Shown here one piece after another: positions 1 to 64,000 of a stretch of 64,000 bases of DNA. Numbering within the stretch: position 1 is the stretch's first letter; the number at the start of each line of letters is the position of its first letter. This DNA is from Nanobdellota archaeon. Its GTDB lineage: Archaea > Nanobdellota > Nanobdellia > Pacearchaeales > GW2011-AR1. Location: assembly GCA_021818475.1 (NCBI GenBank), contig JAKADZ010000001.1, positions 5,997-69,996 of the forward strand. The letters are read 5' to 3'. Both the position numbers and the translations under genes were made by a program. Under the pieces are notes generated by a model. It saw nothing but the letters and a program-made list of their open reading frames with translations. It did no database searches and was not told where the DNA came from.

Positions 1-3000
1 CTGGAATTCCCATAAACATTTTTTAACCTTATATCAGATGTGCAAATTATCTGCCCATTTGCATCTGTTGTCAATGAACAGCTTTTTGCAGTTGTTTGAG
101 TTATATTTCCATTAACAGATAATTTTGCAATCGGGCTTGTTGTTCCTATTCCTACATTTCCTGTATTATTTTGTATGTATAATCTTGTTGCAGTTACAGG
201 GCTGTCAACAATAGAATATCCTCCATCACCCGGTCTTAATCCAGTAATCCAATTATAAGTTGCACCTGTTAAATATTGTAACTGTGCAGAATAAGTTATG
301 TTTCCTCTTGAAATATCTATTGCTGTCCCTGCGGAACTATTTACCATAAAATTATCTAATGGGCTTGTTGTTCCTATTCCTACACTTCCTGTTGAACCAT
401 CAATAACTAATGAAGGAGTATAAGTTAAAGCACTTGGGTCTGAACCATAAGCTTGACTATTAGTTGAACGTTGTATTACAAAATTAGGGTAACCTGATGT
501 TCCAAACCCTGTATATGCTGAACCTAATTTAACAGCTCCTTGAGTAGTCCCTAAATCATTTGTTAGATAAACCTGAGAACCATAATCCCCACTTCCAGTG
601 CTTTCTAACCATACGTGCTGATTTGTTGCTGCCCCGAATCTTGAAGTTCCTGCTACATCTAATGTTGCTTGTGGAGTATTTATTCCAATTGCAACATGAC
701 TCACAGGGAAAGCAACAGAATTATCTGTGATATTAAACCTTTGTAAAATGGCTCCTGTTTTTGAAATTCCAAAAATATCCTGACCTGGTGTCCCGAATGA
801 ACCAAACAAACCATGCCCTGTATTATTAACATCAACGACAAATTGTGCAGTCCCATTAACGTGTATTCCATTTGTTGCTGAAGAGCTGAGAACATCAAGA
901 GTATATTGAGGATTAGTTGTTCCTATTCCTACATTTCCCCCTGTTGCTGACAAGAAAACATTCCCTCCTGAATTAATTGATAAATTCTGCCAATTTGCAA
1001 AATTATCTGTTGATGCTCCTATCGCCACTGCACCAACTCCATTGTCTGTTCTCTTAAATACTTGAAGATGAAAATTACTTGCAGTTTGAACATCAAGAGG
1101 ACTATTAGGTAAAGTTGTTCCTATCCCTACATTTCCCGTTCCATTCTGAATTGTTAATCTATTTGTTGCTCCATTTTCATAAATAAAGAAATTTCCATTT
1201 GGATTTGGTCCTCCTCCAGAAGTCCCCATAGCCCATCCAAGATTATTCGCATTTGTATTTATAATATCTAATCCTATTGAATTAGTTGAAGTCCCATTTA
1301 TTAAAAGAGCATTTATTCCATTATAATTTAAAGTTAAAAAATTTGTCGGGCTTGTTGTTCCTATTCCTACATTTCCATTTCTAAGAATAGTCATCTTTGT
1401 TACATAAGGAGATGTTCCTGTCGCTGCAGTATCAAATAATAAATCTCCTCCTCCCCCAGATTGAAGAACAGTTCCAATTCTTGAAATATTATTTACTCCT
1501 GCACTATATCCAAAATTGATATAACTAGTTGTTCCAACACTTCCACCGCTTTGCCAAATTCCAAGGTTTGGAGAAGCAGAATTAATATCTAATATATCAT
1601 CTGGAGAAGTTGTTCCTATTCCAACATTTCCTGAAGTTCCATTAATAAACATTCTTGAAGTTAGAACATAATTTGTATTTGCAGTTAATCCAGAATTTCC
1701 AGAAAATAATAAGTTTCCCAAAGAATCAAACTGAATTACGGATGCGGCAGTTCCTTCCGTTTGCCAATAACCTGCCGTGTTATATTGAGCAGTTCCTACC
1801 CAAGCACCATTACCTGCAGTAACTTGTCCCATAGATAAACTTTGAACACTTGAAGTTCCTTGTTTTAGTTTAAATCCAGTATATCCTCCAATTCCCCCAG
1901 CAGCATTTATTTCTAAAGTTGCTCCTGGGCTTGTTGTTCCTATTCCTACATTCCCCGTTCCATTTGCAATTACTAAATCTTTAACATTTGTTGCACCATC
2001 TGCAATATAAAAATAACCTGCCAAAGGATTTGGTGTTACTGCTACTACTCCTGCATCCCATGCAGAAATACTGTTATTATATCTTATTATTGGATAATTT
2101 GAAGTTCCTGACCCTGCTAAAGTCTGCAACTGTAATAACACCTGAGGATTAGTTGTTCCTATTCCTACATAATTAGAATTTGCATTAACAAATAAAGTCC
2201 CTCCATTCACAGTTAGATTACTGGTTAAATTTGTAGTTCCAACAACGTTTAAAGTTGCCTGAGGATTGCTTGTTCCTATGCCTACATTCCCTCCTGTTCC
2301 CCCCATTAAATAAAGATTATTTCCAATTTGCATAGGGAGGTTTGTAGCATTTGAATAATTTCTTGCATTTAATATACCATAATTTGTGGTAGGGTCAAAA
2401 TTCATAACTATTGCTCCTGATGTTGAACCTAAATCATCATAAGTTGCACTTCCAGTTGAATAAATTCTTCCAGTTGATTTCAATGATGTTGCTCTTGCAT
2501 AACCATTAACATCTAAAGCTACATTAGGTGAGAGTGTTCCAATTCCTACATTCCCTGATTGGAGTATATTAAATACTCTTCCAGAAGAAGAAGTAGTTCC
2601 ATTAACTATGCTTAAAGAGTTAGTTCCATCTTGATTATAATCATTAATAATTGTCCATCTTGGAACATTTCCATCGGTTACAGTATTAATAAAATCAATT
2701 CTTGAAGCTCTGTTAGTTGCCCCGTTTCCTGCAATTAATTTTAAATCTGCTTGTCCTGTTCCCGCACTTGCATTAATATTTATTTGCGAACTTGTTCCTC
2801 CAGAACTTTGAATATCTAATAAAGCATTTGGACTGCTTGTTCCTATTCCTACATTTCCAGTTGTATTTTGAATAGTTAATCTTGTTGCAACTCCTGTTTC
2901 ATCAAAATATAAATTACCCCCAATATTATTTATATCCCATCTTTTCCCCGTGGAAAGTGCGTCTGTAGAATTAAAAATTATTGCTGTGTTATTCCCATCT

Positions 3001-4640
3001 ATCTGAATATACCCTGGACTTGCCCCCCCATTAATTTCTAATAATCTCTGAGGATTTGTTGTTCCAATTCCTACATTCCCCGTGTTAGTAATTATCATTC
3101 TTTGATTAGCACTTGCACTTCCTCCTGTGTAAAAATTTATATTTCCTAAAACACTTACTGCTCCAAGAGTTAGACCTCCAATATCATTTGCTTGTAAAAG
3201 TGTGCTATTTGGTTGTAAAATTCCGCTTCCAGTAAAGTTTGAATTTAAAAAAGCTAAATAACCATAATGTCCACCCGATGTAGATGAACCCATTAAAATT
3301 CTTGATAGTGCAGCGTTATCTGTGGTATCTGGATTTAAGAGATTTATTTGTGTAGCAGCATTTTGATTAACATTTATCTCTAGATTTGCACTCGGACTGC
3401 TTGTTCCTATTCCTACATAATTAGCAGGATTATTCAGATAAATATTACTTCCTGATTGATTCCATGCTGCATTGTTATAAACTGTGTTATTATAAGTTAA
3501 AATATTTTGATTAAATGAAGTGTTCGCAATTATCGACGCTGTCGCATTGTATAAATTTTGAATGTTTAATGTATTATTAATTGAACTAATCTGCAAATTA
3601 GTATAAACATTTGCAGGAGCTGTCTGATTAAATGCAAATTGAGAAATGTTTGTTCCTGCTAAAAGAGTTTGAATATTTAATGTATTATTTCCTATCCAGT
3701 TCCCGTTAAAATTAGAAGCATTGATGTATCCTGAAAAAAATCCGTTTCTCCAGTTATAATTAGAATTTCCTATATCAAATAAATTATTAAATGCAGGATA
3801 TAAACTTCCGTTTGTATTTATTGTGCTGACGTTTATTGAACTTATATTATAAACATAAATTGTCTGGGCAAATAAATTTCCGCCCGTAATGCTCACTCCT
3901 CCGCCGCTGAATCCGTTGTTAAAATCAACATTTCCCAATTTTATATTCGTCCCGTTGATTAAATTTTGAATATTTGCTGTGGTATTAATTAATCCAATTC
4001 TTGAATCAGTGTAAGAATTTGCCGGAGCTGTTTGATTATAAGTCCAAGTTGCATAAGTTGAGTTGTAAGTGGAATAAATTCCTGTCGAGTTAATTAAATT
4101 CTGAATGTTTGCTGTGGTATTAATAGAAGAAACATTCTGGCTTATCTTAATAAAAATTGCATCAGTTACCGAATGGACAAATGTTGAAAGATAAGATTCT
4201 AAAATATTTAATATTCCGTTGGAATTTGACATTTGCGTAGTATTAAAATTATCCATTCCCTGCCAGTTAGCTGAATTATTCGCATAAAAAGTGTAAGGAG
4301 TATAAGCAATTTTTGTGACGTTGATTAAACTATTATCCCTGTAGTAACAAAGCCAGTATTGGTCAGAATAATTCAGATTTGTATTTTCTAAATAATACGA
4401 AATTATTCCCCGTGAATCTGTTGTAAGAGTTGAAAAATTTGAATAAACAACATTTGCGCAGTCATTTGTTGTGGAAATATTAAATGTAAAAAGAAAAGTT
4501 CCTGTGGTGATGTCTCCTGAAGAATTTATTGCCTGAATGTTTAAGTGCAAATTATCATTGATGGGAGCAGATGAAACTAAACTTAATGCAAAAACTGAAA
4601 AAAAAATTATTAATGCAAATATCCCCCTTTTCACCATCAT
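1..4640 (-). CDS. Giant secreted tail-fibre-like repeat protein, partial (N-terminus at 4640, C-terminus beyond the left edge)
   Basis: My own minus-strand translation: ATG at 4640 gives MMVKRGIFALIIFFSVFALSLVSSAP, which looks like a signal peptide. The frame was confirmed at motif codons ending at 3417, 1374 and 3. There are 13 copies of G-N-V-G-I-G-T-T-(S/N)-P and the composition is N/T/S/G rich. TSDIRLKNVYG is encoded at 41..9. It is absent from the supplied ORF track, presumably because it has no in-window stop. Confidence 0.85.
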   Translation of the reverse strand, partial: MMVKRGIFALIIFFSVFALSLVSSAPINDNLHLNIQAINSSGDITTGTFLFTFNISTTNDCANVVYSNFSTLTTDSRGIISYYLENTNLNYSDQYWLCYYRDNSLINVTKIAYTPYTFYANNSANWQGMDNFNTTQMSNSNGILNILESYLSTFVHSVTDAIFIKISQNVSSINTTANIQNLINSTGIYSTYNSTYATWTYNQTAPANSYTDSRIGLINTTANIQNLINGTNIKLGNVDFNNGFSGGGVSITGGNLFAQTIYVYNISSINVSTINTNGSLYPAFNNLFDIGNSNYNWRNGFFSGYINASNFNGNWIGNNTLNIQTLLAGTNISQFAFNQTAPANVYTNLQISSINNTLNIQNLYNATASIIANTSFNQNILTYNNTVYNNAAWNQSGSNIYLNNPANYVGIGTSSPSANLEINVNQNAATQINLLNPDTTDNAALSRILMGSSTSGGHYGYLAFLNSNFTGSGILQPNSTLLQANDIGGLTLGAVSVLGNINFYTGGSASANQRMIITNTGNVGIGTTNPQRLLEINGGASPGYIQIDGNNTAIIFNSTDALSTGKRWDINNIGGNLYFDETGVATRLTIQNTTGNVGIGTSSPNALLDIQSSGGTSSQININASAGTGQADLKLIAGNGATNRASRIDFINTVTDGNVPRWTIINDYNQDGTNSLSIVNGTTSSSGRVFNILQSGNVGIGTLSPNVALDVNGYARATSLKSTGRIYSTGSATYDDLGSTSGAIVMNFDPTTNYGILNARNYSNATNLPMQIGNNLYLMGGTGGNVGIGTSNPQATLNVVGTTNLTSNLTVNGGTLFVNANSNYVGIGTTNPQVLLQLQTLAGSGTSNYPIIRYNNSISAWDAGVVAVTPNPLAGYFYIADGATNVKDLVIANGTGNVGIGTTSPGATLEINAAGGIGGYTGFKLKQGTSSVQSLSMGQVTAGNGAWVGTAQYNTAGYWQTEGTAASVIQFDSLGNLLFSGNSGLTANTNYVLTSRMFINGTSGNVGIGTTSPDDILDINSASPNLGIWQSGGSVGTTSYINFGYSAGVNNISRIGTVLQSGGGGDLLFDTAATGTSPYVTKMTILRNGNVGIGTTSPTNFLTLNYNGINALLINGTSTNSIGLDIINTNANNLGWAMGTSGGGPNPNGNFFIYENGATNRLTIQNGTGNVGIGTTLPNSPLDVQTASNFHLQVFKRTDNGVGAVAIGASTDNFANWQNLSINSGGNVFLSATGGNVGIGTTNPQYTLDVLSSSATNGIHVNGTAQFVVDVNNTGHGLFGSFGTPGQDIFGISKTGAILQRFNITDNSVAFPVSHVAIGINTPQATLDVAGTSRFGAATNQHVWLESTGSGDYGSQVYLTNDLGTTQGAVKLGSAYTGFGTSGYPNFVIQRSTNSQAYGSDPSALTYTPSLVIDGSTGSVGIGTTSPLDNFMVNSSAGTAIDISRGNITYSAQLQYLTGATYNWITGLRPGDGGYSIVDSPVTATRLYIQNNTGNVGIGTTSPIAKLSVNGNITQTTAKSCSLTTDANGQIICTSDIRLKNVYGNS

Positions 4641-4849
4641 ATTTTTAGGGCTTAAAGGTTTAAAAATCTTGTTGGAGAGTAGAGTAAAAATTTTCCCTAC
4701 CCTTAATAACCCCGTCGTGAAAATTTTGTTTTAAAGATTTTATTTCGCAAAAACAAAGAATTTTATTTTTTAATAAAAAATAGAATTAAATCAGGAAATT
4801 TTTGAAATTTTTTACTGCTAAATTCTTATCTTTTGAGGAAAGTTTGATA

Positions 4850-5057
4850 AAGAAACCGCGTAGGTTTCGTTCATCAGCCTTGAGCACACTTTCAAGGGGA
4901 AAATGATTGTAAAGAAACCGCGTAGGTTTCGTTCATCAGCCTTGAGCACACTTTCAAGGGGAAAATGATTGTAAAGAAACCGCGTAGGTTTCGTTCATCA
5001 GCCTTGAGCAGTATCTTAAAGGGAGATGTTGATAAGAAGAACCGATAAGGTTCTGCT
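4850..5057 (-). repeat. Tandem 62-bp repeat array (family A): three near-identical units plus one diverged unit
   Basis: The unit hairpin GAAACC starts at 4852, 4914 and 4976 (period 62), with a diverged unit at about 5039. On the minus strand each unit reads TGAACGAAACCTACGCGGTTTC...CCTTGAAAGTGTGCTCAAGGCTGA, with two 6-bp hairpins and a CTGATGA junction. Confidence 0.9.
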
Positions 5058-5058
5058 T

Positions 5059-5077
5059 ATGAGCCTACACGGATTTG
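5059..5077 (-). repeat. Duplicate of the 3' end of tRNA-Ile (19 nt)
   Basis: atgagcctacacggatttg at 5059..5077 is identical to 5170..5188 (T-loop/T-stem/acceptor 3' strand of tRNA-Ile), 111 bp further downstream on the tRNA strand. Confidence 0.9.
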
Positions 5078-5170
5078 GGCATCACTAAAGTTCAGCCTCA
5101 TTCGTCAAAGCCAAATGAAACCGCAAGCGGTTCAAATCAAGAAATAAAATCCGATTTGCAATCGGATAAA

Positions 5171-5299
5171 TGAGCCTACACGGATTTGAACCGTGGACCC
5201 CTGCCTTTCTTAGGATTCAATCGAGTCCTTGAAAACAAATTCCTAAACGGGATTTGCTCTTATAAGAGCAGTGCTCTAACCGGGCTGAGCTATAGGCTC
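5171..5299 (-). tRNA. tRNA-Ile (anticodon UAU) with an intron of about 54 nt at 37/38
   Basis: Manual fold: acceptor GAGCCTA/TAGGCTC, D arm GCTC-AGCCCGGTTA-GAGC, anticodon stem CTGCT/GGCAG, loop CTTATAA, T arm CACGG-TTCAAAT-CCGTG, discriminator A. Loop positions 32-35 (CTTA) pair with intron TAAG, followed by a 3-nt bulge, as in a bulge-helix-bulge (BHB) splice motif. Confidence 0.8.
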
Positions 5300-5398
5300 C
5301 TCATCTTTGTATCTGAGCCAGGATACTTTATTTATAACATCGGCTCCTCGTATAATTGAAACAAACTTAGTATATTTAAAATTTCTTATTTAGAAAAT

Positions 5399-5410
5399 AA
5401 TGCCCCGTCC
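5399..5410 (-). repeat. Duplicate of the 3' end of tRNA-Glu (12 nt)
   Basis: aatgccccgtcc at 5399..5410 equals 5528..5539. A degenerate T-arm copy (AACCCGAATCGAATCCGAGAG on the minus strand) lies at about 5462-5482. Confidence 0.75.
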
Positions 5411-5466
5411 AGCTCGAGCCTCCGCTCATTGCTATTATATTTTTTCCAGCACTCGTGAAAACTCTC
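5409..5466 (-). repeat. Dispersed repeat family C copy (TTTTCACGAGTGCTGGAAAA...GCAATGAGCGGAGGCTCGAG)
   Basis: By eye it aligns over about 60 nt with 8475..8536 (+) and over about 45 nt with 9824..9872 (+). Confidence 0.75.
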
Positions 5467-5529
5467 GGATTCGATTCGGGTTCCCCTCGCTTAAATCTTC
5501 AGAAAAAACAGGATTTACAATCCTGTAAA

Positions 5530-5678
5530 TGCCCCGTCCGAGATTCGAACTCGGGTTACAGCCTTCCTTTGCAGGATTCGGATGAATCCGAATGAAAGTA
5601 AAGTTCTTGCGAACTTTTCATTCAATCCGCTTTCGCGTCTTGAAAGGGATGTGTCCTTGGCCTCTAGACTAACGGGGC
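5530..5678 (-). tRNA. tRNA-Glu (anticodon UUC) with a 76-nt highly structured intron at 37/38
   Basis: Acceptor GCCCCGT/ACGGGGC, D arm GTCTAGAGGCCAAGGAC (as in canonical tRNA-Glu), stem CATCC/GGCTG (one T-C mismatch), loop CTTTCA-intron-A, variable TAAC, T arm CCGAG-TTCGAAT-CTCGG. CTTT pairs with intron AAAG, followed by a GAA bulge. Confidence 0.75.
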
Positions 5679-5763
5679 ATAAAACCGTTAAGAGACTCCC
5701 TTAATGACAGTAAGGAGAGAAAAAATTAGTTTTTAAACATAACTAATAGACTATAGCCTTGAA

Positions 5764-6081
5764 TTATTCAAATTTTTTTATTAATTCATCTTTTATCATT
5801 TTTTTCTTTTCTTTTGAAATATTGAACAGAAAAGATTTAATCATTTTCTCAGAGATAGTAAATATATAATTTAATTTTATTACACTATCTTTTGGCATAC
5901 CCTCTTGTTTTGTCAAAGAAATTCCTTTCATCTTTAAATTGCTGGTTATCCCTGCAACTACAACATTCCCCTGTTCTTCAAATAAAATCAATGCAGGTCT
6001 TGTTTTAACTTCAAATGTGTCTGTATATTGGACTTCCGCTAAAACTACCTGACCAAAATTAAATTTCATCCCAAATTTCAT
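5764..6081 (-). CDS. MazF/PemK-like toxin (type II toxin-antitoxin)
   Basis: 105 aa from MKFGMKFNFGQVVLAEV...RPALIL...VVAGITSN, which resembles a PemK fold. The start overlaps the end of the upstream small gene. The track's longer ORF (to 6144) would overlap the antitoxin by 86 nt. Confidence 0.65.
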   Translation of the reverse strand: MKFGMKFNFGQVVLAEVQYTDTFEVKTRPALILFEEQGNVVVAGITSNLKMKGISLTKQEGMPKDSVIKLNYIFTISEKMIKSFLFNISKEKKKMIKDELIKKFE

Positions 6082-6286
6082 CCTCTTTATTATTCCATAA
6101 TTCTTCCATTTTAGGCTGCTGGATTTTATGCAGGAACTCATCATACTGATTTCTCTTCTTTAGAATAATAAACGTTTTTGCCATCTTTTCTAATAATTCA
6201 CTGTAAGTTTGTCGGGGGTGATCTTTTGCTTCCTTGAGCAGTTCAATCACTTTTTTATCTATCAGGATAGTTGAATCTTTTACCAT
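6059..6286 (-). CDS. Putative antitoxin partner of the MazF-like toxin
   Basis: 75 aa starting at ATG 6286 (MVKDSTILIDKKVIELLKEAK...). The track's start at 6307 is a TTG. A TTTATATA box lies about 27 nt upstream of the ATG, and the gene overlaps the toxin start by 23 nt. Confidence 0.55.
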   Translation of the reverse strand: MVKDSTILIDKKVIELLKEAKDHPRQTYSELLEKMAKTFIILKKRNQYDEFLHKIQQPKMEELWNNKEDEIWDEI

Positions 6287-6365
6287 ATATAAGTTATTAT
6301 ATATCAACTATATAAATATTTTTATATTAAATTTAGATAAACAAATTAATTAAGGGCAGAAAAGA

Positions 6366-7721
6366 CTAAATTTTCTTAACCATATAACTATCTTCCAATT
6401 TATATCCCAACTTACGATAATATTCTCTTACTCCTATTCCTGAGATTACCAGAATTTTTTTTGCACCCTCTGCTTTTGCTATTTTTTCAGCTTCTTTCAT
6501 CAGCATTTTCCCCATTCCTCGATGCTGGCTTGCTGCCGAAGATTTTTTATGAATTTCTAATGATTTTCCATAAACATGAAGTTCTCTGACAATTGCAGTT
6601 TTATCTTTTCTTGGTCTAAGTCTCAAAAGTCCGAATAGAATATCTTCATCATTTACTATTTCAATGAAAAATTCTTTGCCTTCAGAAGCATCATATCTTG
6701 TAACTTTCAATTTCATATTAATATTTTCAGTAGGATTGAACCCAATCTCTCTGAATCTTATTTCAACAATTTTATTTTTTTGTCTTCTTAATTTTTCTTC
6801 AACGTCTTTTCTTAAGTCAATTTTAGTAGTCCCTGCAATAAGATATTCCGGGGGAATCTCCCTCATAATTCTCATGACTCTGCAATATCGCGGAACAACT
6901 CTCAGCATTTCAATAAGGAGATTTTCAATCTGTTCTTTTGTATACGGCTTGTATCTCTTTTTCCAGAAATCTTTTTCAAGTTCTGCCCCTTTAATTATCT
7001 GGCACGGATAAATTTTAAGCTGATCTGGTTTAAATCTTTCATCAGAAAAAATTTTTTTGAAAAGTTCTAAATCTTTTTTTTCATTGCTTCCTGGAAGGCC
7101 GGGCATTATGTGATAACCAACTTTAAATCCGGCGTCTTTCAGCGCCTTTGTCGCATCAGCAACATCTTTCACAGAATGTCCCCTCTTTATCTTTTTGTAA
7201 ATTTTATCATCGGGCATCTGAACCCCAAGCTCGACTCTTGTTACACCAAAATCTCTCATTTCTTTTATGTACTGAATGCAGTCATCAGGCCTGGTCTCGA
7301 CGCAAAGTGCAACACATCTATGTTTGGATTTTTCATTTAATTTCTGTGCTTCAGTCAAACTCTTTGAAACCTTTTCATTGAGGGCATCAAAACATTTTTT
7401 TATAAAATCATTTTTGAATTTCTTTGGATACTGCAAAAAAGTCCCCCCCATAATTATCAGTTCAATTTTTTCAGTCGGATGATGCATAACTTCAAATGCT
7501 TTTATTCTTGCTTTAACCTGCTCATAAGCGTCGTATTTAACTTCAGACGCTCTCATGACAACAGGACTTTTTGGGGTATAACTTTGGGGGACATTTAAAG
7601 AAGGGCAATAAGTGCATGTCCCATGTTTGCAAGCTCTTGGAGGAAGCATTACTGCTACAGGAGTAATCCCGGAAATAGTCTTAGTCGGTTTTCTTATTTC
7701 ATTTTTCTTTGGATTTAACAT
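6366..7721 (-). CDS. elp3: Elp3-type radical SAM/GNAT tRNA modification enzyme
   Basis: 451 aa with an N-terminal CKHGTCTYC cluster motif and a C-terminal GNAT motif QHRGMGKMLM, colinear with archaeal Elp3. Confidence 0.85.
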   Translation of the reverse strand: MLNPKKNEIRKPTKTISGITPVAVMLPPRACKHGTCTYCPSLNVPQSYTPKSPVVMRASEVKYDAYEQVKARIKAFEVMHHPTEKIELIIMGGTFLQYPKKFKNDFIKKCFDALNEKVSKSLTEAQKLNEKSKHRCVALCVETRPDDCIQYIKEMRDFGVTRVELGVQMPDDKIYKKIKRGHSVKDVADATKALKDAGFKVGYHIMPGLPGSNEKKDLELFKKIFSDERFKPDQLKIYPCQIIKGAELEKDFWKKRYKPYTKEQIENLLIEMLRVVPRYCRVMRIMREIPPEYLIAGTTKIDLRKDVEEKLRRQKNKIVEIRFREIGFNPTENINMKLKVTRYDASEGKEFFIEIVNDEDILFGLLRLRPRKDKTAIVRELHVYGKSLEIHKKSSAASQHRGMGKMLMKEAEKIAKAEGAKKILVISGIGVREYYRKLGYKLEDSYMVKKI

Positions 7722-7761
7722 AATATCTCCTTATCGATATTCCTTTTAAAATTATCTAGAA

Positions 7762-7998
7762 TTATTTTTTATTCTCACGCTTTATAACAAAATAGTAAAT
7801 TAATGCTCCGATGAAATAAGTTAATATAATCACAAGAACCCAGATTATTTTTTCAGTGTCATTTTTGAATTTTCTTTTTACACAATCAATAAGCATTAAA
7901 ATCCAGAATACGAATGCAAATACTGCAAGCCCGAATGCAATTAACGCAAAAAAGAATCCAAAAAACCCGACTCCCCACATCATGTTTGTCCAATCCAT
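7762..7998 (-). CDS. Small membrane protein, PLD-nuclease N-terminal (PLDc_N)-like
   Basis: 78 aa with two TM helices and the pattern WILMLIDCVKR...IIWVLVIILTYFIGALIYYF. Confidence 0.6.
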   Translation of the reverse strand: MDWTNMMWGVGFFGFFFALIAFGLAVFAFVFWILMLIDCVKRKFKNDTEKIIWVLVIILTYFIGALIYYFVIKRENKK

Positions 7999-8058
7999 AA
8001 TTTAACTAATGAAAAAGAGTTTAAAAATATTTTTAAAGATTATTTCCCTGCCTTATCT

Positions 8059-8358
8059 GTGACAGAAAAAAGATTAGTTGCTAAAAAACCAGTTGCAAAG
8101 AAAAAACCTAAACCCCTGACAGAAGAGGAATATAATTATTCCCTTGAACAAGAAGTTATTAATATACTAAAATTAAGAGGACTTTATTCTGATATAGAAG
8201 AATTTGCAAAAAGATATTACCGTTCATGTTCTCCAAATATGCGGAAAAATTATCCTAAATTTGAATATTTCAAGGAATTTTTAGAATATCAAACCCAGGA
8301 ACACATAAAAAATCTCGAGAAAATTGTGAGGCAAAAATATTCCAAGGGCTTGCCTTAA
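8059..8358 (+). CDS. Hypothetical Lys-rich protein (GTG start)
   Basis: 99-aa ORF with no in-frame ATG near the 5' end and no recognisable motif. Confidence 0.4.
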   Translation: MTEKRLVAKKPVAKKKPKPLTEEEYNYSLEQEVINILKLRGLYSDIEEFAKRYYRSCSPNMRKNYPKFEYFKEFLEYQTQEHIKNLEKIVRQKYSKGLP

Positions 8359-8408
8359 TAAAACATCTTTTCTAATCACTAAATCCTTTTAAATTAATTT
8401 TACTTTAT

Positions 8409-8474
8409 CGTCGTATGGAAATCAGCCTTGAGCAAGACTTTCAGTGGGAAAGTCAGGCGAACGAAACCGGAGGC
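8409..8474 (-). repeat. Diverged family A unit
   Basis: atcagccttgagcaagactttcagtgggaaagt matches atcagccttgagcacactttcaaggggaaaatg of the 4850 array. Confidence 0.6.
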
Positions 8475-8536
8475 GAGAGTTTTCGCGAATGCAAAGAAAA
8501 TCTTAAATGCAATGAGCGGGGGCTCGAGTAAGTCGC
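8475..8536 (+). repeat. Family C repeat copy abutting the start codon of the MTAP-APRT gene
   Basis: gagagttttcgcgaatgcaaagaaaatcttaaatgcaatgagcgggggctcgagtaagtcgc aligns with the minus strand of 5409..5466. Confidence 0.7.
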
Positions 8537-9823
8537 ATGGGGAAATTAAAGATTGGTATAATCGGAGGGAGTGGACTGGAAGATCCAAATCTCCTCGATG
8601 ATTATAAAGAAAAAGAGGTGGATACTCCGTTTGGTAAACCTTCATCTAAATTAATCACAGGAAAATTATTCGGAATTGATGTTGTAATAATTTCACGCCA
8701 CGGAAAGAAACACGAGATTCCTCCGACGCAGGTGAATAATAAAGCAAACATTTTTGCACTAAAATATGAGGGATGCAAATACATTTTGGCAACAACTGCA
8801 GTTGGTTCTTTAAGAGAAGAAATCAAACGCGGCGATTTTGTAATCCTTGACCAATTCATTGATTTTACAAAAAGAAGAGATGTAACTTTTTATGACAAAT
8901 TTGAATTCGGGGCAATTCATACTCCGATGGCAAATCCATTCTCTGAAAAATTGAGAAAAAAATTAATTGAAGCATGTTCTGAATTCAATTTCTCTCATCA
9001 TAAAACCGGGACAGTTATTACAATCGAAGGTTCAAGATTTTCAACAAGAGCAGAGAGTTATATGTTCCGCCAATGGGGGGCAGACGTAATAAATATGTCA
9101 ATAGCTCCAGAAGCAATTTTAGCAAATGAAGCAGAAGTTGAATATGCAACAATAGCAATGACTACAGATTATGACTGCTGGAAAAACGATGAGGAGCCGG
9201 TGAGCTGGGAGATGGTAAAAGAAATTATGAAAGATAATGTAGAGAAAGTAAAAAAAATTTTATTGAGGGTTGTTGAATCTTTTTCAAGGGAAGAAGAAAT
9301 AAGGAAGTTAAAAGAAAATATCAGAACTATTCCTGATTTCCCAAAACCCGGGATTATGTTCCGCGATATTACTACATTGCTGAAAGATAAGGAAAATGTG
9401 AAAAAGCTAATTGATCTTTTTTATGACAGATATAAAGAAATGGAAATAGATGCTATCGCCGGAATAGAATCGAGGGGATTTGCACTTGCGGGAATGCTTG
9501 CAGGCAGATTGGGTACAGGATTGGTTTTAATAAGAAAACCGGGAAAACTTCCTGCTGAAACAATTTCAGAAGTTTATAATCTGGAATACGGGGTTGACAG
9601 CGTTGAAATTCATAAAGATTCAATTTCTCCCGGACAAAAAATCCTTTTAATAGACGATTTAATAGCAACAGGCGGAACAGCCGGAGCATCATGCAAATTA
9701 ATCGAAGCACTTAAAGGGGAAATTGTCGAATGTTGTTTTGTAATCGAACTTCCCGATTTAAAAGGAAAAGAAAAATTAGCAAGATATCCTGTTTTCTCTC
9801 TGATTAAGTTTGAAGGCGAGTGA
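8537..9823 (+). CDS. mtnP-apt: Fusion protein: 5'-methylthioadenosine phosphorylase (N-terminal) plus adenine phosphoribosyltransferase (C-terminal)
   Basis: 428 aa. The N-terminal ~255 aa carry IGIIGGSGL, ISRHGKKHEIPP and TTDYDCW. The C-terminal ~170 aa carry PDFPKPGIMFRDIT, IAGIESRGF and LLIDDLIATGGT. Confidence 0.85.
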   Translation: MGKLKIGIIGGSGLEDPNLLDDYKEKEVDTPFGKPSSKLITGKLFGIDVVIISRHGKKHEIPPTQVNNKANIFALKYEGCKYILATTAVGSLREEIKRGDFVILDQFIDFTKRRDVTFYDKFEFGAIHTPMANPFSEKLRKKLIEACSEFNFSHHKTGTVITIEGSRFSTRAESYMFRQWGADVINMSIAPEAILANEAEVEYATIAMTTDYDCWKNDEEPVSWEMVKEIMKDNVEKVKKILLRVVESFSREEEIRKLKENIRTIPDFPKPGIMFRDITTLLKDKENVKKLIDLFYDRYKEMEIDAIAGIESRGFALAGMLAGRLGTGLVLIRKPGKLPAETISEVYNLEYGVDSVEIHKDSISPGQKILLIDDLIATGGTAGASCKLIEALKGEIVECCFVIELPDLKGKEKLARYPVFSLIKFEGE

Positions 9824-9872
9824 TTTCACGAGTGCTGGAAATTTAGTATTGCAATGAGCGAGATCAGGAGCA
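9824..9872 (+). repeat. Family C repeat copy directly after the stop codon of mtnP-apt
   Basis: tttcacgagtgctggaaatttagtattgcaatgagcgag matches the minus strand of 5409..5466. Confidence 0.7.
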
Positions 9873-9918
9873 GACCCTTTTCTAAGAATAATAACCATTT
9901 GAAAAGATATTTTTAACA

Positions 9919-10668
9919 TTAAGCAGAACTCGAAACTGAACAGACACATTGGGCAACAACTTTGCCATTAACTGTTTCTCCGCCTGTATTTGTCGGATAA
10001 AAATTTACGCCGCCGCAATTGCTTGCAGTTCCGCTTACATCTGCTTGTTCAACATAATTTGTAACCAAGCCAATAAAACTTCCGCTGATTGCAGAGCATG
10101 CAGAATTACATGGGACTTGCCAGATAGTATTTGTCGTAGGATTAGCCGGACGATAAGCACTGGCACTGACATACATTGCCCCGCTGCATGACGCAACTGA
10201 ATAAAATTTTGAATCAACTTTGCTTCCAACCTGGTCGCTTCCTCCTGAATTTAAAACAGGAGCAATGTCAATTTCTGTTGGAACCGAGATACTTCCTAAA
10301 TCACTTGGAGAAAAAGTAAAAGTCTGGCTTCCCAGTTCCTGAATTGAAGTGCTTTCTTTTACTACCTGACTATTTTTGCCGTCAGAAAAAACAAAATCTA
10401 TTCCGGTCAAATCTCCCTGCCCGGTCCCTCTGGAAATTGTAACAAGATAATTTCCATTTGAGTCAACTAAAACTTTGTCAATTTTTAAATCAAGGAATAA
10501 AGTTCCGAACTGAAAGCTTGCCTGCTGTGTTCCTGATTTTAACATATTTGAAACAACAACCCAGACAACTCCGATTGCAACTAAAGATAAAACAATTATT
10601 ATTAATGTGACGACAATATCTGACAAACCTTTCTTATCCCTTACTTCATTCACCTTTCTTTTTTTCAT
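9919..10668 (-). CDS. Archaeal type IV pilin-like protein (class III signal peptide)
   Basis: 249 aa. KKG|LSDIVVTLIIIVLSLVAIGVVWVVVS is a typical prepilin/archaellin-like N-terminus, and 36 aa are identical to the product of 38204..38686. Confidence 0.75.
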   Translation of the reverse strand: MKKRKVNEVRDKKGLSDIVVTLIIIVLSLVAIGVVWVVVSNMLKSGTQQASFQFGTLFLDLKIDKVLVDSNGNYLVTISRGTGQGDLTGIDFVFSDGKNSQVVKESTSIQELGSQTFTFSPSDLGSISVPTEIDIAPVLNSGGSDQVGSKVDSKFYSVASCSGAMYVSASAYRPANPTTNTIWQVPCNSACSAISGSFIGLVTNYVEQADVSGTASNCGGVNFYPTNTGGETVNGKVVAQCVCSVSSSA

Positions 10669-10720
10669 CTAATAAATTAGGTTTTTTTATTTTTAAATTA
10701 TTGTTTTGTTACCCATTAAG

Positions 10721-10846
10721 ATTAGGTGTCGTAATCAGTCTTGAACCTCTCTCAAAGGAAAGTTTGATAAAGAAAACGATTAGGTGTCGTAATCAGTCTT
10801 GAACCTCTCTCAAAGGAAAGTTTGATAAAGAAAACGATTAGTTGTC
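10721..10846 (-). repeat. Tandem 58-bp repeat (family A variant), two full units plus a partial third
   Basis: attaggtgtc recurs at 10721 and 10779, and atta at 10837 (period 58). The array begins at the stop codon of the upstream minus-strand gene. Confidence 0.85.
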
Positions 10847-11659
10847 TTTATATTTGAAGATTCCGTAAAAATAATTTCCTCTGTCATCATACTTAAAAAA
10901 TGATTGTCTGTCTTTATCATTCAAAAAATCTCCTATCTCTTTGGTATTTATTGTGTCTGAATCAAAATTCATATTCATTTCTGCTTTTAACGACGGCCAT
11001 TTTCCAAGGCTTACAAAATTTATTTCAAAATAATCATTTTCAAAAGAAGGGAGTCTGTCAAGTTTATACCCAAACTGTACCAAATTGTTGTTATACCCTT
11101 TGAACAAAAAAACAAACCTTACTGCATCAAGAAGATTGCAGTTATCCATAAGATTCTGAAAAGTCTGATTGGGTTTTGTTTTTTTGATTTCTTTTAATAC
11201 CCTGCTGTAACGGAGATAACTATATGCGATTAAATCTTCGATATTGTCCTGTGGTTTAAAATCTTCAGCAAAAAATTTTCCCAAATCTGTTTTCTCATGA
11301 ATTTCAATTTTTTTAAAGGGGAATCTGCTCTTAATCAGGGAGAGATAATCAGAATATTCTTTTTCATCTTCTGATTTCAGGAATTTATCTGCAATATCAA
11401 AAAGCTGAACTTCTTTTACTTCATTTATTGCCGCACGGATAGGCCTGAAAAAAGAAAAATTCTCCCCATCATTCATAATAGTTACTAAATCTGCTTTTCT
11501 GTCTGAGTTAAAATCATAGATATCCAGGGATAAATTTTTTTCTCTTACTTCTGTTTCTGTTTTGCTGACAGGAATAATTTCATAGTCTTTTGCTTCTGAT
11601 TGTGCAATAAGTAAACTTCCGCTGAGTGCAAGACTTAGCAATAATTTTTTCAGTTTCAT
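10838..11659 (-). CDS. Secreted hypothetical protein
   Basis: 273 aa with a signal-peptide-like N-terminus, MKLKKLLLSLALSGSLLIAQSEA. Confidence 0.6.
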   Translation of the reverse strand: MKLKKLLLSLALSGSLLIAQSEAKDYEIIPVSKTETEVREKNLSLDIYDFNSDRKADLVTIMNDGENFSFFRPIRAAINEVKEVQLFDIADKFLKSEDEKEYSDYLSLIKSRFPFKKIEIHEKTDLGKFFAEDFKPQDNIEDLIAYSYLRYSRVLKEIKKTKPNQTFQNLMDNCNLLDAVRFVFLFKGYNNNLVQFGYKLDRLPSFENDYFEINFVSLGKWPSLKAEMNMNFDSDTINTKEIGDFLNDKDRQSFFKYDDRGNYFYGIFKYKDN

Positions 11660-11736
11660 AAGTGGAATGCGAAAATGTTCTTTATTAAATTTATGTAAAT
11701 AAGATAGTTTTTTAATTTGTATTTCTATCTAATCTT

Positions 11737-12339
11737 ATGAAGCCCAATCAAAAAGAAGTATGGAACAGAATTGCAGAAGAGTGGTATGAATTTAAGACTT
11801 CTCCTGCAGAACATGTTTTAAGATTCTTAAAAGGTAAGAAAGGGAAAATACTTGACTTAGGTTCAGGGGCAGGAAGACATCTAAAAAAAATCAGAAATGG
11901 AAAAATGTATCTTGTTGATTTTTCTGAGAATATGATAAATCTTGCAAAGAAAAAGGCAGAACAAAAAAAAATAGATGCAGAATTTTTTGTTTCTGATCTG
12001 GCAAAACTCCCATTTGAAGATAATTTTTTTGATGCAGCAATTTTTATTGCTGCTCTTCATTGTATTGAAGGGGAGAAAAACAGAAAAAAAACAGTTGAAG
12101 AGCTTTATCGGGTTCTTAAGCCAAAAGCCAAGGCTGAAATTGCAGTATGGAATAAAAATTCAAAGAAATTCATGAAGTCTGCAAAAGAGAGGTATGTAAA
12201 ATGGAGAGAAAAAGGGGAAAGGTATTATTATCTCTTTGATGCAGATGAAATCTATAAATTATTTGAACAGGCAGGATTTAAGATAACATTTAAAGAAGAA
12301 CCGACAAGAAATATAGTTTTTGAAGTTCAAAAAATATAA
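11737..12339 (+). CDS. Class I SAM-dependent methyltransferase
   Basis: 200 aa with motif I ILDLGSGAGRH and a Methyltransf_11-like layout. Confidence 0.75.
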   Translation: MKPNQKEVWNRIAEEWYEFKTSPAEHVLRFLKGKKGKILDLGSGAGRHLKKIRNGKMYLVDFSENMINLAKKKAEQKKIDAEFFVSDLAKLPFEDNFFDAAIFIAALHCIEGEKNRKKTVEELYRVLKPKAKAEIAVWNKNSKKFMKSAKERYVKWREKGERYYYLFDADEIYKLFEQAGFKITFKEEPTRNIVFEVQKI

Positions 12340-13734
12340 TTATTCTTCTCTCTCTTTCTTAATCTGCTCTGCAATGAAGAAAGCATGATTTGATTCAGCT
12401 TCGTGAACTTCTCCGTCTTTCTCAAAAATAGCAGTTGTTGTAGGAAGAGCAAACTTTCCAAGGACACCGACTTTAGAATAAATTATATATGATAATATTC
12501 TTGTTTCTCCTTCCTGTAATTTATCAAAATGCCATTCTATTCTTTTATTTGCTTCATCAACTTTTCTTGGCATTTCTCCTCCGAATTTTTCATGAAGTTT
12601 TACCAGAGGAGGAAGTCTGTCTATGATATTTACTTTCTCAACAAATTTTCTTGCATTAACAACTATTGAAACTTTCAGCGCAAATTCTCCGCCCTTTGCC
12701 CTTACAAAACTTACTTTCTTCTTGAGTGACAGGCTGGTCTTTGAAAATTGTTTGGTTAGGATGACAATAGCAATTACCAATAAAACTGCAAGCAGAGGCA
12801 ATAGCCAGTTAGTTGTTACAACAATCTGCAGCTGGTCTCCTGGTTTTAATTGCCTTTCCCAGGTATAATAAACAACAAGTCCTTCTCTCTGAACTAAATC
12901 TGGTTCAGGACTGAATGTGGTGAAAAGTCTCGACAGTATATTTTTCTTTAGAACAGTTGTTGAACTTGAGATGACATTCCCTTCATTTACTTTTGTTATT
13001 TTTTTTGTATTAATTATAAATCCATATTCATCCTGAGAACTTGTGACAATATCTTTTTCTGAGAATTCCATAACTCCCTGAACATTTGTATTTTTATTAT
13101 TTGCAGTAATTTCAGCATTTAATGTGTAATATCCTGCCATTAAATCCCTAAACTGCTCTTTATTCAAGGTTATCTCAAAACTTTTCTTTTCATAAGGGTC
13201 CAACGAAATTGTCCTCTCAAAATTAAAAAAAGGAGATTTGAAAGCTACATTTATATTGTCAAAATTAAAATTCGCTAAATTTTTTATATAAACTGAAACA
13301 TTATTTGAGTCTGGTTTGAATTCTTCTGCGCCAACTTCAAATGCCTGATCTAATGTTATCACATTTACTGTCAGAGGATATGTTGCCTGATCGCCATTTT
13401 GTCCTTTTACATAAACATCAAAAGTTACCCTCCCTGTCTGGGTCATATCATCTCTTGGATAAATTCCAATCTGAATATCTTTTGTTTCACCTCCTCCTAT
13501 CTGAACAGTTCCTTTAGGGAACATACTTGAACCAAAAAAATTGTAGAACATTAAATTATCACTGGGACCCATGTTTGTGACATTCAAATCGAAAATTGCA
13601 GGCATATCAAGTCCGCGGATCATTGCAACATCCTGTGTTTCCTGCTGAACATTTAATGTCAATGCAGAAACTGAAGGTAAAATAATCATAGAAAATAGAA
13701 TCAACATCACCAAAACTCTTTTTTCCATAAACAA
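12340..13734 (-). CDS. Secreted, membrane-anchored hypothetical protein with a DUF11-like C-terminal domain
   Basis: 464 aa with a signal peptide and a TM helix (LLPLLAVLLVIAIVILT). The C-terminal pattern DRLPP...W.F..L..GE...LSY resembles the conserved repeat domain. Confidence 0.55.
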   Translation of the reverse strand: MFMEKRVLVMLILFSMIILPSVSALTLNVQQETQDVAMIRGLDMPAIFDLNVTNMGPSDNLMFYNFFGSSMFPKGTVQIGGGETKDIQIGIYPRDDMTQTGRVTFDVYVKGQNGDQATYPLTVNVITLDQAFEVGAEEFKPDSNNVSVYIKNLANFNFDNINVAFKSPFFNFERTISLDPYEKKSFEITLNKEQFRDLMAGYYTLNAEITANNKNTNVQGVMEFSEKDIVTSSQDEYGFIINTKKITKVNEGNVISSSTTVLKKNILSRLFTTFSPEPDLVQREGLVVYYTWERQLKPGDQLQIVVTTNWLLPLLAVLLVIAIVILTKQFSKTSLSLKKKVSFVRAKGGEFALKVSIVVNARKFVEKVNIIDRLPPLVKLHEKFGGEMPRKVDEANKRIEWHFDKLQEGETRILSYIIYSKVGVLGKFALPTTTAIFEKDGEVHEAESNHAFFIAEQIKKEREE

Positions 13735-13788
13735 AATGAGAATAATTTGTATTTAAACATTTCGTTAAGAATTTTTTTGATTTCTTAA

Positions 13789-14292
13789 TTATCTTTTTCC
13801 TTCCAGATCAAGGTATGCTTTTGCCTGTGATAAAAATCCGTCGCAGTCTGATGCAATTTTTCCCTGAAACTCTTCAACTCTCTCGGGTATAACAAATTTT
13901 TCATAAACACTTCTTATGAATTTTTGAAATCCTGTTTTCTCAAATTTCCCTTTGTAATCTCTTACCAGAGTCCCTTTAATGCTGACTTCCACACTTCCTT
14001 TGTTTGTTTTTATTTTCTTTCCGTCCTCTGTAATCTCGACGGGAGTGAGTCCATTTCCTGCTAAAGACACTTTTACTTCCATCTTAAAATAATCAGACAT
14101 TTCTCTTGCACCTGACCAGTCTGCATTAATTGTTTTCGAATCTCCGCTTAATTTTTCAGAATATTTATCCTCGGAAACCCCAAGACCCATTTCATCTTTC
14201 AGCCAGTCATAACAGAATTTATAAAAATCTGCGAAGTTGACAATTCCGCTGTATTTTATTTTGCTTGCAAATATCTTATCTTTTTCTGCCAT
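13789..14292 (-). CDS. Hypothetical protein
   Basis: 167-aa ORF with no recognisable motif. Confidence 0.5.
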   Translation of the reverse strand: MAEKDKIFASKIKYSGIVNFADFYKFCYDWLKDEMGLGVSEDKYSEKLSGDSKTINADWSGAREMSDYFKMEVKVSLAGNGLTPVEITEDGKKIKTNKGSVEVSIKGTLVRDYKGKFEKTGFQKFIRSVYEKFVIPERVEEFQGKIASDCDGFLSQAKAYLDLEGKR

Positions 14293-14380
14293 TGTAATCT
14301 AATAAAAATAGCAAACTTAATTTAAATATTTAACTAGAAAGAGCAATAAAATTTAAAAACAAACATTATCCATCTTTTTT

Positions 14381-14734
14381 ATGGAAAAATATTTTTTGCA
14401 GGATGATATAATTATAGGACATAAATTAATTGTGAATGATGCTAAACCCTTTGGGAAAAAATTATCACTGCAGGATGTTTATTACAATGAATTTATCGGG
14501 GAAGTCAGAAGGGGGCTGGAAGAAATTCCGTTTTATGAAGTGACCGGTTATATGGGGTCTTTTATCCGATATAATATGGAGTTAAACAAAATAAATCATA
14601 TTTCTTTCCGAAATGGCGGGCAGGGAGCAGGAAAAACTGACTTAGAAAAACGAATAAATCTTTTGCAGTATAGATTTGCTGATTCTTATCTGAAAAAAGC
14701 ATTAAAAATTCTTGAAGGGCAGATTAAACATTAA
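14381..14734 (+). CDS. Hypothetical protein
   Basis: 117-aa ORF that overlaps the convergent CBS gene by 4 nt. Confidence 0.45.
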   Translation: MEKYFLQDDIIIGHKLIVNDAKPFGKKLSLQDVYYNEFIGEVRRGLEEIPFYEVTGYMGSFIRYNMELNKINHISFRNGGQGAGKTDLEKRINLLQYRFADSYLKKALKILEGQIKH

Positions 14735-15288
14735 ATTTCATCTCTGCATGATTCGCATATCATTCTTCCGTCGATTTTGAATAATATTCCTTCATGTCCG
14801 CATTCCTCACAGATTCCTTCTCTTCCTTTTCCTTCTGCTTTTTTTATCCGGTTTAACTTTTCAGATTCTTCTTTTATCTTTGCAAACTCTTCAATCTCCG
14901 GATAAAATTCCGGATGAACATTCAGGATATCCCTTGCAGTTATAAATCCGACAAGCTTATTTTTATGAACAACAGGCAGCCTTTCAAATTTTAATCTATT
15001 CATTTTTTCTATCACCTCTCTTATTGTGTTACTTGGGCTTATGATTGCAATTTTTTTAGGAGAAATGTCAATTGCCTTTATTTTTTCAAGGTCATTATGC
15101 GATTTTTTTATCAGCGCCCATAAAATATCCCGTTGTGAAATCAAACCGACAAGCTTTTCTTTGTCTACAATTACCACGTTGCTGACTCTGTTCCTGACCA
15201 TTTTATTTGCACACTCCAGGAGATTTGAATCAGGAGAAACCGTTACTAGTTCTCTTGTCATTATATCTGAGACAAGGATATTTTTCAT
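14731..15288 (-). CDS. CBS-domain pair protein with a C-terminal zinc ribbon
   Basis: 185 aa with two CBS-like repeats and CEECGHEG...CESC at the C-terminus. Confidence 0.75.
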   Translation of the reverse strand: MKNILVSDIMTRELVTVSPDSNLLECANKMVRNRVSNVVIVDKEKLVGLISQRDILWALIKKSHNDLEKIKAIDISPKKIAIISPSNTIREVIEKMNRLKFERLPVVHKNKLVGFITARDILNVHPEFYPEIEEFAKIKEESEKLNRIKKAEGKGREGICEECGHEGILFKIDGRMICESCRDEI

Positions 15289-15376
15289 TGATTATTAAGA
15301 GCTCTCTTACTTATAAATTTTCTTTAACTGCAATATATTATAACAATTTTTAAAAACATAATTTCTATAAAATAAT

Positions 15377-15799
15377 ATGGGTCATTATTATGCAGAGATG
15401 TTTCCGAATGGAGAAGATAAGACTTTTGGATTTAGATGGGCAGATTATCAAAAAGCATGTGCAAGAGAAATTTCTGATATAATTAAAGAAAATCCGATAA
15501 AATTAGATGAAGTTGAAATCGGTGATGAACTGACTTTATATGAGCCATTAAAGGGATTAAGTAAAATAAGATTTGATGACGAAGGTGAATTTCATAAAAT
15601 AAGGGAACTTTTTGGAAGCAGGGCAAAATATTCTAGTTGGGAATTTTGGTCATTGGCCAACTGTGATAATTTTACATGTTATGATAAAAGGATAGTGACC
15701 TGTGACGGCAAGGAATTTCCAGAAGTTAGAACTGACAAACCAAGGAAATTTGACTGGCCGCAGTTTTGGCTTCCTCTTAAGTATTTTCAGAAGAAATAA
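15377..15799 (+). CDS. Hypothetical protein
   Basis: 140-aa ORF preceded by an AT-rich TATA-like region. Confidence 0.5.
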   Translation: MGHYYAEMFPNGEDKTFGFRWADYQKACAREISDIIKENPIKLDEVEIGDELTLYEPLKGLSKIRFDDEGEFHKIRELFGSRAKYSSWEFWSLANCDNFTCYDKRIVTCDGKEFPEVRTDKPRKFDWPQFWLPLKYFQKK

Positions 15800-15885
15800 T
15801 TTTTTCAATCACGATAATGCTTAAAAAATGGGTTTTTCTTTTAGAAAAAGAAAAGCTACACTATAAAAGAAAACTATAATAGAAT

Positions 15886-17493
15886 ATGACAGAAAAACCA
15901 GTTGTTCTTATGCCGGAAGATATTCAGAGAATTATGGGAAAAGATGCGCAGAGAAATAATATTCTTGCAGCACGAATGGTGGCAGAGATGGTTAAAACAA
16001 CACTCGGACCAAAAGGAATGGATAAAATGCTTGTCTCTCCGACAAATGAAATAATTGTTACAAATGACGGAGTAACAATTCTTGAGGAAATGCAGATTGA
16101 GCATCCTGCTGCGAAGATGATGGTTGACATTGCAAGGACGCAGGATTCTGAAGTCGGCGACGGGACTACAAGCGTCGTTATGATTGCTGGAAAATTATTG
16201 GAAAATGCCGAGAGATTACTTGACAAGAAAATTCATCCAACTGTGATCGCAAAAGGTTACAAAATCGCTGCAGAAAAAAGTCAGGAAATCTTAAATGAAA
16301 TTGCACTAAAAATAATTCCGGATAACGATGATATTCTGAAACAGGTGGCGATGACATCAATGACCGGAAAAGGTGCAGAAAGTTCAAAGGAAAAATTTGC
16401 AGATATAATCGTAAAAGCAATAAAGCAGATACAAACTGATGGAAAAATTGACCTGAATGATATTAAAATAGAAAAATCAAAGGGAGACGGCATGGCTGAT
16501 ACAGAATTAATTTCGGGGATAGTTATAGATAAAGAAAAAATTTCAAACGATATGCCTCCCGTCGTAAATGGTGCAAGAATTGTTCTTATAGACTTTCCTC
16601 TTGAATTAAAAAACCCCGAGATAGACACGAAAATTTCAATTTCCTCTCCGGAACAATTGCAGGGATTTCTGAATCAGGAAGAGAGATTGATAAAAGAGAT
16701 GGTTTCTAAAGTTAAAGATACTAACGCAAATGTTGTTTTCTGCCAGAAGGGAGTTGATGAATTTGCGCAATATCTTCTTTCAAAATCAGGAATTTACGCC
16801 TGCAGGAGAGTTGCAAAGAGTGATATGGAAAAATTAGCGAAGGCAACAGGAGGAAAAATTGTCAGCAATCTTAATGAATTATCTCCTTCAGAATTGGGAT
16901 TTGCAGAAACAGTAGAGCAGATAAAACATGGAGACGATTCTTTTACCTATGTTCGTGGTTGCAGGAATCCAAAAGCAGTAACGATTTTAATTCATGGAGG
17001 GACAAGCCACATAATCGATGAGATTGAAAGAGCATTTAAAGACGGGCTTGGAGTTGTAGCTTCTTCATTAAAAACAAGAATGGTTGTTCCGGGTGGAGGG
17101 GCAATTGAAATGGAGCTGGCAAAAAGATTGAGAACTTTTGGACAGTCCCTCAACGGGAGAGAACAACTGGCTGTTGAAGAATTCGCTTCTGCTTTGGAAT
17201 TTATCCCATCAACTCTTGCAGAGAATGCAGGACTTGATCCGATAGACGTTCTTACAGAATTAAAATCAAAACATGATGCAGGGGAAAGAAATGCAGGATT
17301 AAATTTATTCAACAATAAAATTGAAGATGTATTGGCTGCAAGGATAATTGAACCTTACAAGATAAAATCTCAGGCAATTAATTCAGCGAGCGAAGTTGCT
17401 AATATGATTTTAAGAATTGACGATGTTATTGCTTCAAACGGAAAAGGAAAATCCGGAAGCAGCATGCGGACAGAAATGAACGAGGAATTCTGA
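15886..17493 (+). CDS. ths: Thermosome subunit (group II chaperonin)
   Basis: 535 aa with [28 protein letters not shown] and IIEPYKIK, the classic thermosome/CCT signatures. Confidence 0.95.
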
Positions 17494-17564
17494 TTTGATT
17501 TCATCATTTCTTGTTAATTTCTTAAGTTATATGCCCTCGGCTTTGCCCCGAATTACCTTGCTCC

Positions 17565-17586
17565 GAAATCGACTTCGCCAGATTTC
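17565..17586 (+). repeat. 22-nt covarying 3'-end hairpin (GAAATC-GACTTCGCCA-GATTTC)
   Basis: 6-bp stem; lies 72 nt downstream of the thermosome stop on the same strand. Confidence 0.7.
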
Positions 17587-17665
17587 TCCGCCAGAAAATA
17601 ATTAATGGGGGAAAATTTAACATCTGGTTCAACTTTCAATTTTACGGAGACAGATTTTGAGTGAA

Positions 17666-17687
17666 GCATCTTGACAGAGTCTGATGC
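17666..17687 (-). repeat. 22-nt covarying 3'-end hairpin (minus strand GCATC-AGACTCTGTCAA-GATGC)
   Basis: 5-bp outer stem plus an inner GAC/GTC stem; lies 67 nt downstream of the stop of the minus-strand gene 17754..18233. Confidence 0.7.
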
Positions 17688-17753
17688 GGAACGGTATAAA
17701 ATAATTTGAAAATCTTAAAGATTTTCAACAAGATTGCGAAGCAAGAAATTTCC

Positions 17754-18233
17754 TTATTCCTTAATCGGCTGGGCGTCAACAAATTTATTTTCTAAGAATT
17801 TTCTTTCGAGAAGTTTTTCTTTTTCTATTGTATCCTCGTTATATTCATAAACTGCACCATAAACTTCTTGATAACTGACATCTGCTTTATCTTCTAATTT
17901 AAATCGGTCAAATATTTCTTTATTATCTACTTCGAAATCTACTTTCCCGGAAAATACAACTTCATACTTTTCGGGGGTTGTTCCAGTGACGACATTCATT
18001 CCTCCAAGACCATATCCGAATCCGTTGGTTCCAAAACCAAATCCTCCTTCGTGATTAGTAATCGACACTCCTATATCGGTTTCTGTTTTTTCAGGAACAT
18101 ATTTATGTAAAGTTACTATCGCAGTTTCATGTTTTATTTCAGAATATTCTGTTTTATACTCACTACATGCTCCAATTCCCAAACTTGCTACAGCGAGAAT
18201 TCCTATCCCTAAAATTTTGGTTATGTTTTTCAT
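17754..18233 (-). CDS. Putative lipoprotein, hypothetical
   Basis: 159 aa with a signal peptide and a lipobox-like LGIGAC. The start lies 1 nt after the stop of the upstream gene. Confidence 0.6.
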   Translation of the reverse strand: MKNITKILGIGILAVASLGIGACSEYKTEYSEIKHETAIVTLHKYVPEKTETDIGVSITNHEGGFGFGTNGFGYGLGGMNVVTGTTPEKYEVVFSGKVDFEVDNKEIFDRFKLEDKADVSYQEVYGAVYEYNEDTIEKEKLLERKFLENKFVDAQPIKE

Positions 18234-18234
18234 T

Positions 18235-19653
18235 TTATTTTTTCTTCATTGATTTAACTTTCTTGAATAAAGCAGTTGATACAACAGCAATTCCTAATCC
18301 TGTTGTTGCGATGATTAAATAAAATAAATTTGCAACTGAAGAATTTTGTTTTGAAACATTTGAGACAATTGCGCTTGTTGACGTTGATTTTACTTTTGCC
18401 GATTGCTGGGAATTTCCATATAAAATTATTTCACTTCCGCCATTTCCTCCGGAAATTTTGTTCACGTCAAAACTGACACTTGTTGTCGCCTGATTTCCTG
18501 AAGTATCTGTTGCAGAAAATATTATTGTATGTTCTCCATTCTCAAGATTGCTTAAATCATAAGTGAAAACATGGTCATAAAGGTTGCTCATTAATTTGCT
18601 TACTCCTCCGTCTAATCTGAAACTTACTGTTGCATCTTCATCGGTTGCAACTTCAACAGTAATATTTCGGGATTTTATTTTTTCATTCTGTATTGGTTCC
18701 ATTAAACTAATAACCGGTGCGGTTGTATCAGGAACAGAAGTATTAACATTAAAACTGACGCTTGCACTGTCTGAATTTCCTGCAGAATCTGTCGCATAAA
18801 CAATCCATTTGTTTGTTCCTTCAGAAGCAGTTAATTGAATGCTTTCTAAAACTCCTGAACTGCATTGTGTTGAAATTTTAGTAACTCCGTTGTCAGTGCT
18901 GTATGCACATGAATATAAATCTGAATCTGTGGCAATGAATTTTAATGTCTGACTGGTTGAAGTATAAGTTGTTCCTGCTGTTGGCGACTGAATAACAATT
19001 GCCGGAGCGGTTGTGTCTGTGTTTGGGTTTGCAATTACTTTAATGGTTCGTGTTGCTGTTGCAACATTTCCTGCAGCATCGGAAACTGTATAAGTAACAG
19101 TGTATGTTCCTACAACATTTGTATTTACAGTTCCTGAAATAATTATTTTTGAAGTTAAACTCCCGTCAACATTATCTGTGGCAGTTGCTCCCTCTTCTGT
19201 GTATGTCCCGCCGACAATTATTGTTTCAGGATTCTGTCCGAGCAAAGTTATAACCGGTGCGGTTGTATCTGCAGGTGTTATGGAATTAACTTTAAGATTT
19301 AACTGATAACTCTGCGCAGAATTTGAATCTGTTCCGGATGCAATAACAGTGAAACTTCCTGCATTTTTGTAAATGCTTTTCGGAATAGTGTATGAAGCAG
19401 AATACTCTCTGCTTGAAACCTGCTGATTAAAAAATGTGTAAACTGGATTGTCTGATGAATCATATAATGTAACTTTCAGATTCATGGGGGGCATCATTGC
19501 GAAAAAATCAACATTGAATACTGCTGAATTTCCGTCATCAATTGTTAATGATTGTGCGCTGTTGCTCCAGTCTGCATAAGTTGTTACTGCAGAAACCCCG
19601 TTAAATAAAAAGATAGTAAAAATTAAGAGAGGGATAACTTTAACAAAGTTCAT
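18235..19653 (-). CDS. Secreted Ig-like (DUF5011-type) repeat protein with a C-terminal TM anchor
   Basis: 472 aa. TTAPVITLLG...TATDNVDG...VGTYTVTYTVSDAAGN is a DUF5011-like pattern, and the C-terminal hydrophobic helix is followed by KKVKSMKKK. Confidence 0.7.
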   Translation of the reverse strand: MNFVKVIPLLIFTIFLFNGVSAVTTYADWSNSAQSLTIDDGNSAVFNVDFFAMMPPMNLKVTLYDSSDNPVYTFFNQQVSSREYSASYTIPKSIYKNAGSFTVIASGTDSNSAQSYQLNLKVNSITPADTTAPVITLLGQNPETIIVGGTYTEEGATATDNVDGSLTSKIIISGTVNTNVVGTYTVTYTVSDAAGNVATATRTIKVIANPNTDTTAPAIVIQSPTAGTTYTSTSQTLKFIATDSDLYSCAYSTDNGVTKISTQCSSGVLESIQLTASEGTNKWIVYATDSAGNSDSASVSFNVNTSVPDTTAPVISLMEPIQNEKIKSRNITVEVATDEDATVSFRLDGGVSKLMSNLYDHVFTYDLSNLENGEHTIIFSATDTSGNQATTSVSFDVNKISGGNGGSEIILYGNSQQSAKVKSTSTSAIVSNVSKQNSSVANLFYLIIATTGLGIAVVSTALFKKVKSMKKK

Positions 19654-19654
19654 T

Positions 19655-21127
19655 TTAATTTTTGGAAACCGGGATTTCCATTCCTAATTTAGCATAAGCC
19701 CCTTTGTTTGATTCCCCGCCAATTATAATGTTGAATCTGATTCCTTTTTTATTCCCCATATCAAGTCCAACCCCGCCGTAATAATCAATTTGATTCCCCG
19801 AAATTGAGTATGAGTTTTGCGCAAGTACCTCTCCTGTTTTAGAAAAGATTTTTTCCTCAACTTTTTCATTTGTTGGAATATATACTGCTCCGCCTTCAAT
19901 CAAAAGTCCGAATGCAAGCTTAGAAGTTGGTTTACTTAATTCTAGCCTTGCTTCAAGTCCTGCTTTTAATCTGATAATTTCCTGCATGGTTATCTTTCCT
20001 TCATCATGTCTCCCTGTTATGGGTGAATCATCTCCAAGATACGAATCAATTAATTCTGAACTTCCGGCTCCTGCACCAATTTCTGCGCCAATTCCAACTC
20101 TGCCAAAATCATATCTTATTCCAAATTCTCCGTCATATCCAACAGGCGAATTATTATTGTCTAAAACCAATCCTGCATTAACTGAGATAACTGCTCCTCT
20201 GTAATCAGGATATACTTTTGGCTGGGGGATAGTAAAATTATTTATCAAAACACTCATATCTTCATCACTGCCTTTTCCTCTTTTTTCTTGTTGGGTCTTA
20301 TCATTAACCGGAGTTGCGGTTTCTTCACGTTTGGCATTTTGAGGAACATTAACTTCTGATATTGTTCTCTCCAGCTGTCCTATCTTTGATTTTGAATCTG
20401 CTAATTCTTTTTCAAGTTCGCTTATTTTTGAATTATATTCTTCTTTTGTGCTCTGCAGATCAGATATTAATTTGAGATATTGCGCAGTTTTTGTCGGGTC
20501 GGAATTATTGGAATACTGAATGATTGTCGCATTCAGATTATTTATTCTGTTTTTATATTCACTTTCTTCTTTTTCAAAATCTTTTACATTTTTTCTTAAT
20601 GAATTTATCTGAAGTATAATCCCTTTAACTTTTGAGTTTGCAATACTGTCAAAACTTTGGCTCATATAATGTTCATTCCTGTCCTTTTTTCCATTCCCAT
20701 TCGCATCGTAGAACCATCTTGATTCACTCCCAATTGAATACGGACCGAAAGTTACCGAACCATCGCTCCATAAATTAAAGCAATTTTTCTGTTTCTCTGC
20801 ATTTGTATATTCAAAATAATCAACTAATGTAATTCCACTTTTAGATTTCCCTCCAGAAATTTTCAGGACTTTTTCAACTTCCTGCCCGAATTTGACCGGC
20901 ATAATTTTCCCCTCTCTTGTCCATTTTCCGTTTTTATCTGTTATAATGACATCATCTTTCCCTGAGGCTATGTTTCCATTCTGCAAAACAAAATAAATTC
21001 CATTTTCAAATTCAAAAGCAGTTTTAATTTCAGAAATATCTTGGGGAGTGTAAGCTGAAATTGATTTTCCTGCTAAAAATAAAGACAGTGCTCCAATCGC
21101 TAATTTCCTGCCTAAGTTTTTCATCAT
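19655..21127 (-). CDS. Secreted protein with a central coiled coil and a C-terminal beta-rich, barrel-like domain
   Basis: 490 aa with a signal peptide and a heptad-rich region (about aa 170-250). The last ~190 aa show alternating hydrophobic/Gly-rich strands. Confidence 0.55.
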   Translation of the reverse strand: MMKNLGRKLAIGALSLFLAGKSISAYTPQDISEIKTAFEFENGIYFVLQNGNIASGKDDVIITDKNGKWTREGKIMPVKFGQEVEKVLKISGGKSKSGITLVDYFEYTNAEKQKNCFNLWSDGSVTFGPYSIGSESRWFYDANGNGKKDRNEHYMSQSFDSIANSKVKGIILQINSLRKNVKDFEKEESEYKNRINNLNATIIQYSNNSDPTKTAQYLKLISDLQSTKEEYNSKISELEKELADSKSKIGQLERTISEVNVPQNAKREETATPVNDKTQQEKRGKGSDEDMSVLINNFTIPQPKVYPDYRGAVISVNAGLVLDNNNSPVGYDGEFGIRYDFGRVGIGAEIGAGAGSSELIDSYLGDDSPITGRHDEGKITMQEIIRLKAGLEARLELSKPTSKLAFGLLIEGGAVYIPTNEKVEEKIFSKTGEVLAQNSYSISGNQIDYYGGVGLDMGNKKGIRFNIIIGGESNKGAYAKLGMEIPVSKN

Positions 21128-21192
21128 CTTCCTTCTTAAAAAATCTAATTTATAAACTTTTGTATAATGTAATCACTGTTAAGTTTATATTC

Positions 21193-22044
21193 TTATGTAA
21201 AAAGTACATAAGCAACACACCCAAGAATTATAAGCGAAGACAAAATATTCTTCCAGTTTAATTTTTCTTTAAGGAATTTATTTGCAAGTATATAAGTTTC
21301 AATTGGTGCAATCATCATTATCAAAGTTGTGAGAATTATTCCATAATGCTGATACCCGTAATAGTTGGCAACTCTGTAGATTACATATATTATTTCAGTG
21401 ATTAATATTACGAATACACTTTTTTTATCTACCCCTTTAAAATTCGGCTTGAAAATCATAAGACTAATAATCAGCACAAAGGCGCATCTGAGAAAATAGA
21501 ATGTTAATGGAGAGTAATAATCAAGAATAAATTTGGACAGCACCAGTTCCAGTCCGAATAAAAAACTGCCGGAAATTGCGGCAATAAAATATTTGTTTAT
21601 GTGGAGATGTTCTTTTTTTATAAAAGGAAAAATTAAAGCAGCTAATGCAATAAGCGTCGGAATTATAACCTTGGTGTTTGTATCAGAAAATCCCTTGATA
21701 AATAATCCTATTATTAAAGTTATAATAATTACAAAAAAAGTTTCAACAATTAGGGCAGGTTCAATATTTGTTATCTTTGTCCTTTTTTCAGAATGAAACA
21801 TGAGAAAGTTTGCGCCTACTGCTGAAATTATTACTGCAAAAAAAATTAATACATTCTTTAGTTCAAACGCAGACGAATCCAGTTTCCAGAAAAAAAATGT
21901 TAGCGGGATCATGACAAGAACAAGAAATAAAAAACTAAGACTTTGATACAGTTTGACTCCTATTTTTTTATTCAGAAGGTTAAATTTATCGAGCACAGTC
22001 CCTGCCCCAAGTGCAATTGCCCCCAAAATTGGAATCGTTATCAT
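21193..22044 (-). CDS. EamA/DMT-family transporter
   Basis: 283 aa with about 10 predicted TM helices in two similar halves. Confidence 0.65.
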   Translation of the reverse strand: MITIPILGAIALGAGTVLDKFNLLNKKIGVKLYQSLSFLFLVLVMIPLTFFFWKLDSSAFELKNVLIFFAVIISAVGANFLMFHSEKRTKITNIEPALIVETFFVIIITLIIGLFIKGFSDTNTKVIIPTLIALAALIFPFIKKEHLHINKYFIAAISGSFLFGLELVLSKFILDYYSPLTFYFLRCAFVLIISLMIFKPNFKGVDKKSVFVILITEIIYVIYRVANYYGYQHYGIILTTLIMMIAPIETYILANKFLKEKLNWKNILSSLIILGCVAYVLFT

Positions 22045-22045
22045 T

Positions 22046-22105
22046 TGAACGACACCTCCGGTTTCTTTACACTCATTTTCCCCCTGAATTTGCCGTCAAG
22101 CCTGA
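22046..22105 (+). repeat. Left arm of a perfect 60-bp inverted repeat (one family A unit)
   Basis: tgaacgacacctccggtttctttacactcattttccccctgaatttgccgtcaagcctga is the exact reverse complement of 23095..23154 (checked base by base). Confidence 0.9.
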
Positions 22106-22219
22106 TTACCATCTCTTTTAATTAATATAATAGTAAGAGGTTTAAAAGAATTATGCACTCCCCTCCAAAGGGAAATTTTTTATCACCTCTTTTTTCATAG
22201 ATAGTTTATTATATTTATC

Positions 22220-22328
22220 AGTTGAGCAAACGCGTTAAATTTTTCTTCATTAATAATTTTTCCTAAACGGAGAAATCTGACAGAGTCGATTTCGTAGCAG
22301 TTAATCTGCGAGCGAAGCGAGCGTATCA
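22220..22328. repeat. Dispersed ~110-bp repeat family B1 copy, containing the 22-nt hairpin at 22272..22293
   Basis: AGTTGAGCAAACGCG...TTTTTCTTCATTAATAA...GAGAAATCTGACAGAGTCGATTTCGTAGCAG...GCGAGCGAAGCGAGCG aligns with 27554..27662 and 34892..34990. The hairpin is 53 nt downstream of the tRNA-Gly 3' end on the minus strand. Confidence 0.75.
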
Positions 22329-22345
22329 TAAATATTTCAAAGAAA

Positions 22346-22447
22346 TGCGCGGGCCGAGAGTCGGACTCGGATCTCCTCGTCTTTGCTGGTGAAGAGCTTA
22401 AAGTTCCCCATTGGCAACGAGAAATTCTGCCGTTTAACTACCCGCGC
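22346..22447 (-). tRNA. tRNA-Gly (anticodon GCC) with an intron of about 31 nt
   Basis: Acceptor GCGCGGG/CCCGCGC, anticodon stem TCTCG/CGAGG (T-G wobble), loop TTGCCA-intron-A, T arm CCGAG-TCCGACT-CTCGG (unusual T loop) and a weak 3-bp D stem. TTGC pairs with intron GCAA, followed by an AGA bulge. Confidence 0.7.
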
Positions 22448-22498
22448 TTATTGATTGTTATTTTTATTAGAAAACTATCATTTAAAAAATTAACACAT

Positions 22499-22969
22499 TC
22501 ATCTCTTCAGCTGATTATATTCCCACCAAGTCAAGGTAATTACCACCAAATCTAGAATGGTTAATCCTAAGAGATAAACTGAATTAGAAATTGTATACCT
22601 GTAAATCTGGTAGATAACAAAAATACTAAAGACTATTTCTGCAGTGATATAAGTCCATAATTTCTTTTTCCATAATCCGATTATCAGACCAAGTTTAATA
22701 ATTCCATGTATAAACAAATATATCGCAAGGAATAACTCTGTTTTGATAAATAAATTTGAGGAAAAATTTATCAGAAAATTTGCAACCAGATCATGCGGAT
22801 CTTCCAATAATTCATAGTGAAAAATAAACTCGAAGAATGTGCTGATTTGTTCGGGTCTGATAAAGAAGAGCAAAATTCCCCCGATAACTTCAAGAAAACT
22901 ATCCAGCCCCTTAATAAAAATACTGATATTAAATAGCTTATTCAAAATTTTTTTATTTAACAACTGCAT
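22499..22969 (-). CDS. DUF2127-like membrane protein
   Basis: 156 aa with 4 TM helices and the N-terminal pattern FIKGLDSFLEVIGGILLFF. Confidence 0.55.
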   Translation of the reverse strand: MQLLNKKILNKLFNISIFIKGLDSFLEVIGGILLFFIRPEQISTFFEFIFHYELLEDPHDLVANFLINFSSNLFIKTELFLAIYLFIHGIIKLGLIIGLWKKKLWTYITAEIVFSIFVIYQIYRYTISNSVYLLGLTILDLVVITLTWWEYNQLKR

Positions 22970-23004
22970 AAGAAAATTAAGAAAAGAGATTATATATTAT
23001 TTTC

Positions 23005-23154
23005 TTTAAATAAACCGCGTAGGTGTCGTTCATCAGGCTTGACCACACTTTCAAGGGGAAAATGATTGTAAAGAAACCGCGTAGGTGTCGTTCATCAGGC
23101 TTGACGGCAAATTCAGGGGGAAAATGAGTGTAAAGAAACCGGAGGTGTCGTTCA
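23005..23154 (-). repeat. Tandem 62-bp family A array directly abutting the tRNA-Val 3' end (right inverted-repeat arm = 23095..23154)
   Basis: Unit hairpins start at 23011, 23073 and 23135 (period 62). On the minus strand the first unit begins TGAACGACACC immediately after the tRNA-Val discriminator A. Confidence 0.9.
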
Positions 23155-23226
23155 TGGTCCATAGAGGAGTCGAACCTCTCCTTCCTCGGTGTAAACGAGG
23201 TGTTCTAGCCGATAGACTAATGGACC
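23155..23226 (-). tRNA. tRNA-Val (anticodon UAC), no intron
   Basis: Acceptor GGTCCAT/ATGGACC, anticodon stem CCTCG/CGAGG, loop TTTACAC, T arm AGAGG-TTCGACT-CCTCT, discriminator A; 72 nt. Confidence 0.85.
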
Positions 23227-23265
23227 CTGTATTTACTAAAAAATAATCATTTATAAGTTTAGTGA

Positions 23266-24210
23266 TTATCCGATTATACTGCTGACAAAAAATTCTGCAA
23301 AAACAAAGAGAACATAAACTAATATTAATATCAACCCTTCAATTTTACTTAAGGTTTTGTTTGTTCTCATAAACAAAATTGTCAAAGCTCCGACAAGGAA
23401 CATTATCCCTCCCGTCATGAACATCTTTAGGGGATTGTAACTGAATGGAGAAATCAAAGCAACTAATCCAAGAACAATTGTGGCATCAGTTATTACTGTT
23501 CCCAATATGTCCCCCAATGCTAATTCATCCTGATTATTCTTTACTGCTTTTATGGAGAAGAATAGCTCCGGCAGGCATGTTCCCAGGGCAAGGATAGTCA
23601 TCCCTATTAATATCTCCGGAACTTTCGAATCACTTGCAAAATTAATTGCAAATTTAACTGTGTAAAATGCGCCAATCAATAAAATTCCAAGACTGACTAC
23701 CAGATATAATGAACTCTTGAGAAGAGGATACTTTCGGGTATAATTAAACTTTTTTCTGAATCTTCTGCTTTCTAAATAGATTTTTATAAAAAATATAATT
23801 CCGAGCGCGATTAATATTGCGCCGTCAATTCTCGATAAATTACCATCGAATCCAAGAATTACAGGAGCCAATAATAAAATCAGGTAGAAAAAATTGTTCC
23901 CTAATATTTTACTCTTGACATTTATTCCTCCGGAGGAGAAGAAGGATACGATTCCAAAAACAAAAGTAAGGTCCATAATATTTGAACCAAGCAGAGTTCC
24001 CAGTCCAAGTTCCGGGGAGCCGTTAAGTGCAGAGAGAATTGAGATGGTGGTTTCAGGAAGAACAGAGATAACTGCAACTATAAAAAAACTTACAACAAAT
24101 TCCGGAAGACGAAGGTCCTTGGCAATTCGTGAGGAATATTTTATTGAATATCCCGCACCCTTAATAAGTACGAATAAAAAAACCAGTGAAAGTATCAAAT
24201 TTGCTATCAT
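23266..24210 (-). CDS. Na+/Ca2+ exchanger (CaCA family, YrbG-like)
   Basis: 314 aa with two alpha-repeat regions (LPETTISI and GTCLPELFFSI) and about 10 TM helices. Confidence 0.8.
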   Translation of the reverse strand: MIANLILSLVFLFVLIKGAGYSIKYSSRIAKDLRLPEFVVSFFIVAVISVLPETTISILSALNGSPELGLGTLLGSNIMDLTFVFGIVSFFSSGGINVKSKILGNNFFYLILLLAPVILGFDGNLSRIDGAILIALGIIFFIKIYLESRRFRKKFNYTRKYPLLKSSLYLVVSLGILLIGAFYTVKFAINFASDSKVPEILIGMTILALGTCLPELFFSIKAVKNNQDELALGDILGTVITDATIVLGLVALISPFSYNPLKMFMTGGIMFLVGALTILFMRTNKTLSKIEGLILILVYVLFVFAEFFVSSIIG

Positions 24211-24289
24211 CTTTTTTAATCTTAGAATAACCTGACTTTTAAATTTTCTTAATAATAACTTTTATAAATTATATTTTTTCAGTCTATCT

Positions 24290-24496
24290 ATGAAAGAAAT
24301 ATTGGAAAAGAAGATTAAGGGAATGCATTTTTGCTGGCATCCTCTTCACGTTGGTATAATCAATCCGGAAAGCGCAGGAGAATGCATACTCGGAGGATCT
24401 AAATGCAGGCATTATAAGTTCAGGCCGGATTTGGAATATAACTCCAAAAACACGGAAAAAAAATTACCGTGTAATTTTGCTGATTATGAACAGTAA
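24290..24496 (+). CDS. Hypothetical Cys/His-containing small protein
   Basis: 68-aa ORF with a TATA-like CTTTTATAAATT about 25 nt upstream. Confidence 0.45.
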   Translation: MKEILEKKIKGMHFCWHPLHVGIINPESAGECILGGSKCRHYKFRPDLEYNSKNTEKKLPCNFADYEQ

Positions 24497-24547
24497 TTGT
24501 TACTTCCCATTAGTAATCTTTATATATCTAACACGTTTATTTTTAAA

Positions 24548-26113
24548 ATGAGCGAAGACAAAGAACAGGAAATTCCTGGAATGAATCTGGATAACAAATA
24601 TTCTAAAAACAAAGATTTAATCCCTGAAAACCAGGAAAAAATGAAGCAGGAATTAGACAAAACCAAAAAAGAAATTGAAAAATTGAAAACTTTTATTCTT
24701 AAGAAATACCCTTTCACACAGTCACTTAGCATTTTGCCCCCGGCTTCAATAAAATATTTTATTGAGGAAGAGGAAGTTCCGAAAGAAACAGAAAAATATG
24801 TTCATTTGTTTATGGTAATACCGGAAGAAAATTTTAAGGAAGCAAAAAAAATTCAGGAAGAGATAGTAAAACAGATTGATGAACTAAAACAAAAAATCTG
24901 GCTGCACATCAAAAGTCCTGAAGATTTATGGGAAATCTGTCTTGACAGCAAATTTGAATTAATCGGGGCTATTGCAATGTCTTTCCCTCTTCATGATACC
25001 GGAATTCTTGGGGCGTTAAGAGTTGCAGAAATTCACAAATCTCTTGTTCTTCAGAAATTTGAAAAATATGTTGTAAGTTATGTTATTGCCGGAAGTTTAG
25101 TAAGAGGAGAGGCGGTTCCGACTTCAGATGTTGATGTTTTCATCATCATAAATGATACCGATGTCAAGAGAATGCCAAGATTAGAACTTAAGGAAAGACT
25201 TAGGGCAATGATTTACCAGTATGTTGCCGAAGCCTCTGCTTATGCGGGAGTGAAAAATAAACTATCTCCGCAGGTTTATCTTCTTACAGATTTCTGGGAA
25301 TCAGTAAAAGATGCCCATCCTGTTATTTTCACTTTTATCCGTGATGGAATCCCAATTTATGACCGAGGAACTTTCATGCCATGGAAATCTCTTTTGAAAA
25401 TGGGAAAATTGAAGCCTTCCCCAGAAGCAATTGACATGTTCATGTCTATGGGAGACAAAACTGTAAAGAGAGTAAAGAGCGCTCTTCTCGACGTTGTAGT
25501 TAATGAAATATTCTGGGGAGTCACAACCCCAAGTCAGGCATTGCTCATGCTTTACGGACTTCCTCCACCAACACCAAAACATGGATTAGTAACCGAGATG
25601 AATAAAATATTTGTTGAAAAAGAAAAAATGCTTGAGAAGAGATACATAAATATCCTCGAGAAAGTTGTTGAGATATGGAGAGATTACGAACATGAGAAGA
25701 TAAAGGAAATTTCCGGAACAGAAGTAGATAAGCTTTTGAAAGATTCTGAAGATTACATTAAAAGATTAAAAGAATTAAGGGAACAAATTGAAAAACGCGC
25801 TCAGGAAAAAACAATCGAGCAGATTTATCAGGACGTATTTTCAATTTTGAAATCAATGCTTGGAAATAAATCCCAGGAAAAAATAATTGAAGAATTCGAG
25901 GACAAATTTGTCAAGAAAGCTAAATTTGCTCCTCAGCATCTGAGAATTTTGAAAGATATTGTTCATGCAAGAACTGAATTCAAGAAAGGAAAATCCGATT
26001 CTCATAAAGTTGATGAAGCAAGAAAAAATGCCTCAATATTAATCAATGACCTGATTGAATACAATCAGAGATGTGAACTAATTTCAAAGAATTCTGAAAA
26101 GAAGAAGGAATAA
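24548..26113 (+). CDS. Nucleotidyltransferase-domain protein (Pol-beta superfamily) with long helical flanks
   Basis: GSLVRGEAVPTSDVDVFIIIND is the GS...DxD minimal NTase motif. The start was moved to ATG 24548 (MSEDKEQ), because the track's start at 24497 is a TTG directly after the previous stop. Confidence 0.7.
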   Translation: MSEDKEQEIPGMNLDNKYSKNKDLIPENQEKMKQELDKTKKEIEKLKTFILKKYPFTQSLSILPPASIKYFIEEEEVPKETEKYVHLFMVIPEENFKEAKKIQEEIVKQIDELKQKIWLHIKSPEDLWEICLDSKFELIGAIAMSFPLHDTGILGALRVAEIHKSLVLQKFEKYVVSYVIAGSLVRGEAVPTSDVDVFIIINDTDVKRMPRLELKERLRAMIYQYVAEASAYAGVKNKLSPQVYLLTDFWESVKDAHPVIFTFIRDGIPIYDRGTFMPWKSLLKMGKLKPSPEAIDMFMSMGDKTVKRVKSALLDVVVNEIFWGVTTPSQALLMLYGLPPPTPKHGLVTEMNKIFVEKEKMLEKRYINILEKVVEIWRDYEHEKIKEISGTEVDKLLKDSEDYIKRLKELREQIEKRAQEKTIEQIYQDVFSILKSMLGNKSQEKIIEEFEDKFVKKAKFAPQHLRILKDIVHARTEFKKGKSDSHKVDEARKNASILINDLIEYNQRCELISKNSEKKKE

Positions 26114-26280
26114 TTTTTAATCTCTCAATACTTGTTTTTTCTAGCGGTTTGAAAAAATTCTTACGGATTTTTTCTCCTGTCCTCGGCGGGAAACCTGCGG
26201 ATACAAAATTCCCGAGGAATTTGCATAATGACAGAAACAGGAAATTTCAGCACAAATACAAAATCGGGAGATTTTGCATA

Positions 26281-27429
26281 ATGAAATACTTATTTATCCT
26301 TGGAAGAAACGTTGAACTTTCAATTGCTGAAATAAAATCTTTTTTAGAAAGAGAAAAAATTAATTTTAAAATTATATCTAAAATCAGCAACGGCATTTTA
26401 ATTGAAACGGAGAACCTCCAGCGGGTTCTTCCCAGTTCCAGCAACCAGATTAAAGAAAAAAATCTGAAAGGGATAATAGAAAAATTAGGCGGAACTATTT
26501 CTATCGGGGAGGTTTTAACCGAAGGAACTCCGGAAAAAGTTTCAAAAGAACTTGATAAAATAACTCTTTATTCAGGAAAAGAAAACAAACTTAACTATGT
26601 AGTTTTCAATTTTCACGGAAAATATTACATCGACATTTTAATTTATCTAAAACAGAGATTCAGGGAAGAAAAATTAAAAGCAACTGAGAAAAAAATTACA
26701 GGAAATATAAAACTTCAGAGCGGAGAGCTTGTCCCAAATCTTACTTCAAAATTAATCGGGGAAAAATATTTTGTATTCGAGGACTGTTTTGGCAAAATAA
26801 TAGAAACTGTTGATTACGAGAAAATTGAAAAACGGGATATGGAAAAACCTGTAAGAAGAGAGGAACTTTCAATTTCTCCGAGGCTGGCAAAAATTATGAT
26901 TAATCTTTCAAAAGTAAAAGAAGGAGAAACTTTGCTTGACCCTTTCTGCGGAATAGGTGTTGTTCTTCAGGAAGCACTTTTGCAGAATATAAAAGTAATT
27001 GGGGTTGATATCGATAAAGAGGCAGTGAAAAATGCGAAATTAAATCTTGAATGGTTCAAATTTCCTAAAGAAAATTACCAGTTAATCAACGAAGATTCCT
27101 CAAAAATAAAAATCCCAAAAGTTCAGGCAATTGCAACAGAACCCGATTTGGGCGAGCTTCAGAAAAAAATACCTTCTTTGCAGAAAGCAGAGGAAATTGT
27201 AAATGGTTTTGAAAAATTGATAATAAAAATAATAAACAATCTGAAGAAAAATGTCGAGGGCAGAATAGTTTTCACTGCCCCTTTGGTTAGAACAGGAAAA
27301 AATAAAATCGAATGCGATTTTAACAGGATAAGTTCATCAACTGGATTGAAGATTGCAAAGGGATTTCCAATCCCCGAATTTCGCGAAGATTCCATAGTCG
27401 GAAGAAGCATTGTGGTGCTGGAGAAATAG
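26281..27429 (+). CDS. Trm11/Trm-G10-family tRNA guanine-N2 methyltransferase (putative)
   Basis: Starts MKYLFILGRNVELSIAEIKSFL, with methylase motifs LLDPFCGIGVV and TEPDLG. The start was moved to ATG 26281; the stop is TAG. Confidence 0.6.
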   Translation: MKYLFILGRNVELSIAEIKSFLEREKINFKIISKISNGILIETENLQRVLPSSSNQIKEKNLKGIIEKLGGTISIGEVLTEGTPEKVSKELDKITLYSGKENKLNYVVFNFHGKYYIDILIYLKQRFREEKLKATEKKITGNIKLQSGELVPNLTSKLIGEKYFVFEDCFGKIIETVDYEKIEKRDMEKPVRREELSISPRLAKIMINLSKVKEGETLLDPFCGIGVVLQEALLQNIKVIGVDIDKEAVKNAKLNLEWFKFPKENYQLINEDSSKIKIPKVQAIATEPDLGELQKKIPSLQKAEEIVNGFEKLIIKIINNLKKNVEGRIVFTAPLVRTGKNKIECDFNRISSSTGLKIAKGFPIPEFREDSIVGRSIVVLEK

Positions 27430-27444
27430 TCCAAAGATTTGATA

Positions 27445-27520
27445 CACTCGCTTCAAAGTCGCTCGCAAATTTTCTGGTTCAGAAACTGACTCTGTCAAGT
27501 TTCTTCACAATTTTTATTTG
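27445..27520 (+). repeat. Dispersed repeat family B2 copy, containing the 22-nt hairpin at 27482..27503
   Basis: cactcgcttc...attttctggttcaGAAACTGACTCTGTCAAGTTTCttcacaattttt aligns with 52598..52663. The hairpin is 53 nt downstream of the Trm gene stop. Confidence 0.75.
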
Positions 27521-27553
27521 TTATAACAGAAAAATTAAAATGCGTTTATAATT

Positions 27554-27662
27554 AGTTGAACAATCTTATTTCAAATTTTATCTTTTAACTTTTTCCTTTG
27601 AGGAGAAATCTGCTGGATGCGATTTCGGAGCAATAATTTAACGAACGAAGTGAGTGAATTGA
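27554..27662. repeat. Family B1 repeat copy with a degenerate hairpin at 27605..27626
   Basis: agttgaacaatc...tttttcctttgaggaGAAATCtgctggatgcGATTTCggagcaataatttaacgaacgaagtgagtg aligns with 22220..22328. Confidence 0.7.
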
Positions 27663-27775
27663 CTCCGAATTCTTTAATCAACGTTTGCTTAACTATTTAA
27701 CCTTAAAAAAGGGGTGATAAAATTTTCTTAAAACCCCCTAACTTAGTGTAAATAATACATATACTAAACCCCAAT

Positions 27776-27789
27776 AATCTTTAAATAGT
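27776..27789 (+). promoter_or_regulatory. Archaeal BRE/TATA-like box AATCTTTAAATAGT
   Basis: Lies about 25 nt upstream of ATG 27809 and is the same 14-mer as 45388..45401. Confidence 0.5.
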
Positions 27790-27808
27790 GTAATAAATAC
27801 ATTAAGTT

Positions 27809-28666
27809 ATGGAAAAACAAACAAGAATTACTTATGTCGAAGGATGGCCTGAAAATGTCCCGCTTAGCTTCGATTATCTTCAATCATTAAAAATTACAGA
27901 GAGATTAACTGGTACGGGAGATTTGTACAGAGCAGGAAGAGTTTGGAATTATGAGGGGTCTTTAGAAAGAGAAGATTTTGACGCGATTGATAAAATATTT
28001 CGCTCAGACCAATATCTTGAATTGGCTTCAGATAAAGAAAAATTTTTAGAAAGATTAAAACTTGCTTTAAATAAAGAGAAACTATTAACAAATACATTGC
28101 ATGAAACTCAAATTATTCATCCTCTTCCAAAACGAACTCCCCGAAAAGGCATAATCGGGAAATTATTTAGACAATATGATTTTGTAGAACAAGAACCTTA
28201 TAAAAAAGAAACAGATCACATTGGAAATATTGAGCTTCAGACAAGTAAAAATCTTATTGGAGAATTGGAAAAAATAATCGAGAAATACGGGATGCCTGAT
28301 TCAGCTATTTCTGCCCAATCATTGATTTTAAAAGAAGCCAAAAGGAATGGGGACTATTCTAAAATTGGAGAATACTTAGAATTTGTAAAGTCTAATCATT
28401 CGAATATAACTGTTTTTTTGGATAATGAACTTAAGGGAACGATACAATTTATTCCAGATGAAGAAAAAAGAAACTCTTATATTGGAGCTTATCCTGGAGA
28501 ATATGACCCCGTAAATATAAGAATTGATGTGAACGGAAAAGTGATCACAATTGAAAAAAATATGTGGTGTTGTGGTCAGGGAAATGTCACTCTTTGGGAA
28601 TTGGATGAGAAAATAAGAGAAGAAATATTAAATGAGAAGGTTGCTCATAGATTTGTAGAAGGATGA
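27809..28666 (+). CDS. Hypothetical protein, overlaps the Nudix gene start by 4 nt
   Basis: 285-aa ORF with no recognisable motif; ATGA-type coupling to the next gene. Confidence 0.55.
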   Translation: MEKQTRITYVEGWPENVPLSFDYLQSLKITERLTGTGDLYRAGRVWNYEGSLEREDFDAIDKIFRSDQYLELASDKEKFLERLKLALNKEKLLTNTLHETQIIHPLPKRTPRKGIIGKLFRQYDFVEQEPYKKETDHIGNIELQTSKNLIGELEKIIEKYGMPDSAISAQSLILKEAKRNGDYSKIGEYLEFVKSNHSNITVFLDNELKGTIQFIPDEEKRNSYIGAYPGEYDPVNIRIDVNGKVITIEKNMWCCGQGNVTLWELDEKIREEILNEKVAHRFVEG

Positions 28667-29328
28667 AATTTGCTGATTTTCCAAAACCATCGGTTACAGC
28701 AGATATAGTAATTTATACAATTCAGAATAAAGAATTGAAAGTATTATTGGTCAAAAGAAATATTGAACCTTTCAGGAATAAATGGGCATTGCCGGGGGGA
28801 TTTGTTCGGATAGAAGAATCATTGGAAGATGCTGCAAAAAGAGAACTTCGGGAGGAAACTGGTGTTGAGGAAGTTTATCTTGAACAGCTTTACACATTTG
28901 GAGAACCCAAACGAGACCCAAGGGGAAGAGTGATAACTGTTGCTTATATGGCTTTGATTAATTCAGAAAATATTTCTCTAAAAGCATCAACCGATGTTTC
29001 AGAAGCTGGATGGGTTATGATAAAAAAAATTCCTGAACTTGCATTTGACCATAAAAAAATCCTCGATTATTCCCTGAAACGATTAAGATGGAAATTTGAA
29101 TATACTCCTGTAGCATTTTCTCTCCTTCCTAAGAAATTCACCTTAAGCCAGATTCAAAGAATCTACGAAATCGTTTTCAATAAAAAATTTGACAAGAGAA
29201 ATTTTAACAAAAAGATTCTTTCACTTAATATCCTAAAAGAAGAGGGCATAAATAAAGACGTTCCATACCGCCCCCCAATGATGTACTCACTTAAGAAAAA
29301 TATCGATGAGATAGTCGAAATCCTTTAA
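28663..29328 (+). CDS. Nudix hydrolase with a C-terminal NrtR-like winged-helix domain
   Basis: Nudix box GGFVRIEESLEDAAKRELREETGV. The C-terminal ~90 aa (FDHKKILDYSLKRLRWKFEY...FTLSQIQRIYE) resemble the NrtR DNA-binding domain. Confidence 0.75.
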   Translation: MKFADFPKPSVTADIVIYTIQNKELKVLLVKRNIEPFRNKWALPGGFVRIEESLEDAAKRELREETGVEEVYLEQLYTFGEPKRDPRGRVITVAYMALINSENISLKASTDVSEAGWVMIKKIPELAFDHKKILDYSLKRLRWKFEYTPVAFSLLPKKFTLSQIQRIYEIVFNKKFDKRNFNKKILSLNILKEEGINKDVPYRPPMMYSLKKNIDEIVEIL

Positions 29329-29421
29329 CCAAAGTTTTTTAAACTAATTTTCTTGATAAACTAATATGACAGAATCAAAATCAGGAAGATTTTGATTGCC
29401 AAAATTTAAGGAGAAAAATTT

Positions 29422-29679
29422 ATGGAAGGAAGAATTATTCAGTTCCGAAGAGGAAGGAAGACAATAGTGGAAAAGCATTTTCTTATAGAAATAGACGGAG
29501 TTTCCGATAAGGAAAAAGCCGCAAAATTTGTGGGGAAAGAAGTTGTCTGGACTTCACCTGCAGGCAAAAAAATTAAAGGAAAAGTTTCTGCTGCTCACGG
29601 AAATAACGGCATCATAAGAGCAATTTTCGAAAGCGGACTTCCGGGTCAGGCAGTTACAACTAAAGTGGAGATAAAGTAA
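29422..29679 (+). CDS. rpl35ae: 50S ribosomal protein L35Ae (eL33)
   Basis: 85 aa with FVGKEVVW...GKVSAAHGNNGIIRAIFESGLPGQA; AAGGAG lies 8 nt upstream. Confidence 0.85.
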   Translation: MEGRIIQFRRGRKTIVEKHFLIEIDGVSDKEKAAKFVGKEVVWTSPAGKKIKGKVSAAHGNNGIIRAIFESGLPGQAVTTKVEIK

Positions 29680-29680
29680 A

Positions 29681-29902
29681 ATGATAACTTTGGATGTAAA
29701 ATTATCTAACAATTTTAAATTAGCTCCTGATGATTATCGTGGAGGAAGATTTGAAAATGTTGATGTTGATTCGGATGGAGATGCAATTAAAGTTTATTCT
29801 GATCTAGTAAATAATGATCTAAGTATCGGAATACAACCCTCAGGAACAGATCATGAAGGATACAAAGATTTAGGAATAATTGATTTGGGAGACTTATATT
29901 AA
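29681..29902 (+). CDS. Hypothetical acidic small protein inside the ribosomal-protein operon
   Basis: 73 aa. It starts 1 nt after the rpl35ae stop, and the next gene starts immediately after its own stop. Confidence 0.5.
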   Translation: MITLDVKLSNNFKLAPDDYRGGRFENVDVDSDGDAIKVYSDLVNNDLSIGIQPSGTDHEGYKDLGIIDLGDLY

Positions 29903-30238
29903 ATGGAACAAAAAAAAGAATTAACTTCAATTGAAAAAAAATATCCCGAGATATTGGAAAATCTAAAAAAGCAAAAAAAAGGATCTAATGTTGATAATAT
30001 AATAACCTCTTTTATCAAGGATACATTAGCTAAAATAAAAAATAAAAAAATAAATGAATTAGATATTGGAAATGCTTTTCAAATAGGAATTTTCGCAGAT
30101 AAATATGGTCTTAAAATGTCCCAAAAATTGCATGATTTTCTATTAGAACTTAGCGACTATAAAATTGAACAGGCTGGAAGATTGATGACTATTTCTGCGG
30201 TTGAGAAAGAATTAAATAAGTTGAAAATAACACAATAA
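29903..30238 (+). CDS. Hypothetical small protein inside the ribosomal-protein operon
   Basis: 111 aa; no spacing to the flanking genes on the upstream side and 1 nt to rpl10e. Confidence 0.5.
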   Translation: MEQKKELTSIEKKYPEILENLKKQKKGSNVDNIITSFIKDTLAKIKNKKINELDIGNAFQIGIFADKYGLKMSQKLHDFLLELSDYKIEQAGRLMTISAVEKELNKLKITQ

Positions 30239-30239
30239 A

Positions 30240-30800
30240 ATGGGATTAAGAAAAGCATCATCATATTCTAAGAAGCATGTTGTTCCTTTCACAAGAATCA
30301 GCAAGCAGAAAAAATACGCTTATGCAAAAGTAGTTCCGCCAAAACAAATTGTAAAATTCATTATGGGAAATCAGAAAGCAAATGGCGACGGAAAATTCCC
30401 TCACCTTCTGACTTTGGTTGCAGATCATAATGTTCAGATAAGACAAAATGCATTGGAAGCATGCAGACAATTCGTCGACAGAAAATTATTTGCCCAGATA
30501 AACGGACAGTATTTATTCAGGGTTATTCCTTACACACATCATATTCAGAGAGAAAATAAAATGTTGACAGGAGCAGGAGCAGACAGAACCCAGAAGGGAA
30601 TGCAGTTGTCATTCGGAAGAGCAATTGCAAAAGCTGCAATCGTAAAAAAAGGAGAAGGAATAATGTCAGTCGCTGTTGCAAATCCAAAAGCAGTAGCTCT
30701 TGTAAGGACACTTTTCAAGCAGATAAAATCAAAGCTGCCATGTACAACAAGAATTGAATATGAGTTTACTTCTAAACCAGCTGCAATAACTGCTCAATAA
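30240..30800 (+). CDS. rpl10e: 50S ribosomal protein L10e (uL16)
   Basis: 186 aa with MGLRKASSYSKK...FTRISK...RENKMLTGAGADR. Confidence 0.9.
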   Translation: MGLRKASSYSKKHVVPFTRISKQKKYAYAKVVPPKQIVKFIMGNQKANGDGKFPHLLTLVADHNVQIRQNALEACRQFVDRKLFAQINGQYLFRVIPYTHHIQRENKMLTGAGADRTQKGMQLSFGRAIAKAAIVKKGEGIMSVAVANPKAVALVRTLFKQIKSKLPCTTRIEYEFTSKPAAITAQ

Positions 30801-30835
30801 TTGTTACTTTTAGTTAGTAATAACAAAACAAAACA

Positions 30836-30843
30836 TTTATATA
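30836..30843 (+). promoter_or_regulatory. TATA-like box TTTATATA
   Basis: Centred about 25 nt upstream of ATG 30865. Confidence 0.4.
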
Positions 30844-30864
30844 GTTTAAAGTTATGGATATAAT

Positions 30865-31455
30865 ATGACCGAGGAAAAAGAAAAACCACCATACTTTGAG
30901 GATTTAAACAGATATCAGTATGCTAATATCGCTGCAAGATTCTCAACTAGCGAAGAAACTGCTCCATTTGCAGCCAGCGCTTTGGAAAAATTAATTTCAG
31001 GTTTCAATCTAGATAAAGATGTTTTAGAAGGGTTAAAAGCAGGAACTTTCGCTTCAAAGGAAGGAATAGAAACTGCTATTAATGTTTATGCAGGAAAATA
31101 CCAGAAAGCATTGAATTCTTTCACCCTTCCGGAATTTTATGAAGTAAGATTTTCTACATTAAAATCTGTCCTTGGAGAGGAAAAGGCAAATGCTGCAAAA
31201 GAATTTTTTGAAAAATACAAGGACCAGACAATCGGTTCAGTAATAAAAAAAGTTTCTCAGGCTAAGGCAAAAATTGAAGACCAGACCGGATTATTTGATG
31301 ACAAGGCAAAAGAAGAAGCAAAGAAAACTTTGGAAAAATTAAATCCCCTGGCAAAAGTAATCAGTTTTCTTGAGAACAGAAAATTCGAGGAAATGAGAGC
31401 AGATGCAACAAAATCAGCTTACAAGGAAAATCTCACACAACTTTTGGGAGTTTAA
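30865..31455 (+). CDS. Hypothetical helical protein
   Basis: 196-aa ORF, Ala/Lys/Glu rich. Confidence 0.5.
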   Translation: MTEEKEKPPYFEDLNRYQYANIAARFSTSEETAPFAASALEKLISGFNLDKDVLEGLKAGTFASKEGIETAINVYAGKYQKALNSFTLPEFYEVRFSTLKSVLGEEKANAAKEFFEKYKDQTIGSVIKKVSQAKAKIEDQTGLFDDKAKEEAKKTLEKLNPLAKVISFLENRKFEEMRADATKSAYKENLTQLLGV

Positions 31456-31550
31456 TTTTTATTAGATTATTTTAATTCATACTCTTTTATCACTTATTTT
31501 TTATGAACTTTTTTCTAAACTAATTTTTCTACTCTCTCATATATTTCCTG

Positions 31551-31590
31551 CGCTCCGCGCCAGACTTCGTCAAGGCGCTACGCTAAAAAT
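31551..31590 (+). repeat. Dispersed 40-nt repeat containing the 22-nt hairpin at 31557..31578 (GCGCC-AGACTTCGTCAA-GGCGC)
   Basis: cgctccgcgccagacttcgtcaaggcgctacgctaaaaat is the near reverse complement of 52716..52756. The hairpin is 102 nt downstream of the stop at 31455. Confidence 0.75.
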
Positions 31591-31611
31591 CCGTTATCGC
31601 CGCAAATTGAA

Positions 31612-31668
31612 AGTTGAACAAACGCGTTGTAATTAATTGAATCCCGATAATTTTTCTCATTAACAATT
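31612..31668 (+). repeat. Family B1 5' module only (AGTTGAACAAACGCGTTGTAATT...TTTTTCTCATTAACAAT)
   Basis: Aligns with the first ~55 nt of 22220..22328. Confidence 0.6.
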
Positions 31669-31686
31669 ATTTTTCAAGAATTTTTT

Positions 31687-32532
31687 CTAACTTTTTTCTA
31701 CACTTTGATTAACCAACTCTGCCATTACTTTCATAAATTCCTGAGTCCTTCCCTGCCACATATCAATCTCAACGCCTTTAAGGTCATTAATTTCTCCGTG
31801 GACTATTCCTTTATGAAGAACAAGCAAGTCTCTGTACCAGATAACGTATTTTAAGCTTAATCTTTTACTGTCTACAAAAGTTTCTTTCAGATCATTTGGG
31901 ATATGTTCCGGTGATGCAGGAGGAATTCCGGCGGAAATTAATGCTGCCTGTGCCGAATCAACCATCGCCCAGTATAATCCTTCTATCGAATTAAGTTCAG
32001 CAGCTTTGCTTCTGAGAATATGTGTTGGTGCTCTCTGAAGACAGTTATAAATCGCTTCAGGAGTTGATTTTATTTTTCCATTCAGCAATAAAAATTTCAA
32101 TGGCTCGAAAAATCCTGCAAAGTCAATCATCGCTTCGCCGTACCTTAAAACATTTATCACAACAGGGTCTCCTTTCATTATATCTTCCCACCATGTGCTT
32201 AATTTTATTGTATTAATATGCAGGCTTTTTTGGTAAGGATTTTTTCTGAGCAATTTATCAAGTTCTTCACGATACCATGCGATTAATTCTTCATCCCATT
32301 TTATTGCAACATCATCTATAATGATTATAATATCAATATCCGAGCCTGCAACTGCACTTTGTTTGACAGAACTTCCGAAGAGAACAACTGATTTTACCAG
32401 TTTGTTGAAATTTTCATAAACTTTTGTTGCAAAATCCATAGCAATCTCTGATTCAAGTTTCAGATTCAGTGTAGGAAAATCTTTTTTCGATGATTTAGCT
32501 GCAGCTTTTTTTGCCTCTTTTTTCTTTGCCAT
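31687..32532 (-). CDS. Nucleotidyltransferase-domain protein with a helical (HEPN-like) C-terminal half
   Basis: 281 aa with VVLFGSSVKQSAVAGSDIDIIIIIDD, the GS-x9-11-DxD minimal NTase motif. Confidence 0.7.
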   Translation of the reverse strand: MAKKKEAKKAAAKSSKKDFPTLNLKLESEIAMDFATKVYENFNKLVKSVVLFGSSVKQSAVAGSDIDIIIIIDDVAIKWDEELIAWYREELDKLLRKNPYQKSLHINTIKLSTWWEDIMKGDPVVINVLRYGEAMIDFAGFFEPLKFLLLNGKIKSTPEAIYNCLQRAPTHILRSKAAELNSIEGLYWAMVDSAQAALISAGIPPASPEHIPNDLKETFVDSKRLSLKYVIWYRDLLVLHKGIVHGEINDLKGVEIDMWQGRTQEFMKVMAELVNQSVEKS

Positions 32533-32582
32533 ATTTATATCATGTTTTATATATTTTTAAATATATATTTTATTTTTCATTT

Positions 32583-34319
32583 TTATTCCATTCCCTTTCC
32601 ACTCATTCTGCTTCCTTCTGCTCCCTGTCTCTGTCCTCCGAGTTCTACGGGCAAATGCGCAAATCCAGCGCCGAACATTTCATAATTTGTCTGTGGGAGC
32701 ATCTGTCCGTAGCCGGGAAAATAATCCTGCTGAAGTCCGAGATTCTGATTCCAGTACGGAGCCATGTTCATAGAATAAATCGGAGAGCCAAATGCCTCCA
32801 GAGTTTCCTTGAAAGGCGGGGTCTGAAAATGCTGCCACCAGTTTCCTGCTTCAATAATTTTCTTAGCATCAAATCCTTCCTTCCCGATTTTTTCAAGAAT
32901 TTCTTTTATAGGGACATTCCCCATTCCCATCGGCAGTTCAGTATGTTCCATTCCGAAGTTATCCGATAAGTGAATATGCTTAATGAAAGGCGCAACTTTT
33001 TCAGTCTCTTCGATAATATTTTCTTTTTCATATCCGTATTTTCTAATCATGTTAATATGCCCAACGTCCCATGTAACTCCTATCATTTTTTCTGCAGCCT
33101 TTTTTGCCTCGCTTTCTTTCATCCCGCTTTGGATTGCTTTCTCCTCGAATTTTTTTCTCGCTTCTTCAATAAGCCCTCTTAAATCTTCGCCTCTGCCAAA
33201 AGCTCCTCCTGCCGGCGGATTTTCAATGCTCAAAAATGGGGCCTTATCTTTGAATTTTTTATAAGAGCCAAAAGCAACATTGGAAATAGTTTCAGCTGCC
33301 TTGTCTTTTGCAAAATCATTCAGCCCGACAATTAGTTTAGGGTTGAGTTCCTTTAACAGTTCAATTCCGTCGTCGATTATTTCTTTCATCATCAACGCGC
33401 TTTTTATTTCATTCGGATTTTTTGTGATATTTGTTGCTTTTGATTCTATCTGTTTATAAAAATCATTTATCTTCCCTTTTTCAGTTTCTGAAGAACCAGT
33501 ATATGCGGTTTCAAAAAGTTGTTTCATATCATTATAAGAACTGTTAAGATAAACTGCTCCTTTACTGAATGATTTCTGCGCTTCGACTTCTTCTTCGGTT
33601 AATTCTTTCTTTGCTTTTTTTTCTGCTTCTGCAAGCACCGCAGTAAAAGCAGGTTTGCTTAACTCATCCCCGACAATTCTGACTCTTTGCCCGACCTGGT
33701 CAAGTCTCTCAAGCCAGTGTTCTTTATTATACCGTTCAATTTCTGCCTTGGGATCTTTCTTTTTTTCTTCACCCGGAAAAGTTCTTTCCTTGATGGGAAT
33801 TGCTCCGTAATTTCCGCTTTCAGGCATGATTACCATTACTGATTCTGCAGTTTTTCCTTTCTGGGGAATCTGATCAGGAAGCATAGCAGACGAATGAAAT
33901 GTCACGGGTATATTTTCGTCAGGACTGACTAAATGGCTCCTCTCAACGGCAGAAAGCATTTGTCTTTCAATTGCCTGCCTGTTTGATTCCGAAAATCCTT
34001 CTTTAGTCAACCCGGAGGGTTCAAGAATTGGCCCATGGACAGAAACAGTTGCACCAACTAATTTAGCGAGTCGATTCATTTCTTTTAAATGCTCGTCGGG
34101 AATTGATTCAAAAACTTCAGGAGTGACTGCGGAAATTTCTATATGCCTCGCTCCAGTGTGAAATTTATTCGCAGCATCTTTTACAATATTTGCAGTTCGC
34201 GGGTCAGTAGTCATCCCGAGAGTTCGAGGATTAACACGATAATTTGTGAATATGCTTCCATACTGCGGAGAAAGAGAAGAGTAACCTCCCTGATAAATAC
34301 TGCTCGTGTTATCACCCAT
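32583..34319 (-). CDS. Xylose-isomerase-like TIM-barrel protein with a long helical insertion (function unknown)
   Basis: 578 aa. The N-terminal HIEISAV...VSVHGP and C-terminal WDVGHINM...IKHIHLSDN resemble AP_endonuc_2 barrel halves, separated by about 250 aa of charged sequence. Confidence 0.5.
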   Translation of the reverse strand: MGDNTSSIYQGGYSSLSPQYGSIFTNYRVNPRTLGMTTDPRTANIVKDAANKFHTGARHIEISAVTPEVFESIPDEHLKEMNRLAKLVGATVSVHGPILEPSGLTKEGFSESNRQAIERQMLSAVERSHLVSPDENIPVTFHSSAMLPDQIPQKGKTAESVMVIMPESGNYGAIPIKERTFPGEEKKKDPKAEIERYNKEHWLERLDQVGQRVRIVGDELSKPAFTAVLAEAEKKAKKELTEEEVEAQKSFSKGAVYLNSSYNDMKQLFETAYTGSSETEKGKINDFYKQIESKATNITKNPNEIKSALMMKEIIDDGIELLKELNPKLIVGLNDFAKDKAAETISNVAFGSYKKFKDKAPFLSIENPPAGGAFGRGEDLRGLIEEARKKFEEKAIQSGMKESEAKKAAEKMIGVTWDVGHINMIRKYGYEKENIIEETEKVAPFIKHIHLSDNFGMEHTELPMGMGNVPIKEILEKIGKEGFDAKKIIEAGNWWQHFQTPPFKETLEAFGSPIYSMNMAPYWNQNLGLQQDYFPGYGQMLPQTNYEMFGAGFAHLPVELGGQRQGAEGSRMSGKGME

Positions 34320-34389
34320 AAACTACCAACGAAGATTTTATTTATTAATTTATCCATAAGTATATAAAATTTAATTTCGTAAATAAATT

Positions 34390-34830
34390 ATGGAAAAAAT
34401 TCCTTTATGGTTCAGTTTTTTATTTCTTGCAGGAGGATTGATTTTAATCGGGGATATTTCCCTTTCAAAAATTACAGGGAACGTTATTGCAGAAACTCCT
34501 TCACTGGGGATTTCATCAATAGGATTTTTATTTTTGATTTTGGGAATTGTTTTATTTGTTGTTGCACAGGAATCAAGATTAGAAAGAAATCTTGCACTGG
34601 AAATTAAAAAAAGCGGAAGAGTAATTGACAAGCCGAAAGAATTACTTCACGTTGCTAAAAAAATGGGATATGATTTGAGGAAACCTGTCCGTGAGGGAAT
34701 TCCTGTTTATAGTTCATCCGGTGATTACATAACTGTTATACCAACTCATGCAGTTTCTCCGGGAGTATCAAGAGGGATAATCAGCGAACTCGCGAAAGGA
34801 GAATCTACTTTCAGAAAAAGAAATTATTAA
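34390..34830 (+). CDS. Membrane-anchored protein with a HicA/YcfA-like C-terminal domain (tentative)
   Basis: 146 aa with two N-terminal TM helices. The C-terminus (LLHVAKKMGYDLRK...ITVIPTH...GVSRGIISELAKG) follows the HicA pattern but lacks an obvious catalytic GSH. Confidence 0.4.
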   Translation: MEKIPLWFSFLFLAGGLILIGDISLSKITGNVIAETPSLGISSIGFLFLILGIVLFVVAQESRLERNLALEIKKSGRVIDKPKELLHVAKKMGYDLRKPVREGIPVYSSSGDYITVIPTHAVSPGVSRGIISELAKGESTFRKRNY

Positions 34831-34891
34831 TTTTAAAATATTTTATTGAAATAAACCGAATTTATTTTAAGCTTAAACTGAACTAATAAAT

Positions 34892-34990
34892 AGTTGAACA
34901 AGAATTTAGGATTTTTCTTAATTAACAAATCCCTGCGAAGAAATCTGACGAAGTCGATTTCGAAGTAAAGTAGATTTTGCGAATCAAGAA
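34892..34990. repeat. Family B1 repeat copy, containing the 22-nt hairpin at 34940..34961
   Basis: agttgaacaag...atttttcttaattaacaaatccctgcgaaGAAATCTGACGAAGTCGATTTCgaagtaaag aligns with 22220..22328. On the minus strand the hairpin is 99 nt downstream of the stop of 35060..36469. Confidence 0.75.
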
Positions 34991-35059
34991 TTATTCTGAA
35001 TTAAATTTTTTTCCTGTAGGAATTTTTCCCAATTAACATTATCAGAATTAATTTGTTGT

Positions 35060-36469
35060 TTAACTATAACTTGTCATTCCGTGAGATTTTTTATAAGCAT
35101 CAAAAAGGTCAAAAACTTTTGCTTTTGCATTTTCTGCAGTAAGCGGGCGGAGATAATTAGATTCAACCCAGTTATCAGGAGCGACGACAATTTCTTTTGG
35201 CGCTTCTTTTTTTGGTTCTTCTTTTTTTTCAAACGCGCCAAACATTGCAGTGAAAGGTTCAAAAATCTCTTTAAGGCCCATTTTTTTCTCTTCCTTTGGT
35301 TTTTCCTCTTTTGGTTTCTCTTCTAAAAATGAATTAATATCTTCCTGCAGCGGACCCAGACTGTCAGTAGTCATTCCGTTTATCAGGCTGAGAACATCAT
35401 TAACCTCAGATTTTTTCATTTCCTCGTCGAATTTTTTCAGTTCATCATCATTAAGAGCATAAGCTTTGAATGTGATATCTACTCTTCCGCCGAATGCATA
35501 ATGTCCCTGCTGAACTCTCTGTGGAATTCCCCTGAATACAAAATCAACCAAAATACAAGTGTAATAACTTCTCTGTTTGTCCAAAAATTTCGGATTTGTA
35601 AGGTCCATGGACACATTTCCTTTGGATGCTTCATCAGCAATATCTAATTTATTCTTCCCCATAAGTGTAAGTTCTAAAATAACAGTATCAAACATTTTAA
35701 CGAGAGAAGGATTCATTCCCATTTCTTTTTGTTCCAATCCTTGTGCTGCAGTAAGATAAGGTTTTACCCATCTTGAATAAAGTTTAAGGCTGTTCACCTG
35801 GCTTCTTAAATAATTTTTTTCTATGTCATATCTTTTTCTAAGTTCTTTTTCCGACTCTCCTACCCAGATATTAAATTCGTGAATTCTTGGTTTCAAAATT
35901 CTTTTTACCTGATCATTCAATTCTATTTTGTCTATGTCTTTTTCATCTTTCGCAACTAAAAAAGCATCTATCAATGTCTGGAATCCTGCCTGCCCCAATG
36001 CCATTGCCTTTATGCTGGAATTTCCTTTTGCAATATCGACCTTATCCATCCAGATTTGTTTTAACGCCAAGAATGCCCCCTCCTGCTCATTCTTGTCTTT
36101 TGATTTAACCCCGTCATAAGTCGCTAATCTTGTTTTGAATTCTTTCAGATCATAAACAATATTCAATACACTTCTCAGGACAGTATTCACATCTCCGAGG
36201 ATTTTGCTTGCCTGCTGCTGCATTATGCTTGCTCTTTGTCCGAATTCGCTGAAATGTCCGCTGCCAGGACTCGAACTGAAATTATCTACTAGTTTTTGCG
36301 GAGCAAGTCCCATATCATTCATCAAATCTAGCATAAAAAAATAAACAGGCTCAAGAGTTTCTGTAGAAGAATCATAGACGATTGTATGCGAAGCTTCCGG
36401 CGCTTTTTTCTTTTGATAATAAGGGCTGACGCTTTCAATTATTTGTGAGATTGTTTTCACCTCTGCCAT
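35060..36469 (-). CDS. Hypothetical protein with a C-terminal EEKPKEEKPKEEK low-complexity tract
   Basis: 469-aa ORF with no motif I recognise. Confidence 0.6.
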   Translation of the reverse strand: MAEVKTISQIIESVSPYYQKKKAPEASHTIVYDSSTETLEPVYFFMLDLMNDMGLAPQKLVDNFSSSPGSGHFSEFGQRASIMQQQASKILGDVNTVLRSVLNIVYDLKEFKTRLATYDGVKSKDKNEQEGAFLALKQIWMDKVDIAKGNSSIKAMALGQAGFQTLIDAFLVAKDEKDIDKIELNDQVKRILKPRIHEFNIWVGESEKELRKRYDIEKNYLRSQVNSLKLYSRWVKPYLTAAQGLEQKEMGMNPSLVKMFDTVILELTLMGKNKLDIADEASKGNVSMDLTNPKFLDKQRSYYTCILVDFVFRGIPQRVQQGHYAFGGRVDITFKAYALNDDELKKFDEEMKKSEVNDVLSLINGMTTDSLGPLQEDINSFLEEKPKEEKPKEEKKMGLKEIFEPFTAMFGAFEKKEEPKKEAPKEIVVAPDNWVESNYLRPLTAENAKAKVFDLFDAYKKSHGMTSYS

Positions 36470-36544
36470 TTAAAGAAGAGATAAAAGATATTAAAAAATG
36501 TTTCTAAACGCATAATTTAAAAATAAAAACTTCTTCTCTAAGTG

Positions 36545-36901
36545 ATGGGGTTGTTTGGAAAAAGGGAAAAAGTGATTGACTGGAGTGAAGGTTATCGCCA
36601 GGCTTCATCAATGAAAAGGTCTTCTGCAAGAGAAGTCAAACCAAGGGAAGAAGATAATGATGCTATTGGATTTCTGGGAAATATTGCAAATTCGAGTTCT
36701 GAATTATCAACAAATTCAGATATATCCTGGGACAATGAAGCCCCTTCACAAACTGTAGGAGATTATCAGAACAAAAAACAGAAGCTTGCAAAAAGACTCC
36801 TGGAAATGACAGACAAAATTGAGGATTTGTCGAATCAGATTTATCATTTAAAACAGAGGATGGAAGTTATTGAAAAAAAACTGAAAATTAGTTTCAGCTG
36901 A
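36545..36901 (+). CDS. Hypothetical protein with a C-terminal coiled coil
   Basis: 118 aa from ATG 36545 (the track starts at the GTG 3 nt earlier); divergent from 35060..36469. Confidence 0.5.
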   Translation: MGLFGKREKVIDWSEGYRQASSMKRSSAREVKPREEDNDAIGFLGNIANSSSELSTNSDISWDNEAPSQTVGDYQNKKQKLAKRLLEMTDKIEDLSNQIYHLKQRMEVIEKKLKISFS

Positions 36902-36938
36902 TAATTAAATTTATTAATCCATTTCTCTTTTTTATTCT

Positions 36939-38138
36939 ATGAAAGACTTGGAAAAGAAAACCCGCGCCTATGCGTTGAAAAATGCTTTGGCTCACGAAGG
37001 AAAAGCGATGCAGGGACCGGTTATTTCTTCTTTGTTTATCGAAGGACTGAAAAAAGATGAAGTTGGAAAATATGCAAAAAAAATTTCTGAAATAATAAGG
37101 GAAATAAATTCACTTACTCCGGAACAGCAAAAAAAAGAATTTGAAAAACTTGAAGATGAAGTAAGCGAAAGAGAAACTCACGAAGGGCTGGATGAGCTTC
37201 CTGATTCTGAAAAAGGCGTTACAATGAGATTCCGCCCTGCGCCGTCGGGACCTTTGCATCTTGGACATATAATTTCAAACATGGCTTCATCACTTTATGT
37301 AAAAAAATACGGCGGAAAATTTTACGTAATTATCGACGATACAGACCCAAAAACAACTTTGGCAAGCGCGTACAAAGATATTCCCCGCGACTGCGACTGG
37401 ATTTTCGGAAATGTTTCAGAATACATAATATCCTCGGATAGAATGGCTCTTTATTACAAATATGTTGAGAAATTACTTGAAAAAAAATCTGCTTATATCT
37501 GCACATGCTCTTCAGATAAATTCAAGGAATATTCAGAAAAACAAAAAGATTGCCCATGCAGAAAATTAACTCTTAAGGAAAATTTAGAGAGATGGGAAAA
37601 AATGCTGGACAAAAAAGGGTACAAAGAGGGAGAGGCAGTTTTGAGATTTAAATCTTCAATGAAACATAAAAATCCTGCAATGAGAGATTTTCCTCTTGCA
37701 AGAATAAGCGAGACAAAACATCCGAGACAGGGAGACAAATACCGTGTCTGGCCGTTGATGAATTTAGCTGTTGCAGTTGATGACATGGAATTAAAAATGA
37801 GTCACGTTATCAGGGGAAAAGACCATCGTGATAATGCTGAAAGGCAGAGAATGATATTCGATGTCTTCAAAAAGAAATTTCCCTGGGTATTTTTCATCGG
37901 CAGATTCAAATTTACTGACCTGGTTATGTCAAAGAGAAAATTAACTGCTGCAATTCAGAGCGGAGAATTTGCAGGCGAAGAAGATGAGAGAATTCCGACA
38001 ATGGCTTCATTGCGAAAAAGAGGATACCGGCCAGTTGCGTTTTCTAAATTTATAGAGCAAAGAGGTTTAAGCGAAGTGGATAAGGTTATGGATTCAAAAG
38101 AATTTTTTAAGCTCCTCGATAATTTCAATAAAGAATGA
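36939..38138 (+). CDS. gltX: Glutamyl-tRNA synthetase catalytic core without the anticodon-binding domain
   Basis: 399 aa with an archaeal-type N-terminal YqeY-like extension (YALKNALAHEGKA), HIGH motif = HLGH (PSGPLHLGH), KMSKS = VMSKRK, and a CTC...CPC zinc motif. The ORF ends where the beta-barrel anticodon-binding domains normally begin. Confidence 0.75.
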   Translation: MKDLEKKTRAYALKNALAHEGKAMQGPVISSLFIEGLKKDEVGKYAKKISEIIREINSLTPEQQKKEFEKLEDEVSERETHEGLDELPDSEKGVTMRFRPAPSGPLHLGHIISNMASSLYVKKYGGKFYVIIDDTDPKTTLASAYKDIPRDCDWIFGNVSEYIISSDRMALYYKYVEKLLEKKSAYICTCSSDKFKEYSEKQKDCPCRKLTLKENLERWEKMLDKKGYKEGEAVLRFKSSMKHKNPAMRDFPLARISETKHPRQGDKYRVWPLMNLAVAVDDMELKMSHVIRGKDHRDNAERQRMIFDVFKKKFPWVFFIGRFKFTDLVMSKRKLTAAIQSGEFAGEEDERIPTMASLRKRGYRPVAFSKFIEQRGLSEVDKVMDSKEFFKLLDNFNKE

Positions 38139-38203
38139 AAATGTTTTTAAAGTTAACAGGCTCTATAAATTAAATAATGCTAATAACATTAAAAGGAGGT
38201 AAG

Positions 38204-38686
38204 ATGGAAAACAAAAAAGGTTTATCTGATATTGTTGTTACTTTGATAATTATAGTATTATCTTTAGTGGCAATTGGTGTTGTCTGGGTTGTTGTTAGCA
38301 ACATGCTAAAAAGCGGAACAGCAAGTGCAGACATCGGAGCAAAATGTATCGGTGTTCAGGTAAGCGCAATCAATGCTAATTGCAGTGATGCAACATCTAA
38401 TGTTTGTACAGTTTCATTATCAAGAACAGGAACTGATAATTCTCCAATTGGAGGAGTCAAACTTGTTTTCAGGAATGAAAGTGCAGGGGTTAGTTCAGGA
38501 GTTGTTGATGTTCCGGGAGACATTGCCCAGTTGGCAGGTTCAATAGTAACTGTTGATACAGGGGTTGCCAAAACAGCATTCCTGGGAAATTTCAGTAAAG
38601 TTGAAGTAACTGTTTATTTCAAGGATGCATCAGGAACTGCTCAGGTTTGTCAGCAGACAAGTCCGTTTACATTCGTCTCTTCTTAA
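38204..38686 (+). CDS. Archaeal type IV pilin-like protein (class III signal peptide)
   Basis: MENKKG|LSDIVVTLIIIVLSLVAIGVVWVVVS. The start was moved to ATG 38204, 5 nt downstream of AAAGGAGGT. Confidence 0.75.
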   Translation: MENKKGLSDIVVTLIIIVLSLVAIGVVWVVVSNMLKSGTASADIGAKCIGVQVSAINANCSDATSNVCTVSLSRTGTDNSPIGGVKLVFRNESAGVSSGVVDVPGDIAQLAGSIVTVDTGVAKTAFLGNFSKVEVTVYFKDASGTAQVCQQTSPFTFVSS

Positions 38687-38710
38687 TTTTTTATTTTTTA
38701 TTTCTTCTTT

Positions 38711-38953
38711 TTATTTAAAAAATTCTTCTATTCTTTTTTCCAAGTATTTTACATCTTCAAGAGATTCGGGATAACTTCCCATCATTGTTGTATCTCTCTG
38801 CCATTTTTCCATTTCTAATTCATCAGGTTCTTCCAGGATAATCTGCCCATCTTCAAAAAATTTACCTCTCTTATGAACAACTGAAATTCCGCGGGTAAAA
38901 TTTAACGGGATATCAATATATTTTCCTTCTCCAATACAGATATACCTTTTCAT
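38711..38953 (-). CDS. Hypothetical small protein
   Basis: 80-aa ORF. Confidence 0.45.
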   Translation of the reverse strand: MKRYICIGEGKYIDIPLNFTRGISVVHKRGKFFEDGQIILEEPDELEMEKWQRDTTMMGSYPESLEDVKYLEKRIEEFFK

Positions 38954-38985
38954 AGGATTGTTAAAATAATTTATCTTTAAATTTT

Positions 38986-40164
38986 TTATCCTTTTTTTAT
39001 AACATAAACCTCGTCGCCCTTCCTTACCAGTTCAGGAACTTTTATCCCGACTTCATCTCCTTTTTTTGCCTTCTCAACAGATTTTCCTTTAATCTCAAGA
39101 GAACCAATTTTTGAATTAACTATTCCGGTTGTATTTCCGATAATAGAAATATTTTCCCCTGTTTTTAATTCAGAGACTAATTTTACCGCAGCAACTTCAG
39201 CTTTGTCAAAATAATGAATAACCTTACCGACAAAATGTTTTCTCTCTACTGATGCATTGCTTTGTATTCTCGAGAAATCATCTGCTGTTGGCATTTTTAG
39301 ATAAAATCCTGATGAATATCCCTTATTGTAAATTTTGTTTAATTCTTCAAGTCCAGAATCAATTTCTTTTTCAGTTAATTTTTTATCTAAAGCTTTTTTG
39401 TAAATTCTCACGACGGTGTCAACATATCTCGCATCCCTGTTTCTTCCTTCTATTTTAAAAGAGGTTATTCCTGCTTTTTTCATTTTTTCAATAAACGGAA
39501 GAGTGCACAAATCTTTTGCTGAGAAAACCTGGCTGTTTTCAACTTTCAGTTCATTCCCCTCTTCATCTCTCACAAAATATTTTCTTCTGCATGGCTGAAG
39601 ACATTCTCCTCTGTTGGCTGATTTGCATGACAGGAATTGAGATGTGAAACATCTTCCGGAAATAGAAACGCACATTGCTCCGTGAATGAAACATTCAACT
39701 TTCACAACTTTTGATATTTCTTTAATCTGCTTTAGATTTAATTCTCTAGCTAAAACAATCTGCTTTGCCCCAAGACTTTTGTAGAATTTTGCAGATTCAG
39801 AATTTGAAACTGAAGCCTGAGTGGAAATTATAAACGGAATTTTATACTTCCTGCAAAAATTAACAACTGATAAATCCCAGCAGATTATTGCATCAATTTT
39901 CCCCTTTACTTTTTTTATTGTCTCTTCAACTTTTTTTAATTCTTTGTCATAAATAATTGTGTTAAGTGTCAGATATCTTTTCACCTTTTTTGGCTTGCAT
40001 ATTTTTTCTATTTCATCTAAATCTTTGATTGTGAAATTCTTAGCTGCCGCTCTCATTGAAAATTCTTTCAAGCCGAAATAAACCGCGTTAGCTCCTGCAT
40101 TAACTGCCGCAGATAACATTGAAAAATCTCCTGCCGGAGCTAAAAGTTCATACTTGTTTTTCAT
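38986..40164 (-). CDS. Peptidase U32 family protein
   Basis: 392 aa with ELLAPAGDFSMLSAAVNAGANAVYFG and the Cys-rich FIHGAMCVSISGRC...C motif typical of U32. Confidence 0.85.
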   Translation of the reverse strand: MKNKYELLAPAGDFSMLSAAVNAGANAVYFGLKEFSMRAAAKNFTIKDLDEIEKICKPKKVKRYLTLNTIIYDKELKKVEETIKKVKGKIDAIICWDLSVVNFCRKYKIPFIISTQASVSNSESAKFYKSLGAKQIVLARELNLKQIKEISKVVKVECFIHGAMCVSISGRCFTSQFLSCKSANRGECLQPCRRKYFVRDEEGNELKVENSQVFSAKDLCTLPFIEKMKKAGITSFKIEGRNRDARYVDTVVRIYKKALDKKLTEKEIDSGLEELNKIYNKGYSSGFYLKMPTADDFSRIQSNASVERKHFVGKVIHYFDKAEVAAVKLVSELKTGENISIIGNTTGIVNSKIGSLEIKGKSVEKAKKGDEVGIKVPELVRKGDEVYVIKKG

Positions 40165-40196
40165 ATTTTTAAGAAGAAAATATTGTTTATATAAAT

Positions 40197-40625
40197 TTAC
40201 TGAAGGGAATTTGGACTAGTCCCATATATGTTAACTTGTTTTGTTCCATTAACTTGATGAATTTTATCCATTAAATCCTGAGACCTATATTGTTTACCTA
40301 CTTTTAGTCCATACTTTTGAAGTTCTTTTCTATCCGCTCTTGCTAGATCTTCACTTAAACACAAAGTGTCACGATTTGTTGGAAGATGTGGACAACCTCC
40401 CGAACATATTGAATCAAGACCTTCCACAATTATAACAGGAACATCCAATTCAAAAGCAATTTTTGACAATTGTCTACCAACATATTCCGAAAATTGAGGT
40501 GTATGAACTAATCGATTAAATTCTAAAGTTTGTGAATCTATTTCTCCCTTTAACATCCCCAAAACAGCATTATAATGTCTATATAATTCTTTTATGTGAT
40601 GTCCTCTTAATTCTATTTGATTCAT
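40197..40625 (-). CDS. DUF1284-like Cys-rich protein
   Basis: 142 aa with LRGHHI near the N-terminus and DSICSGGCPH...C. Confidence 0.5.
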   Translation of the reverse strand: MNQIELRGHHIKELYRHYNAVLGMLKGEIDSQTLEFNRLVHTPQFSEYVGRQLSKIAFELDVPVIIVEGLDSICSGGCPHLPTNRDTLCLSEDLARADRKELQKYGLKVGKQYRSQDLMDKIHQVNGTKQVNIYGTSPNSLQ

Positions 40626-40881
40626 AAAAATAAAGTTATTTTTATCCTTTATAAATCCTTCTTTTGTTACTACTCAGAAGTGTTTATTAATAAGCAAAAA
40701 CCCAATTTCACGATTCGCAAAATTTCTATTAACAATTTATTAGATTAAATTTAAAAACTCTCTGAATTTGCTATTTTTATGACAACTAAACTTTGGGGTT
40801 GTCCCCACAGCGATTAAAGAAGATTTCTCTAGCTGTGCGAATATTTTTATACCATTTTTGATTCAGTTTATTAACTATAAT

Positions 40882-40953
40882 GGCGATTGTAGTTCAGTGG
40901 CAGAACGCGCGACTGTGGCTCGCGTAATGGGAGTTCGATTCTCCCCAATCGCC
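40882..40953 (+). tRNA. tRNA-His (anticodon GUG) with genome-encoded G-1
   Basis: G-1 precedes acceptor GCGATTG/CAATCGC, with C73 opposite G-1; anticodon stem CGCGA/TCGCG, loop CTGTGGC, T arm GGGAG-TTCGATT-CTCCC. Confidence 0.9.
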
Positions 40954-41009
40954 CTTAAAGAAAAAGCAGGGGAAGATTGCATTTGGACAAACAAAAAGGA
41001 GGAAAGAAA

Positions 41010-41426
41010 ATGAATATATTATTTATCTGTAAATACAACGCATTCCGTAGTAGGATTTCTGAAGAATATTTCAAAAAGATAAATAAAAATCCTAAAGTGG
41101 AAGCAATAAGTCGGGGATTTATTATGGATACAGATTCTGACTCAGAACAAAAAAAGCTATCAAAACAACTTCTTGGAATAGATATCTCTAAAAGAAAACC
41201 TTTGCCGATAACACTTAAGGATCTCATAAAATCTGATTTGATAATTGTTGCTGCAGATGACATTCCCAAGATAATGTTCAATTATCCTCTTGTGAATATT
41301 CAGAAAAAAGTTGTTATCTGGAAAATAAAAGATGAGCAAAGGCAAAACAAAGAAAATATTAAGCGCATTATCCTTAAGATTAAAAAGAAAGTTGACAAAC
41401 TCAATCAACAACTGGAGAAAAAATGA
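41010..41426 (+). CDS. Low-molecular-weight phosphotyrosine phosphatase / ArsC-like
   Basis: MNILFICKYNAFRS gives the CX5R(S) P-loop. The start was moved to ATG 41010, downstream of AAAGGAGG; the stop overlaps the hisS start (ATGA). Confidence 0.75.
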   Translation: MNILFICKYNAFRSRISEEYFKKINKNPKVEAISRGFIMDTDSDSEQKKLSKQLLGIDISKRKPLPITLKDLIKSDLIIVAADDIPKIMFNYPLVNIQKKVVIWKIKDEQRQNKENIKRIILKIKKKVDKLNQQLEKK

Positions 41427-42559
41427 ACACTGAATTAGTTAAAGGATTTCGAGATTACACCGGAGAAGATGCATGGAAAAGAGCAAAGATAAAAGAAATT
41501 ATGGAAAAGACTTTTCAGTCTTATGGGTTCGAGCCTGCAGAGACGCCGATAATTGAGAATGAAGAATTTGTTGTTGGGGAAAATCCTAACGACGAGGCAG
41601 TTTCTGATAGATATAAATTAGAAGACAAGGGAAAGAGAAAACTTGCTTTGAGATATGAGTTTACTTTTCAGCTGAAGAGAATTGCCAACAACAAGAAACT
41701 TCCATGGAAAAGATACGAGATTGGACCTGTTTTTCGTGATGAACCTGTAAGTGCAAATCGTGTAAGACAGCTGACTCAGTGTGATGTTGATGTTATCGGA
41801 AGCACATTAAGAGACGAAGCAGAAGTCCTGAAAACTTTTTCCGAAGCTCTGAAAAATCTTAATATAAAATTCAAAATTTATGTTAATAACAGAAAACTGC
41901 TCAATGAAATTCTGGATGAGCTGAAGATTGAAGACAAAAATAAAGAGCAGGTAATAAGAGAGATAGACAAACTTGACAAACTTTCAAAAGAGGAAATAAA
42001 ATCCAACCTGAAAAAATTAAAGGCAGAAAAAGCGCTTGACATTTTCACGAAGCCGGAGTCTTATTTTGAAAAATATTCTGCGTATAATGAAATTAAAGAA
42101 CTGAAAAAATTCTGCAGGGAATACAAAGTTGATTTTGAATTTGCTCCTTTCCTTGCGAGAGGTCTGGCATATTATAACGGAAGTGTCTTTGAAATTAAAA
42201 CTGATAAAATAAAAGAGACAATCTGTGGCGGAGGAAGTTATATGATTAAAGGAATTCAGGCAACAGGAATCTCAGCAAGCATTGAGCGGCTCGAACTTCT
42301 TGCTAAAATAGAAGATGGCTCTGAAAAATATCTCGTTGTTTCTCTTGACGAAGATAAAAAAGCAATTGAACTCGGCCAAAAACTTAGAGAATCAGGAAAA
42401 ATAGTTTCAACATTTTACGGCAAGCCGAGCAAGGCGCTTGATTATGCTAATTCATACAAATACGGAAAAGTTATCTTCGTTGGAGCTGACGAAGTTAAAT
42501 CGGGAAAATTCAAAGTGAAGGATATGATTTCTGGCCGAGAGACGAGTTTAAAGGTTTAG
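41423..42559 (+). CDS. hisS: Histidyl-tRNA synthetase (short form)
   Basis: 378 aa with class II motifs (VKGFRDY, FRDEP...R.LTQCDVDVIG) and a C-terminal anticodon-binding fold (KYLVVSLDED...VIFVGADE); the stop is TAG. Confidence 0.8.
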   Translation: MNTELVKGFRDYTGEDAWKRAKIKEIMEKTFQSYGFEPAETPIIENEEFVVGENPNDEAVSDRYKLEDKGKRKLALRYEFTFQLKRIANNKKLPWKRYEIGPVFRDEPVSANRVRQLTQCDVDVIGSTLRDEAEVLKTFSEALKNLNIKFKIYVNNRKLLNEILDELKIEDKNKEQVIREIDKLDKLSKEEIKSNLKKLKAEKALDIFTKPESYFEKYSAYNEIKELKKFCREYKVDFEFAPFLARGLAYYNGSVFEIKTDKIKETICGGGSYMIKGIQATGISASIERLELLAKIEDGSEKYLVVSLDEDKKAIELGQKLRESGKIVSTFYGKPSKALDYANSYKYGKVIFVGADEVKSGKFKVKDMISGRETSLKV

Positions 42560-42563
42560 ATAA

Positions 42564-42573
42564 TTTTTTATAC
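42564..42573 (+). promoter_or_regulatory. TATA-like box TTTTTTATAC upstream of hsdR
   Basis: Centred about 25 nt upstream of ATG 42594. Confidence 0.4.
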
Positions 42574-42593
42574 TTCTAGAAAGTAACATCATC

Positions 42594-45344
42594 ATGGTTA
42601 ATCTAACTGAAGCTCAAACAAGAAAGGAATTGATTGATCCTATTTTGGAAAGGACGGGATGGAAAGTTAAAGGACATTATGTTAAGGAAGAAATTAACCC
42701 TGTCAAATCTAATTTTCTAACTAAAGAATACGTTGGTCTTGAGGCAGGGATAGAAAGAAATGTTGACCGATTTATAGATTATTTATTACTGGATGAAGAT
42801 AGAAGCCCTCTTGCAATAATTGAAGCAAAAAAAACTTCTGTTAGTGTTGAAAAAGGAGAAATTCAAGCAAGAACGTATAGAGATGATATTGAAAAACAGA
42901 TTAAAATTAAAATTCCAATTTTCTTAACTAATGGAACAACTTGGTATTATGTTGATGATTTAGACAGAAGGAGGCAAGTTCTCTTACCTTTCTCACAAAA
43001 AGATTTGCATAGAATAATTAGTTTAATGCAAAAGAGGAAAGATCCCTCAAATGTTAAAGTCAGTTCTACAATTCTAAATAGAAAGATGTGCGTTGAAGCA
43101 GTTAAGACAGTATTGGAACATTTTTCAAAAGGACATCGGGAAGCTCTTATTAATATGGCTACTGGAACAGGAAAAACAAGAGTAGCAATGGCTTTGATAG
43201 ATTGTTTGATAAAATCAGAATACGCTCAAAAAGTTCTGTTTGTTGTTGATAGAATTTCTTTGGGGAATCAAGCAAAAGAAAAAGGATTTAAGAAATTTTT
43301 CCCAGAAAGCCCTATTTGTGAATTAAATGAAGAGGGGTATTCAAGCAGTGCGAGATTTTATGTTTCCACAATTCAAACTTTAATGTCTCCGCAAAAACCA
43401 AGAGGAAAGTTTTATGAAAAATTTGGTCCTGGAGCATTTGACTTAATTGTTTTTGATGAAGCACACCGTTCTTACTATGATAAGAATAATGATATCTTCA
43501 AATATTTTGACGCTCTAAAAGTTGGGTTAACCGCTACTCCTTCTTCAGAGGAAACAAGAAATACTTTTGATCTCTTTAATTGCGATAATGGAAAACCCAC
43601 ATTCAGATATGATTATGATTCTGCAGTAAGAGACAAGATTTTAGCTCCTTATGTGGCGGAAATTATTGAGACAAGTGTTCTTTCATTAGGAATTGAAGGG
43701 AAAAAATTGAATAAAGAGTTACAACAGGCATTAAAGCAACAAGAAGAAGACCCAGAGAAATTTCAAACACCTGGTTCTAAATTTGAAAGATTTTTTACAG
43801 ATGAGAAGACTAATGAACTAATTATTAGAGAATTTGTAGATAGGTGTTATAAATCTGATGATAATAGACCTTGTAAGAGTATTTTCTTCTGTGCAAGTGT
43901 AAAACATGCAGAATCTTTGGAAAAATTATTCCAGAAACTTTATCCTTATTTGGCAAAAGATGTAAAGGTTATTACTTCTGACAAATCTCGTTATATGGAT
44001 GAGGTCAAGAGATTTGAAAAAAGAGATAGCCCAAGAATCGCTTTATCTGTGGGGGTTTTAGATACAGGGGTGGATGTTCCTGAAGTCATGAATTTAGTTT
44101 TTGTTAAACCCGTAATGTCTTCTATCAGATTCTGGCAAATGTTGGGAAGAGGAACAAGAAGTTTATCTGCTTGTGAAAATAAAGAATGGTTGCCAACAGA
44201 TAAGGATGGACAGCACATAAAAGAAGATTTTTTAATATTAGATTTTAAGTTTGGGGATTGGTCTAATGTGATGCAACATAAATTGAACGCTATAAAACAA
44301 AAATCTTCTGGAACAGATGCTAAGACAAGAATCTTTTTAGAACAAGTTGATGCTTTAGAAAAAAATCTAAGTGAAAAAGAAAGAAAGGTAGTGGAGAAAC
44401 AAATCATAGACACAATTAAAGAAATTGATATTGAATCTCCTTTGGTTATTGAAAAGAAAAATATAATAAAAAAGGTTATCTCTTCTAAATTTGATTTAAA
44501 GGAGCATGTTGAGGAATTAAGAAATGAAATAGCCCCCCTTTTAATCTATACTCCGTCGGAGAATTCAAAAGTTTATGGTTTTATCTCTCAATGTGTTAAA
44601 CTCTTTGATTGCATTAAAACAGGAAATAAAAACAAAATTGCTAAGATTGAGGAATTTGTTGTTACAAGAGCAGAGGCAATTTGGGACAAAAATTTAGATG
44701 CAATAAAACAAAAAAGAGACGATCTTATAAGAATACAAAAAGAACCTTTCTGGGAAGATATTACTTTTGAAGATGTTGATTTTTTAGTTAGAGAAATTTC
44801 TCATTTAATGATTTTTTATGAAGAGGAAAGAAAAGGAATGGTACGAGTTAATGCTCCTGATGTGGTTATGAAAGTTGAAAAAGAGGCAATGGAACTTAAA
44901 GAAGATGAAGACTTCAAAACTTTCTTAAATAATAATCCTCTCATGCAAAAAATTAAAGATAGTGAAGGAGTTACATCAAAGGAACTTTTAGTTATTGAAA
45001 AGAAATTAAGAGAGTTAAATCCTATGTTGACAATTGACAATATCCAACAAAGTAAAGACTTTATTTTATTTTTAAGAGATTTATTGGAAGTCAAGGGATT
45101 GCCTGACCCACAAGAGATGATTAAGTGGGAGTTTGATAAATTTGTTATGGATAAAAACGAGCATTACAATTCCCAACAACTAAAGTTTTTAAGGCTATTA
45201 GAACAGGTATTTGTAAGAGCTAAACATGTTGAACTAAAGAACTTTGCAGAACACCCCTTAGCAGAGGGAAGACCCTTAGATGCCTTTACTAAGGAACAGC
45301 TGGAGAAATTAGTCCAAAAATGTAATAGCTTAAAGTGGAAATAG
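42594..45344 (+). CDS. hsdR: Type I restriction enzyme R subunit (EcoEI-like C-terminal domain)
   Basis: 916 aa with N-terminal TEAQTRKELIDPILERTGW and the nuclease-like IDYLLLDE...IIEAKK, helicase motifs ATGTGKT and FDEAHR, and a C-terminal QQLKFLRLLEQVF region; the stop is TAG. Confidence 0.9.
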   Translation: MVNLTEAQTRKELIDPILERTGWKVKGHYVKEEINPVKSNFLTKEYVGLEAGIERNVDRFIDYLLLDEDRSPLAIIEAKKTSVSVEKGEIQARTYRDDIEKQIKIKIPIFLTNGTTWYYVDDLDRRRQVLLPFSQKDLHRIISLMQKRKDPSNVKVSSTILNRKMCVEAVKTVLEHFSKGHREALINMATGTGKTRVAMALIDCLIKSEYAQKVLFVVDRISLGNQAKEKGFKKFFPESPICELNEEGYSSSARFYVSTIQTLMSPQKPRGKFYEKFGPGAFDLIVFDEAHRSYYDKNNDIFKYFDALKVGLTATPSSEETRNTFDLFNCDNGKPTFRYDYDSAVRDKILAPYVAEIIETSVLSLGIEGKKLNKELQQALKQQEEDPEKFQTPGSKFERFFTDEKTNELIIREFVDRCYKSDDNRPCKSIFFCASVKHAESLEKLFQKLYPYLAKDVKVITSDKSRYMDEVKRFEKRDSPRIALSVGVLDTGVDVPEVMNLVFVKPVMSSIRFWQMLGRGTRSLSACENKEWLPTDKDGQHIKEDFLILDFKFGDWSNVMQHKLNAIKQKSSGTDAKTRIFLEQVDALEKNLSEKERKVVEKQIIDTIKEIDIESPLVIEKKNIIKKVISSKFDLKEHVEELRNEIAPLLIYTPSENSKVYGFISQCVKLFDCIKTGNKNKIAKIEEFVVTRAEAIWDKNLDAIKQKRDDLIRIQKEPFWEDITFEDVDFLVREISHLMIFYEEERKGMVRVNAPDVVMKVEKEAMELKEDEDFKTFLNNNPLMQKIKDSEGVTSKELLVIEKKLRELNPMLTIDNIQQSKDFILFLRDLLEVKGLPDPQEMIKWEFDKFVMDKNEHYNSQQLKFLRLLEQVFVRAKHVELKNFAEHPLAEGRPLDAFTKEQLEKLVQKCNSLKWK

Positions 45345-45373
45345 TTCACAAGTTATACAATTTATGAACAAAA

Positions 45374-45387
45374 AGGTGTATACACCT
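45374..45387. promoter_or_regulatory. Perfect 14-bp palindrome AGGTGTATACACCT (candidate operator)
   Basis: Abuts the TATA-like box of the downstream operon, whose first gene encodes a ribbon-helix-helix (RHH)-like protein. Confidence 0.55.
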
Positions 45388-45401
45388 AAATCTTTAAATA
45401 G
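45388..45401 (+). promoter_or_regulatory. BRE/TATA-like box AAATCTTTAAATAG
   Basis: Lies about 25 nt upstream of ATG 45423 and shares AATCTTTAAATAG with 27776..27789. Confidence 0.5.
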
Positions 45402-45422
45402 TAGCGATTTCTTATTTTTATT

Positions 45423-45596
45423 ATGGTTTTAAAGAATCATGATTTAAGCGGGGAAGAGAGGAAGATTGTTTCTACAAGATTGTATAAGAGTGAATTCCTT
45501 TTTTTCAAGAAACTATGTGACCAGGAAGGCAAAACAATAAATACAAAACTCCGAGAGATGATTAGAGAAGAGACTGGGTTGGAGGAGGAAGAATAA
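45423..45596 (+). CDS. Ribbon-helix-helix (CopG-like) small protein, candidate controller
   Basis: 57 aa, below the track cutoff: MVLKNHDLSGEERKIVSTRLYKSEFLFFKKLCDQEGKTINTKLREMIREETGLEEEE, which fits a beta-strand/helix/helix pattern. Confidence 0.55.
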   Translation: MVLKNHDLSGEERKIVSTRLYKSEFLFFKKLCDQEGKTINTKLREMIREETGLEEEE

Positions 45597-45754
45597 TGGG
45601 AGATGATTTAGATAAAGCAATAAAAATTGGATTAGGATTACTTGGGGGTTTTATTTTATTGAATATCTTGTTTCCTGAAATTAAATGTAAAGTATGTGGA
45701 AGAAGTTTTCCTTCTGGGAGAGAAAGATGTCCGCATTGTGGAGCGGAAAAATGA
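45596..45754 (+). CDS. Small TM protein with a C-terminal zinc ribbon
   Basis: 52 aa: MGDDLDKAIKIGLGLLGGFILLNILFPEIKCKVCGRSFPSGRERCPHCGAEK. Its start overlaps the previous stop (TAATG). Confidence 0.5.
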   Translation: MGDDLDKAIKIGLGLLGGFILLNILFPEIKCKVCGRSFPSGRERCPHCGAEK

Positions 45755-46014
45755 GTCTAGATTTTGATATTGAAAAAACTATAAAACCTTTTGTTAAAGG
45801 GAGTTCACTTGGTTTAATGATATGTTCCTTAATTCTTTTATTTATCCATTACAATTTTAATAAATACTTTGGATTTTTAGTTCCAAATTGGATAGTTTTT
45901 ATTTTATGGATATATTTTATTGGTAATTCAATTGCATTATTTCTTTTTTTAAGGAACAATTTATTTGAATGCCCCAACTGCAAAAGGAGGCATAAGGAAA
46001 GAAAAAATGGATAA
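45751..46014 (+). CDS. Two-TM small protein ending in a CPNC motif
   Basis: 87 aa from MSLDFDIEK, with an ATGA overlap to the previous gene. The track's longer version (45694) would overlap that gene by 61 nt. Confidence 0.5.
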   Translation: MSLDFDIEKTIKPFVKGSSLGLMICSLILLFIHYNFNKYFGFLVPNWIVFILWIYFIGNSIALFLFLRNNLFECPNCKRRHKERKNG

Positions 46015-46636
46015 TGAAGTAAAACAGAGAGTCTTTCAGCAAGTTATGGATATCTGGATCAATCCCGAGATAGAAAAAAGAAGAAAAGAAGGAATAATCA
46101 AAGATGGAACTCAAATAACTAAAATGCAAATTGTTTTTTCTTTAGACAATGGAAACAAAATAAGATTAAATGATGAAGTTAAGGCAATCATCACAGGCAA
46201 GGCTACAAGAAATATACAAAAAGGCGAAGCAATTTATGAGAAAGATCTAAGCGGGATTGAAAATATACAATTAACTGATGAAGACACTAATTGTGGACAT
46301 ATCACATTGTTATTATTTAAGAATAATTGGATAATCTGTTTTGATGCAAGATATAATAAAGATATAATAAAGGAACATATTATTGCTTCAAAAGAATTCT
46401 ATGAAAGTGCAAAAGAAAGTTTAGAAAAAAATAGATTAAGACCATTTTATGAAAATGCCTTTGCAGTTGCTGAACTTTCTGCTAAAGGAATTTTATTGAC
46501 ATTGCCAGATAAAAAAATTTTAGAGGGTAAAAACCACAAAGATAGGATTAAGAAATTTAGAAATTGGGCTGAACTTGGTAATGTGAAAATGGAATTTAAT
46601 ACAACACTCTCTAAATTAAATGGGTTAAGAAGTTAG
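46007..46636 (+). CDS. HEPN-like domain protein, ended by a TAG inside the domain (the frame stays open to 46738)
   Basis: Starts MDNEVKQRV, overlapping the previous stop. The C-terminal half (AFAVAELSAKGILL...NHKDRIKKF...LNGLRS*ARYLASDAFKKEDANKILVTIEEMIKFAE) follows the HEPN helix pattern across the TAG at 46634..46636. The extended frame ends in an ATGA overlap with the next gene. Confidence 0.6.
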   Translation: MDNEVKQRVFQQVMDIWINPEIEKRRKEGIIKDGTQITKMQIVFSLDNGNKIRLNDEVKAIITGKATRNIQKGEAIYEKDLSGIENIQLTDEDTNCGHITLLLFKNNWIICFDARYNKDIIKEHIIASKEFYESAKESLEKNRLRPFYENAFAVAELSAKGILLTLPDKKILEGKNHKDRIKKFRNWAELGNVKMEFNTTLSKLNGLRS

Positions 46637-46734
46637 GCAAGATACCTTGCTTCTGATGCTTTTAAAAAAGAAGATGCAAATAAAATACTTGTTACAATTG
46701 AAGAGATGATTAAATTTGCAGAGGATTCAATAAA

Positions 46735-47805
46735 ATGAAAACTAAGGATAAAATTAAATTAGAAGATGTTATTCTTAAAATTTTAGAAGACCAAATTAAA
46801 AAGAGGAAGAAAAAAATATCTAATAGAGAAATTAAAAAAATCACTCAAGATATAACTAAAAAATCAATCTTAAAACTTTCTGAAGAAACTAAAAAAAATT
46901 TAGATAAAGAGATAAAAAAGAGAGTTTTAGAGGAAGAAAAAATTAGAAATGGTTTTGAGAATAGGTTATATTCCAAATGGGAAAAAGCGATTAATCTGTA
47001 TGAGATTCTTGGAATAATATCTTTAGAAATTGCCGAAAATGTAAAAAAGAATATTTCTCAAACTAAAAAAGTTATGGGATTTAAAGAATCAGCAATTTTC
47101 AAAATTCATGCAAGAGCACTAAGAATTTATAAGGAAATTTTTTGCTTGATTAAATCGGGATATGTAGACGGAGCAAATGCAAGGTGGAGAAGTTTATATG
47201 AACTTACCGTTATATGCTTATTTTTATCTAAGAATAATGAGAATGTCTCAGAAAGATATTTGCGATATGAACCCGTTTTGGCATTAAGAGAAGCCGAAGA
47301 ATATAAAAAAAATTATAAGAGATTAAACTTTCGTTCACTTGGAAAAAAAGTTTTTTCAGATTTAAAGAAAGAAGTTAGAAAATTGGAAAATCAATTTGGA
47401 AGTGAATTTGTAGAAAGAGGAGATTATTGCTGGATTCCTAAGACAATTTTATCTAATAGAAATTTTGCTGAGTTAGAGAAAAATATTAAATTAAACAAAT
47501 GGAGACCTTTTTACAAATTTTCTTGTAATTTCGTTCACGGTGGACCACGAGGATTAAATTCTTCTGGGATGTTGAATTGGAATGCACAAAATATTTTATT
47601 AGTGGGTCCAACAAATTATGGATTAACAGATCCTATGCAAAACAGTGCAATTTCTCTTCTTCAAATAACTTCTTGTTTATCTGTCCTTAAACCAAACTTA
47701 GAAGTCGCTATTTTTTCAAAAATAATGGACTTATACATTACAACCCTCCAGAATGAATCAATAAAAATACAAAAACAAATTGAGAAGGAGGAGAAACAGA
47801 AATGA
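46735..47805 (+). CDS. Hypothetical 356-aa protein, DUF5677-like (tentative)
   Basis: The core CLIKSGYVDGANARWRSLYELTVICLFL resembles the DUF5677 helix pair as I recall it. There is an ATGA overlap with hsdS. Confidence 0.55.
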   Translation: MKTKDKIKLEDVILKILEDQIKKRKKKISNREIKKITQDITKKSILKLSEETKKNLDKEIKKRVLEEEKIRNGFENRLYSKWEKAINLYEILGIISLEIAENVKKNISQTKKVMGFKESAIFKIHARALRIYKEIFCLIKSGYVDGANARWRSLYELTVICLFLSKNNENVSERYLRYEPVLALREAEEYKKNYKRLNFRSLGKKVFSDLKKEVRKLENQFGSEFVERGDYCWIPKTILSNRNFAELEKNIKLNKWRPFYKFSCNFVHGGPRGLNSSGMLNWNAQNILLVGPTNYGLTDPMQNSAISLLQITSCLSVLKPNLEVAIFSKIMDLYITTLQNESIKIQKQIEKEEKQK

Positions 47806-48980
47806 AACAACAAATGCAAACTAATCACATTGAATGGAGAGAAATAAGGTTAAAAGAGATTGCTCAATTCATAAACGGACGAGCATTCAAACCTTCAGAT
47901 TGGGAATCTAATGGGAAATTAATAATCCGTATTCAGGATCTTACTGGTTCAATTACAAATCCAAATTATACAACTAAAACTTTTGAAGACAAATATTTGG
48001 TTAGGAAAGGAGATTTGTTAATCTCTTGGTCTGCAACCTTAGACGCTTTTATTTGGAGTAAAGAAGAGGGGTGGTTAAATCAACATATTTTCAAAGTAGT
48101 TCCAGATAATAAATTTGTAGATAAAAAATATTTATATTATTTTGTAAAACAAACGATTAATCTTTTTCTTAATGAAACTCACGGGTCAACTATGAAACAT
48201 ATAACTAAGGGAAGATTTGAATCAATCAAAATTTTACTCCCTTTCTCCAATGGAAAACCAGACTTAAAAGAACAAGAGAGAATCGTTAATATTTTAGAAG
48301 GGGCAGAGAAATTAAATGAAAGAGGAAAGAAGATAGAAATTTTATTTGATGAATATTTGAAAAGTATTTTTTATGAAATGTTTTTGAAAGAAAAAGGAAA
48401 GTTTAAAGAAGTGTCATTAGGTGAAGTTTTTGAAATTGCAAGAGGGGGATCTCCAAGACCAATACAAAATTATATCACCAAAGAAAAAAACGGAATTAAT
48501 TGGATAAGAATAAGTGATACAAAAAATAACACCAAATATATTTATCAAACAGAAGAAAGGATAAAACCAGAAGGATTAAAAAAAACAAGATTAGTTCAGG
48601 AAGGAGATTTTTTATTATCTAATTCAATGAGTTTTGGTAGACCTTATATTATGAGAACAAAAGGATGTATCCATGATGGTTGGCTGGTCATTAGAGATGT
48701 AAATAAGGTAACTAACAATGATTATCTTTATTCTATTTTAAGTTCAGATTATCTTTATTCCCAATTTTTATCTTCTGTTGCGGGTACGACTGTTAAAAAT
48801 TTAAAAATTGAGGTAGTTAAAAAAGTGAAAATCCCTCTCCCCCCTCTTCCCCTCCAACAAAAATTTGCGAAGATTGTTGAACAAGTTGAAAAAATGAAAG
48901 AAAGCATTAATAAAACTAAACAAAAATCCGAAGAATTATTTAATTCTCTTGTTAGTAAAGGTTTCAGGGGGGAATTGTAA
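47802..48980 (+). CDS. hsdS: Type I restriction enzyme S (specificity) subunit
   Basis: 392 aa with two target-recognition halves, each starting W.E..L.E....I.G/ARGGSPRP and followed by conserved LPPLPLQQKFAKIVEQVE helices. Confidence 0.9.
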   Translation: MKQQMQTNHIEWREIRLKEIAQFINGRAFKPSDWESNGKLIIRIQDLTGSITNPNYTTKTFEDKYLVRKGDLLISWSATLDAFIWSKEEGWLNQHIFKVVPDNKFVDKKYLYYFVKQTINLFLNETHGSTMKHITKGRFESIKILLPFSNGKPDLKEQERIVNILEGAEKLNERGKKIEILFDEYLKSIFYEMFLKEKGKFKEVSLGEVFEIARGGSPRPIQNYITKEKNGINWIRISDTKNNTKYIYQTEERIKPEGLKKTRLVQEGDFLLSNSMSFGRPYIMRTKGCIHDGWLVIRDVNKVTNNDYLYSILSSDYLYSQFLSSVAGTTVKNLKIEVVKKVKIPLPPLPLQQKFAKIVEQVEKMKESINKTKQKSEELFNSLVSKGFRGEL

Positions 48981-48981
48981 A

Positions 48982-49959
48982 ATGAAAAAGATTGTTTATA
49001 TTGTTCTTATTGTCTTTGTAGGTTTTTTAATTGTTTCATTTATTTTTGATTTTCCAAAGTGGCTAAATTGGATTACTTTTGCATTCACAATATTCTCTTT
49101 TATTTATAATAATTGGAAGAATAAACCAGATGACTTAACTAAAGTGGAACAAAAACTTCAAACAATTATTGATGAACAAGAATCACAAAATGTTTCTGAA
49201 GAGAAGATAAAGATTTTAGAAAAAGAAAGGGATGAAATTGAGGCTTCGATAAAAGAAGTAAATATTAAACTTAATGAAGAAAAGATTTCCAAAGAAGAGT
49301 TAATAAGAGAACTAAAAGAGGATACCGAAGTAGTATTATTAATAAAACATGCAGAAGGAAATAAAGATGAACCGAAACCAATAAAAGACGCTTTGAAAAA
49401 TAGAGGATTTAGAAGTGTTAATTATGGAATGTATATTTTACCCCCTTATTTATCCCCGCACTTTAAAGAAACAGAGGAAATGAACAAATGGGTAACAACA
49501 AACATATTAAAGAAAATACCTCAAGACCATCGTTATAAAATGTCAATAATGTTTGTAGATTTAAAGAGGGTTCTTGTAAAAGAACAAGGAGAGAACCATA
49601 TGAAATCTATAATCGAAAAATTGGATTTTACTGATTTAGTTAGATTAGAAAAACTTAGTAATTTTATAAAAAAGAAAAAGAATATTTCTATAATGGACAT
49701 AATGCAAATCCCACATTTGATGAGATTAATAGAGATTGGGCATTTTGGATATAATGATAAAAAAATTATCTCAGAAAAAGAAAAAGAAATTTTAAAAGAT
49801 ATTGCAAATTTTTTAGGTTCAGAAGAACTTAAAACTAAAGAAATATATAAAATTTCTAAGGAAGAGTTAATAAAAATTTTAGAGAAGTATAATATAAATA
49901 AAAAAGAACAAATATCCGAAGATATAATGAAAAATAGTAAATTTTGGAGTCAATTTTAA
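48982..49959 (+). CDS. Membrane-anchored coiled-coil protein of unknown function between hsdS and hsdM
   Basis: 325 aa from MKKIVYIVLIVFVGFLIV, with two N-terminal TM helices, a charged coiled-coil segment and a ~200-aa unknown domain. It starts 1 nt after the hsdS stop. Confidence 0.6.
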   Translation: MKKIVYIVLIVFVGFLIVSFIFDFPKWLNWITFAFTIFSFIYNNWKNKPDDLTKVEQKLQTIIDEQESQNVSEEKIKILEKERDEIEASIKEVNIKLNEEKISKEELIRELKEDTEVVLLIKHAEGNKDEPKPIKDALKNRGFRSVNYGMYILPPYLSPHFKETEEMNKWVTTNILKKIPQDHRYKMSIMFVDLKRVLVKEQGENHMKSIIEKLDFTDLVRLEKLSNFIKKKKNISIMDIMQIPHLMRLIEIGHFGYNDKKIISEKEKEILKDIANFLGSEELKTKEIYKISKEELIKILEKYNINKKEQISEDIMKNSKFWSQF

Positions 49960-49962
49960 AAC

Positions 49963-51420
49963 ATGTTACACGCAGAACTTAAACAAAAAATAAGAAAATT
50001 ATGGGATAAATTTTGGAGTGGAGGAATTAGCAATCCTCTTCAGGCAATTGAGCAAATATCCTATTTAATTTTTATGAGAAAATTAGAAGATAGAGATGTT
50101 TTAGAAGAACAAAATGCAGTTCTTAAAGGGATTAAATACAAATCTATTTTTGCAGGTCATGAAAATTGTAAGTGGTCTGTTTGGAGTGAATATTCTTCTG
50201 ATAAAATCTTAGCCCATGTCCGAGATATGGTCTTTCCATTTATGAGAAATTTGGGAGAAGAAAATTCCTCTTATGCTAAATATATGAAAGATGCAAGTTT
50301 TTCTCTTCCAACAGCATCTCTCTTAATTGAAGCAGTTAGTATAATCAATGATTTGCATATTAAAGAGCAAAATCAGGACACTCAAGGAGACATATACGAA
50401 TATCTCTTGTCAGAATTGCAGACAGCAGGAAAAAATGGGCAATTTAGGACACCAAGACATATAATCAAGATGATGGTTGAATTAGCAAATCCAGAATATG
50501 GAGATAGAATTTTAGATCCTGCTTGTGGAACAGCTGGTTTCTTAGTTAATGCTTATGAACATATTTTAAGAACAAATCAAAAGAATGGAGTAAGTACTTT
50601 AACCCCTGAAAAAAAGAAAATCCTTGACGAAGAGTCTCTTTATGGGTATGATATTGATAGGACAATGGTTAGAATTGCAGTCATGAATTTAATGATGCAC
50701 GGAATAACAAATCCCAAGATTACTGGTGAAGATACCCTCTCAAAAAGATATAACGAAAACGGAGTTTATGATTTAGTTTTAGCAAATCCTCCTTTCAAAG
50801 GTTCTATTAATGAAAGCGAGAAATCAGATGAACTTACAATAAGCACAAGTAAGACAGAATTGCTTTTCTTAGAACTTATGTATAATTCTCTTTCAGTAGG
50901 CGGAAGATGTGCCGTAATAGTCCCTGAAGGTGTTTTATTCGGTAACTCAAATGCTCACAAGTCAATTAAAAAACTTTTATTAGAAAAGTGCCGTCTTGAT
51001 GCAGTTATCTCTATGCCCTCAGGAATCTTTAAGCCTTATGCAGGAGTATCAACAGCAGTCCTTTATTTCACAAAAGGGGAGCCTACAGAAAAGGTTTGGT
51101 TCTACAATATGGAAGCAGATGGTTACAGTTTAGATGATAAGAGAACAGAGCAACCCGATAAAAATGATATTCCTGATATCTTAGAAAGATTTGAAAAGAG
51201 AAACAAAGAAGACAACAAAAGCAGATTTGAAAAACACTTTTTTGTTCCAATTGAAGAGATTAAGGAAAAAGACTGGGACCTTTCAATCAACAGATACAAA
51301 AAAGAAAAAGAAAAAGAAGTTAATTACAGAGATAGCAAAGTCATTATTGAAGAAGCAAAGAAAGAAGTCAAAGAACTTTTGGAAGGATTTGAAGAGTTGG
51401 AAAAATTAATCACGGTATAA
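49963..51420 (+). CDS. hsdM: Type I restriction enzyme M subunit (N6-adenine methyltransferase)
   Basis: 485 aa with FRTPRHI, motif I DPACGTAGF, motif IV ANPPFKG, and an N-terminal HsdM_N-like helix bundle. Confidence 0.92.
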   Translation: MLHAELKQKIRKLWDKFWSGGISNPLQAIEQISYLIFMRKLEDRDVLEEQNAVLKGIKYKSIFAGHENCKWSVWSEYSSDKILAHVRDMVFPFMRNLGEENSSYAKYMKDASFSLPTASLLIEAVSIINDLHIKEQNQDTQGDIYEYLLSELQTAGKNGQFRTPRHIIKMMVELANPEYGDRILDPACGTAGFLVNAYEHILRTNQKNGVSTLTPEKKKILDEESLYGYDIDRTMVRIAVMNLMMHGITNPKITGEDTLSKRYNENGVYDLVLANPPFKGSINESEKSDELTISTSKTELLFLELMYNSLSVGGRCAVIVPEGVLFGNSNAHKSIKKLLLEKCRLDAVISMPSGIFKPYAGVSTAVLYFTKGEPTEKVWFYNMEADGYSLDDKRTEQPDKNDIPDILERFEKRNKEDNKSRFEKHFFVPIEEIKEKDWDLSINRYKKEKEKEVNYRDSKVIIEEAKKEVKELLEGFEELEKLITV

Positions 51421-52528
51421 TTTCCGGTCCAAAATACTTTTCATAACTAAAATCATCTTCATGTATTAACCCTTGTTTTATCAATTCAGTTATTTTCGGC
51501 ATAGCTTTTTTCATTTCCTCAATAAAATATTTTATTGTTGAGCAAATTTGCATTTCTCCTTCCTCTGGCCAGAGCTTTGCATGATTTGAATAAAGGCATC
51601 TTCCCCCGCATAATTCAAAATAACTGCAGGAAGGGCACGGTTCAATTACAGAAATTTCCTTCAGTTCATTTGGATTGCTTTTTTTAATATCTCCAACTTC
51701 AAAATCTTTTATGCAGTTCATTATTGGGCAAGTAACTATTTTCCCATTTGTTGTTATAGTATAATTTGCATAACCACTGCCGCATCTTAATTTTGTTTTT
51801 GTATTATGATAAAGCGAATCGAAAAGCCCAAGGAACGGATAAATTTTCAAGACTTTTCCCTGTTTCATATTTTCAATCCAGAACTCAACCAGTTTTGAAA
51901 CTTCTTCATTATATTTTTTTATAAAATCCTCAACCTGTTTTTTGTCATAATCTGATTCATAAAATCCCATGTCTAGCTGCCAGTGAACAGAATCAAATCT
52001 TATCTCAAACAAATGCTTTACCTGTTTAAGCAAATCAGTAAATCCGTCAGAAAAACTTATTGTCATTCTTGCAACAACTTCTCCTACGAATCCGTTCTTC
52101 CTTATTAAATCAAGATTCTTCAAAACCAAATCATAAGTCCCCTTTCCTCTGTTAAAATCAGTTCTTTCCTTATCTCCGTCTATAGAGATTAAAATTTTTG
52201 AAAATCGGTTCATGTATTCAGAAGGCAATTCGTGAAGCAGTTTTCCGTTTGTTTGCATATAATATTTTGCTTCAGGAATTGCATCCATGATTTCAACAAT
52301 TTTTCCCCTGTTCACCAAAGGCTCACCGCCGTAAAAAATAATTTTCGGTTCCTTGTCCTTGAGAATAAACTTTCTAAGTTCTTTAACATCTACTTCAGAA
52401 TTTTCGGGCGCAGAAAAATCAAATTTGAATTTCTCATTAAGTTTTTCCCCGAATTCTCTCTCTGATTTCTCATAGCAATATCTGCACTGCGAATTGCATC
52501 TTTCTGTAAGTATTATATGGAAATACAT
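51410..52528 (-). CDS. Radical SAM protein with a SPASM-like C-terminal Cys cluster
   Basis: 372 aa with CNSQCRYC (CX3CX2C) at residues 11-18 and C-terminal CPSCSYFELCGGRC. The 3' ends overlap hsdM by 11 nt (convergent). Confidence 0.8.
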   Translation of the reverse strand: MYFHIILTERCNSQCRYCYEKSEREFGEKLNEKFKFDFSAPENSEVDVKELRKFILKDKEPKIIFYGGEPLVNRGKIVEIMDAIPEAKYYMQTNGKLLHELPSEYMNRFSKILISIDGDKERTDFNRGKGTYDLVLKNLDLIRKNGFVGEVVARMTISFSDGFTDLLKQVKHLFEIRFDSVHWQLDMGFYESDYDKKQVEDFIKKYNEEVSKLVEFWIENMKQGKVLKIYPFLGLFDSLYHNTKTKLRCGSGYANYTITTNGKIVTCPIMNCIKDFEVGDIKKSNPNELKEISVIEPCPSCSYFELCGGRCLYSNHAKLWPEEGEMQICSTIKYFIEEMKKAMPKITELIKQGLIHEDDFSYEKYFGPEIIP

Positions 52529-52597
52529 AATTAATCCTCAATAAATTAATTATTAAATTTTGTGTAAATCGCTCGGCTCACGCCTCGCTTAAAAATT

Positions 52598-52663
52598 CAT
52601 TCGCTTCGCTCATATTTTCTGAATCAAAACTGACTTCGTCAAGTTTTTCACAATTTATTTATT
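52598..52663 (+). repeat. Family B2 repeat copy, containing the 22-nt hairpin at 52626..52647
   Basis: cattcgcttcgctcatattttctgaatcAAAACTGACTTCGTCAAGTTTTtcacaatttatttatt aligns with 27445..27520. Confidence 0.75.
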
Positions 52664-52715
52664 AAAACCAAAAGAATTTGGGGTTTGTTTAGCTTTAATT
52701 TTATCTCGATAACTA

Positions 52716-52756
52716 ATTTCTTAGCGGAGCGCCTTAACAGAGTTTGGCGCGGAGCG
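52716..52756 (-). repeat. Inverted copy of the 31551..31590 repeat, containing the 22-nt hairpin at 52729..52750
   Basis: The minus strand reads cgctccgcgccaaactctgttaaggcgctccgctaagaaat. The hairpin is 74 nt downstream of the SIMPL gene stop. Confidence 0.75.
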
Positions 52757-52823
52757 AATTTATTTTGCGTTAGTACAATTAAATAAAAAAATAAAAATAA
52801 ATAATAAATAAAGTAGATTAGGC

Positions 52824-53567
52824 TTATACCAGTCTGAATGTTGCACTGATTCTTCCGGTAATTTCCTGCTGGCTTGGCTGTATGTTTGCTACAGATTCTT
52901 TTGCTGCAACTGCATCAGTTGAGCTTGTTCCTGCTGACGCATATACATTCCATGGAACATATCCAAAGTCGCTGACCTGAACTGATACAAGTTCTCCTCT
53001 AATCTTGCCGAATCCTTTTGCAATAGCATCAGCTTTTGCCTGTGCATCTTTTGAAGCTAATTCAAGAGCTTGTGCCTTGTAGTCGTTCTGCGCTTCAGGA
53101 GTCAATTCAAAATTTATAGAACTGATTCCAGCCCCGGAATTAATCCCTGCATCCAAAACACCATCCAGTTTGTCAATCTTATCTGTAGAAAATTCAATCT
53201 TCAGGGAATGAGATGCAATGTACCCGTCCTGAATTTGTTTTCCGTTATTCCAGTAATAATTTGGATAAATGTTATAACTTTGAGTTGTAAGGTTATTTCC
53301 TGCAAATCCAAGTGCGGTTATAGCATTAGTCAGATTATTGAAGATTAAAGTGTTGGCATCTTTAGCTTCTACGCTGGTTTGCCCCTTTGTTTCAATTGTG
53401 AAATAAACTGTTATCAGATTAGGTTCTACTTTTATAGTAGACGTTCCGTCAACAGTAACAACATCCTTGGAAATCGGTGCAAAAGTTGTAAGCGCAATTA
53501 TTGCTATCACAAAAATAAATGTGGATATTATTGTGGTTATAGCAATTGCGTTATTTATCTTTTTCAT
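52824..53567 (-). CDS. SIMPL (DUF541) domain protein, membrane anchored
   Basis: 247 aa with an N-terminal TM helix and SIMPL-like beta/alpha repeats (VEPNLITVYFTIET...AKDANT...). Confidence 0.7.
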   Translation of the reverse strand: MKKINNAIAITTIISTFIFVIAIIALTTFAPISKDVVTVDGTSTIKVEPNLITVYFTIETKGQTSVEAKDANTLIFNNLTNAITALGFAGNNLTTQSYNIYPNYYWNNGKQIQDGYIASHSLKIEFSTDKIDKLDGVLDAGINSGAGISSINFELTPEAQNDYKAQALELASKDAQAKADAIAKGFGKIRGELVSVQVSDFGYVPWNVYASAGTSSTDAVAAKESVANIQPSQQEITGRISATFRLV

Positions 53568-53591
53568 TTTTTACACATTTACCTCCTTTCA

Positions 53592-54182
53592 TTACAATTT
53601 CCTCCAATTTACAATTGTAAAAATAATTATTGCCAACAGTCCGCCTGCTAAGAACCAGCCCCATAAAGGAAATGGCTGCGGAGAAGTCAGATAAACTGAA
53701 ATTCCGGTTTCTGCTGCTTTAGAAACAGTTGACGTTGCATATTCTGGAAGATTATAATCTGCAGAAAGAACATTTGTTGCTCCGGCATTTCTTATATGTT
53801 CATATACTCCAATTGCAAAAGTAACTGCTGAAGTAAGAATAATTGCGGGAACAATTGATTTGATTTTTTCCCCAACCGATTTTTTAGGAGAGATAATTAT
53901 TGATTTATCTGAAATTTCATACATAATAATTTTCTTGCCCTTCGCACTCCAGAAAAAGTTTTTCTTTTTCTGAATAAATCCTGAAGATAATAATTTTTTT
54001 ATGTTGTAATCAAGAGTGTTCATTGGAATCTTCAGATTATCCGACAAATCTTTCTGGCTGGCTTCTTTATTTTCAGATAAGTATTGGATTACTTTTTTGC
54101 AGGTTTTGCTTCCGAGAACTTCAGAAATCTCTTTAGACTTTGAATCTTCCAGCGAAACTAAGATGAAATTTTTTTCATTCAT
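53592..54182 (-). CDS. ArsR-like winged-helix protein with C-terminal TM helices
   Basis: 196 aa with an HTH region (CKKVIQYLSENKEASQKDLSDNLKIPMNTLDYNIKKLLSSGFI) and two C-terminal TM segments. Confidence 0.65.
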   Translation of the reverse strand: MNEKNFILVSLEDSKSKEISEVLGSKTCKKVIQYLSENKEASQKDLSDNLKIPMNTLDYNIKKLLSSGFIQKKKNFFWSAKGKKIIMYEISDKSIIISPKKSVGEKIKSIVPAIILTSAVTFAIGVYEHIRNAGATNVLSADYNLPEYATSTVSKAAETGISVYLTSPQPFPLWGWFLAGGLLAIIIFTIVNWRKL

Positions 54183-54240
54183 AACATTTCTTATGAATTT
54201 TATTTTATAAATGGTTTGAAGACTTCAAACTTAATTGAAG

Positions 54241-54771
54241 TTATGGAATGTGAACAAAATTTTTTATCATTAATTCATTTCTGACCTCGGGATGGAATAA
54301 AACTCCGTAAATTTCCCTTGTCTTGTGTTTTATTGCCTGAGGAATTTTGCTTTTTGTAAATGATTCAAAATCTTTCGGAATTGTTGCATAATTATTATGA
54401 AGATGATAAACTTCTTTTTCCGACGACATTCCCAAAAATTCATAAGCAAATTTTTCTTTATAAAATCCAATTTCAGTTTCTTTTTTCAGCTTCGCTCCGT
54501 ATATCAGTGAAATAACCTGCATTCCCGCGCAAATTCCCAGAATTGGTTTTCTGTAATTTCTGATCCATTCAAATTTTTTCAAATCTTTGACAAATTGATT
54601 GTCTTTCAGTGAAGTTCCGCAGATTATAACCTTGTCTGCTTTTCTCAAATCACTTTCGTCCACTTTTGAATAATGTTTTACAAAAAAATCTTTTCCGATA
54701 ATTTCTTCAACAGGTTTTACAAATTCAAAATAATGCAGTTTTTCTTTGCAGACATTTATCAGAAGAATCAT
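54241..54771 (-). CDS. Class I glutamine amidotransferase (GuaA N-domain-like)
   Basis: 176 aa with the nucleophile elbow ILGICAGMQ and a C-terminal FHPE. Confidence 0.65.
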   Translation of the reverse strand: MILLINVCKEKLHYFEFVKPVEEIIGKDFFVKHYSKVDESDLRKADKVIICGTSLKDNQFVKDLKKFEWIRNYRKPILGICAGMQVISLIYGAKLKKETEIGFYKEKFAYEFLGMSSEKEVYHLHNNYATIPKDFESFTKSKIPQAIKHKTREIYGVLFHPEVRNELMIKNFVHIP

Positions 54772-54820
54772 TTTATTTCTCCCCCAGTCGATTTTATCGC
54801 TGGCAAAATGAATTTCATGT

Positions 54821-55483
54821 TCATTTTATTTCTCTCCTCCAGCTGTTATCATGTCCGAAATCCTTGAATGAACTTATTTTCAGTCCCTTTTTGAATAAGG
54901 GGCAATTCACGACGAGAGTTTCAAATTCCCCTCCTTCCCCGATAACTGAAATTTTATATTTTCTGTGAAGTTCTTTAATTTCTTCTATGAATTTTTCATC
55001 AATCTCCCTGCCCAGCCAGCTTTTATCAAAGGGATATGCAAGAACTCCCGTGATTATAACCCTGAATTTATTTTTAATTAACTCTTCAAGATATTCATTT
55101 TCATTTTTTTGCCAAAGAGGATTAAAACATTCAATTCCTAATTTATTGCAAATTTTCTGGATTCTGACACTCTGATAAACGCTCTGAATTGCTCCTGTAA
55201 CAACTCCCTCTATTTTATGCTCTTTTATAGCAAGGATTATCGCTTTTTCCAAATCTTTAAGTTCTTCTTCTTTTTTCCCTTCACTTTCCCAGACAATTAT
55301 GGGAATGCCGATTAATTTTGCCTGCTCCTCAGTTTTTTTTATTGAAGGAGTATGAAACATGTAACTTTCTTCATTTTCAGAATGCACAGAAATCAGGCAA
55401 CTGACTTCATATCCTATCTTCTTTGCCAAATATGCTGCATAAGTAGAATCTTTCCCCCCTGAAAATAAAACTCCGAGCCTCAT
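54821..55483 (-). CDS. Dph6/MJ0570-type ATP pyrophosphatase (diphthine-ammonia ligase-like)
   Basis: 220 aa with the PP-loop LFSGGKDS and EGGEFETLV near the C-terminus. Confidence 0.8.
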   Translation of the reverse strand: MRLGVLFSGGKDSTYAAYLAKKIGYEVSCLISVHSENEESYMFHTPSIKKTEEQAKLIGIPIIVWESEGKKEEELKDLEKAIILAIKEHKIEGVVTGAIQSVYQSVRIQKICNKLGIECFNPLWQKNENEYLEELIKNKFRVIITGVLAYPFDKSWLGREIDEKFIEEIKELHRKYKISVIGEGGEFETLVVNCPLFKKGLKISSFKDFGHDNSWRREIK

Positions 55484-56373
55484 TCCTCTTCAGAAACCTC
55501 TTCATTTAATTCTTCAGGCATTTCTTTCTCCAGATTCTTCTCAAATTCAGCTAATTCTTTTCTCAAATCTTCAAATGGATCAGGATTATTTTTCAGAAAT
55601 TCCTCCCTAAGCCAAATATGAATTTCATCAAAGGGGACTTTTTGGTCAAGCCAGACTTTTTTTTGATCTTCAAGATAAAGCAGAGGAAGGAATGAAATTA
55701 TTTTTTCTTCTTTTTCTTTTATGAATTCGCTGTATGGGATTTTCTTCTCGCTTTTTTTCTCAAATAATTTTGTTAAGTTGGAATAAATTTCTGCTATTTT
55801 GTCTTTTATGCTGAATTTTCTTTTTGGAAGTGAAAATGAACTTTCTCTGAATCCATTTTTTATTGTGATCTCTTTTTTTATTCTCCTGTTTTCTGTTATT
55901 ATCGCTTTATTCAGTGATTCCATCAGTTCTTTTAAGGTGACTTTCCTGAACCTTGGCATCGGGCTTCTCGCAATTAATTCAGGGATTTCTTCCTCCAGTT
56001 CAATTCTTTCCAACGTCGGTTTAATCGGTTCTTTCTTCCCAAAAAGTATTTCATCAATGCTTTTTACATATTTGTTCAGCAGAATTTCTGATTTTATCCT
56101 CAAAAGCAGCGAAGCTGCAAGTAAAACTTTGCTGGAAACGAAAAAATCCATTTCTTCCATCTCTTTTATTTTCCCCATATATTTATCTGTAAGAATTATT
56201 ATATCAATATCCCATGGATCCAGCTGTTCAGTATTTATCAAATCGTAAATAATTTCCTGCCATCCGAGCTCACGATTGAATAATAAGTCGTGAATTTGCT
56301 CCTGTTTAACGAGTTTATGATTAGGTAAATTAGAAATTTCTTCATGATTTACAGAATTTTTTTCTTCATCCAT
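55480..56373 (-). CDS. scpA: Segregation and condensation protein A
   Basis: WQEIIYDLINTEQLDPWDIDIIILTDKY...SKVLLAASLLLRIKSEILL. The start was moved to ATG 56373, 7 nt downstream of AAGGAG; the track's start at 56472 adds 33 aa. Confidence 0.75.
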   Translation of the reverse strand: MDEEKNSVNHEEISNLPNHKLVKQEQIHDLLFNRELGWQEIIYDLINTEQLDPWDIDIIILTDKYMGKIKEMEEMDFFVSSKVLLAASLLLRIKSEILLNKYVKSIDEILFGKKEPIKPTLERIELEEEIPELIARSPMPRFRKVTLKELMESLNKAIITENRRIKKEITIKNGFRESSFSLPKRKFSIKDKIAEIYSNLTKLFEKKSEKKIPYSEFIKEKEEKIISFLPLLYLEDQKKVWLDQKVPFDEIHIWLREEFLKNNPDPFEDLRKELAEFEKNLEKEMPEELNEEVSEEE

Positions 56374-56754
56374 CGTGATAATCTCCTTTTTTATAACAAT
56401 ATCAACGAAAATGGCTTTTATATTTCTTCTCTCCCGCCCCCACTCCTTGCAATTAATCTCCCCGACAGTCATGAAAACGCTCTGCTCCCGATCTCGCTTT
56501 CAAATCACTGACCTTACTTCCGCGAAATCGCTCGGTAGTACCTAAAAAATATATTTGTAGTGCCTAAATTATCTGATTTTTTTGCGCCCGATTTACTACT
56601 TTAAGATAATCTATGCTTGTCATTTTCTAAGGGTAACAAAATAGAAACATTTAAATAGCCAGAATATCTCTAATTCTTATCACCTCTTTTTCCCCAGGAG
56701 AGGCTTCAGGTTATCTATTTGATCAACTTGAAGAATCTCCCAGGGTTATATTCA

Positions 56755-57468
56755 CTATCTCTTGAGTTTACTCTCTTGAATATAACCTTCTTTAATTTGG
56801 AGATAATTTTGAAAACTAGGGGCATAGTCCAAACGAGTTGAAAAATTCTTCATAATTTGTTCTTGTCTTTCAGTTTCTTCAATTAGTTTATTTGCTATTC
56901 CAGAATCAACTTTTTTAAGTGAATCATAAACAATTTTTCTGATATCTGGGTAATTTTGTCTATTTTTTCCATTGACTGGGCGAGAATATTCACTGCCCTT
57001 TATTGGAACCGGTACTCCTGTTAATGTTAAAATGTTTAATATTGCTCCTAAATCTACTCTCGGGGTAACTGGAATATGATAGTCTATTGGAGTAAAACCA
57101 TTTTTTTCATCATAGAATAAATTTCTTGCATGAGCTTCAAAGACTACTCCTTTATTTTGCATTTGAATTAAAGTGTCAAATAAATCTTCCAACTGGCTCG
57201 AAGTATATTTTAAAATCCCTGTTTCAAATTCTCCTGAATTCTCATTTAACAAATGCCCTTTTACTAATCGGGTAGTTAAAACCTTCTCAATATCATTATA
57301 ATCAACAAATTGTTGTGTTCTTGGAATATTTTTAACTCTCTTTAAGGCTTGAACTTCATTTTCTGGATGGCGTTCATAATAATTCCCATAAAATTTGTAT
57401 ACAAGACTCCCGTCTGTGTAAACCTCTTGTCCTAAGAGTTTCAAATTTTCCTTTTTTGGAATTTTCAT
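56755..57468 (-). CDS. Hypothetical protein with a faint protein-kinase-like pattern
   Basis: 237 aa. GSLVYKFYG, HARNLFYD and IDY loosely resemble a Gly-loop, catalytic loop and DFG motif; this is not convincing. Confidence 0.4.
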   Translation of the reverse strand: MKIPKKENLKLLGQEVYTDGSLVYKFYGNYYERHPENEVQALKRVKNIPRTQQFVDYNDIEKVLTTRLVKGHLLNENSGEFETGILKYTSSQLEDLFDTLIQMQNKGVVFEAHARNLFYDEKNGFTPIDYHIPVTPRVDLGAILNILTLTGVPVPIKGSEYSRPVNGKNRQNYPDIRKIVYDSLKKVDSGIANKLIEETERQEQIMKNFSTRLDYAPSFQNYLQIKEGYIQESKLKR

Positions 57469-57523
57469 AAATCAAAGATTAAAAAACCGTATTTAACTCT
57501 TTCGTAAAGTTAGATTATTAGAA

Positions 57524-57736
57524 TTACTTCTTTCCTTCGTACTCTGTATAATGGCACTTTCCGCAGTAAAGTCTTCCTTTGTTGTTCATTAAGAAAACTC
57601 CCGGCCCACAACGAGGACAAGATTTTTCTCTTGTGACTTTGTCTCCGCTAATCTTATACTTAGTATATTTTTTGCTTGTTGGTTTGTTTTTATGCGGCTT
57701 CTTTCCCTTCTTTTTTGCCTTTGCTTTTTTTGCCAT
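57524..57736 (-). CDS. rps27ae: 30S ribosomal protein S27ae (eS31)
   Basis: 70 aa with the zinc ribbon CPRCGPGVFLMNNKGRLYCGKC. Confidence 0.9.
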   Translation of the reverse strand: MAKKAKAKKKGKKPHKNKPTSKKYTKYKISGDKVTREKSCPRCGPGVFLMNNKGRLYCGKCHYTEYEGKK

Positions 57737-57745
57737 GTTTATTAT

Positions 57746-58030
57746 TTATTTTTTAGCTCCTTTTTTCTTTCTTGGTGTTTTTATTTTTGTTTCTACTTTA
57801 TCCTTTTCTTCTTTTGAAGAATAAATATTTGCAGTGATGATAAAACTGGTTGAACCAAATCTTCCTTTTATCTTCTTGATTTTAACATTCTCCGGATTTG
57901 CTGAAAATTCTTTTCCAACCAATTCCTCAGCTTCTTTGATTTTTGGACTTACTTCCATTACTGCGCTAATTTCTACTTCCTGCCTGTCAAAAAGAGGATT
58001 CTTCTTCTGGTTTAAAATTGTTATTGTCAT
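57746..58030 (-). CDS. rps24e: 30S ribosomal protein S24e (eS24)
   Basis: 94 aa with NPLFDRQEVEI...IKKIKGRFG. Confidence 0.88.
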   Translation of the reverse strand: MTITILNQKKNPLFDRQEVEISAVMEVSPKIKEAEELVGKEFSANPENVKIKKIKGRFGSTSFIITANIYSSKEEKDKVETKIKTPRKKKGAKK

Positions 58031-58215
58031 TTTGTTTTTATTGCAAAGTTTCCTTTGTCATGTAAATTAAGTTTAGGTGCAATCTCTGATTTTTCAGGAT
58101 TTAATAGGATTATTCTTCCCTTAAAATTTTCAGTAGATTCTCTTGAATCACATTTTGGGCATTTATCATCTTCATAAATTGTGTTGCAGTATTTGCATGC
58201 TCGTGGTTTGCTCAT
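58027..58215 (-). CDS. spt4: Transcription elongation factor Spt4 (RpoE'')
   Basis: 62 aa with ACKYCNTIYEDDKCPKC and GRIILLNPEKSEIA. Confidence 0.85.
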   Translation of the reverse strand: MSKPRACKYCNTIYEDDKCPKCDSRESTENFKGRIILLNPEKSEIAPKLNLHDKGNFAIKTK

Positions 58216-58279
58216 TTTTTCTTCCCTCCCTCAATTTGGTGCGAAAGCGACGAATTGCATTTGAACTTGTTCAAATAAT

Positions 58280-58894
58280 TCATTTTTTCTTCCCTCCCTT
58301 CTTTTCTCCTTTAGCTGCCTTTTCCTCTTCTTTAGCTTCTTTCTGAACAGCTTTATTTTTCTTAGCAGCATCTTCTTTAATCCATTCTAATTTTCCTAGT
58401 CCCGGCTGCCTCATTGTTAAACCTATCTTCAGTTCTCCGCCTTTATGCGATATTGCAACTATTCTTGCAACACACATATCTCCCTGTTTAAGGCTTCTCT
58501 TAGAAACTTTTCCGACAAGTGAATCTGATTTACTGAAACTTACATAATCATCCATTGTCTGACTTATGTGTATCATTCCTTTCATAACTCCCAAATCCAT
58601 GAACGCCCCGAAATTTGTTATTTCCGAAACAATGCCATAAACAAGTTCCTGCAATTCCGGTTTCCATACCAGTAATTTGAATCTTGAGCGGTAATAAGTT
58701 GCGCCGTCTCCGGGGATTAAAACTCCCTCACCAACTTCAAGAACATCAACAATCCCGATAACTCTTCCTACGTCTTTATCATAATAATCGGCATAAGTTT
58801 CTCTCAGCTGTTTTTCTACAGACTCTAAAGTAGGCAAACCGAACAATTTGGGTTCCACCCTGATATAATCCTCTACTTCGATTAAATAGAACAT
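58280..58894 (-). CDS. rpoE: DNA-directed RNA polymerase subunit E' (Rpo7) with a Lys-rich tail
   Basis: 204 aa with N-terminal MFYLIEVEDYIRVEP and an S1 domain (GIVSEITNFGAFMDLG). Confidence 0.88.
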   Translation of the reverse strand: MFYLIEVEDYIRVEPKLFGLPTLESVEKQLRETYADYYDKDVGRVIGIVDVLEVGEGVLIPGDGATYYRSRFKLLVWKPELQELVYGIVSEITNFGAFMDLGVMKGMIHISQTMDDYVSFSKSDSLVGKVSKRSLKQGDMCVARIVAISHKGGELKIGLTMRQPGLGKLEWIKEDAAKKNKAVQKEAKEEEKAAKGEKKGGKKK

Positions 58895-58984
58895 TCTAAA
58901 AATTATAATAAAAATTGGTTTAAAAACCTTTCTCGGGTTTTTGAAATGAACTTATAGCATCAGATTGGACTATTTTATTTTCCA

Positions 58985-59446
58985 TTACAATTTTTTTATT
59001 ATTTTTCTGTATATAAAACTAAACAAATACCCGACAAAAATCCAGATTATTGACATATTCAGGCTGATGATTCCGAAAAAATTAAATGGGTGATTTGAAT
59101 AATCCCAGAATCTTTCATTTAACAAAAGAATTGCAAGTGCCCCTCCGGTTAATTCCCATGCGATAATAATTAATCCGTCGAGAAATCCCCTCAGAAAAAA
59201 TTTAATTTTTTTTCTGTCCAAAAATTTTTCAAACAGAATAAGGACTAATGCTCCTTCACCATAAAAAGGAATGAATACCGATTTTATTCCGAATATTTGG
59301 TATAAAGTCTGATCATATGGAATTGAACTTTTTCCCCGGATAATTCCAAAGAAAAATTCCAGAAGAAAACCGGCAAAAGAAAAAAATAAAAAAAAGAAGA
59401 TATATTTCAGCAAAGGATATTTTTTCAGAATTTCTCTTATTTTCAT
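58985..59446 (-). CDS. Membrane protein, PF06541-like (putative ABC-transporter type IV family)
   Basis: 153 aa with 4 TM helices and RFWDYSNHPFNFFG. Confidence 0.5.
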   Translation of the reverse strand: MKIREILKKYPLLKYIFFFLFFSFAGFLLEFFFGIIRGKSSIPYDQTLYQIFGIKSVFIPFYGEGALVLILFEKFLDRKKIKFFLRGFLDGLIIIAWELTGGALAILLLNERFWDYSNHPFNFFGIISLNMSIIWIFVGYLFSFIYRKIIKKL

Positions 59447-59811
59447 ATTACTTCCAGTTTTCCGTTGCCTCTTATCGTCAGCTTATGATTCTTTATTTTG
59501 CTTTTTATTTCTCTGTCGAGAGTTGCAATGATATAATCTTTGTTTTCCCGTGCAATTTTTACAATTCCATTGTCAACATTTTTTACATTCAGGGATATTG
59601 TTTCGAATTCATTTTTCTTCATAAGAGCAATTGCAATTTTTCCCTCGTCGCTGAATTTTTTCTTTCCCGTTTCAATTATTTTTCTCAGCTCTTCTTTTAC
59701 TTCTTCAGGAATTATGATATTTAATCCCATAAATTTTATCTCATGAAAAAAATCTATTTTTTTCCTTATGCATGACAGAATAAAATTTGTGTCAAGGACA
59801 GCATATTTCAT
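59443..59811 (-). CDS. PIN-domain protein (Fcf1-like)
   Basis: 122 aa with MKYAVLDTNFIL, EEVKEEL and ATLDREIKSKI. Confidence 0.75.
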   Translation of the reverse strand: MKYAVLDTNFILSCIRKKIDFFHEIKFMGLNIIIPEEVKEELRKIIETGKKKFSDEGKIAIALMKKNEFETISLNVKNVDNGIVKIARENKDYIIATLDREIKSKIKNHKLTIRGNGKLEVI

Positions 59812-59876
59812 CCTTTATCCAGTCAAAATGAATATAAAAACTTAACATTTATTAATCAGGTTTTCTTAATTTAATT

Positions 59877-60440
59877 ATGCAGGAAAAAGAGAATGTTCTG
59901 AGGATTCTTCGGGAAGCAAAAATTGCGATTAAAAATAATGACTCTATGCAGTTAAAAGAACTAAGTGACCAAACGATTCATACTGCTTCAATCACACAGG
60001 ACCCGGATAATATTGCAGTGGCGGTAAGCATTTATTCTTTAAGTAAAATAATTGAAAGAAAAAAATATCAGGAATTTAAAGGATGGAATATTTTTTATCA
60101 ATCCCTTATTTCTCTGTTCGATAATTTGCTTGCAGCAATAACAAAAAATAATGATAAAACAATAAAAGATGATCTTATGAAAATTGAAAAATTAATTTCA
60201 AATCTTTCCGGTGATTTGAAAGTGTATATCCAGGATGTTTTCAGAAAAGCTCAGATAAACAAAGCATCAAAAATCTACGAGCACGGAATTTCGATGGAAA
60301 AAACTGCACACCTTTTGGGAATTACTATGTTTGAACTTGCAAGTTATGCGGGACAGAAACCGGAAATTTCAGAACTTCCTCTCGGACAAACTCTCGACGT
60401 AAAATCAAGACTTAAATTAGCTCAGGATATGTTTAAATGA
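59877..60440 (+). CDS. Hypothetical protein with a possible C-terminal HTH
   Basis: 187 aa with ISMEKTAHLLGITMFELASYAG. Confidence 0.5.
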   Translation: MQEKENVLRILREAKIAIKNNDSMQLKELSDQTIHTASITQDPDNIAVAVSIYSLSKIIERKKYQEFKGWNIFYQSLISLFDNLLAAITKNNDKTIKDDLMKIEKLISNLSGDLKVYIQDVFRKAQINKASKIYEHGISMEKTAHLLGITMFELASYAGQKPEISELPLGQTLDVKSRLKLAQDMFK

Positions 60441-60703
60441 TATTCGACATTTACCAAATTGCAGGATGGATTGGAATGATTTTGCTTATTATTGCATATT
60501 TCTTATTATCAATAAAAAAATTGAAATTTAATTCCCTTGTTTATCAATTGCTGAATTTATTTGGTTCAGTCGGAATAATAGCCAGCACAGTTGCAACTAA
60601 TTCCTGGCCTACAGTAACTCTTAATGTGCTTTGGTTTGGGATTGCAGGTTTTTCTATTTTTAAAATAATAACAATTAAACCAGTCTACAAAGAATTAAAA
60701 TGA
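60437..60703 (+). CDS. Small membrane protein (3 TM helices)
   Basis: 88 aa, with 4-nt overlaps to both neighbours. Confidence 0.5.
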   Translation: MIFDIYQIAGWIGMILLIIAYFLLSIKKLKFNSLVYQLLNLFGSVGIIASTVATNSWPTVTLNVLWFGIAGFSIFKIITIKPVYKELK

Positions 60704-61386
60704 ACAGCCAAAAAGTGATTATATTTGATTCAGGGACTTTGATAAACTTTGCAATGAACGGTCTTCTTCAGGAATTTCGCGGATTAAAAAAAATATTTCC
60801 CGGGAAGTTTATAATAACGAGGGAAGTTAAAATGGAAATAATAGACAGGCCATTGACAATTAAGCGATTTGAACTTGAAGCATTAAAACTAAATGAACTT
60901 CTCGAGGAAAATATTCTGGAAATGCCTTATGTTTTGGGGATGGAGGATAATAAAATTTCAAATGCTACTGCAGAAATTCATAACATTGCGAATAATACTT
61001 TTTTTGGACGGGAAAATGCAATTCACATTACCGACTTGGGTGAAGAATCCTGCATCGCGTTGAGCAAATTACTTAATGAAAAAAATATTGTAAATGTTAT
61101 TTCTACCGACGAGAGGACAATAAGGGTTCTCGGGGAAAAACCGGAAAATCTGCTTTCATTATTACAGAAAAAACTGCACACCCAGATAAATGCCAAAACA
61201 GAAAATTACAAATTCTTTCAGGGATTCAGATTTATACGTTCCTCTGAATTGATTTACATAGCATATAAAAAAGGAATTGTAAAACTAAAAAATCATGATG
61301 TTCTTGATGCATTGCTTTATGCAATGAAGTTTAACGGATGCGCAATCTCCGACGAGGAAATTGCTGAGCTAAAAAGAATGAAGTAA
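60700..61386 (+). CDS. Hypothetical protein, possibly PIN-like
   Basis: 228 aa. The acidic residues in IIFDSGT, REVKMEI, LGEES and STDERT are spaced as in PIN folds; this is tentative. Confidence 0.45.
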   Translation: MNSQKVIIFDSGTLINFAMNGLLQEFRGLKKIFPGKFIITREVKMEIIDRPLTIKRFELEALKLNELLEENILEMPYVLGMEDNKISNATAEIHNIANNTFFGRENAIHITDLGEESCIALSKLLNEKNIVNVISTDERTIRVLGEKPENLLSLLQKKLHTQINAKTENYKFFQGFRFIRSSELIYIAYKKGIVKLKNHDVLDALLYAMKFNGCAISDEEIAELKRMK

Positions 61387-61397
61387 CCGGACTTAGG

Positions 61398-61410
61398 AAC
61401 ATTTAAATAA
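61398..61410 (+). promoter_or_regulatory. TATA-like box AACATTTAAATAA
   Basis: Centred about 26 nt upstream of ATG 61431. Confidence 0.4.
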
Positions 61411-61430
61411 CCTCATTCTTCTCACATTTT

Positions 61431-61862
61431 ATGGCAATTAAAGATAAAGACAAAGTAACTTTAGATTATGAAGGAAGATTTGAAAACGGAGAAGTTTTCG
61501 ATACTTCAAAACATGGAGATCATTCTCATCCTTTGACTTTTACAATAGGGGAAGGAAATGTTATTCCCGGATTTGAAAAAGCAGTTATCGGGATGGAAGT
61601 TAATGAAGAAAAAGAATTTTCAATAGAACCCGAAGATGCTTATGGAATGCCTGATGAAAGATTAGTTCAGGAAATTCCAAAAACAGCTTTGCCATCAGAG
61701 CCGGAAGCACAGGTTGGAATGACTTTGGTTATGCAGACTCCTCAGGGAGATATCCCCGTTGTTATTTCAGAAGTAAAAGCAGATTCAGTTGTTCTGAACT
61801 TAAATCATCCTCTCGCAGGAAAGAAATTAATTTTCAAGATTAAAGTTTTGAAAGTTGAGTGA
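61431..61862 (+). CDS. FKBP-type peptidyl-prolyl isomerase (SlyD-like, with IF insert)
   Basis: 143 aa with VTLDYEGRFENGEVFDTS and GEGNVIPGFEKAVIGM. Confidence 0.88.
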   Translation: MAIKDKDKVTLDYEGRFENGEVFDTSKHGDHSHPLTFTIGEGNVIPGFEKAVIGMEVNEEKEFSIEPEDAYGMPDERLVQEIPKTALPSEPEAQVGMTLVMQTPQGDIPVVISEVKADSVVLNLNHPLAGKKLIFKIKVLKVE

Positions 61863-61929
61863 TAATTCTTAAAAAATTGGTGCGGAAGTTGAAATAGAAA
61901 ATTTCTTATTCCTACCAAATCAATCGTTC

Positions 61930-61940
61930 ATGGGCGCGGA
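61930..61940 (-). repeat. Duplicate of the 3' end of tRNA-Trp (11 nt)
   Basis: atgggcgcgga at 61930..61940 equals 61981..61991. On the minus strand the copy is followed by TGAACGA, the family A unit start. Confidence 0.7.
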
Positions 61941-61981
61941 CTGAAAATAGGAAATTTTCGTCTTGTGTCCATTCTAACGAA

Positions 61982-62092
61982 TGGGCGCGGAGGGAGTCGA
62001 ACCCCCATATGCTGCTCTCTCTGCAAATCTGCAAGATTGAGAATCTATGATTCGCTCTGGAGGCAGCCAGTCTGCCGTTGGCCTACGCACCC
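61982..62092 (-). tRNA. tRNA-Trp (anticodon CCA) with a 40-nt intron
   Basis: Acceptor GGGTGCG/CGCGCCC (one G-T), anticodon stem GCTGC/GCAGC, loop CTCCAG-intron-A, T arm GGGGG-TTCGACT-CCCTC. The D stem has one mismatch. Confidence 0.7.
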
Positions 62093-62131
62093 AAACTAAA
62101 ATATTAGAAAAATCTTGTTTTTAATGTTTTC

Positions 62132-63184
62132 TTATTCTCTCAAATCTTCAATCATTTCAAAAATTTCATTTATCTTTGCTTCGCTGAATAAAGGAATTAA
62201 ATCTTCCTTCTTAACTGACAAGATTCCATTAAGGTTTTTGAAATTTTTAATCAGATTCTCTATATCTTCCGGGTACATACCTTCTTTCCCAAGAGCTCTG
62301 TATCCTTTTGGAACAATAAAATCTTCACTGACTCCAAGACACTGTTTTATATTTTCAGTATCTAAAAGCTCATCGTAAGTGAGAACAGAAAGTATTCTTT
62401 TGGATTTCTGGAGCCCAAATTTGGAATAATCCATAATTGTATCATCAACTTCTTTGTCAACTTTATGAAGCAATTCTTTTAATCGGGATTTTACAATCGT
62501 GCCTTCTGTACCGAGTTCTATTAGATACATTTTCAGAGGTTCTGAGGTATTGTGAATAATCATCCCTCTCTGAATCAGCAAAAGCGCCTTTATCAACCGG
62601 GGATTTTTCCTGACTTCTTCTTTATCCAAATCCATTCTGTTTCTGTCAAATATATCTTTATGTTTTTCAACAATCTGCAGGGTTTCTGTAGCTCTTCTGA
62701 TAATGTCATTTGTATCTCTTATTACATATTTCAGATTTTTATAAAAAAGGGCAATCTCATCTCTTCTCTGGGAAACTGCTATAACCATGGTTCCTGCTTG
62801 TTTGGCTGTTCTCTCTGCTGCCTTGTGCCTTGTGCCTGTTTCTTCCGAAGGAATAGAATTATCTGGGGTGAGCAAAACATTGGCGTAAAGAATTTTTTTC
62901 AGGTCTTCAGAAATTATTATTGCTCCGTCCATCTTTCCGAGTTCAACAATCTTCTGGGGGGTAAATCTTGCATTTATTTTAAAACCCCCTTCAAAAAGAT
63001 TTTGGATAAAATCATTGTATGCCACAATCAGTCCGCCGGTTTTCGCCTTCTGAACTCCTTCAATGGCTGTTCTCAGAAAAGTTCCCGGTGCAATAAGTCT
63101 TAATATCTCCCCAATTTCTGCCTCTTTAATCTGTTTCTTCCCTTCCACAAGCCGTGATTGAATCTCTTTTTTTTCCTCTTCCAT
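62132..63184 (-). CDS. disA: DisA-type diadenylate cyclase (DNA integrity scanning protein)
   Basis: 350 aa, colinear with bacterial DisA: LIAPGT.LR, TGGLIV, KMDGAIIIS (DGA), ETGTRHKAAERTAKQ (RHR-type), a linker, and a C-terminal HhH-like end. Confidence 0.88.
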   Translation of the reverse strand: MEEEKKEIQSRLVEGKKQIKEAEIGEILRLIAPGTFLRTAIEGVQKAKTGGLIVAYNDFIQNLFEGGFKINARFTPQKIVELGKMDGAIIISEDLKKILYANVLLTPDNSIPSEETGTRHKAAERTAKQAGTMVIAVSQRRDEIALFYKNLKYVIRDTNDIIRRATETLQIVEKHKDIFDRNRMDLDKEEVRKNPRLIKALLLIQRGMIIHNTSEPLKMYLIELGTEGTIVKSRLKELLHKVDKEVDDTIMDYSKFGLQKSKRILSVLTYDELLDTENIKQCLGVSEDFIVPKGYRALGKEGMYPEDIENLIKNFKNLNGILSVKKEDLIPLFSEAKINEIFEMIEDLRE

Positions 63185-63244
63185 TTTTTGATAGAGATTT
63201 ATAGTCGCTTTCTTTAAAAAACTTTATGTAACTATCTTAATGGG

Positions 63245-63979
63245 TTACCCTAATAGTTTTTTTATCTTTCCGAAGTTGTAAACCTTTTCTTCCCCTACAG
63301 CATGCACATCAAAATTCATGAGAATTTTTTTGGGAATTATTGAAAAATAATCTTCATATTCATTTTCTATATTATTTATCGTCGTCCCTTCGATAGTTGC
63401 GAGAAAACTGGGGAGAACAATAGTTTCTTTTCCCCTGAATTTTCCTGTGAGAAAACATTTGTATTTTTCTTTTTTTATATTCTGTTCGTCGGAAAGTAAT
63501 ACTGAAGGATGAAGATGGCCTATAACAATTGTTTTTATTTTTTTATCCAAAATCTCAGGAAACAAAAGATGTCCGTGAGTAAATGCAAGTTCTCCTTCGA
63601 TAAAATAATCTTTAAGCCTGTCGCTGAAAGAATAATCAATTGTATCGTGATTTCCTTTTATCAGGATTATATTTTTATCCTCAATATATTTTGTTAAAAA
63701 ATTAATAATTTCCTTAAAATAATTTTTTTCTTTCCATTCGTAGGAAAATGAATGTTTTATGTCTCCGATAAATACAATTTTTTTAAGTTTGAATTTTTTA
63801 TCCCGGATTTCTTCAAAAATTTTTTTTAATTCTTCTTTTATCTCTTCTATCTGCATTTCTGGAACGAGCAATCCCGACTGCTGCAGTTTATATTCAAAAC
63901 CAAGATGCAAATCTCCGACTGCAAGAATCCCTTCCTTGGGAAAGAACAGCGTTTTGCCGATAAAGATATAATTCTTCAT
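63245..63979 (-). CDS. Metallophosphoesterase (MJ0037/TIGR00024-like)
   Basis: 244 aa with GDLHLG, FIGDIKH, GNHD and GHLHP. Confidence 0.8.
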   Translation of the reverse strand: MKNYIFIGKTLFFPKEGILAVGDLHLGFEYKLQQSGLLVPEMQIEEIKEELKKIFEEIRDKKFKLKKIVFIGDIKHSFSYEWKEKNYFKEIINFLTKYIEDKNIILIKGNHDTIDYSFSDRLKDYFIEGELAFTHGHLLFPEILDKKIKTIVIGHLHPSVLLSDEQNIKKEKYKCFLTGKFRGKETIVLPSFLATIEGTTINNIENEYEDYFSIIPKKILMNFDVHAVGEEKVYNFGKIKKLLG

Positions 63980-64000
63980 TTGACTTAAGAAGATAAAGGA

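Follow-up and report, generated by a model that had tools for sequence, protein, structure and literature searches.

The left edge of the window analysed here (64,000 nucleotides of archaeal DNA) raises a question: does the long minus-strand frame running off its end encode a fibre of the archaeal cell, a viral tail fibre or some other surface protein? The initial annotation had described an uninterrupted frame from the ATG at 4640 to the window edge and proposed a trimeric, self-processing fibre that might serve in host attachment and might be of viral origin. Translation of the window gave an open frame of 1546 codons from 4640 to 3 without a single stop, as described; the gene starts with MMVKRGIFALIIFFSVFALSLVSSA, and its last codons within the window, ...KSCSLTTDANGQIICTSDIRLKNVYGNS, are those read before. 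The gene is absent from the ORF track because ORFs running off the source end were not listed there; within positions 1-4640, two other ORFs of at least 60 aa were present, each of 65 aa. The complete protein (P0001; 1646 aa) was recovered from public-assembly contigs identical to the window across 14,640 nt, and its final 100 residues are encoded to the left of the window (L001 14641-14941). The box upstream of the gene, TTTTTAAA, is probably the archaeal promoter of a leaderless mRNA, since its spacing is the usual one for archaeal TATA boxes. Three small metatranscriptomes generated in the same study gave zero coverage of the contig, which does not imply absence of expression. On our best reading, which we consider rather probable, the gene product is secreted and forms a trimeric adhesion fibre that processes itself and combines a conserved base with a tip that changes fast. 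The parts are as follows.

4659-4666, minus strand: TATA-like box TTTTTAAA, 19-26 nt upstream of the ATG, read directly.
4566-4640, minus strand: predicted signal peptide, aa 1-25 (MMVKRG / IFALIIFFSVFALSLV / SSA).
4263-4565, minus strand: N-terminal 'base' domain, aa 26-126, about 100 aa directly after the signal peptide.
3453-4262, minus strand: neck, aa 127-396, with repeats and rich in sequons.
39-3452, minus strand: shaft and tip, aa 397-1534, 13 modules of 39-183 aa, each closed by a putative capping loop.
3-38, minus strand: first 12 residues (SDIRLKNVYGNS) of the Peptidase_S74 domain, complete at aa 1535-1646.

Recovery of the C-terminus and a search of it for the Peptidase_S74 chaperone domain (PF13884) had been named beforehand as the check that could refute the fibre assignment. 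Residues 1535-1585 of the full-length protein matched this Pfam profile over positions 1-56 of 58 with 34.9 bits (E = 1.9e-8), against a curated gathering cutoff of 22 bits; the window-only fragment gave no PF13884 match in Pfam because no more than 12 of the domain's residues lie inside the window. The SD-x-RLK junction, previously taken as the start of the domain, indeed marks it: S1535 and K1540 are in place in S1535-D-I-R-L-K1540 (SDIRLK), an intact Ser/Lys motif of the SDxxxK form defined for S74 domains (PMC10769870), and its S, D, R, L and K were invariant in an alignment of 12 homologous sequences. S1535 (codon 36-38) is predicted to act as nucleophile and to be the site of cleavage, and K1540 (codon 21-23) to act as general base. 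A profile of the C-terminus matched solved S74 domains of phage fibres (8JOV, E = 2.9e-20; 6F45, 1.4e-16; 8HQZ of T5, 2.3e-7; 3GUD of phi29, 5.8e-3) and that of MYRF (7DC3, 4.5e-14). The S74 part was modelled by AF2 with a pLDDT of 81-94, and the only significant Foldseek matches of this model were to the MyRF ICA domain (7DC3; E = 4e-4, TM 0.56-0.61 on the target); 3GW6 and 4UW8 came next in rank and were not significant. S74 cleavage has been demonstrated for Bdellovibrio Bd3182 (PMC10769870). From these matches we infer that the archaeal fibre trimerises and cleaves itself.

The region preceding this domain is built on one repeat. Thirteen copies of (G/N)(N/Y/S)VGIGTxxP were found at aa 407, 521, 595, 696, 784, 823, 896, 1004, 1089, 1169, 1235, 1418 and 1494 (low window coordinates 3393, 3051, 2829, 2526, 2262, 2145, 1926, 1602, 1347, 1107, 909, 360 and 132), spaced by 39-183 aa (117-549 nt); each lies within 7 nt of the place at which a copy of the GNVGIGTT(S/N)P type had been listed earlier. 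By chance, 20,000 residue shuffles gave a mean of 0.0002 copies and a maximum of 1. The full form is (R/K)-h-x-I-x-N-x-x-G-N-VGIGTxxP-x-x-x-L-(D/E)-(I/V), and a degenerate 14th loop, HVAIGINTPQATLDV, is present at aa 1315 (window 654-698). This form matches the capping-loop consensus published for S74-type beta-helix fibres, V-G-G/N-pi-x-x-P-x-x-x-L (PMC10769870), which bears out the earlier remark that the motif is common in tail-fibre-type proteins; on this match, the repeat forms the capping loop of a triple-beta-helix shaft. The best solved relatives of the fibre are mosaic adhesive trimer (MAT) structures of Bdellovibrio, namely Bd2133 (8OND; phmmer E = 1.5e-12, aa 396-614) and 8OML (E = 1.8e-5), and among PHROG families the shaft also matched those of tail fibres (1e-25 and 3e-22). 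AF2 modelling of the shaft as a monomer was uninformative (pLDDT about 40). At the distal end, C1521 and C1533 delimit a loop (window 42-80), and the nearest relatives with an S74 domain retain the Cys...Cys-(T/S)-S-D arrangement. We regard the fibre architecture and its self-processing as very probable.

A beta-helical shaft and tip could also form an enzymatic spike, that is, a polysaccharide depolymerase that digests the capsule or wall of a partner and is not purely an adhesin. Endosialidases and tailspike-like enzymes were the first-described carriers of S74 (Pfam names it 'Chaperone of endosialidase'), one relative sharing the N-terminal domain carries GH43, and large wall-degrading proteins have been proposed for Woese- and Pacearchaeota (Castelle et al., 2021). 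However, searches against Pfam, NCBIfam and PDB sequences found no catalytic domain in the fibre, and its shaft modules match the non-enzymatic beta-helix segments of MAT fibres; we therefore consider such a spike very improbable.

The most distinctive part of the fibre is its conserved base domain, which the initial annotation had overlooked. It follows a start that, by a heuristic reading, resembles a signal peptide as had been noted, with a basic n-region, a 16-residue hydrophobic core (best 15-residue hydropathy 2.82) and small residues preceding a predicted cut before P26; in most homologues, equivalent N-termini end in small residues (SA/SS-A) immediately preceding the conserved domain. 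The base was modelled by AF2 (pLDDT 82) as a six-strand beta-sandwich, a generic Ig-like fold for which the fold search gave no close solved (PDB) relative and no viral one; it also had no match in Pfam. Its alignment has 20 invariant columns, including two cysteines (C61 and C98), and the consensus is LHLNIQ..G..GTF.F.FNIS..C..Y..LTTDSRGIISYYL..L..QYWLCYYR..L..R.PY.F. The family comprises 607 representative protein clusters. In 71 of 118 homologues the base is 43-95% identical in proteins that are otherwise different; it is N-terminal in all 150 matches listed, 77 of 80 loci among the matches listed were labelled archaeal, mostly DPANN, and there is about one such gene per genome among the loci seen. 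The neck that follows is common to 56 homologues (33-69% identity) and had no match in Pfam or PHROG. It contains four (T/L)xNIQ(N/T)L repeats (aa 178, 223, 322 and 359) and two NQTAPAN repeats (aa 202 and 338), and is the region of the fibre densest in N-x-S/T sequons (7.5 per 100 aa). The fibre has 51 sequons, concentrated in residues 131-396, versus 43.6 expected by composition; this total is not significantly above composition, because 205 of 2000 shuffles reached 51.

Is the fibre, then, a protein of the cell or of a virus? The genome carries intron-bearing tRNAs, a thermosome, aaRS and type I R-M genes, and the thermosome is 86-87% identical to homologues from Pacearchaeota and Nanoarchaeota MAGs. 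Judged by these genes, the source is a Pacearchaeota-type DPANN chromosome and not a virus, in line with the DPANN-like cell suggested at first. Housekeeping genes, toxin-antitoxin-like cassettes and surface-protein genes neighbour the fibre. It could nevertheless be the receptor-binding protein of a virion or tailocin, the product of an integrated virus or of a phage-tail-like particle, and not a protein displayed on the cell: to the PHROG matches and the S74 domain may be added the nearby toxin-antitoxin-like cassettes and an adjoining tRNA with a 3' 17-mer that recurs about 95 nt downstream, like an att remnant. Against this, no capsid, terminase, tail or integrase genes were found among the called neighbours and the scanned window ORFs, no third att copy bounding the fibre cluster was found, and a sister genome has the gene at the same place in its chromosome. 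Moreover, the N-terminus resembles a Sec signal peptide, which virion fibres do not have, the base occurs in none of 2.9 million viral contigs (IMG/VR) and is without a viral fold relative, and phage proteins are only 27-32% identical to the fibre. We thus consider a virion or tailocin protein very improbable. As a separate assignment, a virion tail fibre encoded among virion genes was rejected, the called neighbours being non-viral and the position syntenic. The suggested viral origin can be upheld only in the sense of an ancient common ancestry for the shaft and chaperone modules; a recent one is unsupported because of the low phage identity, the syntenic chromosomal context and the absence of the base from viral contigs.

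The sister genome (L083) also shows which parts of the fibre change. It is syntenic, and eight of the nine flanking proteins compared are 88-97% identical (the remaining one, 62%). Its fibre is 41% identical overall, with 90-100% identity over aa 1-150 and about 20-50% past aa 400, and ends in a different, non-S74 sequence closed by a true stop. A similar mosaic is seen across the family sharing the N-terminal domain, in which a constant base carries diversified S74 and non-S74 tips: among 98 such proteins of at least 500 aa, 74 have at least three capping loops and eight have an S74 end, and a Pfam census of 58 members gave seven with S74, five with YadA_stalk, three with phage Collar, two with FGE-sulfatase and one with GH43. 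The best reading of these comparisons is that the base has been held constant and that the shaft and tip have been exchanged or are rapidly diverging.

These data also bear on what the fibre binds. With the same architecture and self-processing, it might be a general adhesin or matrix fibre that holds the cell to minerals, to biofilm matrix or to sister cells without recognising a specific host. The source community is mine drainage, a Pfam search of the tip found neither a recognised lectin nor a recognised receptor-binding domain, genomes carry about one copy each, and generic adhesin elements, YadA stalks for example, occur in family members. On the other hand, replacement of shaft and tip in the sister genome is more readily reconciled with a biological ligand that varies than with an abiotic one that stays constant, and the closest characterised relatives recognise glycans on the surface of prey cells; a general adhesin appears unlikely on balance. 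Host attachment, as initially proposed, is strengthened by the homology to the prey-recognition fibres of Bdellovibrio and by this same replacement, and we give a role in adhesion to a partner or host about an even chance.

The closest known systems are the MAT fibres of Bdellovibrio bacteriovorus, in particular the S74 subgroup with Bd3182 (Caulton et al., 2024; PMC10769870), which like the archaeal fibre are cell-encoded. Both have the order signal peptide, beta-rich N-terminal domain, capping-looped beta-helix and optional S74 with SDxxxK, and both form mosaic families with constant bases and variable tips. MAT members have in common a beta-rich, conserved domain about 130 aa long that directly follows the signal peptide (PMC10769870); the all-beta archaeal base (about 100 aa) is analogous to it in position and is highly conserved, and neither has a close PDB relative. 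Bdellovibrio lives off other cells, as the archaeal producer may also do, and the MAT traits of display on the producer's surface and binding to surface epitopes of a partner would be shared by the archaeal fibre. In contrast, the archaeal envelope is different and lacks an outer membrane, the base is almost confined to DPANN, the archaeal fibre is longer (1646 versus about 1000 aa), and there is about one gene per genome seen versus 21 MAT paralogues in Bdellovibrio.

Phage fibres and tailspikes such as the K1F endosialidase (3GW6), the T5 L-shaped fibre pb1 (4UW8/8HQZ), phi29 gp12 (3GUD) and the distal subunit of a long tail fibre (6F45), together with 8JOV, share the C-terminal S74 domain with SDxRLK and the preceding triple-beta-helix shaft. 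In the archaeal protein, by contrast, a signal peptide and a cellular base replace the virion-attachment N-terminus, and the context is chromosomal and non-viral. The eukaryotic MYRF ICA (7DC3) appears, on sequence, to be alike in its self-cleaving trimerising domain and preceding capping-loop motif, whereas MYRF is a membrane-bound transcription factor in which cleavage releases a nuclear fragment and matures no fibre. YadA-family trimeric autotransporter adhesins are likewise modular, trimeric and fibrous surface adhesins, and YadA_stalk segments occur in the five family members mentioned above; however, they are anchored by a C-terminal outer-membrane beta-barrel with the N-terminal head projecting, a polarity opposite to that of the archaeal fibre, with its N-terminal base, C-terminal tip and no barrel. 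Among DPANN archaea, the SPEARE proteins of Nanohaloarchaeum antarcticus are very large surface proteins proposed to mediate interaction with the host. They differ in domain content and are not known to have S74 or a capping-loop shaft.

The favoured adhesion fibre might work as follows. A Sec-type signal peptide (aa 1-25) would export the chain, and the base (aa 26-126) would stay close to the cell, presumably docked on a component of the envelope. The sequon-rich neck (127-396) would lead to a shaft (397-1534) roughly 44 nm long, with 13-14 triple-beta-helix modules that each end in a VGIGTxxP capping loop. The S74 domain (1535-1646) would register three chains, and the interdigitated shaft would fold starting from the tip. 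Autoproteolysis by Ser1535/Lys1540, after S1535, would then remove the S74 domain as a 12-kDa fragment, leave a mature chain (26-1535) of a predicted 157.5 kDa before glycosylation, and expose, as the binding end, the distal module that carries the Cys1521-Cys1533 loop. The exposed tip would most likely bind a surface polymer, probably a glycan, of a partner or host cell. The fibre is thus a concrete candidate for how tiny, probably symbiotic archaea may grip their partners.

We found that the minus-strand frame starting at the ATG at position 4640 of the window continued to position 1 as 1546 stop-free codons on translation, as the initial annotation had proposed. The gene was indeed missing from the ORF list, because frames running off the end of the source are left out of it. 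Its N-terminus, MMVKRG-IFALIIFFSVFALSLV-SSA, was organized like a Sec signal peptide, in agreement with the signal-peptide-like start previously claimed, and the final residues visible within the window were ...KSCSLTTDANGQIICTSDIRLKNVYGNS. All 13 copies of the proposed repeat, (G/N)(N/Y/S)VGIGTxxP, were present at aa 407-1494 with a spacing of 39-183 aa, their window coordinates lying within a few bases of those first suggested, and the mean number of VGIGTxxP copies expected by chance was 0.0002 (residue shuffles). In addition, a 14th, degenerate copy (HVAIGINTPQATLDV) was identified at aa 1315, inside the longest gap between repeats. Enrichment of N-glycosylation sites in the fibre was non-significant after allowing for composition.

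The C-terminus was recovered by extension to the left of the window. No exact match to the first 70 nt of the window could be found in genome or metagenome contig collections. By protein search, we identified a complete protein of 1646 aa (P0001), which was 100% identical to the window fragment and encoded on 7 public contigs. A public contig reaching further left (L001) matched window positions 1-14,640 with zero mismatches and added 6,010 nt. The additional 100 residues completed Pfam Peptidase_S74 (PF13884; aa 1535-1585, 34.9 bits versus a cutoff of 22), the intramolecular chaperone domain whose start had been recognized earlier in an SD-x-RLK motif. The window-only fragment had no Pfam match, because the S74 domain lies almost wholly outside the window. 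Five residues of SDxRLK (S, D, R, L and K) and a downstream G..A.......P did not vary across 12 aligned homologues carrying S74. It should be noted that short-k Logan contigs of a DNA run broke and cross-joined within window 130-3440 at precisely the motif DNA repeated there (~30 nt), which is an ambiguity of the assembly graph; the order of modules is supported nevertheless, since the 7 contigs encode an identical 1646-aa protein.

Comparison with solved structures, using a profile built from the C-terminal 237 residues, revealed similarity to the tail fibre 8JOV (2.9e-20), the long tail fibre 6F45 (1.4e-16), human MYRF (7DC3, 4.5e-14), the T5 L-shaped fibre (8HQZ, 2.3e-7) and phi29 gp12 (3GUD, 5.8e-3). 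The S74 part was modelled by AF2 with a pLDDT of 81-94, and the sole significant fold matches of this model were to the MyRF ICA domain. A missing chaperone domain in the extended contig, the outcome named beforehand as refuting the initial reading, was therefore not observed. The AF2 monomer of the last two shaft modules (pLDDT about 40) was uninformative, as expected for an interdigitated trimer. The best solved-structure match of the shaft was Bd2133 of Bdellovibrio bacteriovorus (8OND, E 1.5e-12, aa 396-614), and a second fibre of the same species (8OML) was also matched. Both belong to the 'mosaic adhesive trimer' (MAT) family (Caulton et al. 2024, PMC10769870). In members of this family, a signal peptide precedes a conserved N-domain rich in beta structure, which is followed by a trimeric beta-helix. 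Capping loops (consensus V-G-G/N-pi-x-x-P-x-x-x-L) close the edges of the helix, and the tips are variable, 13 out of 21 having a terminal S74 domain with SDxxxK (PMC10769870). Self-cleavage at the Ser has been demonstrated for Bd3182 and was blocked by S782A (PMC10769870). In the archaeal fibre, GNVGIGTTSP followed by x-x-x-L-(D/E)-(I/V) agreed with the capping-loop consensus, and the fibre therefore has 13-14 beta-helix modules. The proposal that VGIGTT-P is a tail-fibre-type motif was likewise borne out, as it equals this consensus and PHROG tail-fibre families matched the shaft (1e-25 and 3e-22). No match could be found for the fibre in NCBIfam.

The initial annotation had overlooked a conserved domain at residues 24-130, hereafter the base, which was shared at 43-95% identity by 71 out of 118 homologues. 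Outside the base, these 71 proteins had different shafts and C-termini, and their lengths ranged over 855-2,700 aa. The base had the consensus LHLNIQ..G..GTF.F.FNIS..C..Y..LTTDSRGIISYYL..L..QYWLCYYR..L..R.PY.F with two invariant Cys, and no Pfam match or model could be found for it. It was predicted to form a six-strand beta-sandwich (pLDDT 82), which gave generic Ig-like matches against PDB and BFVD and no specific solved or viral relative. A word-index search with the base profile returned 32 short fragments only, and an exhaustive profile search was needed: among 1.84 billion representatives, it yielded 607 clusters, 202 of them at E ≤ 1e-30. In all 150 matches listed, the longest of which was a protein of 5,130 aa, the base started at residue ~20-70, directly after the signal peptide. 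The GTDB species genomes contained 94 loci encoding the domain and, among the 80 listed, 77 carried an archaeal label: Woese-, Pace- or Nanoarchaeota, 'ainarchaeum' in one case, or an unnamed archaeon. Of the three loci labelled bacterial, one (DAITPU010000001.1, 237 kb) was rejected as a bacterial carrier: a thermosome gene adjoins its base-encoding gene, so that the contig is archaeal and the database label 'bacterium' appears to be wrong. Its 875-aa base-encoding gene was directly followed by a gene for a 1077-aa protein with Laminin_G_3 and a dockerin. The other two contigs labelled bacterial were too short for a judgement of lineage. The base was not found in 2.9 million viral contigs.

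These analyses show the domain order of the fibre, with a predicted signal peptide, the base (aa 26-126), a neck (127-396), a shaft with tip (397-1534) and the S74 domain (1535-1646), and its homology to the proteins named above. Our results indicate a MAT-like S74 fibre that is encoded by the archaeal cell and whose base domain is almost confined to DPANN, and with this they support the core of the original interpretation.

The locus is part of a DPANN chromosome. The sequence came from mine-drainage metagenomes, and the window encoded a thermosome, whose best named relatives were from Pacearchaeota and Nanoarchaeota MAGs (86-87% identity), a class I aaRS, a type I restriction-modification system, Ig-like surface proteins and two intron-bearing tRNA genes. 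Three small metatranscriptomes of the same study had zero coverage of the contig and were uninformative on expression. The features of the region are listed below (L083 is the corresponding locus of a sister genome).

L001 15011-16357, left of the window: 448-aa protein, 70 nt beyond the stop codon of the fibre gene, lipobox-like N-terminus (...LLFGGC)
L001 16474-17396 and L083 9036-10008: nucleotidyltransferase with small partner
L001 17393-18523 and 18520-19767, left of the window: overlapping genes for 376- and 415-aa proteins
Window 5171-5299, minus strand: intron-bearing tRNA; copy of its 3' 17-mer AAATCCGTGTAGGCTCA at 5060-5076
Window 5764-6069 and 6059-6286, minus strand: PemK-type toxin (101 aa) and overlapping 75-aa upstream partner
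Window 10838-11659, minus strand: 273-aa protein, 62% identity between the sister genomes (neighbours 88-97%)
Window 18235-21127, minus strand: 472-aa protein with Bact_surface_Ig-like and Big_13, beside a 490-aa ORF
Window 42594-51420: type I restriction-modification, with hsdR at 42594-45344 and hsdM at 49963-51420
Window 61982-62092, minus strand: second tRNA gene (111 nt), containing a long insertion, found by Rfam and not by ARAGORN

The PemK-type protein and its partner, likely a toxin-antitoxin pair, were placed between the tRNA and an Elp3-like radical SAM gene. The 472-aa protein and the 490-aa ORF, the latter without a Pfam match, may be further surface proteins. In the restriction-modification stretch, hsdR and hsdM were separated by three unannotated ORFs, GC content was 27-31% compared with about 33%, and GC skew was strongly positive.

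We then compared the fibre with its counterpart in the sister genome. Ten upstream genes were the same and in the same order, and eight of the nine flanking proteins compared were 88-97% identical, the remaining one having 62% identity. The latter, the 273-aa protein, had no Pfam match and is a second fast-evolving gene of the region. The protein at the position of the fibre (P0002; 1164 aa, ending at a genuine stop codon) shared 41% identity with it: residues 1-150 were 90-100% identical, similarity was patchy at 150-400, and identity was about 20-50% beyond 400; its end lacked S74. The base has thus been kept, while shaft and tip have been replaced or have diverged very rapidly. The stretch separating the tRNA from the fibre gene contained a perfect tandem repeat of 62 nt (window 4848-5010, 2.6 copies), each unit holding the hairpin GAAACC-tacgc-GGTTTC; the surrounding intergenic DNA was 97% identical in the sister genome. 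The family as a whole was mosaic. Among 98 base-containing proteins of at least 500 aa, 74 had at least three capping loops and eight ended with the S74 motif. A Pfam census of 58 members detected S74 in seven, YadA_stalk in five, phage tail Collar in three, FGE-sulfatase in two, GH43 in one and a few others; most tips had no annotation. A recognition molecule that has to deal with a variable ligand would be expected to combine a constant base with a changed shaft and tip in this way, and the same logic has been argued for MAT proteins (Caulton et al. 2024, PMC10769870).

The initial annotation had also raised a possible viral origin. This holds in so far as viral fibres share ancient ancestry with the shaft and chaperone modules. 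Recent viral acquisition had no support, since the phage matches were remote (27-32% identity, limited to S74 or to a section of the shaft), the base had no viral counterpart and the locus was chromosomal and syntenic. A proviral location was not supported either: no virion, terminase or integrase genes were found among the called neighbours or scanned window ORFs. The exact 17-mer copy about 95 nt downstream of the tRNA (0.01 expected by chance) lies upstream of the fibre gene and resembles the remnant of an att site. A third copy could be found neither in the window nor in L001, and an integrated element was rejected as unsupported, with two copies only, about 110 nt apart, and none flanking the cluster.

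Several neighbours were considered as partners of the fibre. The 448-aa gene, without a Pfam or NCBIfam match, was rejected as a conserved partner, as a homologue was present in none of the other 80 fetched loci. The 376- and 415-aa proteins are membrane-anchored surface proteins, each with an ectodomain, Cys-rich or a beta-sandwich, between its signal peptide and a C-terminal TM helix, with nothing above threshold in Pfam and sub-threshold matches only in NCBIfam. Their homologues occurred downstream of base-encoding genes in 6 out of 30 evaluable loci and upstream in four more, a weak lead to a possible envelope partner or anchor. The nucleotidyltransferase pair follows the fibre gene here and directly precedes it in the sister genome; a HEPN Pfam match was on record for the L083 copy only. 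Flanking a variable locus as it does, the pair is possibly a mobile cassette.

By analogy with the characterised relatives, assembly of the fibre would proceed as follows. The signal peptide would export the chain, and the C-terminal S74 domain, the last ~40 residues of which form a long helix in the AF2 model, would register three chains. The interdigitated beta-helix would fold next, after which Ser1535/Lys1540 would cleave after S1535, freeing a 12.3-kDa chaperone and leaving a mature chain of 157.5 kDa. Scaled from Bd2133, in which 370 aa correspond to ≈142 Å (PMC10769870), the shaft length is roughly 44 nm, a rough estimate. A loop between C1521 and C1533 is conserved just ahead of the cleavage site, and the exposed distal module carrying it would be the likely binding end, with the N-terminal sandwich as the likely cell-proximal anchor. 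Relatives of the fibre bind surface glycans. The archaeal fibre is homologous to the fibres by which Bdellovibrio recognizes prey and to receptor-binding fibres of phages.

Most DPANN archaea are uncultured, and how they find and hold their hosts is poorly understood. For DPANN, neither fibres of the S74 or MAT-like type nor the base domain were found described in the searchable literature. The fibre locus is a defined and experimentally tractable candidate for partner recognition in these archaea. The base could act as a search handle for the adhesin in MAGs carrying it, and tips could be expressed as probes to catch or label hosts in communities, aiding co-cultivation. A broader reading, which we consider tentative and rather doubtful as a whole, is that the base marks a dedicated partner-recognition system of a DPANN subset (Woese-, Pace- and Nanoarchaeota-labelled MAGs), a single-locus cassette with a constant base in the envelope, perhaps plugged in via the 376/415-aa proteins, and with swapped shafts and tips. 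Recombination just behind the base would exchange modules from a shared phage/bacterial pool (S74, YadA stalk, collar, lectin-like and GH43). If so, the identity of the tip would decide which host a DPANN strain attaches to, and the replacement in the sister genome would record a switch of host or receptor. Finally, the S74/capping-loop module, known from phages, bacteria (MAT) and eukaryotes (MYRF), is now extended to archaeal cells, which supports a modular surface-recognition toolkit shared across viruses and all three domains of life.

Follow-up and report, generated by a model that had tools for sequence, protein, structure and literature searches.

The genomes of DPANN archaea are very compact, and their non-coding DNA is little known. 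Within a 64-kb stretch of one such genome, which we refer to as the window, repeat units of 58-62 nt that we call family A occur at five sites: 4835-5059, 8421-8476, 10723-10849, 22046-22106 and 23007-23154. These units and the genes beside them are listed here in plain order.

4835-5059, minus strand: family-A array downstream of tRNA-Ile (Tandem Repeats Finder, unit searches)
About 4835-4873, minus strand: 5' partial unit of the Ile array, drifting into the sequence of the 58-nt variant
4936-4997 and 4874-4935, minus strand: two identical 62-nt units of the Ile array
4998-5059, minus strand: diverged unit of the Ile array
5060-5077, minus strand: exact 18-nt duplicate of the tRNA-Ile 3' end, CAAATCCGTGTAGGCTCA
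5078-5170, minus strand: 93-nt insert separating tRNA-Ile from the duplicated 3' fragment
5171-5299, minus strand: tRNA-Ile(TAT) with a 54-nt intron (Rfam, 54 bits; ARAGORN with intron option)
8421-8476, minus strand: single unit in the 5' leader of, and antisense to, the PNP (MTA phosphorylase-like) gene 8537-9823 (unit searches)
10723-10849, minus strand: array of 2.2 units of the 58-nt variant (Tandem Repeats Finder, unit searches)
22046-22106, plus strand: single copy, antisense to the gene for the EamA transporter (21193-22044), which is on the minus strand (unit searches)
23007-23154, minus strand: array directly after tRNA-Val (Tandem Repeats Finder, unit searches)
23007-23032, minus strand: 5' partial unit of the tRNA-Val array
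23033-23094, minus strand: unit 2 of the tRNA-Val array, 62 nt, Ile-type
23095-23154, minus strand: unit 1 of the tRNA-Val array, 60 nt, identical to the EamA copy
23155-23226, minus strand: tRNA-Val(TAC), with discriminator A at 23155 (ARAGORN, Rfam)

Searches with the unit as query (blastn and nhmmer) returned the same five sites and nothing else in the 64 kb. As full units reached E = 1e-9 to 1e-17 in these window searches, a chance origin of the matches is excluded. Tandem Repeats Finder reported a 62-nt period at 4848-5010 (2.6 copies, 100% matches) and at 23007-23155 (2.4 copies, 89% matches), and one of 58 nt at 10720-10846 (2.2 copies, 98% matches), bearing out a preliminary description of this DNA that placed 62-nt tandems near tRNA-Ile and after tRNA-Val and a 58-nt tandem elsewhere. 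Both single copies that it listed are present (8421-8476 and 22046-22106), the latter on the plus strand. All five sites lie within 4.8-23.2 kb of the 64 kb, for which we estimate p ~0.03 under uniform placement.

Family-A units share the ends 5'-TGA(A)CGAC/AACC ... TCAAGNCTGA(T)-3'. The unit sequence as first written gave two bases twice; the true sequence of the hairpin 1 part is TGAAC-GAAACC-TACGC-GGTTTC. The diverged unit at 4998-5059 indeed has AGAACC/GGTTCT instead of GAAACC/GGTTTC, but hairpin 2, earlier given as a feature of the unit, is lost in several variants. Similarly, the junction CUGAUGA is found in the Ile and Val arrays but reads CUGAUUA in the 58-nt variant.

The tRNA-Ile(TAT) gene, which ARAGORN missed on default settings, is separated from its array by 112 nt that include a terminator-like hairpin and the 18-nt duplicate of the tRNA 3' end. 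The first unit directly follows this duplicate (5060-5077), which has decayed in the relative L017. The 93-nt insert (5078-5170) contains the terminator-like hairpin, ATCCGATTGCAAATCGGAT then TTTTATTT, and also a degenerate unit-like stretch, TGATTTGAACCGCTTGCGGTTTC...GAGGCTGA. The Ile array has three full units in the window vs two in L017 (97% PNP identity).

At tRNA-Val the first unit starts at 23154, the base right after the discriminator A, exactly as had been described. No T-run lies in between, the unit start is the position of RNase Z cleavage, and no duplicated tRNA fragment accompanies the array. The attachment to tRNA 3' ends that had been proposed for the family is therefore real at this array but not at the Ile array, 112 nt away, which leaves one of the five window sites joined to a tRNA. 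Co-transcription of the array (23007-23154) with tRNA-Val is plausible from this layout, and RNase Z would set the 5' end of the array RNA because the unit starts right after the discriminator. In L025 the orthologous tRNA-Val is followed 10 nt later by a protein gene, with no array, and the array is also missing in L028.

The single unit at 22046-22106 has its 5' end 1 nt from the EamA start codon, and its reverse complement puts GGAGGTG 8 nt upstream of the ATG. It is identical at 61/61 positions, from TGAACGA to CTGAT, to 23094-23154 on the minus strand, with unrelated flanks, and so forms the left arm of a perfect 61-bp inverted repeat whose other arm is in the tRNA-Val array. Judged from the sequence, inversion between these arms is probable and would part the transporter gene from its promoter. 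The orthologue of this copy in L025 (4600-4658) differs by 3 substitutions. The PNP-leader unit, whose 5' end is broken by a second element of ~62 nt at 8475-8536, has orthologues in L017, L018 and L021/L022. The 58-nt array overlaps the stop codon of the minus-strand ORF 10838-11659, and the orthologous intergenic region of L017 is empty.

The search in other DPANN genomes that the preliminary description called for did find units in relatives, but only in close ones: they are confined to relatives with at least 82% PNP identity plus L010, and were not found in L024, L026, L028, L030 or L031. DNA scans of whole collections gave one true relative only (L010), which was the sole genuine hit among 7 matches in the metagenome contig collection. 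The genome contig collection gave 5 single chance matches in unrelated bacteria, and scans of the viral contig collection gave 1, 1 and 0 matches, both by chance. A search of the literature on DPANN intergenic repeats found nothing relevant.

Within the close relatives, orthologous sites are found both filled and empty, as is typical of MITEs. The window, L017 and L021 have the PNP-leader copy, and L023, L024 and L030 do not; the copy in the leader of an IF-2B gene is present in L023 and absent in L030; and L019 and L023 carry a copy after a 167-aa gene, with none in the window, L017 or L021. Arrays consist of 2-4 head-to-tail units with no target duplication between them, and their copy number varies among strains. 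The PNP-leader copy persists to relatives at 82% protein identity and ~77% nucleotide identity, which is compatible with some selective constraint.

Taking the window and its relatives together, we distinguished nine independent sites. One abuts a tRNA, one abuts a duplicated tRNA 3' fragment and seven adjoin protein-coding genes (three sites in the window and 4/4 further sites in relatives). The preliminary description had raised the possibility of a tRNA-targeting satellite; with 1/9 independent sites abutting a tRNA and a tRNA-Val in L025 that has no array, we find no support for it. As units sit at the ends of any kind of gene, tRNA attachment is one case among gene-end placements.

The rule common to every site is that the 5' end of the unit points at a gene end. 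At gene 3' ends, copies are in sense orientation at 6/6 independent sites, with the 5' end abutting or overlapping the co-oriented gene; the exception to abutting is the L019 copy, which lies 19 nt beyond the stop codon. At gene 5' ends, copies are antisense at 3/3 independent sites; their 5' end comes within 0-1 nt of the ATG, and GGAGGTG stands 6-8 nt ahead of it. This orientation sample comprises nine sites from two syntenic neighbourhoods, and the rule is confounded with strand, as 7/8 sites are on one DNA strand of the syntenic region. GC skew, considered as a guide to the direction of replication, only follows gene orientation. Most window genes have no family-A unit, and many bear another conserved 3' stem-loop in its place.

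The antisense sites share a further arrangement. In all five leader copies, which represent three independent sites, an old ATG lies 4 or 7 nt before TCAG and begins the only open frame. This upstream ORF runs through the element for 22-38 codons and ends on or near the start of the gene (ATGA overlap). The empty PNP and IF-2B sites have a TATA box ~25 nt before the ATG, indicating leaderless genes, and a strong Shine-Dalgarno sequence precedes just 2/58 genes in the window, one of them through the unit-derived EamA leader. We rejected the antisense frame as peptide-coding, as all five differences between L021 and L023 are non-synonymous.

To place family A among known RNA and repeat classes, we examined its folding and its ends. 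Minimum free energy z-scores ranged from -1.9 to +1.4 against dinucleotide shuffles (-1.9 to +0.3 on the antisense strand), and paired cells in the unit alignment amounted to 73% vs 71% in shuffles. Helix 1 shows slight covariation, with double changes at two pairs in a few sequences; helix 2 has no compensatory (double) change and is broken in one subfamily. Rfam at the gathering threshold reported only tRNAs in the whole window, and with the cutoff relaxed to E <= 10, a cmscan search of both strands of 4700-5400 still found no family for the unit, no C/D family and no hammerhead. The structured small-RNA array suggested by the preliminary description is thus weakly supported at best, with the slight covariation of helix 1 in its favor and the ordinary energies, helix 2 and the Rfam results against it. 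Nothing in these comparisons shows a conserved structured RNA, and we found no conserved fold with covariation of the kind that marks a structured cis-regulatory leader or riboswitch.

Several classes were rejected on specific features. A hammerhead was considered for the CUGAUGA..GAAAC sequence; in Ile units just 2 nt part the two motifs, so helix II is missing, and GAAA is absent from the Val, L010 and 58-nt variants (CUGAUGA-CGACACC), with no match in Rfam. A CRISPR array would have variable spacers, and here there are none, because whole 62-nt periods are identical; the window also encodes no Cas domains. Repeats of the ToxI type (type III toxin-antitoxin) were set aside because the gene after each array differs (DUF2127, a 249-aa protein and a giant surface protein) and none is ToxN-, AbiEii- or CptN-like. 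The sole toxin gene nearby, PemK/MazF-like (5764-6144), is upstream of tRNA-Glu and not adjacent to an array. By inspection, the ends are not complementary and have no R'/R'' core, as an integron attC site would.

Homology of the unit to the tRNA-Glu and tRNA-Ile introns or to the tRNA-Glu anticodon arm was also dropped. These tRNA parts and the unit have the 9-mer UCAAGGCUG in common, and lenient local alignment against mononucleotide shuffles gave p ~0.007 for two pairs; with strict gaps, dinucleotide shuffles and the maximum over variants, p was 0.3-0.9, and nhmmer with a dimer profile reported no unit-tRNA intron homology.

With respect to mobile repeats, no terminal inverted repeats are common to the ends TGAACGACACC and TCAGGCTTGAC (the latter is the reverse complement of the 3' end). 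Imperfect flanking direct repeats of 4-9 nt (TTAYCAT, TTTCC(CC)AT, TCAT) occur at three start-codon sites, and none were seen at the stop-codon sites or the Val array. The unit is not a single palindrome of the REP/BIME type, and the window contains no Y1 transposase or other transposase, no integrase and no reverse transcriptase.

Family A behaves like a small non-autonomous insertion element. As its copies share both ends at sites that are otherwise unrelated, on either strand, it is a discrete element. We give about even weight to the reading that it is a young, lineage-restricted, non-coding repeat of ~60 nt in one Pacearchaeota (DPANN) lineage, non-autonomous and locally amplified. Target duplications are found only where a gene would be damaged in their absence, so the data do not demonstrate strict transposition. 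Recombination or gene conversion could equally well have spread the copies, and a local process of this kind is suggested by the clustering of copies and by the absence of terminal inverted repeats and of any mobility gene in the 64 kb.

In their present positions, sense copies become the trailer of the tRNA or protein gene whose 3' end they abut or overlap; the Val array would probably be transcribed with its tRNA, with RNase Z then setting its 5' end. Antisense copies separate the gene from its original leaderless start. The old ATG stays at the promoter-defined start and opens an ORF through the element, which brings GGAGGTG, and this upstream ORF would be translationally coupled to the gene. 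Slippage or unequal crossing-over would build the arrays through local amplification. The polarity may reflect the insertions tolerated by a compact, mostly leaderless genome, perhaps combined with a polar insertion mechanism.

An alternative is that sense copies are sRNAs of ~60 nt, transcribed with the upstream tRNA or gene and cut out of its trailer or 3' UTR, that pair with the reverse-complementary leaders of EamA and PNP, cover the Shine-Dalgarno sequence and start of these genes and tie their expression to tRNA transcription. Consistent with this, the discriminator is followed directly by the unit, no T-run intervening, all sense copies are placed for read-through from the upstream gene, and in Nanoarchaeum equitans sRNA8 begins immediately after tRNA-Val(TAC) (PMC3491384). 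In addition, the sense unit contains the anti-Shine-Dalgarno motif CACCUCC, and Val unit 1 is complementary at 61/61 nt to the EamA leader, GGAGGTG included, to 1 nt from the ATG. However, the perfect complementarity is trivial because it stems from a recent duplication, and the Val array-EamA leader pair is not a conserved circuit, since the array is missing in L025, which of all relatives retaining the EamA leader copy is the closest. Given also that a terminator-like hairpin and a T-run precede the Ile array, and that neither fold stability nor covariation favors an sRNA, we consider this explanation doubtful.

We also regard as improbable that the sense unit is a transcription stop or 3'-end element built from hairpin 1 and the T-rich runs GGTTTCTTTAC and CATTTTCCCC, which would help to halt archaeal RNA polymerase or to stabilise 3' ends. 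The sense orientation at 6/6 gene 3'-end sites and the multiplied units would fit, as would the two T3-T4 runs per unit on the sense strand, with none on the antisense leader strand. These runs are nevertheless shorter than the T5-T7 that follows other tRNAs here (TTTTTTT at tRNA-Gly, a hairpin plus TTTTATTT at tRNA-Ile), most window genes have no unit and many have the other 3' stem-loop instead, and close relatives lack the unit at the same sites.

A bolder version of the insertion-element reading, to which we give a similarly small chance, is a polar element without terminal inverted repeats that would move through an RNA or single-strand intermediate, take its 5' end from tRNA 3' processing, insert at transcript ends and maintain an antisense network. 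If this were true, tRNA-linked sense arrays would yield abundant unit RNAs that pair with unit-derived leaders, Shine-Dalgarno sequence and upstream ORF included. A DPANN archaeon would then have an antisense network born of repeats, alongside a 61-bp inverted pair able to flip the EamA promoter.

It is very unlikely that integrative elements using tRNA attachment sites left the arrays behind as debris. The 18-nt duplicate of the tRNA-Ile 3' end flanking the 93-nt insert recalls such an event, as do a 41-nt insert flanked by a 10-nt copy of the tRNA-Trp 3' end and the gene between tRNA-Val and tRNA-Gly, which differs among close relatives (DUF2127 vs DUF7670). Against this, most unit sites are away from tRNAs, the window has no integrase, the Val array has no duplicated tRNA fragment, and the inserts between duplicates are just 41-93 nt.

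We see only a remote chance that the antisense orientation is the functional one, as a riboswitch-like leader of methionine-salvage or SAM-related genes with the sense arrays as by-products. The three leader sites do precede genes for an MTA-phosphorylase-like PNP, an IF-2B/MtnA-like isomerase and an EamA-family transporter. These come from just two sampled neighbourhoods, however, and slightly more distant relatives have the same genes leaderless, with the leaders absent. There is no conserved fold or Rfam match, and the L021 vs L023 leader differences follow no structural pattern.

Least credible, and largely refuted by the boxes themselves, are divergent C/D-box sRNA genes in which box C would be UGAUGA and box D CUGA. 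C/D sRNAs are described as mobile and found at gene ends (PMC3491384), the position after tRNA-Val(TAC) matches that of N. equitans sRNA8 (PMC3491384), both motifs are present where units meet in the arrays of Ile, Val and L010, and CTGA ends nearly every unit (G57, C59, G61 and A62 are invariant). Yet CUGA overlaps the UGAUGA of the next unit by 3 nt at each junction, so adjacent units cannot both own their boxes. UGAUGA itself is confined to the Ile, Val and L010 tandem junctions; the box C position reads AUGAACG in the first Val unit, CUGAUUA in the 58-nt variant, GCAACGA in L021 and GUGAGAC in L019. No D'/C' boxes occur at ~12-nt spacing, with no CUGA 12 nt after box C; candidate C' boxes (UUGAAAG, CUAAGAU) are degenerate and mostly have no D' partner; the would-be D' guide contains a 2-nt indel; and Rfam has no C/D match at E <= 10.

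Returning to the insertion-element reading, the preliminary statement that no element with this layout has been described is fair for the exact layout, although the behavior is that of small intergenic repeat families. Like REP/BIME, ERIC and the Correia elements of Neisseria, family A is a short non-coding repeat in spacers at gene ends, present singly or in small clusters, variable among strains, probably transcribed with neighbouring genes and able to donate ribosome-binding sites or 3' hairpins. Unlike REP/BIME, it has an archaeal (DPANN) host, a non-palindromic 60-nt unit, head-to-tail rather than alternating clusters and a strict polarity toward the adjacent gene; it lacks a GTAG-type head and terminal inverted repeats, and the 64 kb shows no transposase, whether RAYT-type or other. 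It resembles MITEs, including those of archaea, in being small, non-autonomous and multi-copy, with filled and empty sites and some short flanking direct repeats, but differs in its seamless tandem junctions, its lack of terminal inverted repeats and its flanking duplications, which are imperfect, vary from 4 to 9 nt and occur at start-codon sites only.

The likeness to the tRNA-sRNA dicistrons of N. equitans lies in the start right after tRNA-Val(TAC), the UGAUGA/CUGA motifs and the position at gene ends; unlike those C/D sRNAs, family A has no C'/D' boxes, its boxes overlap and are not conserved, the whole unit is conserved and identical units stand in tandem. As in ToxI repeats, short tandem near-identical units could be cut to unit-length RNAs, but no endoribonuclease toxin gene is next to them, and single and antisense copies occur. 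A conjectural parallel is with SINE-like retroposed small RNAs: family A likewise has defined ends, no terminal inverted repeats, variable flanking duplications and a possible RNA precursor from tRNA processing; it differs in having no 3' A-tail or equivalent and no internal promoter, with no reverse transcriptase seen in the 64 kb.

These findings indicate that even compact DPANN genomes carry young, strain-variable small repeats. They also point to a tolerance of insertion at start codons, in which an old leaderless ATG becomes the start of a short upstream ORF coupled to a Shine-Dalgarno-led start. Sense arrays, if expressed with tRNAs, would be a ready source of antisense RNA against unit-derived leaders. 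Moreover, the repeats make strain variation that is measurable as array copy number, as presence of copies and as the probable inversion of a transporter promoter.

A thermosome gene, intron-containing tRNAs, a G+C content of 33% and protein homologues whose source labels are Pacearchaeota or Nanoarchaeota identify the window as archaeal, and its sequence is contained, identically, in an 86-kb ENA metagenome contig. The ~60-nt repeat (family A) is real, with the following copies found by Tandem Repeats Finder (arrays) and by blastn and profile searches with the unit (single copies):

4848-5010, tandem array with a 62-nt period
10720-10846, tandem array with a 58-nt period
23007-23155, tandem array with a 62-nt period
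8421-8476, - strand, single unit copy
22046-22106, + strand, single unit copy

The blastn and profile searches also recovered the three arrays (full-unit E = 1e-9 to 1e-17) and found no further family-A units in the 64 kb. The unit sequence on the tRNA strand is UGAAC-GAAACC-UACGC-GGUUUC-UUUACAAUCAUUUUCC-CCUUGA-AAGUGUGC-UCAAGG-CUGA, essentially as the preliminary description had it.

The same description had tied the repeats to tRNA 3' ends, which is true of only part of the sites. Of the six tRNA genes in the window, four contain introns. The tRNA-Val(TAC) gene ends at 23155 and is directly adjoined by its array, whose first unit starts at 23154. The tRNA-Ile(TAT) gene ends at 5171 and its array starts at 5059; between them lies a 93-nt insert, comprising a hairpin and then TTTTATTT, and the tRNA 3' end is copied exactly (18 nt, 5060-5077), with the first, diverged unit of the array abutting this copy. 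The remaining three sites are next to protein genes: the 58-nt array extends over the stop codon of ORF 10838-11659, the copy at 8421 lies upstream of and antisense to an MTA phosphorylase-like gene (PNP), and the copy at 22046 is antisense to a transporter gene (EamA), 1 nt away from its start codon. Units occur at two of six tRNA 3' flanks in the window versus one of ~58 protein-gene 3' flanks, a modest and post hoc enrichment (p ~0.02, one-sided exact test).

A pattern search across 185,579 species genomes returned chance matches only, and a scan of JGI metagenomes yielded one true relative (L010), in which two units directly follow a protein-gene stop codon without a tRNA. Using homologues of the PNP and Na/Ca-exchanger proteins, we fetched syntenic contigs and screened these with an nhmmer profile built iteratively. 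Units were found in L017 and L025 (97% PNP identity), L019 (86%), L023 (83%) and L021 (82%), and were absent by this profile from L024 (80%), L030 and L031 (81%), L026 and L028. Absence from all relatives, which the preliminary description had held against its own reading, is not what these contigs and L010 show. Together, the window and its relatives contain nine independent insertion sites.

Independent insertion sites of family A and the sequences that carry them
Site 1, downstream of tRNA-Ile: window, L017
Site 2, PNP leader: window, L017, L018, L021
Site 3, 58-nt array: window only
Site 4, EamA leader: window, L025
Site 5, after tRNA-Val: window only
Site 6, after a protein gene: L010
Site 7, after a 167-aa gene: L019, L023
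Site 8, after a radical-SAM gene: L023
Site 9, leader of an MtnA-like isomerase gene (IF-2B): L023

Orthologous empty sites exist for the PNP leader, 58-nt array, tRNA-Val, 167-aa gene and IF-2B leader sites, and the Ile array of L017 has one unit fewer than that of the window. From presence and absence in relatives, empty sites and copy-number change, we conclude that family A is lineage-restricted and volatile, yet not strain-private. Beside tRNA-Ile in L021, a Pacearchaeota-like contig, positions 1066-7862 encode a sigma-70-type gene, a Hint/intein-domain protein and a Gp53-like protein; this gene set is unusual for an archaeon and may represent an integrated foreign element.

The unit is sense-oriented at all six independent sites at gene 3' ends, and at five of these its 5' end abuts or overlaps the gene end. 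The distance is 0 nt at both tRNA-Val and the tRNA-Ile fragment, the stop codon overlaps the first base of the unit in L010, and it falls inside hairpin 1 at the 58-nt array and the L023 radical-SAM copy. After the 167-aa gene the unit begins 0 nt from the stop codon in L023 and 19 nt past it in the orthologous L019 copy. Sense copies end 38-234 nt before the next gene. Wherever a site adjoins a gene 5' end (three independent sites), the unit is antisense, with its 5' end 0-1 nt from the ATG, so that the 5' end of the unit always faces the gene.

Most window genes are leaderless. Strong Shine-Dalgarno sequences precede two of 58 genes, one of them EamA, whose GGAGGTG is supplied by the unit. 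At the empty PNP and IF-2B sites a TATA box lies ~25 nt before the ATG; filled sites have the same TATA box, at the same distance, followed by an ATG that is a remnant of the original start. The bases after this ATG resemble the first codons of the gene (ATGGTAA vs ATGATAA for EamA; ATGGAAA vs ATGGGGAAA for PNP), and beyond it come the reverse-complemented unit, read in the one frame that is open, GGAGGTG and the intact gene. The resulting upstream ORFs span 22-38 codons. Those at EamA (window and L025) and IF-2B (L023) terminate on the start codon, in an ATGA overlap; at PNP the end falls 4 nt after the start in L021 and 7 nt before it in the window. We infer from this arrangement that the upstream ORF would be translationally coupled to the gene. 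Its peptide is not conserved, as all five L021-L023 differences change an amino acid. The L023 IF-2B spacer carries further small insertions, making the transcription start there less clear.

A second dispersed element of ~55-62 nt has copies at 8475-8536 (+) and 5413-5466 (-), with 78% identity. The former sits in the 5' end of the PNP-leader family-A copy, where GGAGGTG is destroyed, and the latter is in the spacer that separates tRNA-Glu from tRNA-Ile. CATTCGYGAAAWCTCTCG, a motif related to this element, recurs as a reverse complement at 9812-9841 and again in L021, 3' of tRNA-Ile.

The two-hairpin fold is adopted by two variants only, Ile-type and L019 (z-scores ~-1.3). Folds of the Val, 58-nt, L010 and L021 variants are no more stable than those of shuffled sequences (z = +0.5 to +1.4), and for the antisense strand z runs from -1.9 to +0.3. 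In a 16-sequence alignment, 73% of cells are paired versus 71% in shuffles. Double changes are present at two pairs of helix 1, among them AGAACC/GGTTCT, bearing out the earlier observation that compensatory changes keep hairpin 1 in the diverged Ile unit; none occurs in helix 2, which is disrupted in the L010/L021/L023 subfamily. Judged by eye, hairpin 1 reaches 8-10 bp in several variants, interrupted by one C-U mismatch, and it is probably the sole real structural element. Conservation is of primary sequence (CGAC/AACCT, GGTTTC, TTTCC and TCAAGNCTGAT). Rfam returned tRNAs only, even at E <= 10 over the Ile locus, and readings of the unit as a hammerhead, C/D-box RNA, CRISPR, ToxI or attC fail on anatomy.

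Separately, at least eight stem-loops share the loop GACU(U/C)(C/U)G(U/C)CA (+ strand: 17571, 27488, 31563, 52632; - strand: 34955, 22287, 17681), with a reverse-complement copy at 52718-52756. Their 4-5-bp stems vary yet stay complementary (AAAUC/GAUUU, GAAAC/GUUUC, CGCC/GGCG, CAUC/GAUG, AAAC/GUUU). Most lie just 3' of a gene in the same orientation, such as the thermosome and tRNA-Gly genes, and one is behind the L019 family-A unit. They have no Rfam match at gathering score and are a candidate family of 3'-end or terminator hairpins with real covariation.

The copies at 22046 and 23094 are identical over 61 nt, from TGAACGA to CTGAT, in unrelated flanks, indicating that a unit-length piece was copied precisely, inverted, ~1 kb away. 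The unit has no terminal inverted repeats, and its copies have flanking duplications only where a start codon needs regenerating; at other small inserts, duplications regenerate the tRNA 3' end (18 nt at tRNA-Ile, 10 nt at tRNA-Trp). Both ends of the 58-nt array fall in the same phase, at a CTAAT motif also found in the L017 empty site, which suggests microhomology. No transposase, integrase or reverse transcriptase is encoded within the 64-kb window, and the five window sites are confined to 18.4 kb of it (p ~0.03, our estimate for uniform placement). We conclude that the unit is a non-autonomous repeat, which could have spread via local recombination or gene conversion, or via an RNA or single-strand intermediate; the seamless unit-unit junctions suggest that arrays form by local amplification. 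Family A is most likely best described as a new small repeat family with unusual polarity, and its effect on leaderless genes is instructive.

One metagenome contig (L008; ENA ERZ27237587 k141_877623) fuses the reverse complement of window 22107-23198 to the window from 23094 onwards, its junction crossing the 61-bp perfect inverted repeat (22046-22106/23094-23154). This junction would be expected if the 987-bp inter-arm segment, containing DUF2127, tRNA-Gly and the EamA promoter with its leaderless ATG, were inverted in part of the population; EamA would then be detached from its promoter, and the promoter aimed at tRNA-Val in antisense. Because its first 44 nt take the un-inverted path, the contig is likely a chimera, assembled from two orientations that coexist.

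tRNA-Val and tRNA-Gly flank a DUF2127 gene in the window (22499-22969) and a DUF7670 gene in L025 (3838-4212); the adjoining Na/Ca exchangers share only 80% identity and the PNP proteins 97%. This stretch is a variable islet beside a tRNA gene. tRNA-Gly(GCC) (22346-22447) has a 31-nt intron in the window and L025, not in L028, and in tRNA-Glu(UUC) (5529-5679) a 76-nt intron is confined to the window and L017, with none in L019, L021, L023, L024 or L030. Both introns are recent gains, or losses elsewhere, in the lineage carrying the repeats. The last 10 nt of tRNA-Trp(CCA) (61981-62093), CCGCGCCCAT, recur 41 nt downstream (region 61878-61981, - strand), and a degenerate third copy, TTCCGCACCA, follows another 43 nt on. 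The spacers, GAAAATTTCCTATTTTCA and GAAATTTTCTATTTCA, resemble each other, and the region is a tandem repeat of ~51-53 nt with the tRNA 3' end as part of it; the second spacer shares its initial TGAACGA with family A but is otherwise unrelated to it.

Elsewhere in the window, a very large ORF (1-4640, - strand) runs off the left end from a start at ~4640. Its N-terminus resembles a signal peptide, and a conserved motif of ~26-73 nt (TGTTCCTATTCCTACATTTCC...) recurs in it 12-14 times, irregularly spaced at 117-549 nt; the ORF encodes a repeat-domain surface protein. The type I restriction-modification system at 42594-51420 (HsdR-like, DUF5677, HsdS, HsdM) occupies the lowest-G+C stretch (~30%) and may have been acquired. 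Finally, a 108-nt inverted repeat (10528-10635 and 38213-38320, 81% complementary) links the 5' parts of ORF 9919-10668 (-) and ORF 38177-38686 (+), which probably have paralogous N-termini.

What the first reader, a model, noticed from the sequence alone, without database searches (positions are those of the whole stretch)
17565..17687. 22-nt hairpin family with covarying stems, placed 53-102 nt downstream of gene 3' ends
Seen: there are nine copies, at 17565, 17666, 22272, 27482, 27605 (degenerate), 31557, 34940, 52626 and 52729. Written on the strand that gives a pyrimidine apical loop, they read stem-(0-2 nt)-GAC-UYU/UUC-GUC-A(A)-stem. The outer stem varies with full compensation: GAAAUC/GAUUUC, GAAACU/AGUUUC, AAAACU/AGUUUU, GCAUC/GAUGC and GCGCC/GGCGC. 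One copy also covaries in the inner stem (AAC/GUU). In seven of the eight informative copies that strand is the sense strand of a gene ending 53-102 nt upstream: the thermosome, 17754..18233, tRNA-Gly, the Trm gene, 30865..31455, 35060..36469 and SIMPL. The convergent gap 17494-17753 holds one copy per strand. Inference: this is a structured RNA 3'-end element (termination, processing, stability or protein binding) rather than a sequence-only repeat.
Basis: partly seen in the sequence, partly recalled or inferred. Interest (0 to 1): 0.7.

Follow-up and report, generated by a model that had tools for sequence, protein, structure and literature searches.

The report
Palindromic insertion element of DPANN archaea
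The nine small hairpins are real and keep their shape through compensating changes, but they look like the end-pieces of a short selfish palindromic DNA element that has spread through Pacearchaeota/Woesearchaeota genomes, even in frame inside essential genes, and not like a signal for the 3' ends of messenger RNAs.

Summary
All nine 22-nt hairpins are at the stated coordinates: 6 strict matches against 0.04 expected, and a covariance model finds exactly these nine. The stem covaries strongly: across 113 distinct copies 97.5% of cells pair and all 9 pairs show double changes.

The 3'-end RNA interpretation does not survive wider evidence.
- The hairpin is part of a 70-100 nt unit: GC-rich terminal motif, ~12 nt, GCTC, hairpin, TCGC.
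- Two units facing each other form a 125-270 nt palindromic element. Every adjacent pair seen is + then -, never - then +.
- The family is spread through Pacearchaeota/Woesearchaeota MAGs.
- Three syntenic relatives have gaps of -4 to +1 nt where the window carries these elements. They hold 1, 0 and 0 copies.
- Single copies in other genomes show no sense-strand bias. They occur in divergent gaps and around rRNA genes.
- Units also lie in frame inside Kae1, Elp3 and RsmB/Nop2 genes (0 stops in frame, 34 and 92 in the other frames).
- No T-tract follows the hairpins and they are weak (-4.6 to -10.8 kcal/mol).

Best reading: a MITE/REPIN/RPE-like non-autonomous element. The transposase and target duplication were not found. 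It is a new member of a known kind.

The parts
17534..17699 (.). Composite element 1: unit(+) with hairpin 17565-17586 (inner stem degenerate, GAC/GCC) and unit(-) with hairpin 17666-17687. It lies in the convergent gap between the thermosome gene and ORF 17754..18233. The outer limits are approximate.
   Evidence: The gap is absent in the syntenic relatives L124, L125 and L126.
22221..22323 (-). Single unit: GC-rich terminal motif GCGAGCGAAGCGAGCG (22308-22323 on +), hairpin 22272-22293, downstream part running to GTTGAGC at 22221. It lies between tRNA-Gly (22346-22447, -) and the EamA gene start (22044).
   Evidence: An identical ortholog is in L124 at 16675-16720.
27446..27658 (.). Composite element 2: left GC motif 27446-27466, hairpin 27482-27503 (+), hairpin 27605-27626 (-, inner stem degenerate), right GC motif 27641-27658.
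   Evidence: It sits at the left edge of a ~2-kb stretch (27441-29424) that L125 and L126 lack.
31545..31619 (+). Single unit with hairpin 31557-31578 (GCGCC/GGCGC stem) and downstream GTTGAAC at 31613-31619. The terminal GC motif is not recognisable.
   Evidence: The orthologous convergent gap in L125 is -4 nt.
34893..34987 (-). Single unit with hairpin 34940-34961 and GTTGAAC at 34893-34899. The terminal motif near 34976-34987 is degenerate.
52600..52773 (.). Composite element 3: left GC motif TTCGCTTCGCTCA 52600-52612 (a further CGCTCGGCTCACGCCTCGCT at 52570-52589), hairpin 52626-52647 (+), hairpin 52729-52750 (-, inner stem AAC/GTT), right flank GGAGCG... to about 52773.
   Evidence: The left half is 80% identical to 27459-27536.

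Best explanation
The hairpins are the conserved subterminal stem-loops of a family of short, non-coding, palindromic insertion elements of MITE/REPIN/RPE type. The family is spread through Pacearchaeota/Woesearchaeota (DPANN) genomes.

One unit reads 5'-CTCGC-(3-11 nt, often a mini-hairpin with a TTC loop)-GCTCGC, ~12 nt, GCTC(C), the 22-nt hairpin, TC(C)GC(TTAA)...-3'. A full element is two units facing each other, so the GC-rich motifs form the terminal inverted repeats and the hairpins sit about 25-30 nt inside each end. Single units are half-elements or elements whose other half has decayed.

Shown: the elements are insertions that differ between related genomes. They land in any kind of intergenic gap, in rRNA operon spacers and, in frame, inside conserved genes where they are read through.

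Inferred: an unidentified enzyme supplied in trans mobilises the element. That enzyme recognises the folded strand (stem shape, bulged A, TYY loop, CTC/TCGC flanks) and not the stem sequence. This would explain why stems covary between copies while the loop and flanks stay fixed.

In the window the copies are old (75-80% alike, some with broken inner stems) and probably immobile relics. Their position just after gene ends reflects where insertions are tolerated, not a 3'-end function.
For: Family and anatomy
- Conserved asymmetric flanks and always-convergent pairs. In the genome loci 14 adjacent pairs are +/- with gaps of 23-101 nt and none is -/+. All further adjacent pairs in the metagenome loci are also +/-.
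- The compact composite folds as one long hairpin: L012, -40.7 kcal/mol, z = -3.6.

Distribution
- About 57 of 117 pattern-matched genome loci are DPANN MAGs, several with many contigs hit.

Presence or absence between relatives
- The window holds 9 copies in 64 kb. The syntenic relatives L124, L125 and L126 (64 kb in all) hold 1, 0 and 0.
- The corresponding gaps in the relatives measure -4 to +1 nt where the window has 231-260 nt.
- L020 and L141 are about 95% identical overall but are rearranged exactly at one element.

Recent burst
- In MAG JAHJRR01 a repeat of up to 235 nt, 96-100% identical and carrying the unit, sits at the ends of five contigs.

Coding insertions
- Units lie inside Kae1/TsaD (3 MAGs), Elp3-like (3 MAGs) and RsmB/Nop2 (2 MAGs) genes.
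- The Kae1 of L070 aligns to structure 2ivn in three blocks, with insertions at residues 89-156 and 265-357.
- The Elp3 orthologs of the window and L124 lack the insertions.
- All 10 sense-oriented units share one codon phase.
- Over 13 x 144 nt there are 0 stops in the coding frame against 34 and 92 in the other two frames.

No orientation rule
-.

Precedent
- RPEs, and archaeal palindromic repeats fused into protein genes, are described in PMC2229807 and PMC10969869.
Against: - No transposase was identified. None appears in the Pfam annotation covering about 7.7-64 kb of the window. No multi-copy ORF family was found in about 580 kb of DPANN loci. No pair of units flanking an ORF was seen.
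- Element termini and target-site duplications could not be defined.
- The hairpin is conserved across order-level lineages.
- Insertions occupy the same sites of Elp3, Kae1 and Nop2 in different MAGs. The hairpins at the shared Elp3 site in L036 and L027 differ by a compensating A-U to G-C change. If these insertions are orthologous, that implies selection on the structure after insertion.
- Element-bearing spacers can be far better conserved than their flanking genes: window against L124, 98% against about 80%.
- There is mild enrichment in convergent gaps: by my count, about 31% of elements against 17% of all gaps.
Confidence: 0.7

Rival explanations
1. The hairpin is a structured RNA element in the 3' untranslated region of the upstream gene. 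It acts in termination, 3' processing, stabilisation or protein binding.
For: - In the window seven copies lie 52-101 nt after a same-strand gene or tRNA end.
- The stem covaries.
- Elements are somewhat enriched in convergent gaps.
- tRNA genes in the window, L068 and L075 are followed by a same-strand unit.
Against: - There is no sense bias for single copies in tandem gaps: 7 against 12, and 6 against 6.
- Copies occur in divergent gaps, inside coding sequences in both orientations, and between 16S, tRNA and 23S genes.
- Copies are absent from the orthologous gene ends of relatives, whose gaps are about 0 nt.
- No T-tract follows the hairpins, none of the nine hairpins appears among the terminator-like sites found in 17-36 kb (seven of the nine lie in that range), and free energies are only -4.6 to -10.8 kcal/mol.
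- The window statistic is mostly forced by the inverted pairs and the convergent gaps.
Confidence: 0.08
2. A host-used boundary module. The palindromic element, whatever its origin, serves the cell as a two-way insulator or terminator with outward-facing promoters. Alternatively it is the binding site of a conserved DPANN protein that recognises a folded DNA or RNA hairpin.
For: - Composite elements sit immediately upstream of the 16S rRNA gene in two different MAGs, and flank 16S, a tRNA gene and 23S in L012. AT-rich TATA-like sequence directly abuts the outer GC motif.
- Many single units have a gene start on the side of their GC motif, on the opposite strand.
- Loop, bulge and flanks are deeply conserved.
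- Element-bearing spacers are better conserved than the neighbouring genes.
- Compensating changes are seen between hairpins at a shared coding insertion site.
Against: - Close relatives do without the elements at the same gene boundaries.
- Copy number swings from 0 to many per 20 kb.
- Copies inside coding sequences and bursts of near-identical repeats at contig ends are not expected of a boundary signal.
- The TATA-like sequences were not tested against the AT-rich background.
Confidence: 0.15
3. An intervening sequence removed at the RNA level. It would be an intron-like element cut out by the archaeal splicing endonuclease or another RNase, with the hairpin as part of the recognition fold.
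For: - The organism has many tRNA introns.
- The elements interrupt conserved genes for tRNA/rRNA-modifying enzymes and lie in rRNA spacers.
- The outer GC motifs can pair and bring the two ends together.
Against: - Every coding insertion is a multiple of three in length and free of stops in the host frame, while the other frames carry 34 and 92 stops. Sense units always use the one open phase. That constraint is needed only if the insert is translated.
- No bulge-helix-bulge arrangement was apparent at the borders (inspection only).
- Most copies are intergenic.
Confidence: 0.03

Closest known systems
Rickettsia palindromic elements (RPE; Ogata et al. 2000, as summarised in PMC2229807 and PMC10969869)
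   Same: Both are 100-150 bp palindromic non-autonomous repeats in a reduced genome. Both are found in intergenic DNA, next to or within RNA genes, and fused in frame into conserved housekeeping genes without destroying them. Copy number differs between relatives, and the mobilising enzyme is unknown.
   Different: There is no sequence relationship, and the host is an archaeon. The DPANN element has a sharply conserved 22-nt subterminal hairpin with covarying stem, a bulged A and fixed loop. It is also frequently present as a half-element.
REP / REPIN elements mobilised by RAYT (IS200/IS605-like Y1) transposases of bacteria
   Same: Both have a 20-25 nt imperfect palindrome with a conserved short flank, whose structure is kept while the stem sequence varies between families. 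Both occur as singlets or as inverted doublets forming a larger hairpin, and both persist over long periods.
   Different: The conserved 5' GTAG is absent; the flanks here are GCTC(C) and TC(C)GC. Copies here also occur inside genes. No RAYT-like gene was found in the sequence available. The outer GC-rich inverted motifs have no REPIN counterpart.
Palindromic repeats with coding potential of Methanocaldococcus jannaschii (Suyama et al. 2005; cited in PMC2229807), and archaeal MITEs in general
   Same: These are archaeal short palindromic repeats, some fused into protein genes.
   Different: The lineage is different, and I could not read the primary paper, so no sequence comparison was made. 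Typical MITE hallmarks (defined termini, target duplication, a parent IS) are not established here.
Hairpin-bearing intergenic repeats that act on transcripts (the S. pneumoniae terminator-like SPRITE element, PMC10969869; REP as an mRNA 3' stabiliser, from general knowledge)
   Same: Both are small stem-loops often lying after gene ends.
   Different: No T-tract follows, the stems are weak, and there is no strand bias relative to genes.
Integron attC sites (reported in Archaea, from my own recollection; not checked in the library)
   Same: These are folded-strand recombination sites whose structure is conserved rather than their sequence, with extrahelical bases, lying after gene 3' ends.
   Different: - There are no R''/R' boxes at the two ends. 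GTTGAAC is central and occurs only in the window genome.
- The neighbouring genes are syntenic housekeeping genes, not cassettes.
- Copies form inverted pairs and occur inside genes.
- No integrase gene is in the window.

Membership tests
Intrinsic / oligo-T transcription terminator | The stem-loop is followed within a few bases by a run of T (U), and is placed and oriented after the gene it terminates. | tested here: not met
   None of the nine hairpins is in the terminator-like list for 17-36 kb. The 3' flanks read TCCGCC, TTCACT and TACGCT. There is no strand bias in relatives.
MITE (miniature inverted-repeat transposable element) | Short (<300 bp), multi-copy, with no transposase gene of its own. 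| tested here: met
   Composite elements measure about 125-270 nt. There are 9 units in the window and 119 model hits in 559 kb of DPANN loci. No ORF lies inside them.
MITE (miniature inverted-repeat transposable element) | Terminal inverted repeats. | tested here: met
   The GC-rich motif plus hairpin is present in inverted orientation at both ends. All adjacent pairs are +/-.
MITE (miniature inverted-repeat transposable element) | Target-site duplication at defined termini. | tested here: inconclusive
   GGTT(C)TAGRG is seen on both sides of the first L070 insertion, and TTAA(G) lies near several ends. However, the termini could not be fixed and TTAA is common in this AT-rich DNA.
MITE (miniature inverted-repeat transposable element) | Filled against empty sites between related genomes. 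| tested here: met
   Window against L124, L125 and L126. L020 against L141. Elp3 with and without inserts.
MITE (miniature inverted-repeat transposable element) | A parent insertion sequence or transposase sharing the same ends. | tested here: not met
   No transposase domain appears among the annotated window genes. No multi-copy ORF or ORF flanked by units was found in the loci held. Only about 0.6 Mb was searched, so this is weak negative evidence.
RPE-like in-frame palindromic element (functional class, not a homology family) | Palindromic repeats found fused in frame in conserved protein genes as well as in intergenic DNA. | tested here: met
   in Kae1, Elp3 and RsmB/Nop2. There are 0 in-frame stops against 34 and 92 in the other frames.
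RPE-like in-frame palindromic element (functional class, not a homology family) | The insert is translated and the host protein remains functional. | not testable with these tools
   This is inferred only from the open frame and phase constraint. It needs proteomics or enzyme assays.
REP/REPIN-RAYT system | An imperfect palindrome of about 20-40 nt occurring as singlets and inverted doublets. | tested here: met
REP/REPIN-RAYT system | A conserved GTAG tetranucleotide 5' of the palindrome. | tested here: not met
   The 5' flank is GCTC(C), GCTAC or GCTTC.
REP/REPIN-RAYT system | A cognate single-copy RAYT (Y1 HUH transposase) gene in the genome. | not tested
   Only 64 kb of this genome is available. 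No such domain appears among its annotated genes.
Integron attC site | R'' (RYYYAAC) and R' (GTTRRRY) boxes at the two ends, arrays in one orientation after cassette ORFs, and an IntI gene nearby. | tested here: not met
   A single central GTTGARC occurs only in the window's copies. Pairs are inverted. Neighbouring genes are syntenic housekeeping genes. No integrase is present.
Archaeal bulge-helix-bulge intron | Removed from the RNA, so there is no constraint on reading frame. Two 3-nt bulges flank a 4-bp helix at the junctions. | tested here: not met
   The frame and phase constraint argues for translation. No such motif is apparent in the folds.
Any Rfam family | A score at or above the family's gathering threshold. 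| tested here: not met
   Whole window at gathering threshold: tRNAs only. Region 17480-17770 at E <= 10: only chance-level hits far below threshold.

The most novel reading that the evidence does not exclude
The hairpin may be more than a relic of transposition. On this reading a DPANN-wide element persists as a long-lived genomic partner, comparable to REPIN-RAYT. Its folded 22-nt hairpin stays under selection after insertion, even inside the coding sequences of essential tRNA/rRNA-modifying enzymes and at rRNA gene borders, because a conserved archaeal protein recognises it. That protein could be a novel structure-specific transposase or a host factor that marks transcription-unit boundaries.
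Probability: 0.25. Interest if true: 0.7.

Novelty: new member of a known kind. Interest (0 to 1): 0.5.

Why it matters
- Annotation. The element would give Pacearchaeota/Woesearchaeota, which have very small genomes, their own counterpart of the Rickettsia palindromic elements. Selfish palindromes would be inflating intergenic gaps, breaking metagenome assemblies (contig ends in MAG JAHJRR01), and adding 30-90 residue inserts to Kae1, Elp3 and Nop2-type enzymes. These inserts and long gaps should not be read as regulatory RNAs or novel protein domains.
- Population genetics. The covariance model made here is a ready marker for strain-level variation between filled and empty sites.
- Mechanism. 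The sharply conserved hairpin (bulged A, TYY loop, CTC/TCGC flanks) is a concrete handle for finding the enzyme that moves such elements in archaea. That enzyme is unknown for RPE-type repeats in general.

Tried and rejected
1. Rfam, at gathering threshold over the whole window and at permissive threshold over 17480-17770: no family.
2. Terminator scan: none of the nine hairpins appears among the terminator-like sites found.
3. C/D-box or K-turn reading of the hairpin: box-like strings are not consistent between copies (inspection).
4. Bulge-helix-bulge intron: rejected on the reading-frame constraint.
5. attC site: rejected on architecture and gene context.
6. Origin-recognition boxes, uptake sequences, parS-like sites: rejected because the stems vary while the loop is fixed, and because there are too many loci.
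7. Near-identical strain contigs (L001, L003-L006) are 100% identical to the window, so they say nothing about conservation.
8. A profile of the peptide encoded by the unit, searched against 5.8 billion proteins, found nothing at E <= 10. The query is too short and diverse (two searches were parameter errors).
9. The viral contig scan gave one weak, probably chance, match.
10. The attempt to fix termini and target duplications by aligning composites from one population failed. Several loci were duplicates or in mixed orientation.
11. The search for a multi-copy ORF (candidate transposase) among ORFs of all DPANN loci found only orthologs of ordinary genes.
12. Literature searches for DPANN/Woesearchaeota hairpin repeats or MITEs found no description of this family.

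Full report
OBSERVATION

A strict scan finds six against 0.04 expected. The scan required an outer stem of at least 5 bp, 0-2 nt, GACNNNGTC, 0-2 nt, then the complementary arm. The remaining three copies (17565, 27605, 52729) have altered inner stems.

Aligned without gaps, all copies share one register:
- a 6-bp outer stem;
- a 3-bp inner stem, GAC/GUC;
- a UYY triloop;
- an invariant A bulged on the 3' side.

A covariance model built on this structure (R1) finds the nine at 40-55 bits when scored over the whole window with filters off. Nothing else scores above 16 bits. Strand is well defined: 27470-27515 scores 41 bits on + and 11 bits on -. As RNA the hairpins are modest, -4.6 to -10.8 kcal/mol. 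No Rfam family matches.

The distances to upstream gene ends are as stated. The tRNA-Gly that ARAGORN missed is real: 22346-22447 on the minus strand, 41.4 bits, with an intron.

COVARIATION

- In the 61-sequence seed, 97.6% of cells pair and 8 of 9 pairs show changes on both sides. No shuffle of 500 reaches this, and slid controls fall to 26-54% paired.
- In 113 distinct model hits from the window, genome loci and metagenome loci, 97.5% of cells pair and all nine pairs show double changes. The middle inner pair is A-U 88, C-G 12, G-C 7, U-A 2. That alignment is fitted to the model.
- A control free of that bias: the search pattern RAAAYNGACTYYGTCARRTTTY did not enforce complementarity. Even so, 44 of 58 matches in DPANN loci are perfect palindromes in the outer six bases, against 3 of 60 chance matches in bacterial genomes.

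THE HAIRPIN IS PART OF A LARGER ELEMENT

- an upstream GC-rich motif, CTCGC, 3-11 nt, GCTCGC, whose spacer is often itself a mini-hairpin with a TTC loop;
- about 12 nt;
- GCTC(C);
- the hairpin;
- TC(C)GC, commonly followed by TTAA and A-rich sequence.

In the window the nine copies form three inverted pairs and three singles. The pairs are 17565+/17666-, 27482+/27605- and 52626+/52729-.

Across all loci every adjacent pair is + then -. There are 14 such pairs in the genome loci, with gaps of 23-101 nt, and none is - then +. All further adjacent pairs in the metagenome loci are also +/-. The GC-rich motifs therefore lie at the two outer ends as inverted repeats. The compact version folds as one long hairpin: L012, -40.7 kcal/mol, z = -3.6.

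WHOSE GENOME

The window is identical to ENA metagenome contigs. Its thermosome is 85-93% identical to proteins labelled Pacearchaeota or Nanoarchaeota.

About 57 of those are Woesearchaeota, Pacearchaeota or Nanoarchaeota MAGs, several hit on many contigs. In those loci the model finds 94 units at E < 0.01. A more specific 29-mer found 28 metagenome loci carrying 60 units.

TEST OF THE 3'-END HYPOTHESIS

1. Strand. With a crude ORF caller, single units in tandem gaps are sense 7 against antisense 12, and by my reading 6 against 6 in the metagenome loci. Six singles are in divergent gaps and nine in convergent gaps. In the window, six copies belong to inverted pairs and two singles sit in convergent gaps, so a same-strand upstream gene is almost guaranteed. 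Only 22272 is informative.

2. Conservation of place. Three syntenic relatives were fetched through thermosome homologs.
- The thermosome stop abuts or overlaps the next gene: gap 0 in L124, -4 in L125, +1 in L126. The window has 260 nt with two units there.
- The gap between the 196-aa gene and the nucleotidyltransferase gene is -4 nt in L125 and 231 nt in the window.
- The methyltransferase gene is followed after 37 nt (L125) or 58 nt (L126) by the L35Ae gene. The window instead has element 2 plus two extra genes.
- With filters off, the model finds one unit in these 64 kb, the ortholog of 22272 in L124. L125 and L126 have none.

3. Signal. No T-run follows the hairpins, and none of the nine is flagged as terminator-like.

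4. Other locations. In L012 composite elements lie upstream of 16S, between 16S and a tRNA gene, and between that tRNA and 23S. In L122 one lies just upstream of 16S.

INSERTIONS INSIDE GENES

Thirteen units lie inside long ORFs. Eleven are in recognisable genes; two are in an ORF of unknown function in L042.
- The recognisable hosts are Kae1/TsaD (L070 twice, L022, L049), Elp3-like radical-SAM/GNAT enzymes (L036, L118, L027 twice) and RsmB/Nop2 methyltransferases (L065, L115 twice).
- The Kae1 of L070 aligns to the Pyrococcus structure 2ivn in three blocks. Two inserts, at residues 89-156 and 265-357, remain unaligned.
- The Elp3 orthologs of the window and of L124 lack the inserts seen in L036, L118 and L027.
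- All ten sense-oriented units sit in the same codon phase and read S-K-x-T-x-S-x-F. This is the only phase in which the consensus has no stop.
- Over 144 nt around each of the 13 units there are 0 stops in the host frame, against 34 and 92 in the other two frames.

The inserts are therefore constrained to be translatable. This argues against RNA-level excision. It matches the behaviour of Rickettsia palindromic elements, and of archaeal palindromic repeats fused into protein genes as summarised in PMC2229807 and PMC10969869.

SIGNS OF MOBILITY AND TURNOVER

- In MAG JAHJRR01 a repeat of up to 235 nt, 96-100% identical and containing the unit, lies at the ends of five contigs. This is typical of a recently amplified repeat that breaks assemblies.
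- L020 and L141 are about 95% identical overall. They differ by rearrangement exactly at one composite element, where L141 carries other related hairpin modules.
- In the window the copies are only 75-80% alike over 60-80 nt. Two or three have broken inner stems, so they look old.

WHAT IS NOT EXPLAINED

- No transposase was found: none in the annotated window genes, no multi-copy ORF in the loci, and no ORF flanked by units.
- Termini and target duplications are undefined.
- The inserts occupy the same sites of Elp3 (after LLRLR), Kae1 (the loop at residues 210-213 of 2ivn) and Nop2 (before PGELGRSLEH) in different MAGs. The L036 and L027 hairpins at the shared Elp3 site differ by a compensating A-U to G-C change. 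These are either old orthologous inserts with the structure still under selection, or independent hits at a hot spot.
- The tRNA-Gly to EamA spacer that carries unit 22272 is 98% identical to L124, while the flanking coding DNA is about 80% identical. The L020/L141 comparison shows similar mosaicism, so recombination is a sufficient explanation but not a proven one.

These points keep alive a host-function reading, which I rate at 0.15, and the more novel reading that the hairpin remains under selection after insertion.

CONCLUSION

The best-supported account (0.7) is a MITE/REPIN/RPE-like palindromic insertion element family of Pacearchaeota/Woesearchaeota. The hairpin is its subterminal recognition structure; that last step is inferred.

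I found no published description of this family. The kind is known, so I class it as a new member of a known kind, of moderate interest.

Noticed in passing
window 4848-5010, 10720-10846, 22046-22106, 23007-23155: This is a second repeat family of about 58-62 nt. It is tandem at 4848-5010 (100% identical, offset 62), at 10720-10846 (98.6%, offset 58) and at 23007-23155. An exact 61-nt inverted copy lies at 22046-22106. Copies abut tRNA genes (5171-5299, 23155-23226) and the EamA start. Contig L002 breaks synteny with the window exactly at this repeat.
   Followed up: partly
window 5171-5299(-), 22346-22447(-), 61982-62092(-): Three tRNA genes carry long introns, giving gene lengths of 129, 102 and 111 nt. 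ARAGORN missed all three. The full-window Rfam scan missed the one at 22346-22447, which scores 41.4 bits when searched locally.
   Followed up: partly
window 27706-27722(+), about 22150-22175(-); L045 6165-6190: An AAAAGRGGTGATAA motif recurs near the elements in the window and inside the JAHJRR01 repeat. It is complementary to the 16S 3' end, so it looks like a Shine-Dalgarno sequence, but no start codon follows at a normal distance. Its role is unknown.
   Followed up: no
L012 1628-1772, 3296-3425, 3820-3950; L122 346-437: Composite elements flank the 16S rRNA gene, a tRNA gene and the 23S rRNA gene in one MAG, and precede 16S in another. AT-rich TATA-like sequence lies directly outside the GC motif.
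   Followed up: partly
window 22044-22450 vs L124 16459-16865: The whole spacer (tRNA-Gly, the unit and about 230 nt more) is 98% identical between the window and L124, although the flanking coding DNA is about 80% identical. This could reflect recombination or constraint; which is unresolved.
   Followed up: partly
window 27441-29424: A stretch of about 2 kb is absent from L125 and L126 between the methyltransferase and L35Ae genes. It holds composite element 2, an unknown 285-aa ORF and a NUDIX/NrtR-like regulator gene.
   Followed up: partly
window 17496-17752 vs L124 11609-12151: Where the window has composite element 1, the closest relative has a 180-aa ORF of unknown function. This is gene-content change at an element site.
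   Followed up: no
window 42594-51420: A type I restriction-modification locus (HsdR-like helicase, two specificity-subunit genes, HsdM) overlaps a low-GC stretch: 27-31% GC over 44-50 kb, against about 33% elsewhere.
   Followed up: no
window 112-4124: This region holds many short interspersed repeats of 23-103 nt, and no complete ORF of at least 80 aa is listed before 5764. It is probably a long repetitive gene running off the left end.
   Followed up: no
window 17627, 22221, 27555, 31613, 34893: GTTGARC lies 35-50 nt from the hairpin in five of the six element loci of the window. Overall 15 of the 18 occurrences in the window are on the + strand. The motif is not seen in the elements of other genomes.
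   Followed up: partly
L022 (Kae1 ORF 313..1551), residues about 100-125: At the site of the first L070 insert, L022 has a shorter extra segment (ELHLQARGSIKKNKNKK). It may be a remnant of an internally deleted element. L049 has no insert there.
   Followed up: no
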